Shown here: one piece after another, positions 1-64,000 of the stretch
How positions within the stretch are numbered: the stretch's first letter is position 1
How the letters are laid out: each line of letters begins with the position of its first letter
Assembly (NCBI GenBank): GCA_977017645.1
Contig: OZ360232.1
Span: 35,340,001-35,404,000 of the forward strand
Direction of reading: 5' to 3'
DNA length: 64,000 nt
From: Torpedo marmorata
Taxonomy: Eukaryota
Made by a program: the position numbers and the translations under genes
The notes under the pieces: generated by a model
Seen by the model: only the letters and a program-made list of their open reading frames with translations
The model's database searches: none
What the model was told of the DNA's origin: nothing

Positions 1-69
1 GTGGATCCAGGCGGGAGGGTAGAAGGGAAAGAAGCTGGGAAGTGATAGGGGGAGAAGGCAAAGGCTAAA

Positions 70-711
70 AAGGGTAGCACATCTCCTCACTTGTCAGGAA
101 GGTGCAACAGCGACTGCACTTCCTGAGAAGACTGAAGCGGGCAAGGCTACCGGCCACCATTATATCAACCTTCTACAGGAGCTCTATCGAGAGCGTCCTG
201 CCGGCTGCATCACAGTGTGGTACGGTTGCTGCAGAGAAATGGATCGGAGGTCAATCCACAGGACCATAAGAGTGGCAGAGAGGATCACTGGAGTCTCCCT
301 CCCCCCCATCGACGAGATCTACCGCGATCGTTGTCTAAAGAGGGCGCGCAAAATCATTGAGGACCCCTTCCACCCTGCACACAGCATCTTTCAGCTGCTC
401 CCATCGGGGAAGAGATACAGGAGTATCAGAGCCAGCACCACCAGGGTGAGGAACAGCTTCTTCCCACGGGCAGTGAGAATGCTGAACGATCAAAGGAACT
501 GCTCACACTAATCGTCCGAGACTCTCATAATCATGAAACAATATTTATTTATTTATTTATTTATTTTTATAGATAAAATACTTGTCCTGCATATGTATTG
601 TTTGTCTGTATGTGCATTATGTCTGATTGTGTGTCTGCGTGTTTTGCACCGAGGACCGGAGAACGCTGTTTCGTCAGCTTGTACTTGTACAATCAGATGA
701 CAATAAACTTG
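70..711 (+). mobile_element. Rex1/Babar-type LINE, 3' fragment (family A)
   Basis: ORF2 C-terminus WYGCC...RCLKRARKIIEDPFHPAHSIFQLLPSGKRYRSI...RNSFFPRAVRMLN (DUF1891-like). The 3' UTR ends ACAATAAACTTGA. Confidence 0.8.
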
Positions 712-804
712 ACGAGAGAGAGAGAGGTTTAAGGAGAACATCCAGACCTTAAGGCCCAAGTGGCTGAAGGCACGCTGCCAATGGAGCAGGGGCTAAATAG
801 TGAG

Positions 805-1049
805 ACACCAATAGTCTGAATACAACTGGGATTGTCTGATCTCAGAAGCTAAGCAGGCACAGGACTGGTCAGTACTTGGAGGGGAGACCGCCAAGGAACA
901 CCAGGTGCTGTAGGTTTCTGTGAGGGGCGCTGGACAAAATAGCGACCCTCTGTCTGCCTTACGGTAGACAAAAATTAAAGAATTTCATGTATGTTTCATT
1001 CTAAATGTAGTATTACGTCACAATAATGGAACCTTTACCTTTACCTTTT
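805..1049 (+). mobile_element. 5S rRNA-derived SINE (SINE3-like)
   Basis: ~805-916 aligns with 5S rRNA (GTCTGATCTCAGAAGCTAAGCAGG...TGGTCAGTACTTGGAGGGGAGACCGCC...CCAGGTGCTGTAGG). It is followed by a unique body, a hairpin at 951-970 and an (ACCTTT)n tail. A second 3' copy lies at 43285-43398 on the minus strand. Confidence 0.8.
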
Positions 1050-1348
1050 ACGATCAATATAATATTCTGAAGGTGACTTAAGATTTTTAAGAGCTGTTGC
1101 GATCCTGCTTCCCAACTCCCTCTAGTGGTTAGAGGATGACAGACATCGTCAATGGTTTTCAACTCAGATGTTAGCCTGCAAGAGGGTTTCCACTGGCAGG
1201 TGAGACTAGAATAGGGGACATATTGTGGAGATTCGGGGGAGCAGATTTAGGATGGAGCTGAGGAGGAACTGCTTTTTCTCAGAGAGGAGTGACTCTATGG
1301 AATCCTCTGCCCAAGGAAGCAGTAGAGGCTGCCTCTGAGTATAATATA

Positions 1349-1834
1349 CCATATATACTTGTGTAAATGACGATACCATGGAAAAATCGATCCCTATTTT
1401 TGGCCAAAAAATTTGGAATTTTCCTCGTGTAAAAGTTGACCCTAGACCTTCACCTCGGCCCAGCTGCCCGCAACACATGCCTCGTCCCCGGCCGCCCGCC
1501 CATCGGAGCTCCCAACACCTCGAACGTGGACTCTCGCCTCGGTCCTGGTCGCCCGCCGATCGGAACCCCCAACACTTCCTACGGCACAGATACTTACCAC
1601 GGTGCCAACCTCCCCCGTGGTAGGACATGTGTTTTGATGTGCAGACTCTCTATTATTACTTTAATTCATTGTGATTTTGTTCTTTATTCGTTTGGAGATC
1701 ATTCGGTCTGATGTGATATTTTGGATTCAAGTGTGAATTTCAGCCCCTCAAAAGTAGTATCCATGTAATAATTGACCCCATAAATTTAACATTAAAAATA
1801 TTCTACAAAATTGGACTTTTACATGTATATACGG
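1349..1834. mobile_element. Tc1/mariner-pogo-type MITE
   Basis: Imperfect TIRs CCATATATACTTGTGTAAA / TTTACATGTATATACGG, flanked by TA. Internal GC-rich duplicated motif at ~1490-1580. Confidence 0.65.
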
Positions 1835-1888
1835 TACATGATGTACTTTTGTTTGTCATGGCAAACAAAAGTTGAAGTATATCATGTA

Positions 1889-2093
1889 CAGTAAAATCCC
1901 TGTTATCCGGAATTCACGCAACCGGGCAAAAAAAATCACGGAAAATAAATGGGTAAAAAATATGGAAGTTTAAATTTGGCGCCCCCGAGCAGTTAGTTCT
2001 CCATTCACAAAACGCGCAGTCTCAAGCAACCGGGAAATTCACTCATCCGGCATCTACCAATCCCCTGAGGTGCCGGATACTGGGGCTTTACTG
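1889..2093. mobile_element. Tigger/pogo-like MITE
   Basis: TIRs CAGTAAAATCCCTGTTATCCGG / CCGGATACTGGGGCTTTACTG with TA TSD. It splits a LINE/SINE-type 3' tail (1848-1888 and 2094-2142). Confidence 0.8.
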
Positions 2094-2949
2094 TATATTA
2101 CATTTTAATGTATTATTACATGACACTAAAAGGAACCTTGAATGTGTTTCAGGGACAGAGGGATAGATTTTTGCAGAGTCTGGAGAATTAAGGGTTATGG
2201 GGAACGGGCGGGTAAGTGGAGCCGAGTCCACGGCCAGATCAGCCGTGACCATATTGAATGGCGGAGCAGGCTCGACGGGCCGGATGGCCGACTCCTGCTC
2301 CTGTTTCTTATGTAAACGGTGAAGAGGAGCTGAACTCTGTGTGTTGTTTTACCCAGTGATTGTCCACACTCGGGACCATGGAAGCGAAGCTGTGGAAACA
2401 GTTCCTCAGGCCTGCTCCAAGGTGTCTGACCTTCTACTCAGCATCATTTCCCTGCACTGCTCCCCCCTTTTCTCTCCTTCCCTTCGCGCTCAGAAATCTA
2501 TCGACCTCCGCGTCGAATGACCCACTGGGCGGAGAATTCCAAAGATTCGCCAGCTTCTCGAGGGAAGAAATTCTCCCCAACTCATTCCTAAATCATCAGC
2601 CCCTTATTCCGAGACTAGCCTGGGCCAGTCACTTCAGTAAGGGCAAGTTACTCCCCACGTCGTTCCCAGATGGTGTGTGTATCGATGAGACCAGCGGAAC
2701 CTGTAGAAAAAGGCACAGTTCTGACTTTCACAAGACATTTGGACAGATATGTGGATAGGAAGGGTTGAGACCAAATACAGGCAAATGGGTCAAGCCCAGA
2801 ATGCCAACTTTGTCAGCATGGATTAGTTTTGAAGAGCCTGTTCCATGCTGTGTGACTCTCCTTCTGAACTCTAGAGCAGCCATTCTCAACCTTTCTTTTG
2901 GCTCAGGCCCCCTTAGGACTCTGCCCCCTTCCCTGTGAAGCAGTCAAGT

Positions 2950-3190
2950 TTTTTTTTTTTTTAAATTTAGACCTACAGCGCGGTAACAGGCCCTTCCGGC
3001 CCGTGCTGCCCAATTACACCCAATTGACCTACAACCCCCGGTACATTTTAAATGATAGGAAGAAACCGGGGCACCCAGAGGAAACCCACGCAAACACGGG
3101 GAGAACGTACAAACTCCTTACAGACAGCGCCGGATTCGAACCCGGGTCGCTGGTGCTGTAACAGCATTGCGCTAACTGCTACGCTAACCA
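2950..3190 (-). mobile_element. tRNA-derived V-SINE (HE1-like), inserted in a hAT MITE that starts at ~2877
   Basis: The reverse complement has the B-box GGTTCGAATCC, the V-SINE core GGAGTTTGTACGTTCTCCCCGTG...GGGTTTCCTC and a CR1-like tail. Confidence 0.85.
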
Positions 3191-3402
3191 TAACTACATA
3201 ACTAGTTGGTTTCTTCCGTACTTCTACTGAATACAGTACATTAAAAAAATATTTAGGATATCAGTCCGTGGTCCCCCTTAAATGTCTGCTCGAGAGGCTG
3301 CAGACCTAATCTGATGAGTATGTCCTCAGCAGACTGATAACCCCTGGGAATAATCCGTGAAACTGCTGGATCTTGTTGATGAAGGGTCCCGACCCTTTAG
3401 AG

Positions 3403-3762
3403 CAGTGGTTTTCAAACTGCCCCCCTAAACTCACATTCCACCTTAAGCAATCCCTATGCCATAAGTGCTCTGTGATTGGTAAGGGATTACTTAAGGTGTT
3501 ATGTGAGTGGGAAGGGAAGGTTGAGAACCACTGCTCTAGACCCAATTGCTACTGAAATATTTTGCTTGAGAAAAATTGTCATTGGCCCATTTCCTTTGGA
3601 GTTATGAAACCGTGCACATAACGTGTCAATTAGGTACGATTAAAACAGTGGTTTTCAAACCTTTTTCTTTCCATTCACATACCACCTTAAGCAATCCCTT
3701 ACTAATCACAGAACACTTATGGCATAGGGATTACTTAAGGTGGAATGTGAGTTTAGGGGGCA
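3403..3762. mobile_element. hAT (Charlie-like) MITE plus an inverted second copy
   Basis: TIRs CAGTGGTTTTCAAAC / GGTTGAGAACCACTG (3403-3533) with CTTTAGAG/CTCTAGAC flanks. Inverted copy at 3647-3762; related copy at 36213-36328. Confidence 0.75.
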
Positions 3763-3984
3763 GAGGGACATGGGCCGAACGCAGGCAATGGGACCAGCCT
3801 GGTCAGCATGGGCTGAAGGGCCTGTTTCCGTGCTGTAGAACTCTGTGACTCTATGAACGTTCGTGGATTTCATGCCATTTCTCCGAAGGATGAACTCACC
3901 TCGCCTGCCGTCGGCTGTGGCTCAGTGGGACACTGGGTCACGAGGTTGTGGGTTGAAGGACCACACCAGGTGCTTGAGGCCTGG

Positions 3985-4199
3985 CAGCCATTCTCAACGG
4001 GGGTCCCACTGGGGGCCACAGCACATTCAAGTAAAAGCCTTGTTTTCTTTTCACTTCACGTTACATAAATAGTTTTTATGTGGACGATAGGAGAAAAGTA
4101 AAGGAGAAACCAACTAAAGTTGCCTGTTTCACATGGAAAGGGGCCCATCAACTTTGAGCAGAAGTGGGGCCATAGCCTAAAAAAGGTTGAGAATGGCTA
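3985..4199. mobile_element. hAT MITE (CAGCCATTCTCAAC family)
   Basis: TIRs CAGCCATTCTCAAC / GTTGAGAATGGCT(A/G), followed by CTCTAGAC. Confidence 0.7.
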
Positions 4200-4330
4200 C
4201 TCTAGACTGGTGCTCCAGTAGACAACGTAAATTGTTTGAAGGGTGGGGAGAGCGTCATTGTGAGACTCTCAATTGTTCCCTCAAACCTTCAACCGAGGGT
4301 TAATCTCCTCAGCCATCCTGGGGATAGAAC

Positions 4331-4670
4331 GTCAAGTTTATTGTCATCTGATTGTACAAGTACAACCCGACGAAACAGCGTTCTCCGGTCCTCGTTGCAA
4401 AAACACGCAGACATACAACCAGACATAACACACATACAAACAATACATATGCAGGACAAGTATTTCATCTGTACAAATAAATAAATAAATATTGTTTTGT
4501 GCAAATGAGAGTCTCGGATGATTAGTGTGAGCAGTTTCTTTGGTCGTTCAGCTTTCTCACTGCCCGTGGGAAGAAGCTGTTCCTCAGCCTGGTGGTGCTG
4601 GCTCTGATACTCCTGTACCTCTTCCCCAATGGGAGCAGCTGAAAGATGCTGTGTGCAGGGTGGAAGGGTC
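4331..4670 (-). mobile_element. Rex1/Babar-type LINE, 3' end (family A)
   Basis: Near-identical to the reverse complement of 365-711. Confidence 0.8.
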
Positions 4671-5404
4671 ACCATAGAGCTTAGCACAGGAGCAGGCCCT
4701 TAGGCCCACAATGTATGTACTGAACATCATATCCAAATGAAACTAAAACTCTGCTTCTTGAACCTGATCCATATCCCTCCATAAAATAGATAGAGAGAGA
4801 GAGAGATAGAAAGAGAGTGAGAGATTGTGTGAGAGAGAGAGAAAGATAGATAGATATTAAATTATATCTAATGATTCAGCCTCCACCACTCTCAGGGGCA
4901 GAGAATTCAGAGAAGAAAGGTATAAGATCACTGTTAACCCGGGGGTTAAAAGGGTGAAGGAGGTTAAAAAGTCTCTGCCATCTGAGTATCTGACAGCAGT
5001 AAAGGTGCGCTGGTGCCCGGGACCTGTATCCGAGGGTTTCACAGGAAGTGGCTGCAGAGGAAAGTGTATGTGTTTGTTGTAATCTACCCACATTCCTTGG
5101 ATTCTGGGGAGATTCCAGAGGATTGCAGGACCGCTGATCATGACAGGAGGGTTGACAGAAAGCAGGATCCTCTGTCGGTATAACATCCATCATTGGGAAA
5201 ACGTCAGAATCCAGTATGAAGTAACAGCAGAACATTTAGAAAACCATTAGAGAATCCGGCAGAATCATCATTGTTTTATGAAAAGAAAATTGTGTTTGAC
5301 AAATCTGCCGCAATTCTTTGAAGATGTAACATATAGGGTGGATAAAGGGGAACCGGTAGATGTAGTATATTTAGACTTCCAGAAGCATTCAACAAAGTGT
5401 CACA

Positions 5405-7455
5405 CATTAAAGGTGGGTAGGGAAGAGCATAAGATTAGTTTGTTTGCAGATGATGTATTAATATATATGACAAAATCTGTTACGTCACTTCAACAATTGG
5501 CTATTATATTGACAGAATATGGTGAGATATCAGGATACAAGATTAATTCAGATAAAAGTGAGATCTTGGCTTTATCGCAAGGGGATTATACTAGATGTAA
5601 AGAAGTTACAGACTTTAAGTGGACTACAGAGAGTATTAAATATTTGGGAGTTAAAGTAGATACAAATTTGGAAAATTTGTATAAATTAAATTATACACCT
5701 TTATTTACTAAAATAAAAAAAGATTTAGAGCTTTGGAAAGACTTACCGATAACGTTGATGGGAAGAGTAAATTGTATTAAAATGAATGTTTTTCCAAGAA
5801 TTCAATATCTTTTTCAATCGATTCCTTATGGTATTCCAAATAAATTTTTTAAAGATTTAAAATTTATTGTTAGGAAATTTCTATGGAAAGGAAAGTTGGC
5901 AAGAGTAAGTATAGATAAATTAACATGGAATTATGAAATGGGAGGATTACAACTTCCTAATTTTCAATATTATTATAAAGTAGCTCAGTTAAAATTTATT
6001 AATGAATTTTTTGATTTGGATAAAACTTCTGCTTGGATTAATATAGAATTGAATAATATGGGAGAAATACATAAAGAAGATATTATTTATAAATGGAACC
6101 CTAAATTATTATTACTTAAAAAGAAAAAAACACCAATTATTAAACATTTGTTGGAAATTTGGTCGCAAGTAGATAAGGAGATAGGTCAAAAAGGATTAAT
6201 TTCTTTAAATACACCAATATATCAGAATCCACTTTTACCATTTTCTATGGATAATCAATTACTTAAATTATGGTTTTTAAAGGGAGTTAAGACATTAAAA
6301 GATTGTTTTGAAGCAGGTAAATTTGTTACCTTTCAGAGGTTAAAGGAAAAATTTAATATATTAGATAATACAATGTTAGTTTATTTTCAAGTTAGAGCTT
6401 TTTTGATTGAAAGATTAGGGAATGAATTAACAGTATTAAGACAAAGTGAATTGGAGTTATTAATTACTAAAGTTAATGTTAATAAATTTATATCACAGAT
6501 GTACAAGTTGTTTCAAAGAAAAATGTCTAAGGTAGGAGAGCATAAGTCTAGATTGAAATGGGAGTCTGATTTGAATGTTAATATAGATGAAAAACACTGG
6601 AAAGATTTATGTAAACTAAGTATGACAAAAGTTATTAATGTGAGATATAGATTAGTACAATATAATTTTTTTCATCAATTGTATTTGACACCTAGAAAAT
6701 TGAAGAAATTTAACCCAGCGTTATCAGATACGTGTTTCAGATGTAAAACTGAAATAGGATCTTTTGTACATTGTACATGGTCATGTTCAAAGATTCAAGA
6801 ATTTTGGTTGAAAGTTAAGAATTTTTTAGAAAGAATTTTTAATGTTGAAATTGCAATGGATCCTATGTTATTTTTATTTGGAGACATTAAAAAATTTAGT
6901 ATTAGACATAAATTGAATATGTATCAAGTAGAATTTTTACGTATAATATTAGCAATTTCAAAAAAATGTATAGCTATTACTTGGAAATCGGATGTTGATT
7001 TAAATTTAGAACGATGGCATGCAGAGTTACGGTCATGTATACCATTGGAAAAAATTACCTATAATTTACGAAATAAATATCATTCTTTTTTAAAAATTTG
7101 GGGCCCATATACGAGGATTATGGGTTTAACATTATGAATTCTCTGGATATTAGACCTACCGGCGAAACAACCTCTAAGATATATTAGTGTTTTTTTTTTT
7201 GTTTTTTTTTAAGCTTATTGACTCCTCGTTCTATCTTTATATCTCTACTTTTTCTTTTATCTTTACTATTATTATTTTATATTTTTTAAATTAGATTAGG
7301 GGGGTATAGGGGCTAGGGAGGGGAGGGTGGGATGAGGGGGGGAGAAAATGTAATCACATGTATTTTTTAAGAATTATATGCAAATTATTTTATGTAATGT
7401 GTGATTTAAAATTTAAATAAAATATTAAAAAAAAAAAAAAAAACAAAAAAAAAAA
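5405..7455 (+). mobile_element. 5'-truncated L1-clade LINE with an open ORF2 C-terminal half, inserted in a CR1 RT remnant
   Basis: HKISLFADDV, GYKINSDKSE, IKYLGV, GGLQLPNF and the CCHC region CFRCK...HCTWSC; stop at 7137; AATAAA plus poly(A). 14-bp TSD AACAAAGTGTCACA at 5391-5404 and 7456-7469. Confidence 0.9.
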
Positions 7456-8416
7456 AACAAAGTGTCACATAAAAGATTACTGTGCATGAAAAGAGTGCAC
7501 AAGGTTGGAGGGGGTAATATATTGGCGTGGACAGGGGAGTGAAACGCAAAAGTCTGCAGACGCTGTGATTGTAGTAGAAACACAGAAATGCTAGAGGAAC
7601 TCAGAGGGTCTCGCAATGTCCAGAGGAGGTAAAGATATATAACTGGCATTTTGGGTCTGAGCCGTTCTTCAAGGGCAGTAGTGAGTTTGCAATAAGCACA
7701 GAATCAGGATAAATTAGTCATTTTCTGATTGCCAGCCCGTTATTAGCAGGATGTCAATGAAAGTCAGTGCTGGGAACCTGACTATTGACAAATAGAACCA
7801 TTGAGTTTCACATCATGGAACCAGGCCTTACGGCCAACTTGTCCATGCTTTAGGATTGAAGGGCGTCCGCTTAGAACAGAGATGCGTAGGAATTTCTTCA
7901 GCCAGAGGGTGGTGAATCTGTGGAATTTGTTGCCACAGGCGGTTGTGGAGGCCACGTCATTTGGTGTATTTAAGGCAGAGATTGATAGGTTCTTGATTAG
8001 CCAGGGCATCAAAGGTTATGGGGAGAAGGCCGGGCAGTGGGGCTGAGTGGGAAAATGGATCAGCTCATGATTAAATGGTGGGGCAGACTCGATGGGCTGA
8101 ATGGCCTATTTCTGCTCCTATGTCTTATGGTCTTATGCTGACTAGGTTAGCCCCCTTTGCCTGCGATCAGCCCATATCCCTTCAACCTTTCCTGTCCACG
8201 GACCTGACTCAATGTTCTTGATTGTAGCCACTTCTACCCATTCTTCTGGCAGCTCGTTCCACACACCCACCACCCTCTGTGTTAAGAATGCGCCTCTCAA
8301 ATCCTTTTTAAATCCTTTTAAATCTTTCCCCTCTCACCTTACGCCAATGGCCTCCAGTTTTAGATACCCCTACCCTGGGACGTGACTGTTTATCCAGATT
8401 TTATAAATTTCTAGAC

Positions 8417-8676
8417 CAGCCATTGTCAACCTTTTTCGGCTATGACCCCTCCCCCCACCACTCCCTCGGACTCTGCTCAAGGTTTATGGGCCCCCTTCCC
8501 TGTGAAGCAGTCAAGTTTTGGTTTCTTCTGTACTTCTCTACTACCGACTACATAAAAAAAACATTTAAAATATTTAAGTTGTGTGAGGTGAAAAGAAAGC
8601 ATGGCATTTACTTAAATGTGCTATGGCCCCCGGGGGTGGGGGGGGGTGGTCGTAGGGCCCCCGATGAGAATGGCTG
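8417..8676. mobile_element. hAT MITE (CAGCCATTCTCAAC family)
   Basis: TIRs CAGCCATTGTCA / TGAGAATGGCTG, with NTCTAGAN-type flanks TTCTAGAC / CTCTAGAA. Confidence 0.75.
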
Positions 8677-8847
8677 CTCTAGAAGGTTCCCCCTCGGGCT
8701 CCTATGCTCCTGGGAGAAAGCTCCCGGCCTGTCCAATCATTCCTGATCATTGAAGCAGGTAACATTCTCATGAACTTTTTCTGCACCTTTTCCAGCTTAC
8801 TGATGTCCTTCCTATAGCTGGGTGACCAGAACTGTGCACAATAATCC

Positions 8848-9757
8848 TTCCTTTTACAATATTTTTATTAACATTGAAATTTCACATCCAAAAATACAGC
8901 GTGCTGTACATATGGATATATGTTAAAAGTTAAAAAGATACATTACACTTAAATCATATCATTCCATCCAAGGTACTCCACATTTTAATCAAACAGATTA
9001 TATTGTATTGATATTTTATTATTTTATTATTTTTTAAAAAAAGGAAAATCTAAACCCACTACGAAGAAAGAAGCTGTTTGGCCAAAAAAAGAAAGACAGA
9101 ATTCTTATCAGAGTGATAAATTACCTCATTAGTCAACACTTCTACCTTCATAACAAATCAAAGATTATAAAAGTAATTCAAAAAGGGTCCCCACAGTGTT
9201 TGAAAATTTAAATTCAAATCGGAAACTGAGCATCTAATCTTCTCTAAATTTAAACATGACATGACATCACGTAGCCATTGAGCATGATTAGGCGGGGTAA
9301 CGTCCCTCCATCTGAGCAACACTGCCCGCCTTGCCATAAGAGAAATAAAAGCTAATACATGCAGCTCAGATGCCGTTAAAGTTATGTCACTCTCTCCAAC
9401 AATACCAAATAAAGCAGTTAAGGGATTTGGTTTAAAATTAACTTTAAAAAGTGCAGAGAAAGTTTGAAATACTTCGTTGCAATATTTATCAAGACTCTGA
9501 CGTGTCCAGAACATATGAATTAATGAAGTATCTCCGTTGTTGCATTTATCACAACGAGGAGATACATCCGCATAAAAACGAGATAGTTTGACTTTGGACA
9601 TGTGAGCCCTATGGACTACTTTAAAATGTAGGAGAGAGTGGCGGGCACACAAAGAATAGGTATTAACCAATTTGAAAATTACATTCCAAGTTTCTTCAGG
9701 AATTAAAAGCTGTAGGTCCCGTTCCCAGGCTTTTTTAATTTTATCTGAGGGAGCCTC
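8848..9757 (-). mobile_element. 5'-truncated L1-clade LINE inserted in a CR1 remnant
   Basis: ORF 9158-9817 has the L1 ORF2 C-terminus (AWERDL, FKVVHRAHMS, CDKC...HMFW, LEKIR, LWGPFL). TSD TGCACAATA(A/T)TCC at 8835-8847 and 9758-9770. Confidence 0.85.
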
Positions 9758-10249
9758 TGCACAATATTCCAAATGTGGTCTCCCCAATGTCCTGTACACT
9801 TGTAACAGGTTGCCCATGCTCCTGACCGATGAAGTTCAAGTTCACAGCCGGCCAGCTCAGGGCGGGAATAGCAAACACCAAATATTTTGAGATGATTTAC
9901 TCGATTGCAGGATACTGTTCATCAAATCTCACAGCTTGCGGGAAGAAGGTAGCACCTTTTCCCCAGGGCGGGAGTAGCAAACACTAGAGGACATCTGAAC
10001 AAAGTGAAGGGAGGGAAGTTTAGGGGAGACATCAGGGGTAAGTTTATTATACAGAGAGTTGTGGGTTCCTGCCTGGGGTGTGGTGGAGGCTGGAACATTA
10101 GGGGCATTTAAAAGACTCTAAGACAGGCATATGGATGATAGAAAAATAGAGGGTTACGAGGAACAAAGGTTTCAGTATTTTTTAGGTTTATATAAGTCCG
10201 CATAACATCGAGGGCCAAAGGGCCTGTACTGTGCTGTAATGTTCTATGT

Positions 10250-10580
10250 TCCCAGCCTGGCAGTCCTGATTTTGATGCTCCTGTATCTCCTTCCCGATGG
10301 TATTGGGTCAAAGATCCTGTGTGTTGGATGGAAAGGGTCCTCGATAATTCTTTGAGCTGTATTTAAGCAACGCTCCCAGTGAATGTCGTCAATAGAGGAA
10401 AGGGAGACCCCAGAGATCATCTCAACCATTTTGATGATCCTCTGTATTGACTTCTAGTCCAATGCTTTGCAGCTACCGTCCCACACAATGATGCAGCCAG
10501 ACAGGTCACTCTCAATGGTGCTCCTGCAAAATGTTGTCAAGACGGGGGCCGGTAGCCTTGCCCTCCTCGACCTCCTGAGG
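10250..10580 (-). mobile_element. Rex1/Babar-type LINE fragment
   Basis: RCLNTAQRIIEDPFHPTHRIFDPIPSGRRYRSIK. Confidence 0.7.
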
Positions 10581-11524
10581 CAAGCGTGCCAGGTGTTAAT
10601 CGGCCGTGAATCCCTCCCTGTACTTAGCATGTCAAACCCGTTTGGGAAAGTGGAGAGCAGGATTTATTGGGCTCTCTTTGGCTGGCCTCCAATGGACATG
10701 GATTTTATTGGCTTGCAAATCCCAAGGGAGCCCCCAGAATGTTTAGAGCACAACTCATGCTGTGTGCAACACATTAATCTAATTATCCAGCGGGCAACAT
10801 GCCACTGTTAACTCGACATTCAGCAGATTCCAGACGTAGATTTAGACCCAGTGGGACGGTTTTAGTTCAGCTGATGACGCAGGCTGTTTTCGTTTTCGCT
10901 CCCCTCTCCCCGGAGTGTATGGGGAGCTGTGTCCAGCCCATCCTTTTGCATTTCAGGGAAGATGCCCTCAGATATCTGACGCAACTTGTTCAACCCGCCG
11001 ATAACCATTTCAGCTGGGGCGTCCAGAAGATCGAAGGCCGTTAGGCCCGTCAACCATGTTCTGGCATTTGGAGAGATCACGGCGAATTGTGTGCCCCCCC
11101 TACACTGTCCCTCCGAACTCCCCCTTCCACAAGAGTTAGTGACTGAGCATTGGGTGGCAGGTGGATAAAGGGAGCTGAGCTACAGAACTGACTGGAAGGG
11201 CAGAATGGCCCTTCCTGCAGTGATGCCGTCGCTCTGCAATAACGGTGCGAGATAAGGAGGCCGTTCGGCACCCCAAGCCTCTCTTCCATTCATCGAGGCT
11301 ATCATCGATCACAGCGCCAAATCCTCACAGTCACCGATATCCTCAATTGCTCTCATCCCGAGAGGTAGTGATCGTGTTTCTAAACGTTCTCAGCACTTGA
11401 ACTTCCACAGGGCAGAGAAGTCTGAGAATTTAGCACCTTTGCAGACAGCTCTGATAATTTCATTCTGATATAACCCACCACTTGCAAAACACAATCTGCT
11501 GGGGCAGCTCAAGACTGGTCTTCA

Positions 11525-11945
11525 GAATCAGAATTTATTGTCACGAACATCTCATGAAATTCGTTGTTTTGCGGCAGCATTACAGTGCAAATATTGCTAT
11601 AAATTACATTTCAAAAATAGATAAATAAATAGTGCGATAAAATAGGATAAAGTGAGGTGGTGTCTGTGGTTCATTGATCATTCAGAAATCTGATGGCGGA
11701 GGGGAAGAAGCTGTCCTTGTGCCGCTGAGTGTACCTCCTTCCTGATGGTAGCAGTGTGAAGAGGGCATGGCCTGGGTGGTGGGGGTCCTTGAGGGTAGAG
11801 GCTGCTTTCTTGAGACACCGCCTCTTGTAGATGTCCTCGATGGAGTGAAGACCGGTGCCCGTGATGGTGATGGCCGAGTTCACAACTCTCTGTAGTCTGT
11901 TCCTGTCCTGTGCATTGGCACCTCCAGACCAGACAGTGATGCAAC
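11525..11945 (-). mobile_element. Rex1/Babar-type LINE, 3' end (family B)
   Basis: CITVWSGGANAQDRNRLQRVVNSA...HSIEDIYKRRCLKKAAS...HPGHALFTLLPSGRRY; tail ACAATAAATTCTGATTCTG. Confidence 0.8.
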
Positions 11946-11964
11946 TAGACAGATACGTGTGAAG

Positions 11965-12642
11965 AAAGTAAAACAAGAAAGTCTGCAGACACCGTGGTTG
12001 AAGTAAAAACACAATGCTGGAGAAACTCAGCAGGTCAAACAGTGTACTTCATGTAGCAAAGATAAAGATATATATCTGACGTTTCGGGCTTGAGCTCGTC
12101 ATCGAGATATGAGCAAAATGTAGGCAGGCGCCCGAACAAAAAGGTTGGGGGGGAGGGGCAGGGGGAGGAGCACGGTCCCACAGGCAGGAGGTAATAGGTG
12201 GATAAGGGAGGGCACACCAGCAAACGAGAAGGGGGGATGGCTCGGTAAAAACATGATTTCCCGTCTGGGCTCTCTCCAACCGGATAGAATTAACATAGAC
12301 TTCTCCGGTTTCTGCTAGACCACTCCCCGTTCTCCCTCTCTTCCCTTTCACTTTGTCTTCTTTCCTCCAGCTCTCTACCCCCTTCCCCCTTCCCTCTCCA
12401 TTCACAGAGCCATCCCCCCTCCCCCTGTTTGCTGGTGTGCCCTCCCTCCCTTATCCACCTATTACCTCCTGCCTGTGGGACCGTGCTCCTCCTCCCACCA
12501 TTTTGTTCGGGCGCCTGCCAACATTTTTCCATACCTTGATGAAGGGCTCAAGCCCGATATGTTGGTTTTGTATCTTTATTTTTGCTGCATAAAGTACCCT
12601 GTTTGTTTGACCTGCTGAGTTTTTCCAGCATTGTGTTTTTAC
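11965..12642. mobile_element. Penelope-derived inverted terminal-repeat cassette with two hammerhead-like motifs
   Basis: Left arm on the minus strand and right arm on the plus strand both match the 3' terminal repeat of the Penelope at 30404-30733. Motifs at 12077-12106 (-) and 12533-12566 (+). Confidence 0.75.
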
Positions 12643-12809
12643 TTGTGAAGGGTTGGACCATTGTTGTTCCCCCACGGATGCTGCTCGACCCGCTGAGTTC
12701 CTCCAGAAGATAGTGTTTGGCTCCAGATTCCAGCATCTGCAGTCTCTCGTGTTTAACCCACTGCTTGTCCTGAGAGTGTGGTCCCTGGCCCAAGACTCAC
12801 CATTTCAAG

Positions 12810-13380
12810 CTCATTTATTGTCACTCGTACCAAGGTGCAGTGAAAAGGTTTGCTTTGCGAACAGTCCAGCAAGATATCCCATACCATAAGGAGCAGAAAT
12901 AGGCCATTCAGCCCATCAAGTCTGCCCTGCCATTTAATCTTGAGTTGATCCATTTTCCTACTCAGCCCCACTGCCTGATAAGACTACAGGGCATACATAG
13001 TACAGCAAGAAAGATACAGTGCAGAGATACAGAGAGAGATCGATTGGGTTGGAACAGGGGCCACATAACTCTACTGGTGTGGGGTTCATTCAGGAGCCTG
13101 ATAGCCGCAGGAAAGAAACTGCCCTTGAATCTGGTGGTGTGCGATCTCACACTTGTGAATCTTCTTCCTGATGGGAGGGGAGTGAAGAGAGTGTGGCCGG
13201 GGTGGGATGAGTCTTTTAATATGTTGGCTGCTTTCCCAAGGCAGACGGAGTCGAAGGAGGGGAGGGGAGAGGGGTGTGTGATGGTCTGAACCACGTTCGC
13301 AACCCTCTGCAGTTTCTTGTGGACATGAGAGAGCATTTCCCGTCCCACGCAGTGATGCACCCTGACGGGGTGTCTTCAAT
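12810..13380 (-). mobile_element. Rex1/Babar-type LINE fragment
   Basis: KLQRVANV...CLGKAANILKDSSHPGHTLFTPLPSGRRF...SFFPAAIRLLN. Confidence 0.75.
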
Positions 13381-13899
13381 GGTTGAAGGGGAAACATCCT
13401 GAAGTTAGAAAGACTAGCGGCCCCTCCAGGATCAGTAGTTTTTAGTTTTAGATTATAGCATTTAAATAGTTAAATAGTATGTTTTAATTTTAAAAAAACG
13501 TTTGGAATATGGTTACCTGACGTAACTACAATCTTCAGTCTTTAAAAACACTTAGAAACTCCTCTACTTACCTCCGGGAAGATCTGCGGGTCAAGCTACA
13601 CGACCACGGGCTGTTGCGGGGATTAGGCTTTAAAGCCTCGGGGTCGCGGAGAAGACAGAAGCAGTGCGCGAGGTGGAGGAAGCGCAGTAAGCGAGCAGGG
13701 GTACACGCTAGACTGAGAGCGAACCCCTGCCGCCCGGCCCTACTAACGTACGCTATCTCGTCTTACTGTGTATATGGTAATGAACGACAAATAAAGGTGA
13801 CTTGACTTGACTTGAGAATCAGGTTTATTGTCATGAACGTGTCACAACCACGGTGTCTACAGATTTTCGTGTTTTACTTTAGTGTCACAAAATTTGTTG

Positions 13900-14520
13900 T
13901 TTTGCGGCAACATTATTGTGCATTAGAGGTGAAAAACTTTTCCGTAAATACTCTATTTAAAAATAAATAAATTAGTGCAAAAGAAGAGAAAGTGAGGTAG
14001 TGTCTGTGGTTCATTGTCCATTCAGAAATCTGATGGCAGAGGGGAAGAAGCTGTTTTTGTGCCGCTGGGTGTTCATCTTCAGGCTCCTGTACCTCCTTCC
14101 TGATGGTAGCAGTGAGAAGAGGGTATGGCCTGGATGCTGAGGGTCCTTGATGATAGAAGCTGCTTTCTTGAGACACCGCCTCTTGTAGATGTCCTCGATG
14201 GAGTGAAGACAGGTGGCCATGATGGCGCTGGCCGAGTTCACAACTCTCTGTAGCCTCTTCCTGTCCTGTGCATTGGCACCTCCATACCAGACAGTGATGC
14301 AACCAGTCAGAATGCTCTCCACGGTACACCTGTAGAAATGTGCAAGAGTCTTTGGTGATGTACCGAATCTCCTCAAACTCCTCACGATGTATAGCCGCTG
14401 GCGAGCCTTCTTTGTGATTACATCGACATGGAGGCCCCAGGACAGATCCTCAGAGATGTTGACACCCACGAATTTGAAGTTCTTGACCCTTTCCACTGCT
14501 GACCCCTCGATGAGGACTGA
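13900..14520 (-). mobile_element. Rex1/Babar-type LINE, 3' part (family B)
   Basis: ORF 14011-14607: VERVKNFKFVGVNISEDLSW...KARQRLY...ESILTGCITVWYG...SFFPSAIRFLN. Confidence 0.85.
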
Positions 14521-14712
14521 TGAGATAACAAATATCCACAGTGATAAATATTCACTGCATAATACTGAGCATTTCTCACATATTGTTCTACTCCCAGTTT
14601 CCAGCATCTGTTTTTTTATTCAAATGCTTTTCAATAAATTGGATGAAATACAAGTTTAATCTGGCAGGAGGGTTGGGTCCCTGGATAGTGGGAAGGAATG
14701 TGGTAAAAATTC

Positions 14713-15175
14713 GGCATCTGATTGCACAAGTACAACCTGACGAAGCAGTTTTCTCCGGTCCTCGGTGCAAAATATGTAGACACACGACCAGACATAACTC
14801 ACACACAGACAACCAATACACATGCAGGACAAGTATTTCATCTGTACAAATAAATAAATAAATATTGTTTCGTGAATATGAGAGTCTCGGATGGTTAGTG
14901 TGAGCAGTTCCTTTGGTCGTTCAGCATTCTCACTGCCCGTGGGAAGAAGCTGTTCCTCAGCCTGGTGGTGCTGGCTCTGATACTCCTGTATCTCTTCCCC
15001 GACGGGAGCAGCTGAAAGATGCTGTTTGCAGGATGGAACGGGTCCCCAATGATTTTGCGCGCCCTCTTCAGACAACGATCACAGTAGATCACGTCGATGG
15101 GGGGGAGGGAGACTCCAGTGATCCTCTCTGCCACTCTTATGGTCCTGTGGATTGACGATCGATCCATTTCTCTAC
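14713..15175 (-). mobile_element. Rex1/Babar-type LINE, 3' end (family A)
   Basis: ORF 14895-15167 is nearly identical to ORF 215-511. Confidence 0.85.
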
Positions 15176-15764
15176 AAGTGTTCTATCTTTTGTGTTGGCT
15201 TGGAAAATGCCTTATGTTGGGGAGTGGGTGAGGGAGTCGCAGGTTGAACTGCCAAGGATTGTCTGTTAATAGCTCATCAACCTGAAACGTGAACTCTGTT
15301 TCTCGCCCCACAGAGGCTGCCTGGCCTGCGGAGTGTTTCCAGCGTTTTCTGGTTTTATTTCAGACATCCGGCGTCTGCGGTTTTTTATTTCTGGGAGCTC
15401 AAGGTGAGAGGGCTGGTTTTGGCTTCATCCCCTTGCCTGTTCTCTTTCTGTCAGCCCTTTTGGAAGTGGAAGGATCGCCCAGGAAGGAGAGGATGCGAGG
15501 AATCAATGTTCCGGCCTCTCCCTTCCCCGCCGGTATGCCCACACCATCTGCCCTGGCCACGGCAAGGCCCTGTGAGAGGAGAAAGGTGTGAGCAGCCACA
15601 CCTTCGGCCCTGCAGTTCGGCCGGCACCCAGGAGGCCAGGAGGGTGGCACGCTGACAGGTTGGAGCAGCTCACACACGTTCACGTGACGTGGCTGTGTCT
15701 GCATCAGGGAGGTTTAGAAGGCAACGTTTTGGCCTTAACGAGCAAAGTTTAAAAACAAAACTCG

Positions 15765-16202
15765 CACACACACACACACACACACACGCATGCAGTGTTT
15801 TATACACATGCACACACAGTGTTATACACACACATACACAGTGTTTTATACATATGCACACACACAGTGTTACACACACACACACACACACGCACAGTGT
15901 TATAAACACACACTGCTTCATATGCGCACACACAGACACAGTGTTATACACACACTCACTGCTTCTTACGCACATACACACGCATAAACATACGCAGAAA
16001 CACACATTCACACTGTTATACACACATACAGACACACACACACAATGTTATACACAGTTTAAAGATGCACACAATTACACTGTAATACACACTGTTACAC
16101 ACATACAAATAAATGTGCACAATCTTTAAAATACATACACAGTATATAGACATGAGCACACAAACACACACACACACACACACACACTGATGCACCCACA
16201 CT
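15765..16202. repeat. Degenerate (CA)n-rich low-complexity tract with recurring CAGTGTTATACAC units
   Basis: Read directly from the sequence; runs into the N gap. Confidence 0.9.
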
Positions 16203-16341
16203 NNNNNNNNNNNNNNNNNNNNNNNNNNNNNNNNNNNNNNNNNNNNNNNNNNNNNNNNNNNNNNNNNNNNNNNNNNNNNNNNNNNNNNNNNNNNNNNNNN
16301 NNNNNNNNNNNNNNNNNNNNNNNNNNNNNNNNNNNNNNNNN
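16203..16341. other. Assembly gap
   Basis: Run of N. Confidence 1.
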
Positions 16342-16929
16342 AGTGTACAATGTTCACAGAGGGTTCAACAGCTTAGACACAGTGAGGATGTTTCCCCAGA
16401 TGGAGCATTCCAGCAACAGGGGTCACAGTTATAGAGCACATAAACAGGCCATTTGGCCCAACTCGACCATGCTGACCAAGGCACCCATCTACACTAGTCC
16501 CATTTGCCTGCGTTCACTCTATCTCCCTCTCAACCTCTCCTATCCATGGACCTGTCCAAATGTCTTTTGAATGTTCTAATTGTCCCCTCTACCACTTCCT
16601 CTGGCAGTCGTTCCACAGACCCTACACCCTCTGGGAAAGTGGAAAACATCCCCCCTCAAATCTTCGAGTAAGGGGTCGGCTGATCAGAATAAGCATGGGG
16701 AGAAAGTCCTCGACTCAGAAGGAGGTGAACCGATGGAATTCTGCCCCAGCGGGTGAGAGGGACTCAGTCACAAACAAAATACAGAGACGGATAGATTTCC
16801 GGACATGGTGGAATGTGAGGGATGTAGGGATTCTGAAGGAACATGGCACTGAATTGGCAGATCTTGATAAATGGAGGATGAGACTGGGGAAGAACTGCCC
16901 CTTAACCTCATGTTCTGACATTCACACAT

Positions 16930-17465
16930 CTGCAAACAAGCAGGTCCCAAAAATTCATGGGTGTCAACATCTCTGAAGATCTGTCCTGGGGCCTCCATGT
17001 CGATGCAATCACGAAGAAGGCTCACCGGCGGCAAAATTTTGTGAGGTGTTTGAGGAGATTTGGTACGTCACCAAAGACTCTTGCAAATTTCTACAGGTGT
17101 ACCGTGGAGAGCATTCTGACTGGTTGCATCACTGTCTGATATGGAGGTGACAATGCACAGGACAGGAAGAGGCTACAGAGAGTTGTGAACTCAGCCAGCG
17201 CCATCACGGGCATTAGTCTTCACTCCATCGAGGACATCTACAAGAGGCGGTGTCTCAAGAAAGCAGCCTCTATCCTCAAGGACCATCACCACCCAGGCCA
17301 TGCCCTCTTCACACTGCTACCATCAGGAAGGAGGTACAAGAGCCTGAAGACAAACACCCAACGTACAAAAACAGCTTCTTCCCCTCCGCCATCAGATTTC
17401 TGAATGGACAATGAACCACAGACACTACCTCACTTTCTCTTCTTTTGCAAAAATTTATTTATTTT
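16930..17465 (+). mobile_element. Rex1/Babar-type LINE, 3' part (family B, frameshifted)
   Basis: ORFs 16957-17139 and 17185-17403 match the 14011-14607 protein. Confidence 0.8.
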
Positions 17466-18080
17466 TAAGTCAAGTCAAGTTTATTGTCATCTGATTGCAT
17501 AAGTACAACCCGACAAAACAGTGTTCTCCGGTCCTCAGTGCAAAACACGCAGACACACAACCAGACATAACACATAAAAACAAACAATACATATGCAGGA
17601 CAAGTATTCATCTATAGAAATAAATAAATAAATAAATATTGCTTTGTACAAATGAGAGTCTCGGGTGGTTAGTGTGAGCAGTTCCTTTGGTCGTTCAGCA
17701 TTCTCACTGCCCGTGGGAAGAAGCTGTTCCTCAGCCTGGTGGTGCTGGCTCTGATACTCCTGTATCTATTGCCCGACAGGAGAAGCTGAAAAGTGCTGTG
17801 TGCGGGTTGGAAGGGGTCCTCAATGATTTTCTGCATCCTCTTCAGACAACGATCCCAGTACATAACGTCGAAGGGAGACTCCAGTGATCCTCTCTGTCAC
17901 TCTTATGGTCCTGTGGATTGACCTCTGATCCATTTCTCTGCAGCAACCATGCCACACTATGATGCAGCCAGCCAGGACGCTCCTGATAGAGCTCCTATAA
18001 CCATATAACCATATAACAATTACAGCACGGAAACAGGCCATTAGGCCCTTCCAGTCCGCACCGAACCAAAACATTCCTAT

Positions 18081-21018
18081 CTAGTCCCACCTACCTGCAC
18101 CCTGCCCATAACCCTCCACTTCCCTCTCATCCATATACCTGTCCAACCTTTTCTTAAATACTAAAATTGACTCTGCCGCCACTACTTCTCCCGGAAGCTC
18201 ATTCCACACCGCTACCACTCTCTGAGTAAAGAAGTTCCCCCTCATGTTACCTCTAAACCTCTGCCCCTTAACTCTTAGCTCATGTCCTCTTGTTTCAATC
18301 TCTCCTATTCTTAATGGAAATAGTCTATCCACATCCACTCTGTCTATCCCTTTCATAATTTTAAATACCTCTATCAAATCCCCTCTCAACCTTCTACGCT
18401 CCAAAGAATAAAGACCTAATCTGCTCAATCTCTCCTTGTACTCTAAATTCTTAAACCCAGGTAACATTCTGGTAAACCTTCTCTGCACTCTCTCCACTTT
18501 GTTGATATCCTTCCTATAATTTGGCGACCAGAACTGCACACAGAACTCTAAATTAGGCCGCACCAAAGCCTTATATAATCTCAACATCACTTCCCAACTC
18601 CTATATTCTATGCATTGATTGATGAAGGCCAGCATACTAAAAGCCTTCTTCACCACCCTATTCACATGAGTTTCCACCTTCAGGGAATGATGCACCGTTA
18701 TTCCTAAATCTTTCTGCTCTTCTGTATTCATCAATGCTCTCCCATTTACTACATATGTCCTGTTCTGATTCTTCTTTCCAAAATGAAGCACCTCACACTT
18801 ATCAGCATTAAACTCCATCTGCCATTTTTCAGCCCACTTTTCTAAGCAGCCCAAATCCTTCTGCAATCCTTGAAAACCTTCTTCATTATCCACTATTCCA
18901 CCTATCTTGGTATCATCTGCATATTTACTAATCCAGTTTACCACCCCATCATCTAGATCATTGATATATATAACAAACAACAATGGGCCCAACACAGATC
19001 CCTGAGGCACACCGCTTGTCACGGGCTTCCAAGCTGACAAACAATTATCCACTACCACTCTCTGGCCTCTCCCCTCCAGCCAATGTTCAATCCATTTGAC
19101 TATCTCAGAATCTATACCTAAAGACTGCACCTTCCTCACTAACCTTCCATGCGGAACCTTATCAAAGGCCTTACTGAAGTCCATATAGACAACATCCACC
19201 GCACTACCCTCATCCACAGTCCTAGTCACCTCTTCAAAAAATTCAATCAGATTTGTCAAACAGGACCTTCCGCTCACAAATCCATGTTGAGAGTTCCCGA
19301 TCAGACCCTGCCTATCCAGATATTTATAAGTCCTATCTCTGAGAACTTTCTCCATTAATTTACCTACCACAGACGTCAAACTTACAGGCCGATAATTGCC
19401 AGGCTTCCTCCTTGAACCCTTTTTAAATAACGGAACCACATGCGCAATACGCCAATCCTCCGGCACTATCCCCGTCTCTAATGACATTTGGAAAATCGCC
19501 GTCAGAGCCTCTGCTATTTCTTCTCTTACTTTTCTCAAGGTCCTGGGGAAGATCCCGTCGGGTCCTGGAGACTTATCCACCTTTATATTCCTCAAAAGCC
19601 CTAACACTACATCTTTCGTAATCCCTATATTCTCCATATTTACCCCATTAGCTTTGTTTATCTCGCATATATCAATATCCTTCTCCTTGGTGAATACCGA
19701 AGAAAAAAAACTGTTCAATATCTCCCCCATTTCTCTAGGCTCCACACACAGTTTTCCTTTCTGATTCTCTAAGGGACCAATTTTGTCCCTTAATGTATTT
19801 ATAAAAACCTTTTGGATTAACCTTCACCCTGCTTGCAATAGTCTCTTCATACCTTCTTTTTGCTATCCTAATTCCTCTCTTAAGATTCTTTTTACATTCA
19901 ATGTATTTTTCAAACATCTCCTTATTTCCATGCTTCTTATACTTAATATACGCCTCCCTTTTTTTCCGAACCAAGTTTCCAATATTCCTCGAGAACCACG
20001 GCTCCCTCAAACCTTTTGCCCCTCCTTTTAACCTAACAGGAACATAAATCTTTTGCACTCTCAAAATCTGATCTTTAAAAGACTTCCATCTCTCTACAAC
20101 ATCCTGCCCATAAAACAAATTGTCCCAATGCACACCCTCTAAGTCCTTTCGCATCCCCTCAAATCTAGCTTTTCCCCAATCAAAAACCTCAACCCTTGGC
20201 CCTGACTTATCTCTTTCCATAATGACGTTGAAGCTGATAGCATTATGATCACTGGACCCGAAGTGCTCGCCAACACAAACCTCCGTCACTTGACCTATCT
20301 CATTTGCTAACAGTAGATCTAACACGGCTCCTTCTCTGGTCGGTACCTCTACATACTGTTGTAAAAAACTCTCCTGCACACATTTCACAAATTCCAACCC
20401 ATCCAGCCCTTTCACAGAATGGGTCTCCCAATCTATATGTGGAAAATTAAAATCTCCCACAATCACAACCCTGTGCTTATCACAATTATCCGCTATCTCC
20501 CTACAGATATGTTCCTCCAGGTCTCGGTCCCCTCCGGGTGGTCTATAATACACCCCTACAAGTGTAACTTCTCCTTTCCCACTCCTCAGTTCTACCCAAA
20601 CAGCCTCCGTGGACAAGCCCTCTAATCTATCCTGCCTAAGCACCGCTGTAATATTCTCCCTGACAAGCAATGCAACACCACCTCCTCTTGCTCCTCCGGC
20701 TCTATCACACCTAAAGCAACGAAACCCAGGGATATTCAACTGCCAATCACATCCCTCCTGCAACCATGTCTCACTAATGGCTACCACATCATACTTCCAA
20801 GTATCAATCCACACCTTCAGCTCATCCACCTTTTTTACAATACTCCTGGCATTAAAATATATGAATTTCAGAGATTTCACACTTCTTAATCTTTGTTTGC
20901 CCTCACCATTAGTAACCTTCTCTATCACCTGCCCATCCATATTCAAACTCTGACTACAAACTTTCTCTGTTCTATCCTTCTCCTTACTGCTCTGTACTAT
21001 TTTGCTCCCTCCCCCCAA
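18081..21018 (-). pseudogene. CR1 ORF2 (APE endonuclease plus RT) with one frameshifting deletion at 19790/19791
   Basis: YFNARSI, SETWL, GGGVAL, VYYRPP, GDFNFP, SDHN, then [40 protein letters not shown]. Comparison with the copy near 52190 shows ~17 nt missing. Confidence 0.9.
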
Positions 21019-21023
21019 CCTTT

Positions 21024-21959
21024 CTAGTTTAAAGGATCCTGAGTAGCCCTAGCAAATACCCCTGCCAGAATTCTGGTCCCCCTGGGATTCAAGTGCAACC
21101 CGTCCTGACTGTACAGGTCACTTCTCCCCCAAAAAAGGTCCCAGTGATCCAGAAACTTGAAACCCTGCCCCTTACTCCACCCCTTCAGCCACGTGTTAAT
21201 CCTCCACCTCATTCTATTTCTACTCTCACTGTCACGTGGCACAGGGAGTAATCCGGAGATTACCCCCTTTGCGGTCCTTCTTTTTAACTCCCTACCTAAC
21301 TGCCTATACTCACTTTTTAGGACCTCTTCTCTATTTCTTCCTATGTCATTGGTACCGACATGTACCACGACCTCTGGCTCCTGTCCCTCCCCCTTTAGGA
21401 TATCCGGGACACGAGCAGCAACATCCCGGACCCTGGCACCAGGGAGGCAAACCACCATCCGGTTCTCCTTGTTGCGTCCACAGAATCCCCTATCTGTCCT
21501 CTTGACTATGGAGTCCCCTACAACTATTGCCCTCCTCTTCCTTTCCCTACCCTTCTGAGCTACAGGGGCTGACCTTGTACCAGAGGCACAGCCCCTGCTG
21601 CTCCCCCCAACTATGCTGTCCTCCTCAACAGTACCCAAAGAGGCGTACTTATTGTTCAGGGTTACAGACATAGGGCTCCTCTCTGGCACCTTACTCTTTT
21701 TTGTCCCTCTCCTAACGGTCACCCACCTTTCCTCCTCCCGTGGCCCTGGTGTGACCACCTGGCTGTAACTCCTGTCTATGACTTCCCCTGTTTCCCTAAC
21801 CAATCGGAGGTCGTCGAGCTGCAGCTCCAGTTCCCTAACTCGGTCCTTGAGAATCTGCAGCTCTAAACACCTCGTGCAGATATGGACATCAGGGAGTCTT
21901 GAAGACTCCAGGACCTCCCACATCTGGCACTCCCAACAACACACAGCCCTAACACTCAT
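21024..21959 (-). CDS. CR1 ORF1: zinc finger, coiled coil and SGNH/GDSL esterase
   Basis: CWEC...ICTRC, IVVGDSIV, PGARVRDV, VHVGTNDI, DGLHLN; open for 311 aa. Confidence 0.88.
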   Translation of the reverse strand: MSVRAVCCWECQMWEVLESSRLPDVHICTRCLELQILKDRVRELELQLDDLRLVRETGEVIDRSYSQVVTPGPREEERWVTVRRGTKKSKVPERSPMSVTLNNKYASLGTVEEDSIVGGSSRGCASGTRSAPVAQKGRERKRRAIVVGDSIVKRTDRGFCGRNKENRMVVCLPGARVRDVAARVPDILKGEGQEPEVVVHVGTNDIGRNREEVLKSEYRQLGRELKRRTAKGVISGLLPVPRDSESRNRMRWRINTWLKGWSKGQGFKFLDHWDLFWGRSDLYSQDGLHLNPRGTRILAGVFARATQDPLN

Positions 21960-22783
21960 CCTTTACCCCAATGAAATCGTAATATGAGAAGGTTGACATG
22001 ATGGTGGCCGGTAGCCTTGCCCGCTTCAGTCTTCTCAGGAAGTGCAGTCGCTGTTGCACCTTCCTGACAAGTGAGGAGATGTTGTGTGTCCACGAATAGG
22101 TCACTAGTTAAGTGAACTCCAAGGAACTTGATGCTCTCCACACTCTCTACTACAGAGCTATTGATGTGTAGTGGAGGTTGGTCGTTCCTGGTCCTCCTGA
22201 AGTCCACGATCATCTCCTTCGTCTTGTCCACGTTGAGACTCAAGTTGTTACTCTCGCACCATATCACGAGATTTTCCACCTCTTCTCCGTAGTGCGACTC
22301 ATCGTTGTTGCTGATGAGGCCAACGACTGTTGTGTCATCTGCAAACTTGATGACACTGTTGGAGCTGTAATTTATGTAATGTAATTTATAGCAATGTTTG
22401 CACTGTGATGCTGCCGCAAAATAACAAATTCCGTGACATGTTCCTGACAATAAATTCTGATTCTTCTGATTCTGAAACCAAGAACATCTATTTTATTCCA
22501 ACTCATTGAACCAGAATTTTATTTCCTTTTCTCATACAGGCTGCCTCTGAGGACACTTGAATTGGGGGGGAGCTCAATTCATTCCTGATACATGGAAACT
22601 TATCGCATGCCCTCACTTTAAATCATCACTCAAACAGGAGACTGATCGGAGACACACGAGGCAAAAGTTAACGGCAAGACCTTTGCAACGGGACTTGCAA
22701 AGGTCTCGAAGACACACAGCCTTGGCAAGCAGGTGGACATTCTGACATCTCCTCTCAACTCAGCAGGGGGAGAGTGCAGCCAG

Positions 22784-23132
22784 ATGCAGGTAGAGGCAGA
22801 TGTGCGGTCGTGCACCTACATAGCAGGGGGCCCAAAGTCCGCATGGTCCGTGGAAGGGCCCGACTCGCCCCTGTCCGACGCTGGGATCTGGGAGGACGCA
22901 GGTGCGCAGGAGGTCGGGGAGATGGACAAGGGTGGGCAGCGTCCCCCTGGCAGCACCTTTGTGTACAGTGAGGCAGCTCCCACCGGGGGTGAGGCGGAGG
23001 CAGGGCAAGTGCCCAGCGCCGGGGAGGAAGTCACACCAACCTCCAGCAGCTCACCAGAAGCCAGCGATGAGAGGACTAAGCCCTGGAGCCCAGAGGGAGG
23101 AAGACTTCCCAATGGACAGCAGACTCCAACAC
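22784..23132 (+). CDS. SYNPO: Probable upstream coding exon of SYNPO (exon 22540-23132, ATG at 22784; acidic, Pro/Gly-rich ~116 aa)
   Basis: Unique, non-repeat GC-rich segment. Acceptor tttccttttctcatacag|G at 22539/22540 and donor AC|GTAAGG at 23132/23133. It ends in phase 1, so C+GA gives an in-frame Arg with the 60634 exon. Long mammalian SYNPO has a similar-sized low-complexity N-terminal exon. No direct sequence homology was recognised. Confidence 0.6.
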
Positions 23133-23256
23133 GTAAGGACATTTATCCCATTGCAGGGTGACCTTTAAAAGCTTTTATCGCGCCGATAAAAACTCTCTCA
23201 GTAAATACTGGGCCATTCGCAACAAAAGGCCCACAGCAGTGTGTGACCATATAACA

Positions 23257-24160
23257 CAATACTGAGGGGGGTGGGTGTCTCACTGTGGGAGGGGCACTAC
23301 TGAGGGGGGGTCACTGTGGCAGGGGTGGTACTGAGGGAGCTCCCCCCTGTGGGTGGGGCAGTACTGAGGGGGGTCACACTGTGGGAGGGGCAATACTGAG
23401 GGGGGGGTCATACTGTGGGAGGGGCAGTACTGAGGGGGTCACACTGTGGGGAGGGGCAGTACTGAGGGGGGTCACACTGTGGGAGGGGCAGTACTGAGGG
23501 GGGGTCACTGGGGGAGGGGCGGTACTGAGGGGGGTCACACTGTGGGAGGGGCGGTACTGAGGGGGGTCACACTGTGGGAGGGGCGGTACTGAGGGAGCTC
23601 CCCACTGTGGGAGGGGCAGTACTGAGGGAGCTCCCCACTGTGGGAGGGGGCAGAACTGAGGGAGCTCCCCACTGTGGGAGGGGCAGTACTGAGGGAGCTC
23701 CCCACTGTGGGAGGGGCGGTACTGAGGGGGGTCACACTGTGGGAGGGGCGGTATTGAGGGAGCTCCCCACTGTGGGAGGGGCAGTTCTGAGGGAGCTCCC
23801 CACTGTGGGAGGGGGCAGTACTGAGGGAGCTCCCCACTGTGGGAGGGGGCAGTACTGAGGGAGCTCCTCTGTGGGAGGGGCAGTACTGAGGGAGCTCCCC
23901 ACTGTGGGAGGGGGCAGTACTGAGGGAGCTCCCCACTGAGGGAGGGGGCAGTACTGAGGGAGCTCCCCACTGTGGGAGGGGCGTTACTGAGGGAGCTCCC
24001 CACTGTGGGAGGGGCAGTACTGGGGAGCTCCCCACTATGGGAGGGGGCAGGTCTGAGGGAGCTCCCCACTGTGGGAGGGGCAGTACTGGGGAGCTCCCCA
24101 CTATGGGAGGGGGCAGGTCTGAGGGAGCTCCCCACTGTGGGAGGGGCAGTACTGGGGAGC
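23257..24160. repeat. G-rich minisatellite, ~33-34 bp unit (CACTGTGGGAGGGGCAGTACTGAGGGAGCTCCC and variants)
   Basis: More than 25 tandem units, with two subtypes (GGGGGGTCA and GGGAGCTCCC). Confidence 0.95.
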
Positions 24161-24511
24161 CATATCATTGGTCCTGGGATGACTTCATTGTCGTTTATAA
24201 CACAGCTGGTTTATGTACCTCTCACAATGTTCAGAAAGGCCCTGAGAGGCACCCAGGAAATGGGCAGGACCATGGACACAAGGCCACGGACACAAGGCCA
24301 CGGACCAGTCACAATCTTCTCCTGCTCACCATCTGCTGCTGATTCATTGATGGTGGCAGAAACAATTCAGCATAAAAGGCTCTGAAAGAGAAAGCAGGCT
24401 GTGGCTGAGGGAGAGGGAATAGAGAGAGAGAGAGAGAGAAAGAGGGAGAGAGAGAAGGAAGGGTGGGGTTGGGGGAGAGAGATAGAGAGAGGGAGGGAGG
24501 GTGTCAGCGGG

Positions 24512-25012
24512 AGATTCGGTATGTCACCGAAGACACTCGAAAACTTCTACAGGTGTACTGTGGAGAGCATTCTGGCTGGTTGCATCACTGTCTGGTACGG
24601 AGGAGCCAACTCTCAGGACAAGAAAAAATCTCCAGAGGGTTGTTAACTCGGCCTGCGACATCACAGGCACCAGACTTCACTCCATCGAGGACGTCTACAT
24701 GAGGCGGTGTCTTAAAAAAGCAGCCTCTATCCTCAAAGACCCCCACCACCCAGGCCATGCCCCCTTCACTCTGCAACCACGGGAAAAAGGTACAGGAGCC
24801 TAAAGACGAGCACTCAACGGCACAAGGACAGCGTCTTCCCCGCTGCCATCACATTCCTGAATGATCAATGACCCAAAGACACTACCTTACTTTTCGTGCA
24901 CTATTTTAAAAATTTATTGTTGTAAGGTGGTGTATATGAATGTTTGCACAGTGATGCTGCTACAAAACACCGAATTTCGTGACTTGTTCATGACAATAAA
25001 TTCTGATTATGA
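24512..25012 (+). mobile_element. Rex1/Babar-type LINE, 3' part (family B)
   Basis: FYRCTVESILAGCITVWYG...RRCLKKAASILKDPHHPGH; tail ACAATAAATTCTGATT. Confidence 0.8.
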
Positions 25013-25690
25013 ACTGATTCTGGGAGGGAGTGAAAGGTGTGATGGGAAGGGCGTATGTGAGAGGGGGAGAGAGAGTGTGAAAGGGAGGGGAGAGTGTGGG
25101 AGGCAGTGTGAGAGGTAGGGAGGGAGCACGTCTAAGAGGGGGTGGGAGTGTAAGGGAAGGAGTGTAAAAGGGAGGGTGTGGGAGGAAGAGGGCGGGAGAG
25201 TAAGCGGGAGGGAAGAGCGTGAGTGAGCGGGAGGAGGGTAGTGTGAGGGAGGGGCAGTACTCCCTCATCATGCCCATCTACACTCAACCCACTTGCCTGC
25301 ATTGGGAACATATTCTCCATTGTGATCCGTCTTGCAGCCACTGGCAGAGGCGTATCTCACATCGTTCTCCTGTTCCTCTCCCTCTGCCTCCAAGTTTCCC
25401 AATCATTCCCAATCCAAGCTCAAGTGAAGTTTATTGTCATCTGATTGTACAAATACAACCCGATGAAATTGTTATCACTCACTGAGAGGAAAGGGAGCAA
25501 TTCAATTAATATTGTATCCTTAGCACCCCAATATTTATCGTGGCCCAAGCAGGAAGATGCACCTGCGAAGAGGAAGGTCTCACAAGCATGGCCTGGAGTA
25601 GCATTCTCTGTGCCAAAGGCCTGAAAGTCATCAGGAAGTCTAACAGTGAGGGGAAGCGAAAACAAAAGCAGGGAGGTGATACATTAATTA

Positions 25691-25866
25691 GACCACATTG
25701 GGGATACGGTGGACAGCATTGGTGCCCTTGTTTAAAGCAGGGTTAATGAGACCACATTGGGGATACGGTGGACAGCATTGGTGCCCTTGTTTAAAGCAGG
25801 GTTAATGAGACCACATTGGGGATACGGTGGACAGCATTGGTGCCCTTGTTTAAAGCAGGGTTAATG
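25691..25866. repeat. Perfect 3x 59-bp tandem duplication inside an old CR1 remnant
   Basis: GACCACATTGGGGATACGGTGGACAGCATTGGTGCCCTTGTTTAAAGCAGGGTTAATG starts at 25691, 25750 and 25809. Confidence 0.95.
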
Positions 25867-26419
25867 CTTTGGAGGCTGTTCGGAGACTGATGCCTGGAGC
25901 ATCAGTTGGACAGGCTGGGCTTGTATTTGCTGGTAATCAGAAAAGTGAGAGAGGATGTGGGGAAGATGTCCAAGATCGTGAGGGGGTCTTGATGAGGTCA
26001 AGGCGGAGGGGATGTTTCTTGAAGGCAAATCTGGAAAGAGGGTGAGAGTGATCGCAACTTAAGACAGAGATGAGGTGAATTTCTTTTTCTCCCAGCTATC
26101 CCAGGAGATCCTCACTGCTCCCACTCTTTACATTCTATCCATCTACCTACCTACCTGCCTACCTGTCTGTCCATCTATCTGTCCATCTATCCATCATCTA
26201 CTGTATCTATCTGTCTACCTTTCTATCCATCCATCCATCCATCTATTTTATTTAGAACATAGAATGGTACAACACGGGAACAGACCATTCAGCCACGTGT
26301 CTGCACCATACGTGATGCCCAGGTTGAACTGAACCCCTGCTGCCTGCACATGATCCAAATCCCTCCATCCTTTTCATAATTATGTGTCTATATAGAAGCC
26401 TCTTAAACACCTCCATTTA

Positions 26420-26672
26420 AAAAAAAATTTTAATTTTAATTTTAGACCTACAAGCACGGTAACAGGCCCTTTCAGCCCATGAGCCCGTGCTGCCCAATTA
26501 CACCCAATTGACCTCATACGCTTTGAAGGGAGGGAGGAAACCAGAGCACCCAGAGGAAACCCACGCAGGCACGGGGAGAACGTACAAACTCCTTACAGAC
26601 AGCGCCGGATTTGAACCTGAGTCACTGGCGCTATAATAGCGTTGTGCTAACCGCTACGCTAACTGTGCCGCC
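26420..26672 (-). mobile_element. tRNA-derived V-SINE (HE1-like)
   Basis: Same consensus as 2950-3190. Confidence 0.85.
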
Positions 26673-28344
26673 CTTACCATGCTCCCCAGGCACCCACCAC
26701 TCTGTCTGTAAAAACTTTCCCCCCCCCCACATCCCCTTTAAACTTCCTCCACCCTCCCCACCTTACATAGAACACTACAGCACAGTACAGGCCCTTTGGC
26801 CCACAATGTTGTGCCGACCTCTATATACCTACCAAAAATAAAATACTAAACCCTCCCTACCTCGTAACCCTCTATTTTTCTTCCATCCATGTGCCTAAGT
26901 GTCCCTTAAATGCCCCGATGATTACAGCCTCCACCTGGCAAGGCATTCCAGGCACCCACAACTCTCTGTGTAAAATAATTACCCCTGATGCCTCCCCTAA
27001 ACGTCCCTCCCTTCACTTTGTACAGATGTCCTCTGGCGTTAACCTTAAATGTGTGTCCTCTGGTATGTGAGATTTGTACCCTGACTATCTCTCATACATT
27101 TTATAAACCTTTATCAGGTCTCCCCTTGGTCTCCAACGCTGCAGAGAAAACAACCCAAGTTTGTCCAACCTCTCCCCATAACTCACACCCTCTAATCCAG
27201 ACATCCTGGTAAACCTCCTCTGTCCCCTTTCCAAAGCCTCCACGTCGTCCCTGTAATGGGGCAACCAGAATTGCACACAGTATTCCAAGTGCAGCCTGAC
27301 CATAGTTTTATATCACTGCAACGTGACCTCCTTACTTTGAATTGTCACGTGTACCGAACTACAGTGAAAAGCTTCTTTTTGCGTGCTATCCAGGTATTGC
27401 AAGTCACCAGACCAGCACCATGGTTGCATTATAAGAAATGAACATTGAACTAACATTTCAAGTCATTTTGTGAATAAAACAACAAAATTCCTAGAAATGG
27501 ACTACTGTCCGATGAAGTCACGTCATAGGCCCTTCGGCCCAACTTGACTATGCTGACCAAAATGTCCCACCCACACTAGTCCCACCTGCCTGCGTTTGGC
27601 CCATGCCCCTCTAAACCCATCCTATCCATGTATGTATTGTTTTTTCTTAAACATTGCACCAGTACCTGCTCAACCACCTCCGCCGGCAGCCCCTTCCACA
27701 CACCCACCACCCTCTGTGTAAAAAAAAGTTACCCCATTAGATTCCTGTTAAATCCCTCCCCCCTCACCTTAAACTTATGTACTCTGGATACCGATTCCCC
27801 TACTCTGGCCAAAAGACTCTCTGCGTTCACCTAATTTATTCCTCTCATGATTTTGTACACATCTATGAGATCACACCCTGCGCCACTCCTCTGCCTCCAC
27901 CTTTCCTTTATCCAAATGATGCGGAGTAGGTTTACATCGGGCAGCACAGCATCGCGGGCCGAAGGGCCTGTACTGTGCTGTGCTGTTCTATCCTTCTCCT
28001 CTCCTGGGTCCACCAATCACCACCTGGCCCCTGTCTCACCCCTTCCCCCTCTCCTCTCCACACCGGCTACCTCCCCCCACCCTCAGTCAGTTCTGCCGCA
28101 AGGTCTCAACCCGAAGCATGCACAGTTCCTCTCCCTCCTCCGCATGGATTGGTTGGGGATATATTCCTGCGTGGTCACTGGGTCAGAATCCCAGAACCCC
28201 CTTCGAAAACTCTGTGGGAGTCCTTTCCCCAGAAGGACTGGAATGGCTTGACACCTTCTCAGGGAAACCAGCGATGGGCAATAATCATAAATCAAAATTT
28301 ATTGTTGTTTTGCGGCAGCATCACAGTGCAAACATTTATAAAAA

Positions 28345-30733
28345 CGCTGCAATGCCGAACTCTTCTTCCGTCGCCTCCGCCTCCGGGCTCACTTCCATGA
28401 TCGTGACTCTCCACCCCCCACCCAAGACCCTTTCACCCGCTTCAAGCCTTCTTCCTCTTCCTGGACACCTCGTCCTGGCCAGCTGCCCGCTCTGGATCTT
28501 TTTATTTCCAAATGACGCCGAGAAATCCACCGTCTCAACTTTACCACCCTCCTCTCGGATTCCAACCACACCTCCTCAGAACGCTGTGCCCTCCACTCTC
28601 TCCGCAACAATCCCAACCTCACCGTCAAACCCGCAGACAAGGGCGGTGCGGTTGTGGTCTGGCGCACTGACCTCTACCTTGCCGAGGCCAGTTGACAGCT
28701 CTCAGACACCTCCTCCTATCGACCCCTCCCATAGGACCCCACCACTGCACATCAAGCCAGTGTCTCCAACACCATCTCCGACCTCATCACCTTCGGTCAC
28801 CTCCCCTCCACGGCCACCAACCTCATTCTCCCCCACCCCCGCACTGCCCGTTTCTACCTTCTACCCAAGATACACAAACCCAACCATCCGGGCAGACCCA
28901 TTGTTTCTGCCTGCTCCTGCCCCACCGAACTAGTTTCATCTTACCTTGACTCCATCTTTTCTCCCCTGGTCCAATCCCTCCCCACCTACATCCGCGACAC
29001 CTCACATGCCCTCCATCTCCTCAATGACTTCAGATTCCCTGAACCGGACCGCAACATCTTCACCATGGATGTCCAATCCCTTTTTTCCCCCACACAGAAG
29101 GTCTGAAAGCACTTCGCTTCTTCCTGGACCAAAGACCCGACCAGTCACCCTCTACCATCACCCTCCTCCACCTGGCAGAACTTGTCCTCACTCTCAATAA
29201 CTTCTCCTTTAACTCATCCCACTTCCTCCAAATCAAAGGAGTAGCCATGGGTACCTGCATGGGTCCCAGCTACGCCTGCCTGTTTGTGGGCTTTGTGGAG
29301 CAATCCATGCTGCAAGCCTACACAGGCAAGACCCCTCATTTCTTCCTCCATTATATCGCCGAGTACATTGGTGCTGCCTCATGCACCAACGATGAGCTTG
29401 TCAACTTTATCCACTTCGCATCCAACTTCCACCCCGATCTCAAATTCACCTGGTCCATCTCCAATAACACATTCCCCTTCCTGGATCTCTCTGTCTCCAT
29501 CTCAGGAGACAAGCTTTCCACCGACATTTACTACAAACCCTCCAACTCCCACAACTATCTGGACTACACTTCCTCACACCCTGTCCCCTGCAAGGATTCC
29601 ATCCCCTTCTCTCAATTTCTCCGTCTCCACCGCATCTGTTCCCAAGATGAGGTGTTCCAGGCCAGATCTTCTGAAATGTCTGCCTTCTTCCACAAACGTG
29701 GCTTCCCCTCCACCACCATCAACTCAGCCCTCACCCACATCTCCTCCATTTCCCGCTCATCTGCCCTGGCCCCCGCTGCCCCCAGACGCAACAAACATAG
29801 AATCCCCCTCATCCTCACCTACCACCCCACCAGCCTCCGCATCCAACACATTATCCGCAGGAATTTCCGGCACTTACTACAGGATCCCACCACCAGACAA
29901 CATTTTTCCTTCTCCTCCCCTCTCGGCCTTCCGCAGGGACCGCTCCCTCCGCGATTCCCTCGTGCACTCATCCCTCCCCACCCATTGCACCCCCGGCACC
30001 TGCCCCTGTGCCCGCAGGAGGTGCAACACCTGCGCCCACACCTACCCCCTCACTACGATCCCCCAAGCAGGTCTTTCAAATGAAACTACACTTCACTTGT
30101 ACATCCAGAGAACTTATTTACTGCATCCAGTGCTCCCTTTCTGGCTTTCTATACATTGGAGAGACCGGTCGTAGATTGGGAGACTGCTTTGCTGAGCACC
30201 TCCTCTCCGTCCGCAACAACAGCGACCTCCCAGTAGCCAACCATTTCAATTCCGAGTCACACTCCCACACTCACATGTCTGTCCATGGCCTTATGTACTA
30301 TCCCACCCAGACTACCCGCAAATTGGAAGAACAACATCTAATTTTTCGTCTGGGCACTCTCCAGCCAGATGGCATTAACATTGACTTTTCTGCTTTCCAC
30401 TAAACCTGCTTGTTGTTCCCTTCCCCTCTCCCCTCACCTGTCCTTCCTGTTTTTTTCCACCAACCCAGCCATCCCTCCTCCCCCTCTTTGCTGCTGTCCC
30501 CTCTCTCCTTTCTCCACCTATCATCTCCTGCCTTTGCCATCCCCCTCCCCCCTCACTCTTTTGTTCGGACGCCTGCCGGCATTTTCTCATGCTTTGATGA
30601 AGGGCTCAAGCCCGAAACGTCGGTTATGTATTTCTACCTTTGCTACATAAAAGACACTGTTTGACCTGCTGAGTTTCTCCAGCATTTGTGTTTTTTACTT
30701 CAACCACGGTGTCTACAGATTTTCGTGATTTAC
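28345..30733 (+). mobile_element. Penelope-like retroelement (RT plus GIY-YIG endonuclease), 5'-truncated and frameshifted, with 3' terminal repeat
   Basis: Across frames: KPADKGGAVVVW, PRTARFYLLPKIHKP...GRPIVSACSCPTE, GVAMGTCMGPSYACLFVG, FPFLDL, DIYYKP, IPFSQFLRLHRICS, and the GIY-YIG IYCIQC...LYIGETGRRLGDCFAEH. The RT YxDD motif is mutated to YIAE. Confidence 0.9.
30591..30628 (+). ncRNA. Putative minimal type-I hammerhead ribozyme in the Penelope terminal repeat
   Basis: TTGATGA-A-GGGC(TCAA)GCCC-GAAA-CG-TC-GGTT: core boxes, stem II and a palindromic ACGT at helix III. Confidence 0.6.
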
Positions 30734-30761
30734 TTTGGGATAGAGGGGGTGGGGGGGGGGG

Positions 30762-31045
30762 CTAATTTAAACCAGAGAAGTTGATGTTAATGCCACCTGG
30801 TTGGAGGATGCCCAGACGGAAGATGAGGTGTTGTTCCTCCAATTTGCGGGTGGTCTCAGTCTGACAGTGCATGAGACCATGGACAGGCATGTCGGCAAGG
30901 GAATGGGATGTGGAATTGAAATGGGTGGCCTCTGGGAGATCCACTCTATTGCGGCGGACAGAGACAAGGTGTTCAACAAAGCGATCTCCCAGTCTGGATC
31001 CAGTCTCTCCGATGTAGTGGAGACCACAACGGGAGCACCAGAGGG
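30762..31045 (-). mobile_element. Penelope GIY-YIG fragment, inverted relative to the 28345 copy
   Basis: WCSRCGLHYIGETGSRLGDRFVEHL...RKLEEQHLIFRLGILQPGGIN. Confidence 0.8.
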
Positions 31046-31217
31046 AGTGGGGTGGGGGGAGTAAGTACAGGGGTAGGTCTGATCTCTGCTGACCACAACT
31101 CTTCTGTGCCAGTTCCCCAGAACATATCTGCAGACCCATCAGCCTCTGTCCAAAGCCAGGAATCCTGTTTCAGTATCAGTCCCCGTCACACGAACGGGTG
31201 CCTGCCTACATTTTGCT

Positions 31218-31258
31218 CATGCCTTGATGAAGGGCTCAAGCCCGAAACGTCGGTTATG
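31218..31258 (+). ncRNA. Putative minimal hammerhead ribozyme
   Basis: CATGCC-TTGATGA-AGGGCTCAAGCCC-GAAA-CGTC-GGTTATG. The flanks can pair as stem I; predicted cut after C31251. Confidence 0.62.
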
Positions 31259-31714
31259 TATCTTTATCTTTGCTGCATAAAGGACACTGTTTGACCTGCT
31301 CAGTTTCTCCAGCTTTGTGTTTTTACTAAGTACAACTAAGTTTTATTTCCACTGGTGATGCATGACCCTCTGTTAATTTATACATACAGCACAACAACAG
31401 GCCCTTCTGGCTCACAAACCCGTTCCGTCCACGTGACCAATTAACCCACTAACCCTGTACGTCTTTGGAACGTGGGAGGACACCGGAGCAGTCAGAGATG
31501 TTGGGGAACCTGCAGTGGGTGGTGTTCCCATGTGCCTGCTGCCCTTGTCTCTCTTGTTACTCGAAATCCAAGCCTGGAAAGTCCTGTCAGAGTAGCCTGG
31601 GTGGGTAACTGCGGTGCATTCTGTCGACTGGTTCCACCATGTGCCAGCGGTGGAGGGAGGGAGTGTTTAGCGTGGTGAGTGGGATACCACTGAAGCAATC
31701 TGACTTGTCACGGT

Positions 31715-32170
31715 TAAAACCATAGACCACTATAGCACAGAAACAGGCCCTTCAGCCCATCTAGTCTGAGCCGAACTATTATTCTGCCTAGTCCCATTGA
31801 CCATACTCCTCCCATCCATGTACCAGTCCAAATTTATCTTTAATGTCAAAATTGAGCCTGCATTCACCACTTCAGCTGGCAACTCATTCCACACCCCCAC
31901 CTCTCTCTGTGTGAAGAAGTTCCCCCAAATGTTCCCTTTAAACATTTCACCTTTCACCCTTAACCCATGTCCTCCAGTTCTTGTCTCACCCAACCTCCGT
32001 GGAAAAAGCCTGCTTGCATTTACTTTATCTATACCCCTCATAATTTTGTATACCTCTATCTTATCTCCTCTCATTCTCCGACGCTCCGGGGAATAAAGTC
32101 CTAACCTGTTGAACCTTTCCCTGTAACTCAGTTTCTCGAGTCCCGGCAACATCCTAGTAAATCTTCTCTT
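31715..32170 (-). mobile_element. CR1 3' fragment
   Basis: MLPGLEKLSYRERFNRLGLYSPERRRMRGD...FFTQR...WNELP. Confidence 0.8.
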
Positions 32171-32724
32171 GTTGATACTGAGCTTTGAGAGGCTTGGAGC
32201 TCACCTTATCCATGCAAGTTCATTGTGTCCCATCACGCTCCTGTCTTGCTCCTTGTTGATGATGGAGAAACTCTGCGCCCTGGTCCAGTTGTGTTGCTGG
32301 TCAATGGCCCTCACCGTGACAGGGTCCTCAGTGACAGGAATGCCTTCGTCCTTGATTTCTGCCTCCTTTGTGGCATGAATGTCACTTGACACACACCGGC
32401 CCACGGCTGAATGTGGAGCAAGCGGTGAGGAGCTGAGGGACTCAACGGGTCGGGCAGCATCCGTGGAGATAAATGGTTGGTCACCGCTTCAGAAAGGGTC
32501 CCGACCTGAAAATCTGTTTCATGGAACCATAGAAAGTCGGAGCAGGAGAAGGCCATTCAGCCCTTTGTGCCTACTGTACCATACAATACGATCATGGCTG
32601 ATCATGTGACCTCAGTCCCCTATCCCTGCTCTCTCTCCACACCCCTTGGTCCCTTTAGCCATAAGGGCCACATCCCTTTTAAATACATCTAACGAACCGG
32701 CCTCAACAACCTTCTGTGGCAATT

Positions 32725-33425
32725 TTTTTAAAAAATATTAAATTTAGACATACAGCACGGTAAAAGGCCATTTCGGCCCACGAGTCCGTGCCGCTCAATT
32801 TACACCCAATTGACCTACAACCCCCGTACGTTTTGAAGGGTGGGAGGAAACCAGAGCGCCCGGAGGAAACCCATACAGACACGGGGAGAACGTACAAACT
32901 CATTACAGATAGCACGGGATTTGAACCCCGGTCCCGATCTCTGGCGCGGTAAAGGCGTTGCGCTAACCACTATGCTAACCGTGCCGCCCCAAAAACAAAG
33001 AGTTCCACAAGTTCACAACTGTCTGAGTGAAGTGGTTAGCGCAATGCTGTTGCAGCGCCAGCGACCGGGATTCGAATCTGTCTGTAAGGAGTTTGTACGT
33101 TCTCCCCGTGTCTGCGTGGGTTTCCACCAGGTGCTCCGGTTTCCTCCCACCCTTCAAAACGTACCGAGATTGGACACGTAGAAACATAGAAAACCTACAG
33201 CATAATACAGGCCATTCGGCCCACAAAGTTGTGCCGAACATGTCCCTACCTTAGAAATTACTAGGCTTACCCATAAGCCCTCTATTTTTCTAAGCTCCAT
33301 GCACCTATCCAAAAGTCTCTTAAAAGACCCTATCGGTTGTAGGTTAATTGGGAGTAATTGGGCGGCACGGGCTCGTGGGCTGAAAGGGCCTGTTACCGTG
33401 CTGTATTTCTAAATTTAAATTTAAA
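32725..33425. mobile_element. Two divergently oriented V-SINEs: 32725-32990 (-) and 33030-33425 (+), the latter interrupted by a CR1 tail at ~33180-33335
   Basis: V-SINE cores on opposite strands. Confidence 0.8.
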
Positions 33426-35819
33426 ATTTCTCCTCATCTCAGTCCGAAATGGCTTCCCCCTTATCGTTAGACTGTGACCCCTTGTTCTGGACTTCCCCAA
33501 CATCGAGAACATTCTTCCTGCATCTGACCTGTCTGGTCCCATCAGAATTTTATGTCTCAATGAGATCCCCTGTCGTTCTAAATCCCAGGGGGTATAACCC
33601 TGGTTTATCCAGTCTTTCTCCATCCGTCAGTCCTGCCCTCCCAGGGATCAGTCTAGTGACCTCTCCAAGGTCTCTTCATGGAGTCCCTTAGCTCAAGATT
33701 CCAGCGTCTACAGTCCTTGTGTTTCTTGTGCCTGATCGGTGCACCCCCTCAATAGAAAGGATGCCCTTCCTCAGATCAGGAGAACAAAACTGTACATAAC
33801 ACTCAAGGTGTGGCCTCACCAAGGCCCTATACACCTGCAGTCAGACCTCCCTGCTTCAATATTCAAAACCTTTCACAATAAAGGCTTTCTTCATCGCCTG
33901 CTGGACCAGCAGTCCGACCTTCACTGACTGATGCACCGTGACCCCCAGGTCTCACCATGGAGTCCCCTTCGCCTCAGGATCCAGGCACCTGCACACCTTG
34001 TGCTTCTCGTGCCTGATCGGCATACTGATCCTGCGGCGTCGCCGTCCAGAGCTGCTCGGTTTGCTGCAGAGTTGCAAACGGAGTGACACCTTGTGCGCCT
34101 GCCAGCGAACGTCCCCACCTCCGGCCCGGCAAAGGAGGGAAGGTCACTGGTGGATCATCTGAAGATGGTTGAGGCCTGAGGATCTGCATTGATGTCCTGA
34201 GATAATTGATCTCCGACCACCACAACCATCTTCCTTTGACCCAAGTTCAAATCCCCTTGACTTCACTTGACGCCACTCTCAATGAAGTGCCACCTTGATA
34301 TTGGGGTCCGTCACTCTCAGCTCCTTAATATCCATGTTAACCACACACCTCAATTCAATAACCCTGTAAAATCTCAAAACCGTATCTCCAAGTCCTGAGT
34401 AAAAATTTTTAATATAAATATTGAAACACTTTCTACCCTTTGCCAATCTGAATAACTACCTTTGACCTTTGCTTACTCCAAATAATGCAAGGTAAACACA
34501 ATTTATTTCCTTATTACTGCATAACCAACTCCTACGGTACAATTGGCTGACCTTTGAAAGCTTCAGTGGTGATAGGTGTCTTGAGATATCCTGGGACAGT
34601 AGAAAGGGAATTGAGAAATGAAACCCCCCCTTTCCCTGCTACCTCTTTGTAACAGAGGAAGTAATATGACCCCCCCCCCAGGAATTATCCATTTGTATAT
34701 CGCTAACTTTACAGTTGCCAAACATTTTTTTTTCCCTGAAATGTTTCAGCGAGCGATGACTCAGACAATACAGCTCAAAAAAGTAGAGTCACACAGACCC
34801 TCCGAGTGTGGTCTCACCAACACCTTGTGCAGTTGTAACATCACGTCCCAGCTCCAGTACTCAGTGCCCTGACCAATGAAGGCACACGTGCCAAACACCT
34901 TCATCACCACCCTGTCCATCTGAGTTCCGGGAGTGGATCTAGGTAGAGAGGGTCCGAGGAGTAACAGGTTACGTGGAATTGGAGAATGCAATGTTCATCG
35001 AGAGGTGACAGTGAAGCCAATATAGAGTCATAGAACGTGGAAACAGGCCCTTCGGCCCAACGTGCCCACGCCGACCAAAATGTCCCACCCCACGTTAGTT
35101 CCACCTGCCTTTTGGCCCCTATCCCTCTAAACCCGTCCTATCCGTGTATCCATCCAATTTTTTCTTAACATTGCAATAGTACCTGCCTCAACCACCTCCT
35201 CCGGCAGCCCGTTCCACACACCCACCACCCTCTGTGTAAAAAACATTGCCCCTCAGGTTCCTGTTAAATCTCTCCCCCCTCACCTTAAACCCATGTCCTC
35301 TTGTTACCGATTCCCCTACTCTGGGCAAAAGACCCTCTGCGTTCACCCGATCTATTCCTCCATGAGACCACCCCTCATCCTCCTGCGCTCCAAGGAATAA
35401 AGCCCCAGCCTCCTCAACCTCTCCCTGTCGCTCAGGCCCCCGAATCCTGGCAACATCCTCGTAAATCTTCTCTGCACCCGCTCCAGCTCAACGACATCTT
35501 TCCTGCAGCACGGTGACCAAAACAGAACAAAATCCTCCAAATTAAAAAATTCCCTAACATCTTTATAACAGAGCAGTGAATCAATGGAATTTTCTGAGAA
35601 TCTTTGTTAATCTGCGGAATTTTCCACCGTTTTTTTCTTTAGAACCTTGGTTTGTTATTTCCTTCTTTGTTGGTTGGGATAGTGTCTGTGACATTATAGA
35701 GACAGGGGGATTTCTGGGGTTGTGAAAGAGAAACTGTTTGCTCTGAATGTGAATGAAGGCCAGAACAAGGGAATTAGAAATTAACGCTAGGGTGGTGTTA
35801 AAAACAAATTAAAAAAACT

Positions 35820-36030
35820 ACTGCAGATAATAGAAATCTGGAATTAAAACAAAATACTGAAAACACTCAGCAGGTTAGTCAGCATCTGTGGAGGGAGAGA
35901 AATGGAGTTAATATTACGTTGAATATCCTCTGTCAGAACAGGTCAGCAGTTGTGATGAAAGGTCCCAGACCTGAAACGTCGACAGTCTCTCGTTCCATAG
36001 ACCCTGCCTGACCTGCTGAGTGCTTCCATA
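35820..36030. mobile_element. Older Penelope-derived inverted cassette with a hammerhead-like motif at 35951-35983
   Basis: CACTCAGCAGG...GCATCTGTGG is inverted with CCTGACCTGCTGAGTG; core GTGATGA-AAGGTC(CCA)GACCT-GAAACGTC. Confidence 0.6.
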
Positions 36031-36212
36031 TTCTGATGTTACAAAAGCTTCTGCACATGAAGATCAAAGTTCAAGGTTCCTTTTATTGTCACATAAGAAT
36101 ACATTAAAAAAGTATCATACATGATATTGTCTGCCCGTTTATTTCTTCTACCAAAGTGCATGACCGTACACTTTGTATTTCATTTGCCACTTCTCCGCCC
36201 ATTCTCCTAATC

Positions 36213-36328
36213 CAGTGCTTCTCAACCTTTTTCTTTCCACTCACATACCACCTGAAGAAATCCCTTACTCACCACAGAGCACCTATGGCATCCTATGTGA
36301 GTGGAAAGAAAAATGTTGAGAACCACTG
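36213..36328. mobile_element. hAT MITE (same family as 3403)
   Basis: CAGTGCTTCTCAAC...GTTGAGAACCACTG. Confidence 0.75.
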
Positions 36329-36542
36329 ATCAAAATCACTGATATACAACATAAAAATTAAAAGTTAAACCAGGCCCGGTCTCACGCAGTAAATAGAAGG
36401 TCCCTTGAGAGTGTTGTAGACCTCAGGGTACAGGTACCTAGTTGCCTGAGTGTTAGTGACCCAGGTGCTCAGGGTGGTGGTGAAGGTGTTTGACATGCTT
36501 GCCTTCATCGATCAGGGCACTGAGTACAGAAGCTGGGACGTA

Positions 36543-37148
36543 AAAAGTAAAACACAAGAGTCTGCAGACACCGTGATTGAAGTAAAAACACAATGCTGGA
36601 GAAACTCAGCAGGTCAAACAGCGCACTTTATGAGCCCATATATGAAAGCTGTTGGTTTAAGGATTTGAACATCTCTGGATATCGGATCTACTGGCACGCT
36701 TGACCTCCATAATAGAATTAGTTTATAGATGGCATTCCCCTTACTTTATCTTTTTCTTTCTTTCTTTTTTCTTTTTTACTTTTTATTATATTTTTATTAG
36801 ATTAGTGGGGGTGGGGGGGGTTGGGGAGGGGAGGGAGGGAGGGGGGGTGAAAATGTATCACAAATAATTTGATAATTTTATATTCTATTTTATGTATTTT
36901 GTGATTAAAAATTTTTAATAAAATATTTTTTTTTAAAAACAAAAAAAAACAAACAGCGCACTTTATATAGCAAAGATAAAGATACATAACCAACGTTTTG
37001 GGCTTGAGCACTTCATCAAGGTACATCAAGGTATTTTTCCATACCTTGATGAAGGGCTCAAGCCCAAAACGTTGGTTATGTATCTTTATCTTTGCTATAT
37101 AAAGTGCGCTGTTTGACCTGCTGAGTTTCTCCAGCATTGTGTTTTTAC
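36543..37148. mobile_element. Penelope-derived palindromic cassette, interrupted by an L1 3' fragment
   Basis: Near-perfect inverted arms around the junction CATCAAGGTACATCAAGG (37014-37031). Confidence 0.8.
36632..36949 (+). mobile_element. L1 3'-end fragment with poly(A)
   Basis: Resembles the 3' UTR of the 5405 L1. 17-bp TSD CAAACAGCGCACTTTAT at 36615-36631 and 36950-36966. Confidence 0.85.
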
Positions 37149-38477
37149 AGGACCAGGGACGTCATGTTGCAACTGCACAAGACATTGGTGAGATCATATT
37201 ATGTGCAGTTCTGGTCACCCAGCTATAGGACAGATGTCATTAAGCTGAAGAGGGTGCAGAGGAGAGTGATGAGGATTGTAGAGCTCCGGTTACAGAGAAA
37301 CTGGATAGGCTGGGACTTCTTCCCCTGGAGCCCAGGACACTGAGGTCTGACCTTACAGAGAGGCATAGATAAGTGAATGCTCACAGTCCTATCCCCAGAG
37401 CAGGGGAGTCTAAAACCAGAGGTTAGAGGGGAAAGATTTCAAAGTGACCTTCTTCACACAGAGGGTGGTGGGTGTGTGGAACGAGCTGCCAGAGGAAGTA
37501 GTAGAGGTGGGGACAATTACAGCATTTAAAAGGCCTTCAGACAGGTACATAGATAGGAAAGTTTTAGTGGGATATGGGCCAAACAGAGGCAAATGGGACT
37601 GGCTCTAGTAGACACTTGGTCGGCATGGATGAGTTGGCTGAAGAGGCTGTTTCTCTAACTCAATGTCTCCATGGATAGGCATATGGTTAGAGAGGTGAGA
37701 GGATAAACATACTGACAGAGGTAAAGTGCGTTGGTGTCCTCGGTAACCTCAGCACAACCCAAAACCTGTGCACCACTTGAGGACTTTACGAAGAGTGATC
37801 GAACAGTCCAGAACAGGAACAGGCCCTTCGGCCCACGTTACTGTACTGAACGCGATGCCCAGTTTCAACTAAAACTCTGCTACTTGCACGTGATGCGTAT
37901 TCCTCTTCTCGCTGCATACCCACGCAATTACCCATACAGTTCTCTGCTGTAAGGCTGGAGGAATTAGCCGCCATTTTGTGCACTGCAACCTCCCATAAAC
38001 TGCAATAACAATGTCCAGATACACGAAGATAAATGTTGGCCACTTCTTCGAATTAATAGCATGGGATATTCCTCATTCACCGACTAATACGACAGTGCAG
38101 GACTCCCACAGGTTTGAAAAATCGAGTGCCCAGGAATGCAGAAGGTTGCAGAACATAACAAACACAACCAGGCCTATCACAGGCTCCGACCTCTCATCCA
38201 TTGAAGACATCTATGTGAAGCACTGCCTCAAGAAGGCAACCAACATCACCCTGGTCACAACCTCTTCTCACCGCTCCCTTCGGGCAGAAGGTACAGAAGC
38301 CTGAAGACCAGCACCTCTAGGTTCAAGAACAGTTTTAATCCAACAACTATCAGGCTTTTGAACCTCCCTGTACTACCCTAACCCTGACCATAAATGACTC
38401 CGGAGCCTCCAAAATATGTATCTGCACTATTGAAACATCACTTTTTCTTGCACTAACTGGAATTAGGAATATTTATT

Positions 38478-38705
38478 GGGCAGCACAGTTAGTGTAACGG
38501 TTAGTGTGATGCTCTCACAGCGGCAGTGACCCAGGTTCGAATCCAGCACTGTCTCCCCGTGACTGCGAGGGTTTCTTCCGGGTCCTCTGGTTTCCTCCCA
38601 CCCTCCAAAACGTACCGGGGTTGTAGGTTAATTTGGGTGTAATTGGGCAGAACGGGTTTAAATGGCCGGAATCGGCTTCTACTGTGTTGTAAATAAAATT
38701 TAAAA
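38478..38705 (+). mobile_element. V-SINE inserted in the 3' UTR of a Rex1-type LINE (38110-38885)
   Basis: B-box GGTTCGAATCC and a partial V core. The host encodes SIEDIYVKHCLKKATNI. Confidence 0.75.
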
Positions 38706-39879
38706 TGTTACATTTATTTATTTATTCTTTTATATTTGTTACCTTTTTTGTCTCAGCATATGTGGTAATTTAATGCATGCTATTGTAGTATCCTCTGTAC
38801 CTGTGCGGTTGCAGCAAGTCAGAATTTCGATGCATCCATACACTGCTCATGTATATGACAATAAGATCTCATCATCATCATCATTGTTGGCCTAGATCGT
38901 GCACTGAAGTCTCTGGTGCAGGAACGACAAACAGAATGGTGAGTAAACAGGAAAATATTGCACAGGTTTGTAGCGAGGGGAACGGGAGAATAGAGCATTG
39001 AAACAGGGCACTCCGTGCCGCTAATTTAAGCCACGCGCCCTCATGTTTCACTCCGACAACCACCGTTGGCAAACAGCGAGAGAGTTAGGGCAGCCAGCTG
39101 GTGATTTAATCAAAGGGGTAAGTGCTGGAGGATTTGCGAGAGCAAGCATTCAAAGCGCCGGGTGTCTCCTGACACAAAGATATGCTTTTCTCCCTGGCCC
39201 ATGTCAGGCAGGCAGAGCTCGGAATCACAGGCTGAACTTGTTACACGGCAGTCAGCAAGGCATCAACATTTTAAATATCAACAGAAGCCATGTATGATGT
39301 ATGTAAAGTACACAATTAAAGCAACAAGGTCAAATGGCGCGTGGCTTGTGGAGAACCATGGGGTGAGTGCAGCTACAGATTATATTTTTACTGTAGTTAA
39401 CGCTCAGGAACATTGGAATGGGAAATCCTCATGGACATATTTTAATGCAGGTTTGTACACAGCAGGATCCATCTAAACTGTGAAGGTGTTGAAGGAGTGA
39501 TTTGCATTCCCATAGCACATTCCACACCCTCCGGCCAGCCTGAGTGCTTTACACCCAATGAACTAAAAACTAATGAGGATGAGAGTTTATTGTCATATAC
39601 GTAAGTACAATGTACTGGTGAGGACTCACTTGGACTACCGGGTATCGTTTTGGGCTGCTTATTTAAGAAAGGATGTGCTGCCATTGGATAGGGTTCAGAG
39701 AAGATTCACAAGAATGATTCCTGGAATGAAGGGATTGGCATATGAGGAACATTTGATGGCTCTTGGACTGTACTCCTTGGAGTTCAGAATAATTTATATT
39801 TAATTTTAATTTAGACATACAGCATGGTAATAGGCCCTTTCGGCCCACGAGCTCGTGCCACCCAATTACACCCAATAAA

Positions 39880-40650
39880 ATAGTGCAAGAAAATGAAAAA
39901 GACAAAGTAAGGCAGTGTCTTTGGTTCATTGTGCATGCAGGAATCTGATGGCAGCGGGGAAGAAGCTGTCCTTGTGCCGCTGAGTGCTCGTCTTCAGGTT
40001 CCTGTACCTTTTCCCCGATGGTAGCAGAGTGAAGAGGGCATGGCCTGGGTGGTGGGGGTCCTTGAGGATAGAGACACCGCCTCTTGTAGATGTCCTCGAT
40101 GGAGTGAAGACTGATGCCCGTGATGTCGCAGGCCGAGTTAACAACCCTCTGGATTTTTTCCTGTCTTGAGCATTGGCACCTTTGTACCAGTGAGGCAACC
40201 AGCCAGAACGCTCTCCACGGTACACATGTAGAAGTTTTTGAGAGTCTTCAGTGACATACCAAATCACCTCAAACACCTCACAAAGTATAGCCGCTGGCAA
40301 GCCCTCTCGTGATTGCATCGACATGGAGGCTCCAGGACAAATTCTCAGAAATGTTGACACCCAGGAATTTGAAGTTCTTAACCCTCTCCACTACTGACCC
40401 CTCGATGAGGACTGGTTCGTGTTCTGACTTCTTCCTGAAGTCCACAACCATCTCCTTGGTTTTGCTAACGTTGAGTGCAAAGTTGTTGGTGTGACACCAT
40501 TCAACAAGCTGATCTATCTCCATCCTGCACACTTCCTCATGGCCATCTGTGATTCTGCCGACAACCGTGGTGTCATCGGCAAATTTGCAGATAGCATTAG
40601 AATTGTGCCTGGCCACACAGTCATGGGTGTAGAGTGAGTAGAGCAGTGGG
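39880..40650 (-). mobile_element. Rex1/Babar-type LINE, RT to 3' end (family B)
   Basis: PLLYSLYTHDC...KFADDTTVVG...LNVSKTKEMVVDFR. Confidence 0.85.
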
Positions 40651-40859
40651 CATGTAATACCCAAACAGGTAGCAATGCTGTTATTTAATTTTCAGAAGTA
40701 GGTATTGAGGGCTGATGAAGAGGTACCGAGGGTAGATCATTGAATGATGGGGCAGGACTGAGAGGTCGAATGCCTTCTTCTTGGTCCTAATTTCATCTCT
40801 TGTTATGCCTCTACGATAAGATAAAAACTCACTAAATAGCTATTCACATTCCTCTGGAC

Positions 40860-41047
40860 CAGCCATTCTCCACAAGGGCCCTAGGGGCCACAGCACATTT
40901 AAGGGGGTCATGGACTGAAATCGTAAAATATTTAAAATGTTTTTTTATGTAGTACGGAAGAAACCAACTAAACGACTGTTTCACAGGAAAGGGGCCCGGC
41001 CCATAAACTTTGAATGGGCATAACCAAAGAAAGGTTGAGAATGGCTG
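40860..41047. mobile_element. hAT MITE (CAGCCATTCTC family), directly followed by a V-SINE at 41048-41338 (+)
   Basis: TIRs CAGCCATTCTC / GAGAATGGCTG. Confidence 0.75.
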
Positions 41048-41359
41048 GCTTAGCGTAGCGGTTAGCGCAATGCTGTTACAGCGCCAGCGACCAGGAATGG
41101 GGTTTGAATCCGGTGCTGTCTGTAAGGAGTTTGTACGTTCTCCCCATGTCTGTGTGGGTTTTCCCCGGGTGCTCCAGTTTCCTCCCACCGTTCAAAACGT
41201 ACCTGGGTTGTAGGTCAATTGGATGTAATTGGGCGGCATGGGCTCGTGGGCCAAAAGGGCCTGTTACCGTGCTGTATGTCTAAATTTTAATTTTTTAAAG
41301 AATTAAATTTAACTTTAAATCTAAATTTAAAATTTAAATGGCTGTTCTGGACACTCCAA

Positions 41360-42005
41360 AGTGTTGCATCTGGTGCTCCCGTTGTGGTCTCCTCTACATC
41401 AGAGAGATTGGGCGCAGACTGCGAGATCACTTTGCTGAGCACCTCAGCTCTGTCCGTCGCAATAACATGGATCTCCTAGTGGCCACCCATTTCAATTCCC
41501 CATCCCATTCCCTTGCCATGTCTGTCCATGGTCTCATGCACTGCCAGACTGAGACCACCCGCAAATTGGAGGAACACCACCTCGTATTTTGTCTGGGCAC
41601 CCTCCAACCAGATGACATTAACATCGACTTCTCCGGTTTCCGTTAGTTCCCCCCCATCTATCCCTATGTCGCCTTTCCTTTAGCTCTGTCTCTCTCTCTC
41701 TTCCCTTTTCCCTCTGTCTCCTGTCCCCCTGCTCTGCATTCACAGAGTTACCCCCTCCCCCATGTATTCTCACCTTCCCTCTCTCCTGTCCTCCTATCCA
41801 TATCCAATTAACGCCTTTTGTCTGTTGGTCTGTCCTCCTCCCCTGCCCATTTTTCCCTTCTTCCCAGCCTTTTAATTCAGGCGCCTGCCTGCTTTTTGCT
41901 CATACCTTGAAGAAGGGCTCAGGCCCGAAACATCGGTGATATATCCTTACCTCCTATGGACGCTGCGTGACCAGCTGAGTTCCTCCAGCATTTCTGTGCT
42001 TTTAC
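41360..42005 (+). mobile_element. Penelope GIY-YIG plus terminal repeat with a hammerhead-like motif (41903-41938)
   Basis: CIWCSRCGLLYIREIGRRLRDHFAEHL; ACCTTGAAGAAGGGCTCAGGCCCGAAACATCGGT. Confidence 0.8.
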
Positions 42006-43284
42006 CAAAGTGCTGGGCGCCCAATGGAAGGCATTGGGAGTGAACTCATTGCTGCAATGTGGGAGAGACAGCTGTCAATTTATGCAGCAAGCACTCATAA
42101 TATGTAAACAGGCAGAACATCCATTTTAGGTGATGTCGATCAGGAATTAGTCAGGGTGGGAGATGAAAGGCCCTGTTCTTATCGAGGGACATTGCCTCAA
42201 GGATTCAGGGAGTAGATTTAGGATGGAGTTGAGGAGGAACTGCTTCTCCCAGAGAGTAGGGAATCTGTGGAATTCACTGCCCAAGGAAGCAGTGGAGGCT
42301 GCCTCATTGAATGTATTTGTGACAGTCATACCATGTGAATACAGGCCCTTCGGCCCACACCAACCAAACTGTCCCACCTACATGCGTCCCACCTGCCTGC
42401 ATTTGGCCCATATTCCTCTAAACTTATCCTATTCATGTATCTGTCCAATTCTTTCTTAAACGTTGCAATAGTCCCTGCCTCAACCCCCTCCTCCGGCAGC
42501 CCTTTCCACACACCCACCATCCTTTGTGTAAAAGCATTACCCCTCAGGTTCCTGTTAAATCTCTCCCCCCTCACCTTAAACCCATGTCCTCTGGTTACCG
42601 ACTCCCCTAATCTGGGTAAAAGACTCAATCTATTCCTCCCATGATGTTGTTCACCTCTATGAGATCCCCCCCTCATCCTCCTGCGCTCCAAGGAATAAAG
42701 CCCCAGTCTGCTCAACCTCTCCCTGTAGCTCAGGCCCCCGAGTCCTGGCAACATGCTCGTAAATCTTCTCTGCACCCGCTCCAGCTCGACGACATCTTTC
42801 CTGCTGCACGGTGACCAAAACTGAACACAATCCTCCAAATATGGACTCACCAACATCTTGTACAACTGCAACATGACCCTCCCAACTTCTTTCTTTTTAA
42901 AATATTTTTATTGATTTTTAATACAGAACTTATACAGATAATATAATTCAATAAAATGATATGGATAATTGTACAAAATTAATAAAACATTCAGTAAACA
43001 AAAACATACATAAGTTGTAAGTCATATCTATAATACGTATTCCAAGTGCTATATATATATATAAAAAAAAGAACTAATAACAAAAAAGGAGAGAAAAAAA
43101 GAACAAACAAAAAAAAGAAAAAAAGAGAAAAGAAAATAGTAAAAAGGAGAAAAGGAGAAAAACTCAAAACCCCTGCCTAACAGCGTTGCCAGATGCTGTA
43201 TATGATTACTATAAAAAGAAAAACAAAGGTAGAAAAAAAATGTGGAAAAAAACATGGAAAAGATACGAGTCAGACAATTTAATT

Positions 43285-43398
43285 AAAAGGTAAAGGTTCC
43301 ATTATTGTCACGTAATACTAAATTTAGAATGTAACATGCATGAAATTCTTTAATTTTTGTCTACCGTAAGGCAGACAGAGAGTCTCTACTTTGTCCAG
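43285..43398 (-). mobile_element. 5'-truncated copy of the 5S-derived SINE, in the L1 3' UTR
   Basis: The reverse complement closely matches 930-1041. Confidence 0.85.
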
Positions 43399-46300
43399 AT
43401 GAAATTATTAAGTAAGGAAGTGAGTCATGAATGACCCCCATAACGTCTGAAATCTTATATCTGAATTATTAATTGAATAACGAATCTTTTCCATATTCAA
43501 ACAGGACATGATGTCACGCAACCACTGATCATGAGTAGGCGGGGCAGCATCCTTCCATTTATGTAAAATCGCACGCCTCACCAAAAGAGAGGCAAAAGGG
43601 ATAGCACGACTCTGAACCATTGTGCCGAAGATGGCCACCAAAGGATTCGGTATTAAATCTATGTTAAAAAATTTTGACAAAGTATGGAAAACCTCTATCC
43701 AATATTTTTCCAGACTAGGACAAGTCCAGAACATATGAATTAGACTCTTCTCCGCTCTTACACCTGTTCAACAAGAACTCATATCAGAGTAGAAACGAGA
43801 TAATTTAGCTTCAGACATGTACCACTTTAAATTGTAATAAACAATGACGAGCACATAATGGAGAGTTATTAACCAACTTAAGAATTGTTTCCCAATCCAC
43901 ATCCGATATAATCAAATTTAAATCCTGTTCCCAAGCATTTTTAATTCTAACTAACGAAATCTGATTTAAACATAACAATTTCTCGTAAATAATAGATATT
44001 AAACCTTTACAAGAAGGCATTAAACTAAAAAACTCATCTACAAAATTTGATTCAGACTCTCTTGGAAAGTCAGATTGTTGTGATTCAAGAAAATGCCGGA
44101 CTTGTAAATATCTAAAAGAATGAGATTTGGGCAGGTTAAATTTAGCAGAAAGCTGCTCAAATGATGCAAAATATCCATCAATGAACAGATCCTTAAAACT
44201 TTGAATACCCTTTGTACCATATTTGAAAAGTAGCATCATGTAAAGAAGTTTGAAAAAAGTGATTGGATACGACAGGGCTTGAAAGAGAGAAATTATGAAA
44301 TGCAAAATGTTTTCTAAACTGTGTCCAAATTCTCATAGAATATTTAACATTTGAATTATCTATTAACTTTGTTGAAAATGGAAGTGAAGAGCCGAGAAGT
44401 GCTAAATTAGACAAATTTTGGGGGGAATTCTGCTCCATTGATACCCATAATGGGCAGTCAGAATGATTATGAAAAAAGGACCAAAACGTAAGATTTCATA
44501 TATTGACTGCCCAATAATAAAATCTAAAATTAGGCAGAGCCATTTCACCATCTTAGATCTTTGTTGGAAAACTTTATTAAGGCGGGGATACTTACCCATC
44601 CATATATAAGATAATATAGCCGAATCAAGTAAGTCAAAAAAACAATTTAGGAACAAAAATTGGAACAGATTGAAAAAGATATAAAAATTTAGGTAATATA
44701 TTCATTTTAATAGAATTTATACAGACTACTAAAGTTATGGACAAAGGTGACCATTGGGTCAGGGAATGCTTCACTTGTTTAAGCATAGCAAGATAATTCT
44801 CCTTAAAAAGATGTTTATAATTCTTTGTAATTGTAATACCAAGATAGGTAAACTGATTTTTAACAATCTTAAAAAGAGAACCATCATACATTGCTGCAGG
44901 AGAGTTCAATGGAAGAAGTTCACTTTTGTGTACATTCAATTTATATCCTGAAAATTGACTGAACTGTGAAAGTAATGACATCATATGGGGGAGGGAGGCA
45001 GCTGGATCCGAAATGAAAAGTAAGAGATCATCTGCATAATGGGAGACCTTATGTTCAATCCCTTTCCTCCGTATCCCCAAGATGTCCTTGCACTCACGAA
45101 ATGCAATTGCCAATGGTTCAATCGCCAGATCAAATAATAAGGGACTTAACGGGCAACCTTGACAAGTGCCACGTTGCAGATTGAAAGGCTGAGATTGTTG
45201 TAAGTTAGTAAGAATTGTGGCAGTTGGTCGTGAGTACAATAATTTAACCCATGTAATAAAATCAGAACCAAAATTGAATTTTTCAAGGGTTGTAAACAGA
45301 TATGTCCATTCTATCCGATCAAAAGCTTTTTCTGCATCCAATGAAAGAATACATTTAGGAGTTTTCCCGGAGGGAAAATACATAATATTCATTAAGCGAC
45401 GTATATTAAAATAGGAATATCGGTTTTTAATAAACCCCATCTGATCTTCAGAAATAACTGACGGTAAAATGTTTTCCATGCTATTGGCTAAAATTTTAGC
45501 CAAAATTTTAGCATCAACATTCAATAAGGAGCTCAGTCTATAAAGATATGCAAGCCTCATTAAATGAATCTGGAAGTATACCCTGTTTAAACGAATCTGC
45601 AAACACCACAATCAAGTGAGGTGTGAGCAATTGAGAAAATAATTTTTAAAATTCCACAGGAAACCCATCGGGTCCAGGGGCCTTTCCAGATTGTAATGAG
45701 GAAATAGCAGCCGTTATTTGCGAGATAGGTTCATCCAATCTAATTTGACTATCTGAAGAAATCTTGGGAAAGTTCAATTTATCCAGAAGATTCTTCATCA
45801 AATTACCGTCATTCGTACATTCAGAAGAGTATAGCTTGGAGTAGAATCTTATAAATGTATCATTTATCTCCAAATGATCTGAAGTCATAATACCATTATC
45901 GTTACGAACCTTTGTAATGAGTCGCTTAGCACCAATTCCTCTCAATTGGTTAGCTAAAAACTTACCAGATTTATCACCATGAATGTAAAACTGACTTTTA
46001 GATTTCAAAATATGGCATTCGACTGAATATGTTGAGAGAAGATCAAATTTAGTTTTAAGTTCAATCTGTTTTTTGTAAACATCTGAGTTTTTAGTTTGAG
46101 CATATTGTTGATCTAACTGTTTAATTTGTTTAATTAAATCAGATCTTTCTTTATTAGTCTTCCTTTTTTTATTAACAGTATACAAAATGATTTGCCCCCT
46201 AAGAAAAGCCTTCAAAGTATCCCATATAACTAGACTAGAGATCTCCGAGGAAAGATTAGTATCAAAAAAGAAAACTATCTGTTCTTCCATAAATTTAACA

Positions 46301-46516
46301 GAGTCCTTATCTGATAATAACACTGAATTAAAGCGCCAGTGTCTTTTATCTTGAGGAAAATTAGGAAGAATCAGTGACATTGTTACAGGGGAGTGATCAG
46401 ATATTACAATACTGTGGTATTCACAAGAATGAGTTAGTGGAATTAAATGATTATCAATAAAAAAAATAATCAATACGTGAGTAAGTGTGATGAACTTGGG
46501 AAAAGAAAGAATACTC

Positions 46517-46725
46517 TGTAGCGGCGCGCACTCGCGGGTCTCGAACCGCCATTGGACACAACGGGGTGTCCGGAGCTACGCGCTCGGGGCGGGACTTCCG
46601 GAAAGGGTGCTGATGTCACTTCCGCCCCGGGAACAGTTCAGTGTTTTTGAATCCAGTAAAGACTCCATAATTGAACTCCACAGTCTCTGCGTCTTTAATC
46701 AGTAGCGCGCCGTAGCACGACTACA
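46517..46725 (+). mobile_element. Solo LTR (209 bp, probably Gypsy) inside the L1 endonuclease region
   Basis: TGTAG...CTACA termini, 4-bp TSD ACTC, CpG-rich, AGTAAA poly(A)-like signal. Confidence 0.82.
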
Positions 46726-49700
46726 ACTCTCTATTAGTAGGATAAAAAAAACGCCAGACATCTGAAATGCCATAGTCCGATAGAAAATAATGTATTAATG
46801 AGGCAGATTTGTTTAATGTAGCCGGGTTAGAAGATGAACGATCTAGGATAGGGTCCAACCAGCAGTTGAAATCCCCACCTAGAATAAGCGAGTATAAACT
46901 TAAATCCGGCAAGGAAGTAAAAAAAATTCAAAAAACCCCGGATCATCAATATTGGGAGCATAAACATTTGCGAAAACCACCAATTTATCGTGTAATTTCT
47001 CTGAAACAATAACAAAACGACCGTTAGAATCCGAAACAACATTATGTGTACGAAAAGGAATATTCTGATGAATGAGAATCGATACACCTCTAGATTTAAC
47101 TTGAAAGGAAGAATGGTATTGCTGCCCTTTCCACCATGACATCAGGCGTGAAACATCACTGCCACGTATATGTGTCTGCTGTAAAAATATAATCGCAGCT
47201 TTAAGTTGTTTTAAATGTGAAGCCACTTTCCTTCATTTTAACTGGATGATTTATGCCTTTCACATTCCAACTCAGGAACATAATAGGATTAGCCATGATC
47301 ACTCAGTTGTAAAAAGTAAACACTAACAGTAAAACTAATTTCAGAAATTCCAATCCGCACGTGCAAAGCCGAGTTCGTGCATCATGCACAATGACCTCCG
47401 GCGTGCAGATGGCCTTTTAAACCAGAGAGTACGACTTCTTAAGCTGGAACCAAAAAAACCATAACAATAAAGCACCATGGCAACGCAAAACTCCCATAAA
47501 CCCACCCCTGTTCTTCTCCAGACCCACCCCCTAAGGCTGTCGAATAGGCCAACAGCGCGCTAATTAATTCGAGAAACCCCATTATCTTCCAGTTGAGATT
47601 AGGTTCCTGCTCTAAAGCAAAATAATAACAATTCCCCCACAGCTGCTCATATCAGACTAAAATAAGCTATGTTTAGTCTAAATTACAGTATACATCAAAA
47701 AAAAAAATTTAAATTTCTCAAAGTTTTCTTTTAAATGTTACAAAACACACAAAATAAGATTTTTTTATCCCATTTTGGTAAAACAATCTTTACCGTAAAT
47801 ACAATCAAAGTGTGTCAAATTGTTTTCCTTCAACCACTCTAAATTCAATCAATTCCCAATAACAACGCTTTCCCTGTGAAAGCCTTAAAAAGCAAATAAA
47901 TGAACCTTTAACATGTTAAAATTCAATCATCGGTTCAAAACAGCCATTCAACAGAAAAAGAAGAGAGTGTCATTCAGTAACTGGAGCAGGAAGGTTACGA
48001 GTGTACTCCTGAGCTTCCTCCACTGAACCAAACCATTTCTTGCTCCCGTTTGGAAGAGAGATGCGAAGTCTTGCTTTGAACAGCAGTGAAGGCTTACACC
48101 CACGCTTGTACAGCTCCAACATAACTTCCCTGTAGACGGCCCGCTGCTTCATAACTTCGGGAGAGTAATCTTCCGTGATTCTAAATTGTTTGCCTTGATA
48201 TTGCAGTGTACCTTTCCGACAGGCTTCACGAATCAGCAGTTCCTTCGTTTAATAGCGATGTAGGCGTATAACCACTGAACGTGGTTTTTGACCCGGTTTA
48301 GGCTTGGGCAATAGTGAGCGATGTGCTCTGTCAAGCTCCGGTGGTGTCGGAAACATATCGTCCCCAAACACTATTACTAACAACTCAGAGAAAAATTTGT
48401 TAAGCGTACCAGTTTCAGTATCTTCAGCCAAGCCTACAATACGCAGGTTCTGCCTTCTACTTCGATTTTCCAGATCAACAACTCTCGCCGTTAGTCTCTC
48501 GTTGTTATCTTCCAGGTGGCTGACCCGGTCTTTCAAATCCTTTAAAGTAGATTCTACCGAGGTTAAATGCCCACCCTGTTCTTCAGTAGAACGACAGACC
48601 TGTGCAAGTCGATTCTCCAGTGCCAAAAGCTTATCTTCTAGACTTTTAAATTCTGCAGCAATAAACGGTTTGATTTCTTCAAGTACTTTGGAGAAGCCCT
48701 CAGTAATCGGATTTGGCTGTGGATTAGCTGGAGTTTCTTGTTTCTTCCCATTTTTTCCATTTCTTCCAGTCTTTCCACTTCTTGTATCCATTTCAAACAC
48801 GGAATATGAAATTCGACACCACTTCGAAAGTTTTAAAAAAGTAAACAGGGGAAAAAAGTATGCTGAAGGTATGGAGCTGTGATAGAGATGTCTACTCCAT
48901 ATCACACTCTAACCGGAAGTCCGACCCTCCCAACTTCTATACTCAGCGCTCTGACTGATGAAGGCCAAGGTGTCAAAAGCCTTTCTGACCACCCTATCTA
49001 CCTGTGACACCACTTTCAAGGTACTATGTACCTGTGCTACTAGATCCCTCTGCTCTACAACACTTCCCAGATCCCTGTGTAGATCTTACCCATGTTAGAC
49101 CTCATAATGCAACATTTCTCTGTATTAAATTCCATCAACCATTCCTCTGTCCGCCCGATCAAGATCCAGCCGCAATCTTTGGCAACCGTCTTCACTATCT
49201 ACAATATGTACCAGTCCTCTGCGTTACTCCTGATGCAGGGTTTCAACTGAAACATCCACAGTTCCTTTCCCCCAACAGATGTTGTTCCACCCGCTCTGTT
49301 TAATTTAATTTAGACATACAGCATGGTTACAAGGCCCTTCTGGTCCCCGTGCCGCCCAATTACCCCAACCAAACTACACCACCAACAGTTTGTTTTGTTT
49401 TTATCTCTGGATTCCTGCATCTGCAGTCTCTTGGAAACTTGCCAGTTGCCTGGATCCACTTGTTGCTTTAAGAGGAGGCGTGTAACTAGGCGGGTGCTAT
49501 GACCCGGGAGGGGAAAAAAATCATCTGGGTTTGCTTGCTGCTCGCAGCAAGTTTGGGATCTGGATTCACTTCGATGATATTCTTTGCCATGTCATCCGCA
49601 CTGGTGCTGTCAATGCGCTCGACAGAAAGTTAAAGTTAGTTTGACAGACACATGCATTTGCTGGCGGCTGTCTGACAGCAAGATAAAAGGGTGTTTCAGA

Positions 49701-50555
49701 GTTCCAAATCAGACTGCAAAAAGTTAGTGAGTGGACAACGTTACCGGTTGATCCCAGCTGAAAGAAAGGTAAGGAGAGAAAATATTCAGAGCATAACCCA
49801 TCCTGCATTTTTGCTCTTTATACCAGAGGCAGCAAATAAACATTTCACAAAAGTAAATAAATTAAGAATCGTTTATTCTTAAACTTTGCACCAAAATGTT
49901 TCAATTTTTTTAAAATTAAGTTTGCAGCGACAAAATAAGATTGAATTGGATCTGGAATGAGGGAGGAACAGATTCGATTGGTTACAATTGACAAGTTGTG
50001 CTAAAACTGGATATTTGTTTAGTTCCAACTCTCAGGCGAAGACTTTGTTTTGAGATGTTGTTCATTTATTAGCAACTTGCCTGGTGACAGGTTCAGAGTT
50101 ATGCGCCGCTTCGTCCTGGGGCAGAGACAGCTCGGAGCTCGGCTTCCCCTCCCGTGGACGCGGGGCGCCATCTCCCGTCAGCACCGCGCGGTCGCTGGGA
50201 CCAGGCGGAGGGGCTCGGCGCGGGCTAGATGGGCTGAAGGGCCCGCCGCAGAGCTGATTCTATTTCTGAAACCTCTCCGGCACTGACATAGCGCCCTTGG
50301 CCTGCGCGGGGCGGAGTGCGTGGCAGGCTGTTCGTGCACAGACAGCAAGGCTGTGTTCGTGCTGGGATCAATGTTACAAAGCGACTCTTGTGAACAGTAG
50401 CGGCGAGGCTTATTTTTGTACAGAGGGTTCAAAGCACATTGTTGGACGAAGCTGTATTCTGCCGTTCGCCCATTTGATGCTGGGTTAAAGGTTTCATTAT
50501 TTAGTGTCTGTGTCACTCATCTCAGAGTAAGAAAATCTTCGAGCAAAATTTGAGT

Positions 50556-52439
50556 TCTCTTCCCTAAACATTAAAATTGAACCTGCATCTACCACTTCGG
50601 CCGGAAGCTCGTTCCACCCTCCCACCACCCTCTGAGTGAAGAAATTCCCCCTCATGCTTCCTCTAAACTTTTCCTCCTTCAGCCTCAATCCATGCCCTCT
50701 TGTTTGAATCTTCCCCTCTCTCAATGGAAAAAGCCTGTCCACGTTAACTCCATCTGTCCCCTTCATAATTTTAAATACCTCTATCTAAATCACTCCTCAA
50801 CCTTCAACGCTCCAGGGAATAAAGTCCCAGCCTGCTCAACCTTTCCCTTTTACTCAAACCCAGGCAACATTCTTGTAAATCTCCTCTGCACTCTCTCTAT
50901 TCTGTTTATATCCTTCCTATAATTCGGCGACCAAAACTGCGCACAATATTCCAAATTTGGCCTCACCAATGCCTTATACAACTTCAACATGACATCCCAA
51001 CTCCTATATTCAATACTCTGATATATGAAGGCCAACATACCAAATGCTTTCTTCACCACCCTATCTACGTGTGACTCAACTTTCAGGGAATTATGTATCA
51101 GAATTCCTAAATCCCTCTGTTCTACTGCACTCCTCAATTGTCTTCCATTTAACATGTATGACCTTTGCTGATTAATCCTACCAAAAATGTAGCACCTCAC
51201 ATTTATCAGTATTAAACTCCATCTGCCATGTTTCCGCCCACTCTTCTAACTGTCCTATATCCCCCTGCAAGCTTTGATATCCCTCTTCACTGTCCACAAC
51301 ACCACCAATCTTCATATCATCTGCATACTTACTAATCCAATTTACCACCCTATCATCTAGATCATTAATATATATGACAAACAACAATGGACCCAGTACC
51401 GATCCCTGAGGCACTCCACTAGTCTCCGGCCACCAATTTAACAAACAATTTTCCACCACTACTCTCTGGCATCTCCTATCCAACCATTGTTGAATCCATT
51501 TCACTTCTTCATCGTTAATACCTAATGCTTGAACCTTCCTAACTAGCCTCTTATGCGGAACCTTGTCAAATGCCTTACTAAAGTCCATATAGACAACATC
51601 CACAGCCTTCCCCTCGTCAACCTTCTCAGTAACCTCATCGAAAAACTCTATGAGATTTGTTAAACATGATCTACCACGAACAAAACCGTGTTGACTACTC
51701 CTAATCAATGCTTGTCTTTCCAAATAACTATATACACCATCTCTAAGAACACTCTCCATTAATTTACCCACCTCCGATGTCAGACTCACAGGCCTATAAT
51801 TTCCAGGTTTACTTTTTGAGCCCTTCTTAAACAGCGGGACAACGCGAGCTACCCTCCAATCCTCCGGCACCTCCCCCGTGGCCAGTGACATTTTAAATAT
51901 TTCTGTCAGAGCCCCCACTATTTGTACACTAACCTCCCACAGGGTCCTCGGGAATATCCTGTCAGGACCTGGAGATTTATCCACCTTCATGCTCTTTAAA
52001 ATAGCCAATACTACCTCCTCATTAATTTTTATATTATCCACGACCTCACTGCCAGATTTCCTTACTTCACCTGGCTCAATATTCCTTTCCTTTGTAAATA
52101 CTGAAGAAAAAATTCATTTAAAATTTCCCCCATCTCCTCTGACTTCTCACATAGCCTACCCGTCTGATCCTCAATGGGCCCAATTTTATCCCTCACTATT
52201 CTTTTGCTTTTAATGTACCTGTAGAACCCCTTTGGATTTATTTTTACCTTGCCTGCCAAAGCAGCCTCATATCTCCTTTTAGCCTTTCTAATTTCTTTCT
52301 TAAGATTTTTTTTACACCCCTTATATTCCTCAAGGACCTCATCTATTCCCTGCTGTCTATACCTGTTGTACACATCCCTCTTCCTCCGAACCAAATTCCC
52401 AATATCCTTTGAAAACCAAGGCTCCCTATATTTTCTAAC
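50556..52439 (-). mobile_element. CR1 ORF2 (RT region), frameshifted, running into the gap
   Basis: ORFs 52062, 51178, 50850 and 50497 are homologous to the 18081-19745 protein. Confidence 0.9.
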
Positions 52440-52572
52440 NNNNNNNNNNNNNNNNNNNNNNNNNNNNNNNNNNNNNNNNNNNNNNNNNNNNNNNNNNNNN
52501 NNNNNNNNNNNNNNNNNNNNNNNNNNNNNNNNNNNNNNNNNNNNNNNNNNNNNNNNNNNNNNNNNNNNNNNN
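52440..52572. other. Assembly gap
   Basis: Run of N. Confidence 1.
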
Positions 52573-52706
52573 TATTGAAATGCACTTGTTACTTTGGATT
52601 TTTTTTAAAGTATCTGAATTTCATATAATTTGCACAAATAAAGGAAATTTTGAACTGTTATGGATATTCTTCCCCATATCCTCAGATGGTTTTGAGGTAA
52701 AATATG

Positions 52707-52841
52707 TGTTACAAATTCAAACCAGCAACGACAGAAGACGCAATGCAAAAGGGGTAAAATTGAAATTTATATTTATTAAAGACAATTAAACATATAATTT
52801 CACAACAATTAACCCCACTATAAACACTATTCTTATCTAAA

Positions 52842-52874
<33 letters not shown>

Positions 52875-53664
52875 GCCCAGACCATTACAGTCTGTGCCCA
52901 ACCCTCATGTAAAAATGGAAAACCTTCCCCAAAACCCCCAGGTCAGTCATAAAATAAGTCAGTCCCAAAAATACAGTCCACAAAAATTCACTCTCTATGT
53001 TCAGGGTCCAAATTCAGCTCTGTGTGCTGGCAAGAAGGACTTCTTAATGAACGTTGGAGAGAGACAATGACTGTTTAAGCTTACGAATCTTGGCCTGCTT
53101 TTCTTCTCTGATGACTTTCCCTTTTGGTAGATTCACGAGGATTGCGACTCCAAATCCGTTTTTGATTGAGGCATATACTTGGATCTCACAGCCTGTCTCG
53201 CTGATCTCACGCCTGTTCTTCACAAAAGTTGTTTTAACTCAGGATTTTGCTGATACAGGAGGCCATGTGCTATTCTCCCAGCCTTTTCCCCAGGGATGCA
53301 CAAGCCTGGATTTTGCTGTGTTCTCCAACCTTTGCAACTCTAAACACAACTGAACCTCAATGCTTTTTGCAGAGGTTTGCACCTGCTTTTGCAAAAGTGC
53401 AACAAAGTATCTTTCCACAGTCTGTCTCTCTCTGGTGTTTCTCTCTCTGTGAGTACAAGAAGTCCTGGGCAAGTTAATTCTTTCAGTACCAGGTCCCAGA
53501 GGGTACTCCAAAAGACTTCATCCTTCCTGCTGACCGTCCGCAGTCCAAATGGTCAGTCATGGTCCATAACATATGTAAATAATTGATTAGGCAAATAATG
53601 ACTGTAGAATCTATAGGCTCTTCCAGAATCTTTCAAGCAATAGGTTTCGTGTTGATATGTAACA
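52707..53664 (-). mobile_element. Probable ~960-bp LTR (ERV or Gypsy), with adjacent internal sequence to ~53950
   Basis: Inverted termini TGTTACA...TGTAACA. On the minus strand, AATAAA lies ~65 nt from the end and a short PPT-like GGTTGGGA precedes the start. Confidence 0.55.
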
Positions 53665-54759
53665 TCCCAACCGAAGAAATCCAAATGAAGTGAAATAAGG
53701 AAATACGTTTTAATCACAAATACTTTGTCATTCTTATTACATAAAAGGAAAATAAAGAGGGTATGGTAAATATGCGAGGTCGCTATATCAGTACCTTCAA
53801 TTTTATTTGAAGCCTTAATTATATGAGAACCATTAACATAATGTAATCTAAAATAAGTATATCTGTGATCTAACGTGAGGATTAATTTCCGTGGAACAAC
53901 CGTTAATCTCACTTCTACTATCGAATTAGAAACTTTATGCCCAATCATTGCTGGAAGACAGACAGGTGCATGGATGCAATAAAAATAGAGGGTTATGGGT
54001 GTGAGGTATAGAGTGTGTTTAGTTTGTTGAGTAGATGAATATAAGTCACAACATGGTGGGCCGAATGGCCTGTACTGTGCTGAAATATTCTGTGTACATA
54101 ATACATTAATATAATCTGTCCTAACAGGACTGTAGAGAACAAGGAATAAGTGAGGTGAACTGCTTGCTAGCCTTCAAGGCTAGAGGATTTGAGTGCAGTA
54201 CCAGTTAGACCACAGCTGTGGACAGTTGTTCTCACCACACCACAGGAAGGATGTGGTTGCGTTTCAGAGATTAGTCAGTTCTTCAGCACAGAACCAGGCC
54301 CTTCTCCCAATCTAGTCTGTGCCAAACTACTATGTCTAGTCCCATCGACCTGCGCCAGACCATATCCCTCCATTCTGCTCCCATCCATGGACCTATCCAA
54401 TTATTTTTTTTAAACGTCAAAATTGAGCCCACATTCACCACTTCAACTGGCAGCTCGTTCCACGTTCTCACCACTCTCTCTCCTTGAACATCACACCTTT
54501 CACCCTTAACCCATGTCCTCAAGTTCATCTCACCCAACCTCAGTGGAAAAAGCCTGCTTGCATTTACTCTATACCCATCATAATTTTGTATACCTCTATC
54601 AAATCTCCCTTCATTCTTCTACACTCCGGGGAATAATCCTGTTGAACCTTTCCCTGTAACTCTTTCCTCAAGTCCCGGCAACATCCTAGTAAACCTTCTC
54701 TGCACTCTTTCAATCTTATCGATATCTTTCCTGTAGTTAGGTGACCAGTATTTGGCAGT

Positions 54760-55850
54760 GCATGAGGCCAAACAGAGGTCACCTGCAAATTGGAGGAACA
54801 CTACCTAATATCTTCCGAAATGTCTGCCTTCTTCCACAAACGTGGCTTCCCCTCCACCACCATCAACTCAGCCCTCACCCACATCTCCTCCATTTTCCGC
54901 TCATCTGCCCTGGCCCCCTCTGCCCCCAGACGCAACAAACATAGAATCCCCCTCATCCTCACCTACCACCCCACCAGCCTCCGCATCCAACACATTATCC
55001 GCCAGAATTTCCGGCACTTACTATAGGATCCCACCACCAGACACATTTTTCCTTCTCCTCCCCTCTCGGCCTTCCGCAGGGACCGCTCCCTCCGCGATTC
55101 ACTCGTGCACTCATCCCTCCCCACCTATCCCCCCCAGCACCTTCCCCTGTGGCCGCAGGTGCAACACTTGCGCGCACACCTCCTCCCTCACCACGGTCCG
55201 TGGCCCCAAACAGGCCTTTCAAGTGAAGCAACACAGGACTCATTTACTGCATCCGGTGCTCCCTTTGTGGCGTTCTCTACATCGGAGAGACCGGTCGCAG
55301 ATTGGGAAATCGCTTCGCTGAGCACCTCCTCTCCGTCCGCAACAACAGCGACCTCCCAGTAGCCAACCATTTCAATTCTGAGTCACACTCCCAGACTCAC
55401 ATGTCTGTCCATGGCCTTTTGCACTATCCTACCCTGACCACCCGCAGATTGGAGGAACAACACCTTATCTTCCGTCTGGGCACTCTCCAGCCAGATGGCA
55501 TTAACATTGATTTCTCTGCCTTCTGCTAAACTTGCTCGCCTTTTCTTTCCCCTCCCCCTTTCCTGTCTTTCCAGTTCTCCCCTCCCTTCCGCTTACCCAC
55601 CCAGCCATCCCTCCTCCCCCTCATTGTTGCTGTCCCCTCCCTCCCCTCATCCACCTATCATCTCCTGCCTTTGTCACCCCCCTCCCCCACTACCCTTTTG
55701 TTTGGATGCCTGCCAGCATTCTCTCATACCTTGATGAAGGACTCAAGCCCGAAACGTTGGTTATGTATTTCAACCTTTGTTACATAAAGGACACTGTTTG
55801 ACCTGCTGAGCTTCTCCAGCATTTTGTGTTTTTTACTTTTCTCTACTACC
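54760..55850 (+). mobile_element. Penelope 3' part (RT thumb, GIY-YIG and terminal repeat)
   Basis: Nearly identical to 29668-30700; hammerhead-like motif at 55728-55762. Confidence 0.85.
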
Positions 55851-56593
55851 TAATATCTGTCTGGGCACTCTCCAACCAGACAGCATTACATCGACTTCAC
55901 CAGTTTCCATTAAACCCTCCCCAGAGTCTCTCTTTCCCTATCCCTCTGTCTCCTTTCCTCCAGCTCCCCACCCCCTTTGCTCTCTATTTAGAGAGCTACC
56001 CCCTCCCCCTTTCACTTCTCAGATTTTTGTTTCTCTTCTGCCCTCCCACTCATATCTCCCTCTTGCCTTTAGGCCTGTGCACCTCCCCTCGCCCCTTCTT
56101 CCCTCCTCCCCGCACCTTTTTATTCAGGCACCTGCCTGCTTTTTTGCTCATACTTTGACGAAGGGCCCACGCCCAAAACGTTGGTTATATCCCTTTGTTT
56201 CCTGTGGATGCTGCGTGACCTTCTGAATTTCTCCAGCGCGTTTGTGCATTGCACTACAGTCACAGTGTCTGCAGACTTTCCTGTTTAACTGCCCCGCGTT
56301 ACACAGGGTTCCTCAACAGGATTCCATGGAGAATCCACTGAGTACGTGGATACCTGGTCACTCCATGTATCCCAGCTTTTACCACAGGGCCACACTGATC
56401 TGGGGGCAGGAGCTGGCTGAACAGAACCAGCACAATTCAGCTCCAGTAACGATCAAACCGCTGGAGGATGTGTCTACATGAAACCACTCCAACTCCAGAC
56501 TTTGAAGGAGTTTCCCTCCTATTCATCCTGCAGTTTGTTTTTTGCTCTATTCCAGCCTCTGGTGTCCCCAGTTGACCTCCAAGAGAATTTTAA

Positions 56594-57478
56594 CACTGGA
56601 CAACAATTTTTTTCAAAAAGTTTGCTTCCTGAAAAAAAAAAAGGGGATTATTTTAGACGCGGAACGGTTGGTGTAGCGGTTATCGCAACGCCTTTACAGC
56701 GCCGGCGATCAGGACCGGACTGGGGTTCAAATCCCACGCTGTCTGTAAGGAGTTTGTATGTTCTCCCATGTCTTCGTGGGTTTTCTCCGGGGGCTCTGAA
56801 TTCCTCCCACCGTTCAAAATGTACCGGGTGTGTAGGTTAATTGGGTGTAAATTGGGCAGCACGGACTCATGGGCCGAAATGGCCTGTTACCGTGCTGTAT
56901 GTCTAAAAAAAAAATGTTTTTTTGAATTAAAAAAATTTAAACTTCAAGCTGAACACAAAGATAATTTCAGATTTGCTGTATCTCGTAGGAAGTTGGAGAA
57001 ACATTAAATTAACTTTAATTGAATTCAGCATGTTTAATCGCATAATGATGCTGACACATTGCGTTAGTTCAACTGACCTGAAAATGTTTTGCCGCTGATT
57101 TTCATTTGTACTCAGCATCTGATGCCTCTCATGTCAGTGTCCAACAATAGTCGGCCAGCATTGATGGATTCCATTTGCCCTGATACCGCTTTTCCATGGT
57201 CGCAATGTCCTGGTGAAACCTTTCACCGTGTTCGTCACTGACTGCACCAAGATCAGCAGGAAAGAAGTCCAAGTGCAAATGCAGAAAATGAATTTTCAAC
57301 GACATGGTTTTGAATGCTTGAAGTAGACTTAAAATATGACAGGAAATCACAAAAATAGGTTATATCTAAAAAACGGTACGTGATAAGAAAATTTTCAGGC
57401 GATTTTTGTGATCAGCTGCCCAAAATCCATAAAATACACCCAAAAGTGTTCAGGAAGCAAAATCTTCGTTGTCCAGTG
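56594..57478 (-). mobile_element. Chapaev3-like (CMC) DNA transposon, internally deleted, with a V-SINE inserted at ~56657-56940
   Basis: TIRs CACTGGACAAC...TTTGCTTCCTGAA / TTCAGGAAGCAAA...GTTGTCCAGTG; flanks TAA / TGA. Transposase C-terminus MSLKIHFLHLHLDFFPADLGAVSDEHGERFHQDIATMEKRYQGKWNPSMLADYCW at 57129-57306. Confidence 0.75.
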
Positions 57479-57734
57479 TGATTAGTCACAGTGATGGTAT
57501 AGCGAGGGTTCGTGGTGGTGGGGATTAGTCGGCAGCACTTGCTGGTCTAGAGTCACATAGAGGCCAGTGTGAGCAAGGACAGATGTCCTCCCCAATGAAC
57601 GATAGAGTTTATCATACACACATGCACCAAAATTCTTGCTTGCTGCAGCCAAAAGTACTTTTGTAAAAACTATTATAGTATACATGAAAGACAGTACAGA
57701 AAGATATAATAAAAGGAGACCACCATATAGGAGG

Positions 57735-58212
57735 AGACGACCCTACAGGACGGTGACCACAGCAGTGGACCAGCGAGGGGCTCAGCGGCTGAGAGACCCA
57801 CACAGGCTGCGGGCGACTTGCGGTCGGGGGACCTGCACGGGCTGTGGGCTGCTGGAGACTGGCTCATGGGAACCAGGTATCGGAGCCGGGATTCGAGAGG
57901 GTGCTGAGGGCAAGAAGGGCTCCTGAAGGGCCTCGGGCGCTGAAGGCTTCTTGATCGTATCGAATGTTTGGATCTGGAGCTCGGGTTGCCGATGGATCGA
58001 ACAGGAGTCTGTGCGGCTGCAGAGGCTGCGGGAGCGCTGGAGTCGAATCCACGGACACTCTGACTCTGAAGGGACTCTGTTGCTTTCTCACGTACTGTAA
58101 GGGTCACCGGGCAACACTAATGGCAACTCTTTGTCTGCTTTATGGCAGGCAGAAGACAATTTAGTGTAATATTACATGTTCTGCACTATTACGTAACAAT
58201 AAAGGAATCTTG
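57735..58212 (+). mobile_element. Unclassified GC-rich non-autonomous retroelement with a hairpin and ACAATAAAGGAATCTTG tail
   Basis: The 3' tail resembles that of the 5S SINE; the 5' boundary is uncertain. Confidence 0.5.
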
Positions 58213-58489
58213 AAAAAATAGTAGATAATAAATATTTAGTTAGTGCAAGAAAAAGTCAAGTTTATTGTCATCGGATTGTACAAGTACAACGTGACGAAAC
58301 AGCGTTCTCCGGTCCTCGGTGTAAAATATGCAGACACACGACCAGACATAACACACATACAGACAAACAATACATACGAAGGACACGTATTCGTATATAC
58401 AAATAAATAAATAAATATTGTTTCATAAATATGAGCGTCTCAGATGGTTAGTATGAGCAGTTCCTTTGGTCATTCAGCATTCTCACTGC

Positions 58490-60050
58490 CCTGTACCCTG
58501 TACTCAGCCTTCTGGTTTGACCTTCCAAAATGCATCACCTCACACTTATCCAGATTGAACTCCATCTGCCACTTTTCCGCCCAACTCTGCATCCTATATC
58601 CTCTTGTAACCTTCGACAACCTTCAGCTCCATCCACAACTCCTCCAACCTTCGTATCATCCGCAAACTTACTGACCCATCCTTCCGCCTCTTCATCCAGG
58701 TCATTTATAAAAATCAGAAAGAGCAGGGGTCCCAGAACAGATCCTTGCGGAACTCCACTAGTCACTGTCCTCCAAGCAGAATACTTTCCTTCCACTACTA
58801 CTCTCTGCTTTCTACATGCAAGCCAATTTTTTATCCACACAGCCAATGTTCCATGGATCCCATGCCTCATGACTTTCTGATCGAGTCTCTCATGGGGGAT
58901 CTTGTCAAATGCCTTGCTAAAATCCATGTAGACCCCATCTACTGCCCTACCCTCATCAATTTCTTTTGTTACCTCCTCAAAAAACTCAATTAGGCTCGTG
59001 AGGCACGACCTTCCCTTCACAAAGCCATGCAGACTATCCTTGAGTAGACTGTACTCCTATGCTGGGCTTCATTAGTCGGGGGATCGAGAGGTAATGTTGC
59101 AGCTCTATAAAACTCTGGCTAGACCACATTTGGAATATTGTGTTCAGTTGTGGTCGCCTCATTACAGAAAGGATGTTTGTCATCTATATCAATGATCTGG
59201 ATGATAACGTGGTAAATTGGATCAGCAAGTTTGCAGATGACACTAGGATTGGAGGCATTGTGGACAGCGAAGAAGGTTTTCAAAGATTGCAGAGGGATCT
59301 GGACCAGCTGGAAAAATGAGCTGTAATTTGAATTGATGGAATTTCATGCAGACAAATGTGAGGTGTTGCATTTTGGAAGGACAAATCAAGGTAGGACATA
59401 CACAGTAAATGGTAGGTCACTAAGGAGTGCGGAAGAACAGAGGGATTTGGGAATACAGATACATAATTCCCTGAAAGTGGCGTCACAGGTGGACAGAGAG
59501 CATTTGGTATTCTGGCCTTCATAAATCAAAGTACAGGGGTATTGAGTATAGGAGCTGGGATGTTATGGTGAAGTTGTATAAGACATCGGTGAGGCCAAAT
59601 GTGGAGTATTGTGTGCAGTTTTGGTCACCTAACTACAGGGATGATATCAATAAGATAGAAAGAGTGCAAAGAAGATTTACTAGGATGTTGCCCAGACTTC
59701 AGGAACTGAGTTACAGGGAAAGGTTAAACAGGTTAGGACTTAATAGAGGTCTACAAGATTATGAGAGGCATATATAGGATGGATTGCCAGCGTCTTTTTC
59801 CCGGGTGACAATAGCAAACACCAAAGGACATCTGTACAAGGTGAGAGGAGGAAAGTTTAGGGGAGATGTCAGGGGTAAGTTTTTTTACACGGAGAGTGGT
59901 GGGTGCCTGGAATGCATTGCCGGGGGTGGTGGTGGAGGCTGGTACAATAGGGACATTTAAAAGACTCTTAGACAAACACATGGATGCAAGAAAAATAGAG
60001 GGTTATGGGAGTGAGGGAGGGAAGGGTGAGAGATTGTTGAATAGGTTTAT
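58490..60050. mobile_element. Cluster of CR1 RT and 3' fragments: 58490-59055 (-) and 59058-60050 (+)
   Basis: [37 protein letters not shown]. Confidence 0.8.
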
Positions 60051-60253
60051 ATCAAGTCAGGTCAAGTTTATTGTCATCCGATTGCACAAGTACAACCCGA
60101 CGAAACAGCGTTCTCCGGTCCTTGGTGCAAAATACGCAGACACACAACCAGACATAACACATACAGACAAAAAATACATATGCAGGACAAGTATTCATAT
60201 ATACAAATAAATAAATAGATTCTGTTTTGTACAAATGAGACCATATGTAAAGG

Positions 60254-60524
60254 AAAGTAAAACACAAAAGTCTGTAGACACCGTGGTTGAAGTAAAAACA
60301 CTATGCTGGAGAAATTCAGCAGGTCAAACAGTGTACTTTATATAGCAAAAATAAAGATACATAACCAACGTTTCGGGCTTGAGCCCTTCATCAAGGTACA
60401 TCAAGGTTTTTTTTCCATACTCTGATGAAGGGCTCAAGCCTGAAACGTTGGTTATGTAAATTTATCTTTGTTATATAAAGGACACTGTTTGACCTGCTGA
60501 GTTTCTCCAGCATTGTGTTTTTAC
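60254..60524. mobile_element. Penelope-derived palindromic cassette with back-to-back hammerhead motifs
   Basis: Inverted arms with junction CATCAAGGTACATCAAGG (60389-60406). Motifs at 60364-60398 (-) and 60419-60452 (+, canonical CTGATGA). Confidence 0.8.
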
Positions 60525-60633
60525 TGAGACATATGTATGTGGGCCAAAGGGCCTGTATTGTGCTGGAATGTACCATCCACCCTCCGTGTGTTTGACCCAG
60601 CTATTGAAAGTGTCCTCCTCCTTCCCCCTGCAG

Positions 60634-61994
60634 GAACCTGCCGCAGTTGGAGTGTGAGCGAGCAGGAGGCCAAGGGGGCCAGGACCCAGAGCCAGAGGAT
60701 CGCGGCCCAGTTGACCACGCCGCCCAGCCCCAACTCCAAGGGCGTCCTGCTCTTCAACCGGCGCAAGAAGAGAGTCAACGAATTCACGCAGAGGGGGCCG
60801 GGGTCCGCCCGGCCGGCGGATGGAGAAGGCGGGGAGCCCGGGGGACGTGTAGGCCAGGAGCCCAGCGAGGAGCCCGGCCTACCCTACTTCGAGCAGCAAG
60901 CTGGCATGGAGGAGGAGGAGGCCCGGCTGGAAGGTGGGGTGGAGGCCAAGGCAGGAGGCGAAGACCAGCAGGCCGCAGCACGGCTTGACCCCAACGAGGA
61001 CTACTTGGAGCTGCCAGTGGAGACCCGGCGAAGAGAGGCTGAGGCTGAGGCCTTCAGGCCTGGCGGCTTGCCACCGCCGCCGCCCGTGGCCCGGCCGGGC
61101 AAGACGGGCCTACTGGAGCAGCCGAGGCTGCGGGCGGCGGGCAGGAGGCCAATGTTCACCTTCCACGAGAGGCCGAGGCTGGCTCCCAACCCCGAGCTGC
61201 TGTCGCTGGTCCGCGGCACCGACGTACAGCGCAAGGGGGGAGGCAGCGCCGATGACGGCCTGGGCCTGGGCGCCGAAGCCTGCACGCTAGGCCCACACCC
61301 GGCCCCGGATCCGTCCGCCGTGGTCTGTGCCGGCGAGGAGAAGCCGGCACCCGTGTGGGCCTCGTGCTTGAAGCCGCCTGAGCTGCGGCCTACGCGTAGG
61401 TCCGGAGCCTCGCAATGCCTGGCCGAGGTCCGGGGCAAAGGGGCCGAGCTGTTCGCTCGGCGTCAGACGCGCATGGAGCGCTTCACCATCGAGGCGCCGC
61501 CGGCCTCCGAGCGCCAGCCGCGGCCTACCTCCCCCACCGCCTCGCTGCCGCCCAGCTGGAGGTGTGGTGGTGGCCCGGGTCCGAGCTCCAGGCCTTCAGG
61601 CCTAGTCGGGGGGAGCTCCAGGCCTTCCGGCCTAGCCGGGGGGAGCTCCTTCGCCTTCCGCGGCAGGGCCGCGGCTCTGCCAGGCCTGCGCCGGCTCGGT
61701 TCAGCCTCCCCACCGCCGGTCTGCGGGGCGCCCGGCCCCAGGCCTGAACTCACCAGGGCCTCACCCCTGCCTCCTCCTCCTCCCGCCGCCAAGCCTCCAG
61801 GCCCCAGGCTCAACAGTCCGGACACACGGCCCATGCCGACCACTCAGGGCCCACCGCAGGCAGCCCACAGGCCCACTGAGGCGCCGCAGGCCCCCAGGCC
61901 CACCAAGACGCCGCAGGCCCCCAGGCCCACCTTCTCGGCGCGAAGAGCCGGACTCGAGGCCCAGGTGTGGAGGCCGCGCAGGCTCTTCTTGTGA
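60634..61994 (+). CDS. SYNPO: Synaptopodin, large terminal coding exon (~453 codons)
   Basis: Motifs match vertebrate SYNPO in order: SQRIAAQLTTPPSPNSKGVLLFNRRKKRVNEFT, RPMFTFHERPRLAPNPELLSLV, LGLGAEA, WASCLKPP, LAEVRGKGAELFARRQTRMERFTIE, SPTASLPPSW, and C-terminal APRPTFSARRAGLEAQVWRP. Acceptor tcctccttccccctgcag|GA at 60633/60634 (phase 1); stop TGA at 61992-61994. Confidence 0.93.
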
Positions 61995-62497
61995 ATGGGG
62001 GCAGGGTGTGCGACATAATCTGCGCGCGGCACCGTGGGCGCGTGCCCAGCACCGGAGTCCGCCCCGTTCCCGAGTGTGAGCCCGTTCCTGCGCGACCCAC
62101 TGGCATCGTAACCCCCCCCGCCCGCTTCTCCTCCCGACACGCGTGCACGACCTCAAATACCCTCCCATGCCCGCGCACATCGCCTGAAGCACACCTCGCC
62201 TCCGCGCACACCCCGTTCGTTCACCTTCTCCCGCTAGCGCCCACCCTCCCTCTCCCTGTAAGCGCGCGCTCAATGCAGCGCACCGCCTCTCTCCTGCGCA
62301 CGCCCCTCCTGATCATCCCCGTGCCCAGTAGCCGCCCCCGCGTTCTCGTCTCCCTGACGCAGGCGCAGGCTGGTGCATGCCGGTACTCGCGCTTCCTCTG
62401 CCACGCGCGCACCCCTCCTCACACGCGCCTGGGGCAGGGGTGGTGAGGCTGGGGACGGCTCTGCTGGAGATGGTGCACGGGAACAATCCTGAACACG

Positions 62498-63278
62498 TAA
62501 AAACACAATGCTGGAGAAACTCAGCAGGTCAAACAGTGTACTTTATATACTGTAGCAAAGATAAAGATACATAACCGACATTTCGGGCTTGACCCCTTCA
62601 TCAAGGCACCGACTCAATCCCAAAACATTGGTTTTGTATCTTTGGAACATAGAACACAGTACAGGCTCTTCAACCCTCGATGTTGTGCCGACCCATATAT
62701 TCCTTCCAAAAAAGTATAAACCCTCCCTACCCAGTAACCCTCTATTTTTATTCCATCCATGTGCCTGTCTAAGAGTCTCTTAAATGCCCCCAATGTTTCA
62801 GCCTCCACCACCATCCCTGGCAAGGTATTCCAGGCACCCACAACTCTCTGAGTAAAAAAAAAAAAAAAAAAACCCCTGATGTCTCCCCTAAACTTCCCTC
62901 CCTTCACTTTGTACACATGTCCTCTGGTGTTTGCTATTCCTGCCCTGGGAAACAGGCACTGGCTGTCCACCCTATCTATGTCTCTCATAATTTTGTAGAC
63001 ATCTATGAAGACTCCTCTCATCCTTCTTTGCTCCAAAGAGAAAAGTCCCAGCTCTGCTAACCTTGCCTCATAAGACTTATTTTCCAATCCAGGCAACATC
63101 CTGGTAAATCTCCTCTGCGCCCTCTCCATAGCTTCCACATCATTCCTATAATTAGGTGACCAAAATGGAACACAATATTCTATATCTTTGCTATATAAAG
63201 TACTCTGTTTGAACTGCTGAGTTTCTCCAGCATTGTATTTTTACTTCAACCATGATGTCTGCAGACTTTCCTGTTTTA
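62498..63278. mobile_element. Penelope-derived palindromic cassette interrupted by a CR1 3' fragment (62646-63180, minus)
   Basis: Arms at 62498-62645 and 63181-63278; CR1 ORF 62614-63138. Confidence 0.75.
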
Positions 63279-63659
63279 ACTCCAAACATGTATCAGGAAC
63301 ACAAAATGTGATGAGGTTCGGTGGCTCCTTTTAGTCAAAGTGGGCTAAATATTTCCTTCTACATCAATCCCTCAAACAGCAATAAGGGTTAATTGGAGGC
63401 GGCAGGTCAAGCCGCCAGGCTCCAAGTAGGCCTCAGTGGGGTCGACTTTGTCGTGTTGATTTGCTCCTAGTTTGTGTTGACTACAAAAAAACCTTGAAGC
63501 TCATGAATTTTTGAGTCTCCTTCCCGGCCCAAACCATTCACTGATCATTTCTTTCCACGGAAGCTGCCTAACCTGCTGAGGCCCTCCAACTTCTCAGCGT
63601 TCACTCATGATTCCTGCATCTGCTGTACTCTATATCTCATTCCCTTCCTGTCTCACTCC

Positions 63660-64000
63660 TTCATAGAACATGACTGCACAGAAACAGTCCCTTCGTCCCA
63701 TCTAGTCCATGCCAAACCATTATTCTGCCTCATCCCACTGACCTGCACCCAGTCCATACCCCTCCCATCCATGTTCCTGTCCAAATGTTTCTTAAATGTT
63801 AAAACTGAGCCCGCATTCACCACTTCAGCTGGTTCCACACCCCCACCACTCTCTGTGTGAAGAAGTTCCCTCTCATGTTCCCCCTAAACTTTTCCCCTTT
63901 CACCCTTAACCCATGTCCTCTCATTCTTGTCTCACCCTACCTCAGTGGAAAAAGCTTGATTGCATTTACTCTACCTGTACCCCTCATAATTTTGTATACC
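63660..64000 (-). mobile_element. CR1 3' fragment
   Basis: Same family as 31715-32170 and 54280-54750. Confidence 0.75.

Follow-up and report, generated by a model that had tools for sequence, protein, structure and literature searches.

Minimal hammerhead ribozymes of Penelope-like elements (PLEs) were described by Cervera and de la Peña in 2014 (PMC4209133), who reported an extra base, a palindrome, pairs of motifs on opposite strands, U3-A8 variants and a low activity of the dimers. The motifs of the window (the whole stretch of 64,000 nucleotides of Torpedo marmorata DNA analysed here) resemble the metazoan motifs of that paper in their type-I topology, the lack of a helix III loop, the palindromic 15.2-16.2, the G10.1-C11.1 pair, the extra base between positions 9 and 10.1, the location in a pseudo-LTR (pLTR), and the occurrence of many dispersed single copies and of opposite-strand pairs. 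They differ from the motifs described there by an uncompensated U3·G8, which is fixed in the dominant lineage, and by a helix II of 4-5 bp, while their number is 10- to 50-fold above the 4,000-9,000 copies given for coelacanth and Xenopus (PMC4209133). The kind is a known one, the PLE minimal hammerhead; what is uncommon is the core variant, which occurs here in a very large number of copies.

U3·G8 itself has a precedent in the 2014 supplement (PMC4209133, Fig. S3), where the Saccoglossus kowalevskii (1) PLE motif has the core UUGAAGAA, with U3 and G8, an extra A and a CG palindrome. This core is identical to that of subfamily C here, while the Saccoglossus motif differs in being one representative sequence with a 6-bp helix II. 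Shark, skate, Callorhinchus and Leucoraja gave no match in the text-searchable part of the same supplement. The minimal hammerheads of the Schistosoma Cercyon PLEs also have U3, but an A8 restores the Watson-Crick pair there whereas G8 is kept here. The Poseidon element of Anolis carolinensis, as described in PMC11167929, shares a hammerhead at the pLTR-ORF junction and a tail downstream, and differs by its C3-G8 core and by an ORF start inside stem II; in the element described here the ORF starts ~180 nt downstream of the motif and the Cys linker is that of Neptune/Nematis. The amniote hammerheads of RECK and C10orf118 share the host-intron location, but they are presented in PMC3088659 as single, conserved and active monomers, whereas the copies described here were inserted recently and in great number, and nothing points to a use by the host. 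Our literature search, in which papers on hammerhead sharks swamped the cartilaginous-fish query, retrieved no work on PLE hammerheads of rays or on a PLE lineage with U3·G8, although Lunse 2017 may cover the variant.

The lineage bears on the question of why PLEs keep hammerheads that barely cleave and that insertion in vitro seems able to do without. It amounts to a natural experiment, in which the 3-8 Watson-Crick pair was broken, the other core bases were kept and the motif was then amplified, with both C3 ancestors and C3 revertants as controls in the same genome. Descriptors that allow only C3 would miss ~97% of the relaxed-pattern matches in this family.

Hammerhead motifs of the window

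The search of the window with the core pattern (at most three substitutions) recovered the 12 copies listed in an earlier note on this DNA and no further ones, and the same pattern gave no match in 20 dinucleotide shuffles of the window. Position 3 of these copies is at 12105 (-), 12536 (+), 30594 (+), 31224 (+), 37019 (-), 37046 (+), 41907 (+), 55731 (+), 56155 (+), 60394 (-), 60422 (+) and 62604 (-). The earlier note had given U at position 3 as the rule, which was borne out by 11 of the 12 copies, C3 being found at 60422 alone. It was also right in naming Penelope minimal hammerheads, since the motifs sit in the pLTR of a Penelope-like element, whereas its claim on the extra A after A9 was overstated: the base is present but is conserved in all PLE minimal hammerheads. 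Its consensus, taken exactly as stated with stem II left free, matched only 2 of the 12 copies. The proposed ACC/GGT stem I has to be amended, because its two headline copies start with GCU and GCC and contain G·U pairs in this stem, and of the two stem II families that it named, GGGC/GCCC and AGGTC/GACCT, the latter is represented in the window by one decayed copy. That copy (35946..35986, +) belongs to an older family with an AGGUC/GACCU stem II; a relaxed search of all sampled loci gave 10 matches, among which an AAGGTC stem II was found in three copies (35952, L174 and L046).

Positions follow the hammerhead numbering, and G12 is read according to its known role in the ribozyme. In 4 of the 12 copies (30594, 31224, 60394 (-) and 60422) the core is intact, stem II pairs along its whole length and the ACGU palindrome is kept; in the others, G12A, mismatches in a stem or loss of the palindrome are seen. 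The first intact copy (30588..30628, +; called 30591) has its U3 at 30594, a predicted cut after C30621 and a stem I that U·G and G·U pairs make weaker. The second (31218..31258, +; called 31221) has its U3 at 31224 and a predicted cut after C31251, the position that had been predicted earlier for the cut after GUC; C30621 is the corresponding predicted position in the first copy. The subfamily C copy at 41901..41941 (+) has A7 and lost its helix III palindrome, the copy at 55725..55765 (+) has an A·C mismatch in stem II, and the older copy at 56149..56189 (+) has C7 and G12A.

Three pairs are inverted. The pair 37019 (-)/37046 (+) (36985..37080, both strands) has G12A in both copies and is predicted to be locked in a hairpin of -64 kcal/mol, and the pair 60394 (-)/60422 (+) (60360..60456, both strands), made of an intact U3 copy and of the C3 copy, is predicted to form a hairpin of -65.7 kcal/mol. 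Both members of the pair 12105 (-)/12536 (+) (12071..12570, both strands) are decayed and lie upstream of the first SYNPO exon described below. The C3 copy 60422 is nested in subfamily B and is therefore a revertant. This copy (60416-60456, +) lies 212 nt upstream of the SYNPO acceptor; pairing with its inverted partner is predicted to sequester it.

Six further sites had been listed as degenerate copies; 7672 (-), 35952 (+) and 32488 have a downstream pLTR anchor, that of 32488 being on the minus strand, whereas none was seen at 3376, 28090 and 49228. The site on the minus strand at 7638..7678 is a decayed U3 copy with G12A. The Rfam scan of the window gave no hammerhead model among its 15 matches at E<=5; its MIR4208 matches are the inverted motif pairs.

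The element that carries the motif

Copy 30591 is the end of a 5'-truncated and frameshifted PLE of subfamily A (28352..30735, +) with RT, Cys linker, GIY-YIG, 3' pLTR and tail. This element is 93-95% identical over 2.4 kb to genomic copies with open frames of 835-1,060 codons, and its long-ORF relatives encode an RT, a CX4CxxC linker and a GIY-YIG domain. At locus L260, RVT_1 (E 6e-5) and GIY-YIG (E 2e-3) were found below the Pfam cut-offs; homologues carry PF00078 and PF01541, and YIDD is present. Pfam searches of 10 window fragments gave a single match, a weak Calsarcin for SYNPO, the PLE domains being seen only on longer copies. The linker before the endonuclease (CX2-5CxxC) reads CARRRCNTC in L260 and in the window ORF, and it is on this motif that we assign the element to the Neptune type. 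An RT followed by a Cys linker and GIY-YIG is the layout given for Neptune/Nematis in PMC8557442. The same source describes for PLEs the pLTRs made of partial tandems, the inverted 5'-truncated copies and the tail of 30-40 bp, features of endonuclease-bearing (EN+) PLEs that were all found here.

In full-length copies (5 of 13 loci), two same-strand U3 motifs located 3.8-4.3 kb apart flank the RT-GIY-YIG ORF. The first ATG of this ORF is 178-179 nt downstream of position 3 in four of the five, and the motif is therefore non-coding; a coding constraint on it was rejected, as no ORF overlaps it. At the 12 loci chosen for their close pairs, many insertions lie head to head, with one motif on each strand. 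A non-LTR retrozyme, made of non-coding head-to-tail hammerhead units, was likewise rejected for 30591 and 31221, which are not units of one tandem repeat. At L260, the N-terminal part of the PLE ORF (1900-2450) contains GC-rich tandem repeats in variable number that are open in more than one frame. Frames with RT and integrase, which we take from their motifs to be of LTR-retroelement type, adjoin PLE insertions at L224 (5592-6410) and L228.

The genome contains 73,920 exact copies of the motif (counted as 25-mers). In a sample of 120 evenly spaced 10-kb pieces from six contigs (1.2 Mb in total), 79-88 copies were found, which corresponds to about 410,000-460,000 copies genome-wide. Among 88 copies of this sample, pairs located within 1 kb were on opposite strands in 10 cases and on the same strand in 5. 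With its 12 copies in 64 kb the window is ~2.5 times as dense in motifs as the sample, where the average is 73 per Mb; local clustering may be the cause.

Replacement of C3 by U3

U3 was present in 72,589 (98%) of the 73,920 exact copies and C3 in 511; with stem II left free, the counts were 96,873 for U3 and 3,072 for C3. Decay as the source of U3 was rejected, since 98% of the exact copies carry it. Additional copies were sampled through the downstream spacer rather than the core, which gave 146 matches, 122 with the anchor and 88 that could be classified into subfamilies (A, B, C, C2, D, E and G, letters coined in this analysis). Subfamilies A, B, C, C2 and part of D were U3, whereas the older D, E, G and others were C3.

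The tree was built on 103 of 222 rows and 120 columns with positions 3-9 excluded, and its bootstrap was unconverged; the rows dropped were 41 unclassified ones, 66 of 78 from subfamily A, the C3-selected revertants within A-C2 and those with other bases at position 3. It placed D(U3), C, C2, B and A on one branch among the C3 families (54 U3 rows and 1 C3 row of 55; support 96/81). By this placement the U3 subfamilies derive from C3 ancestors, and five subfamilies in succession have U3 fixed. The tree needs four label changes, two of which come from mis-registered rows, and the simplest reading would be one main C3U event, within D.

The Watson-Crick 3-8 pair is absent from all five U3 subfamilies, which have U3 with G8, and it was never restored: neither U3C nor G8A, each a single transition, founded a subfamily. 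These cores depart from CUGANGA with C3, but the published PLE family includes U3 members, so the variant lies within the family. The other hammerhead features are present, namely U4 G5 A6, G8 A9, GAAA, UH, a helix II closed by G-C, the extra base after A9 and the palindromic helix III. Three old copies (L099, L159 and L055) read U3 with A8, a hint of a separate U3-A8 family, and several older copies of family E (L099, L059 and L066) point to a core with C3-C4 (U4C) and to decay at CpG.

Probable constraint on the motif after C3U

Comparison of the subfamily majority bases showed differences at N7 (C, A or U), H17 (C or U), one loop base, position 2.1 (C to U, a wobble) and distal stem I, where a plausible A-U to U-A swap is present in C2. 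The subfamilies were identical at U4, G5, A6, G8, A9, the extra A, G10.1, GAAA, CG and U16.1. None of the ~9-12 lineage-level changes over the 41-nt motif fell at the 14 core and helix III positions (p ~0.007-0.02, post hoc).

Within subfamily A, comparison of two changes of the same CpG showed C11.1U, which keeps a wobble, in 5,337 copies and the core-breaking G12A in 2,040, and comparison of sites with the same base and 3' neighbour gave 2,816 N7 variants and 174 U4 variants. Each of these contrasts corresponds to about one successful sublineage (A in 94 of the first 100 N7 variants listed) and is inflated by the founder effects of single sublineages. When both arms of one insertion were compared (pairs within 3 kb, counted by eye among the first 100 matches listed), tolerated changes were common to both arms in 9 and 11 pairs and core changes in 1 and 0. 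The tolerated variants, often common to both arms, were therefore inherited through retrotransposition. The 52 subfamily A copies found by alignment had 3 mismatches of 572 in the core and 87 of 4,934 in the rest (p=0.02). Stem II, the loop and the non-ribozyme downstream pLTR block are as conserved as the core, and the constraint is therefore not specific to catalysis.

Helices I and II were paired in 87.5% of cells compared with 4-46% in slid controls. For covariation across genomic copies, which the earlier note had proposed as a check, pairs changed on both sides numbered 4 against 3.8 in shuffles (300 of 500), so covariation is weak, and the cell-level excess of 17 against 9.1 is inflated by relatedness. 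The other proposed check, conservation of the core against that of the rest, favours constraint at the level of source lineages; it is informative for these only because inserted copies decay neutrally. The fold was probably still under selection in the source elements after C3U, as judged from these comparisons.

The SYNPO intron and its copies 30591 and 31221

The gene that the earlier note had named as SYNPO was found as such. Coding exon A (22784..23132, +) runs from the ATG to a GT donor at 23133 and was matched in tblastn by batoid synaptopodins at 39-54% identity, and the large coding exon B (60634..61994, +) has its best matches in batoid synaptopodins (E 4e-104). The top matches of the ORF at 60528-61994 are batoid synaptopodins that also match the exon starting at 22784. 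The GT at 23133 is in phase with the AG that ends at 60633, and the exon junction is colinear with the Pristis protein (P0001): QQTP and EQEA are separated by 10 residues in each. The phase 1 intron of 37.5 kb (23133..60633, +), assigned by homology, contains 9 of the 12 motif copies, which agrees with the earlier claim of many intronic copies; seven are sense and two antisense, and the sense copies showed no depletion in this intron (p=0.18). The copy at 62570..62610 (-), with a stem II mismatch, is downstream of exon B. The SYNPO location adds little, as at about one copy per 14 kb genome-wide several are expected in most large introns.

The earlier note had further proposed that copies 30591 and 31221 form a double hammerhead in cis and cut the SYNPO pre-mRNA, which would matter if it happened often enough. 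Both copies are in sense orientation in the intron and have an intact U3 core and ACGU; a nested dimer topology can be drawn in which every pair is standard. However, copy 30591 is of subfamily A and copy 31221 lies in a solo, tail-less pLTR fragment of subfamily B of ~130 nt (31195..31327, +; grouped with B at 100/93 support), and between them lies an older minus-strand PLE fragment with a GIY-YIG C-terminus (30737..31048, -). This fragment, from another subfamily, is cut off where the subfamily A insertion ends and is 86% identical to 41369-41655 and 76% to 30130-30396; an ORF is located in this region on the minus strand (30762-31169). Since their subfamilies differ and this older fragment separates them, the two copies are, by their sequences, separate insertions. 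Copy 31221 as the inverted 5' arm of the neighbouring minus-strand fragment was rejected, as these are of different subfamilies.

Same-strand pairs within 1 kb are common (5 among 88 copies in 1.2 Mb, or ~26,000 genome-wide), and folding, with a nearest-neighbour model that ignores tertiary contacts and their energy and with no active control folded, disfavoured the dimer. The predicted energies were -15.4 kcal/mol for the double hammerhead, -23.3 kcal/mol for two monomer rods and -30.7 kcal/mol for a competing duplex; within the 761-nt context, helices between the copies had a probability of ~0, and a constraint that imposed the dimer cost ~41 kcal/mol. Even the C3 PLE dimers are reported to cleave poorly (PMC4209133), and the sense copies show no depletion in the intron (7 of 9). 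We consider a cis dimer that acts on SYNPO very improbable. Two other sense copies (37046 and 60422) are predicted to be locked by their inverted partners in the hairpins of -64 and -66 kcal/mol. With an unlikely dimer fold and hairpin-locked copies, host regulation is therefore unlikely, and the intronic copies are likely inert debris or passengers rather than a gene switch.

Explanations for the retention of a U3·G8 core

The explanation that we favour, and hold to be somewhat probable, is that these motifs are minimal type-I hammerheads of the pLTR of a Neptune-type PLE whose source lineage fixed C3U, that they are slow self-cleavers in the RNA of the element itself, and that the SYNPO copies are inert. 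Of this, the identity of the element, the location of the motif, the copy number and the fixation of U3 are shown, and the core constraint in source elements after C3U has statistical support. A U3·G8 wobble would take the place of the C3-G8 pair, a tandem element transcript would join two motifs through the ACGU helix III, and this core would cleave slowly, probably with the help of a protein (PMC4209133, PMC11167929). C3U is expected to hurt activity because, when a type III hammerhead was mutated pairwise, low activity was found for all single mutants in the CUGA/G8 region, those of C3 included (PMC9901934). The monomer is moreover predicted to form a rod that pairs core bases, which counts against cleavage. 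In the report on the Anolis PLE, insertion in vitro was normal when the hammerhead had been inactivated by mutation, and RNA-seq showed no ends at the hammerhead cut site (PMC11167929). The main alternative, which is possible although we doubt it, is that cleavage was lost after C3U and that the motif was kept as a structural or protein-binding signal, for recognition by the RT or endonuclease or as a promoter element at the DNA level. The low activity of C3 mutants and an insertion that can do without cleavage agree with a non-cleaving fold kept for binding, as do the equal conservation of the adjacent non-ribozyme blocks and the fact that no subfamily arose from either of the changes that would restore the Watson-Crick 3-8 pair. 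However, the sites that vary (N7, H17 as C or U, and G·U at 10.1-11.1) are those left free under hammerhead rules, and an active-site fold therefore fits better than a generic binding site. A dead relic, free of selection since C3U and with a pattern due to few source elements and a short time, is quite unlikely: the subfamilies are young (a median divergence of 3-12% from their majority sequence, measured on a block of 35 nt), the count comprises only about a dozen changes and covariation is weak, but of the ~12 changes none fell at the 14 positions (of 41) that include three hypermutable CpG sites, while the spacer adjoining the motif was remodelled between subfamilies.

A shift of register, in which U3 pairs with the A at position 9 as in a U3-A8-type core, the base after N7 is looped out and the extra A compensates, would draw on the known U3-A8 cores and on the identity of the extra base, which is A both in the U3 subfamilies, without exception, and in the U3 motif of Saccoglossus. 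The extra A is, however, also fixed in C3 families of the same genome, G8 is conserved even where it is in a CpG (subfamily D), and insertions near A6 lower activity, so that we give this shift hardly any credence. C3U may even have been an adaptive throttle, in which the U·G wobble slows the hammerhead with the remainder of the active site unchanged, preserves full-length template RNA and makes copies harmless in introns, the C3 families being replaced; we regard this as unlikely. If true, it would be a ribozyme selected for low activity, and the lineage would thereby have reached hundreds of thousands of copies.

Other features of the window

A near-complete set of long LINE-like ORFs (RT, endonuclease and esterase-like) is present at 18081-21962 (-), which from its motifs we presume to be of CR1 type. 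Broken ORFs at 43811-48908 (-) and 5251-7137 (+) are, again from their motifs, presumably L1/Tx1-like. A decayed 5S rRNA-like piece at 801-916 (+) scored 37.6 bits against a cut-off of 38 and is possibly the head of a 5S-derived SINE.

Follow-up and report, generated by a model that had tools for sequence, protein, structure and literature searches.

Within the window, i.e., the whole 64-kb stretch of DNA that was analysed, two terminal repeats of a Penelope-like element (PLE) lie head to head at positions 60254–60524 (cassette G). A sequence-only reading had described the structure as two Penelope terminal repeats back to back, with hammerhead-like cores on opposite strands, and both points were borne out. 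It had also placed the cassette 110 bp upstream of an exon acceptor. This position was verified, as an AG at 60632–60633 puts the exon start 110 nt past the cassette, within an open frame of 488 codons. The exon is presumably that of a synaptopodin (SYNPO)-like gene. The proximity carries no weight because the repeat density is high, and nothing suggests a role of the cassette in the neighbouring gene. The features of the locus are the following:

60236–60249, plus strand: left target-site duplication, 8–14 bp, matching 60525–60537 at 13 of 14 positions
60254–60290, minus strand: PLE tail of 36–37 nt, on the left arm only, with a small stem-loop fold
60291–60398, minus strand: left arm, a PLE terminal repeat in inverted orientation that starts with the first helix I base of the hammerhead and extends to the tail
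60360–60398, minus strand: left hammerhead-like motif, minimal type I, with U3-G8 and a GUU site
60367/60366, minus strand: predicted cut of the left motif, between these two positions
60399–60417, plus strand: junction, a 10-nt repeat of the last 10 nt of the left arm plus the native T-rich leader
60416–60456, plus strand: right hammerhead-like motif, minimal, with C3 and G10.1-U11.1
60418–60525, plus strand: right arm, a direct, tail-less terminal repeat (last base 60524 or 60525)
60525–60537, plus strand: right target-site duplication, within a LINE-like 3′ end
60634–61994, plus strand: start of the neighbouring coding exon (the 3′ coordinate is where the open frame stops)

The two arms (60291–60398 and 60418–60525) have a length of 108 nt each, are 91% complementary and are separated by a spacer of 19 nt. 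The left arm is longer by 36–37 nt (60254–60290), and the right arm is tail-less. The proposed "palindromic ~270-bp cassette" was thus found to have highly complementary arms, but to be asymmetric, with the tail confined to one side. The cassette RNA was predicted to fold with -164.7 kcal/mol (z -22.7), and none of 200 shuffled sequences was equally stable; according to the folding prediction, a hairpin of about -160 kcal/mol would form whichever strand is transcribed. The match of 13/14 between the target-site duplications had a P value of 0.0034 in comparison with 5000 random pairs, and its ungapped core comprises 8 nt. The first 5 nt of the duplication also match the end of the adjacent repeat, and the secure part is therefore 8 nt.

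Two copies of the parent family that carry coding sequence are present in the window:

28340–30736, plus strand: long frameshifted parent copy with RT, CX4CxxC linker, GIY-YIG region and tail-bearing terminal repeat (5′ limit approximate)
54810–55838, plus strand: 3′ kilobase of the parent family, with linker and GIY-YIG motifs, tail-less

The arms of cassette G, and of the related cassette D described below, are the 3′ terminal repeat of the element at 28340–30736 and match its positions 30594–30736 at 89%. The suspected Penelope-like origin of the arms was thereby confirmed, the arms matching the 3′ repeat of an RT/GIY-YIG element. The identity of the parent ORF was taken from a comparison with candidate proteins, 126 of 1304 of which matched the frame, most of them with RVT_1 and some with GIY-YIG, and not from Pfam or PDB: no Pfam family was found in any of three window fragments of the decayed ORF, and a PDB search with the ORF gave no match. 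The best named protein match for the RT region was from Chiloscyllium punctatum (64%), which makes a cartilaginous fish the probable host. The CX4CxxC linker lies between RT and GIY-YIG in both ORF-bearing copies, and the GIY-YIG pattern with internal cysteines is full in the 55-kb copy and degenerate in the 30-kb copy. According to the accessible part of one report, a CX2-5CxxC linker and cysteines inside GIY-YIG mark Neptune/Nematis, not Penelope/Poseidon (PMC8557442). Judged by its linker and GIY-YIG cysteines, the parent is a PLE of the Neptune/Nematis type. Other PLE copies abut at 30737–31330, and at 54780–56290 a 1-kb copy of the G/D family is nested in a PLE copy of a sister family, with a 13-bp duplication.

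The junction of cassette G had been reported to recur 23 kb away. This was the case, and moreover the 37-kb copy is a full cassette at 36544–37148 (cassette D), the left arm of which was split by a later insertion of 335 bp:

36525–36541, plus strand: left target-site duplication, 17 bp, with 3 mismatches to 37146–37162
36544–37023, minus strand: left arm with tail, broken by the nested insertion
36632–36966, unstranded: 335-bp insertion nested in the left arm; its 17-bp duplication (36615–36631 and 36950–36966) is perfect
37024–37041, plus strand: junction, differing from that of G by one substitution and one indel in the T run
37042–37148, plus strand: right arm, tail-less, with 1 difference in 107 nt to the left arm

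Apart from the nested insertion, 21 mismatches and one gap over about 270 nt separate D from G, and the two have the junction and both outer ends in common. The target-site duplication of D matches at 14 of 17 positions (P=0.014, random-pair test). When the flanks of D were joined, a LINE-like coding stretch was restored. When the outer flanks of G were joined and the adjacent repeat was removed, a different LINE-like 3′ end was restored, which is present elsewhere in the window and which we take to be that of a CR1-like LINE. The alignment of the flanks thus revealed that G and D reside in different host repeats, each with its own target duplication, and that they are separate insertions. A segmental duplication comprising G and D was ruled out because the interrupted LINE-like repeats are unrelated and the flanks fail to align. 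The insertion within the D arm (36632–36949) is A-rich at one end, has a 17-bp duplication and is 76% like 7251–7447.

Variant cassettes and an older family had also been noted, and they were retrieved at the following positions:

11965–12643, unstranded: cassette A of the G/D family, with longer arms, a different junction and a 7–11-bp target duplication
35820–36040, unstranded: older PLE family, joined hammerhead to hammerhead
62497–63280, unstranded: cassette H of the G/D family, with a different junction and a LINE inserted in one arm

Together with G and D, the window therefore harbours five head-to-head cassettes. It is dense in PLE terminal repeats, because a search with the arm profile gave 22 matches at E values up to 1, 20 of them below 0.001. 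A one-sided tail of 36–37 nt is present on one arm in each of G, D, A and H. A single target duplication around the whole unit was found for three of the four cassettes tested, including A with a match of 10/11 (P=0.014, random-pair test); around H no target duplication was found (P=0.70).

Several further observations were made at these and other copies. At 13845–13880, a 36-nt PLE tail is inserted on its own, with an apparent 8-bp duplication and 97% identity to the tail at 30701–30736. A short GT/T-rich motif occurs twice at a distance of 36 nt, and both ends of the element lie on it (60254–60300 and other tails); it may mark two RT start sites. In D (37146–37148) and A (12640–12642) the 3 nt that close the tail-less end are also those with which the target duplication begins, with some ambiguity in A, hinting at priming by short microhomology. 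Older, different families of PLE terminal repeats are present at 35820–36040, 15271–15390 and 12666–12750. Outside of the PLEs, the window includes a tandem minisatellite-like array of about 900 bp (23257–24160) and two palindromic arrangements of non-PLE repeats with 72–75% self-complementarity (3397–3760 and 32818–33172). Two assembly gaps (N runs at 16203–16341 and 52440–52572) touch no cassette.

The junction was then compared between the cassettes. A 22-nt junction core was found at two sites in the window (37011 and 60386) when up to three mismatches were allowed, and 100 shuffles yielded no match. The order is the same in G and D: the inverted arm runs to the first base of helix I, its last 10 nt are repeated, and the T-rich leader of the direct arm follows. 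Together with the first 10 nt of the direct arm, the 10-nt piece makes up a 5′ palindrome, for which -22 kcal/mol (z -4.6) was predicted at the start of the right arm of D. This junction is common to two of the five head-to-head cassettes and is missing from A, H and the 35.8-kb one. Three of the ten same-family arms shown (left arms of G, D and H) have their 5′ end exactly at helix I, and one of three sister-family arms, at 7.7 kb, ends within about 2 nt of the helix I base. Because this base is also where the inverted arm of H stops, and an arm of the sister family stops so close to it, the position is regarded as a hot spot of arm ends. The junctions of A and H carry other short fillers, which are unlike that of G/D and unlike each other. 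Because the ends recur while the fillers vary, the identical filler of G and D points to a common source, and the view that the common junction is unlikely to be a coincidence was upheld, the remaining junctions in the window being different. The common junction best fits one donor.

The filler of A (12244–12260) includes 9 nt that repeat the tail-less end in reverse, which would fit a brief restart of the RT, but with E=27 this may be chance. In H a 6-nt piece of the filler is present in its own left arm, and it is short enough for chance. Hammerhead cleavage was considered as the maker of the arm ends and was ruled out, as the ends lie 5′ of the core and off the cut site. It is speculation that a capped start or a splice acceptor is located at helix I; an extra G precedes two independent arm ends at this position, and AG is absent there. 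Searches of bacterial and archaeal genomes gave no match for the junction and none for the family motif, as expected for a fish repeat.

To what extent the arms were copied whole or were remade can be judged from their differences. In the 107-nt core no state is exclusive to the two left arms or to the two right arms of G and D, which says nothing if the arms of the donor were identical. The arms of G differ at 10/108 positions. In contrast to this, the two D arms differ at a single position in 107 nt, and three changes that G lacks are present in both of them, i.e., one G>A at a CpG, which is also present in the right arm of H, and two A>G. The chance that independent decay from one master gave the D pattern was roughly estimated to be about 1e-4, and the three common private changes imply that the arms were either remade at insertion or homogenised later. 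Both D arms having been copied from one already-diverged template is favoured by economy. Homogenisation after insertion is favoured by the mismatches in the target duplication: 1/107 between the D arms compares with 3/17 in the duplication (Fisher P=0.008), and the intervals of the divergence per lineage barely overlap (0–2.6% versus 1.9–24%). A duplication older than the arms fits an old copy that was homogenised later and would undo the case for remade arms. The inherited junction is compatible with both readings of D, and neither of them excludes it. In a tree of 12 arm rows the D arms grouped together (91/76), while the other same-family arms gave no resolved order, and none of nine inner branches was starred.

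The hammerhead-like motifs were characterized with respect to their potential activity. The layout of minimal PLE hammerheads, i.e., core boxes and helices I and II, was recovered with 85.6% of cells paired, versus 23–45% when the layout was slid. Covariation in the hammerhead was not above that of shuffled alignments (270/500). No Rfam family reached its gathering score in the 64-kb window, and 11 weak matches below threshold at the cassette were mostly to generic hairpin models, with no hammerhead among them. Across 14 arms the 3-8 pair is U-G in 12, C-G in one and U-A in one, and as a family the G/D motif fails to combine a Watson-Crick 3-8 pair with an intact G12. The canonical C3 occurs in only one of the four G/D cores, the right core of G, where it is one of two adjacent substitutions; this core has lost the G10.1-C11.1 pair, which is now G10.1-U11.1. 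In both cores of D the G12 is changed to A. An effect of U3-G8 on the cleavage rate was not found in the literature searched. Minimal PLE hammerheads are described to cleave poorly, as same-strand dimers (PMC4209133, available sections), and in the sections at hand on an Anolis protein, hammerhead cleavage was dispensable for insertion in vitro (PMC11167929).

In the cassette RNA the pairing probability of helix II was predicted to be 1e-16 to 1e-18, versus at least 0.9 when an arm is folded alone. The antisense arm is transcribed first in either direction, and in the folding of the nascent RNA helix II was likewise lost. The cassette RNA is thus predicted to be a hairpin and not a working ribozyme, and the built-in ribozymes of G and D are probably inactive. 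The earlier expectation of one ribozyme and one long hairpin in either direction of transcription is retained for the hairpin, but not for the ribozyme, the helix II of which is buried. A hairpin of roughly 108 bp in intronic RNA would be a likely ADAR substrate. In the consulted part of one survey, Penelope repeats are heavily edited in a lizard and the elephant shark has many editing sites (PMC5625713), and by analogy RNA editing of the cassette hairpin is plausible. A biological effect, if any, would come from the intronic hairpin rather than from the hammerheads.

As to the origin of the cassettes, a tentative preference, with a chance put a little below even, is given to G and D being siblings, inserted from a common donor with the junction in its RNA; this donor would probably be a longer copy or the terminal-repeat transcript of such a copy. 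Each of them is a single insertion of head-to-head repeats within one target duplication, and of the two repeats one extends through the tail while the other stops 36 nt earlier. PLE insertions with an inverted pLTR, a one-sided tail, 8–10-bp duplications and palindromes, both at the junction and at the 5′ ends of pLTRs, have been described in the accessible passages of two reports, as has mobilisation in trans by pLTRs (PMC3846280, PMC8557442). The Poseidon protein of Anolis, in the portion of the study available, cleaves both strands and extends them, initiating at two internal positions that bound the tail (PMC11167929). By analogy with Poseidon, which belongs to another clade, the RT/GIY-YIG protein would cut both strands at the target, and the same RNA would be copied from two internal starts, the two ends of the tail, so that an arm with a tail and one without it would result in head-to-head orientation. 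Alternatively, one cDNA could be followed by self-priming at the 5′ palindrome, which the accessible text of PMC3846280 proposes for PLEs; the product would be alike, and both arms would be made at insertion. The common donor would already have had the 5′ palindrome or the junction, and if its RNA contained the palindrome or the whole junction, the daughters would repeat the seam. The other arm would stop at the first base of helix I as a preferred end point. The cassettes would be end products, and the hammerheads would be passengers unable to fold in the cassette RNA. A donor with the junction, the arms being remade at each insertion, explains the absence of arm-specific states at least as well as a whole-dimer template. 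Against sibling insertions it can be argued that simple annealing of a palindromic end would give no 10-nt repeat, that the G arms differ from each other, that the 64-kb window holds no longer donor bearing the junction, and that there are only two copies.

Instead, the cassette itself might have been the donor, as a non-autonomous palindromic PLE derivative, which is considered possible but doubtful. A minus-strand RNA with a 3′ tail would be copied by the RT through the junction into the antisense arm, and the junction would be inherited both if the arms were taken over in full and if they were formed anew when two cDNAs anneal. D would then belong to a second generation, or it would be an old copy that underwent homogenisation afterwards. 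This would account for the whole junction including the 10-nt repeat, for the common inner and outer ends and for unrelated flanks with duplications. The three arm and two tail changes of D (5/143) equal the age of the G arms (10/214 per lineage), as expected of a recopied aged cassette. It is also consistent with the accessible statements that pLTRs suffice for mobilisation in trans (PMC3846280) and that non-autonomous PLEs exist (PMC8557442). However, the two copies share no arm-specific state, the template RNA would be a hairpin of the stability given above, the neighbouring gene is on the plus strand, so that its RNA has no sense tail, and other junctions of the G/D family differ. Many copies would mark a non-autonomous PLE family, and two with unrelated flanks are present in the 64 kb. 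The more specific version, a self-perpetuating palindromic mini-PLE in which the seam is inherited and the tail-bearing arm serves to renew both arms by cDNA annealing, is viewed with the same doubt. The antisense arm would silence the hammerhead and keep the template uncut, D would be a second-generation copy, and its two A>G changes might be fixed ADAR edits.

A one-off local event, in which one copy templated the other or ectopic gene conversion acted across 23 kb, is unlikely. The proximity, the presence of two copies only and the arm homogenisation that D shows to be possible are in line with it, but the 21 mismatches and one gap extend along the full length including the junction loop, leaving no recent tract, and the unrelated flanks exclude a segmental duplication. 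Slightly more unlikely still is that both junctions were formed de novo, by clustering of ends at helix I and frequent short templated fillers. The end hot spot, the fillers of A and H and the older family that is also joined at hammerheads would agree with such re-formation, yet two equal ends and an equal 10-nt filler would have been required twice, and the fillers of A and H differ. A retrozyme, i.e., a ribozyme-cut circular RNA, or a MITE moved by DNA cut-and-paste had been suggested; this was largely refuted and is very improbable. A MITE has symmetric terminal inverted repeats and the fixed duplication length of a DNA-transposon family. The cassettes are indeed short and non-coding, with hammerhead motifs and terminal inverted repeats, but the opposite-strand hammerheads are predicted to be unable to fold, tandem units are missing, the ends are asymmetric by 36 nt with a PLE tail, the duplications vary within 7–17 bp (7–11, 8–14 and 17 bp), and the arms are PLE 3′ ends. 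The cassettes thus lack defining features of both classes.

Taken together, cassettes G and D are real and their architecture is mostly known; the common junction is one suggestive detail in n=2 copies. How PLEs make inverted structures is still called undefined (PMC8557442, in the part available), and minimal cassettes of this type are a compact record of insertion, with two start sites, the helix I end point and templated fillers. If the junction were inherited by many copies, an inverted, ribozyme-silent non-autonomous kind of PLE would exist beside tandem retrozymes. Otherwise, G and D would be repeat remnants of an ordinary kind that are likely to give rise to intronic dsRNA. If the mini-PLE were true and the window typical, two per 64 kb would amount to tens of thousands of copies, and these would be PLE parasites of a SINE-like class that differs from tandem retrozymes.

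Several known systems resemble the cassettes. Like Neptune/Nematis elements, the element in the window has an RT, a CX4CxxC linker and a GIY-YIG with two internal cysteines, and it was placed in this pair of clades by these motifs. Inverted repeats of Penelope were reported in Drosophila virilis (PMC2377424, as far as accessible). Adineta Pen2/Pen2a/Pen3a and D. virilis Penelope have, in the accessible text of the reports, head-to-head repeats with a one-sided 30–40-nt tail as in G and D (PMC3846280, PMC8557442, PMC2377424), as well as a variable target duplication and a short palindrome at the junction or the pLTR 5′ end. In contrast to these insertions, as far as the same texts describe them, G and D have no ORF between the repeats and consist of arms from hammerhead to tail only, and one junction, including its 10-nt repeat, is common to their two loci. 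Poseidon PAc of Anolis similarly has two element ends 36 nt apart and a minimal hammerhead in its terminal repeat, but it belongs to another clade and has a C3-G8 core, in contrast to U3-G8 in the G/D family, and inverted products are not dealt with there (PMC11167929, available portion). Minimal PLE hammerheads are, like those of G and D, of type I, without a helix III loop, with an extra base after A9 and a palindromic 15.2-16.2, and opposite-strand pairs 100–700 bp apart occur in Schistosoma; the described pairs are C3-G8 and U3-A8, whereas the G/D family has U3-G8 and cores only about 30 nt apart (PMC4209133, accessible sections). A fixed-junction or inherited palindromic PLE unit was not reported in the literature searched (Repbase, Dfam and most subscription journals lay outside).

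In the parts of the sources available, non-LTR retrozymes share with G and D the non-coding, pLTR-derived nature and a type I hammerhead, but they are same-strand tandem repeats cut into circles, whereas G and D are an inverted pair (PMC7229834; bioRxiv 10.64898/2026.07.22.740005). MITEs and the palindromic Harbinger of Xenopus are also about 200–300 bp long, self-folding and likely ADAR targets, according to the accessible text of PMC5625713. In contrast to them, G and D have a retro origin, asymmetric ends and a variable duplication length. Inverted repeats, a one-sided tail, junction palindromes and opposite-strand hammerheads have all been described for PLEs already, and in working and class G and D are an ordinary PLE insertion.
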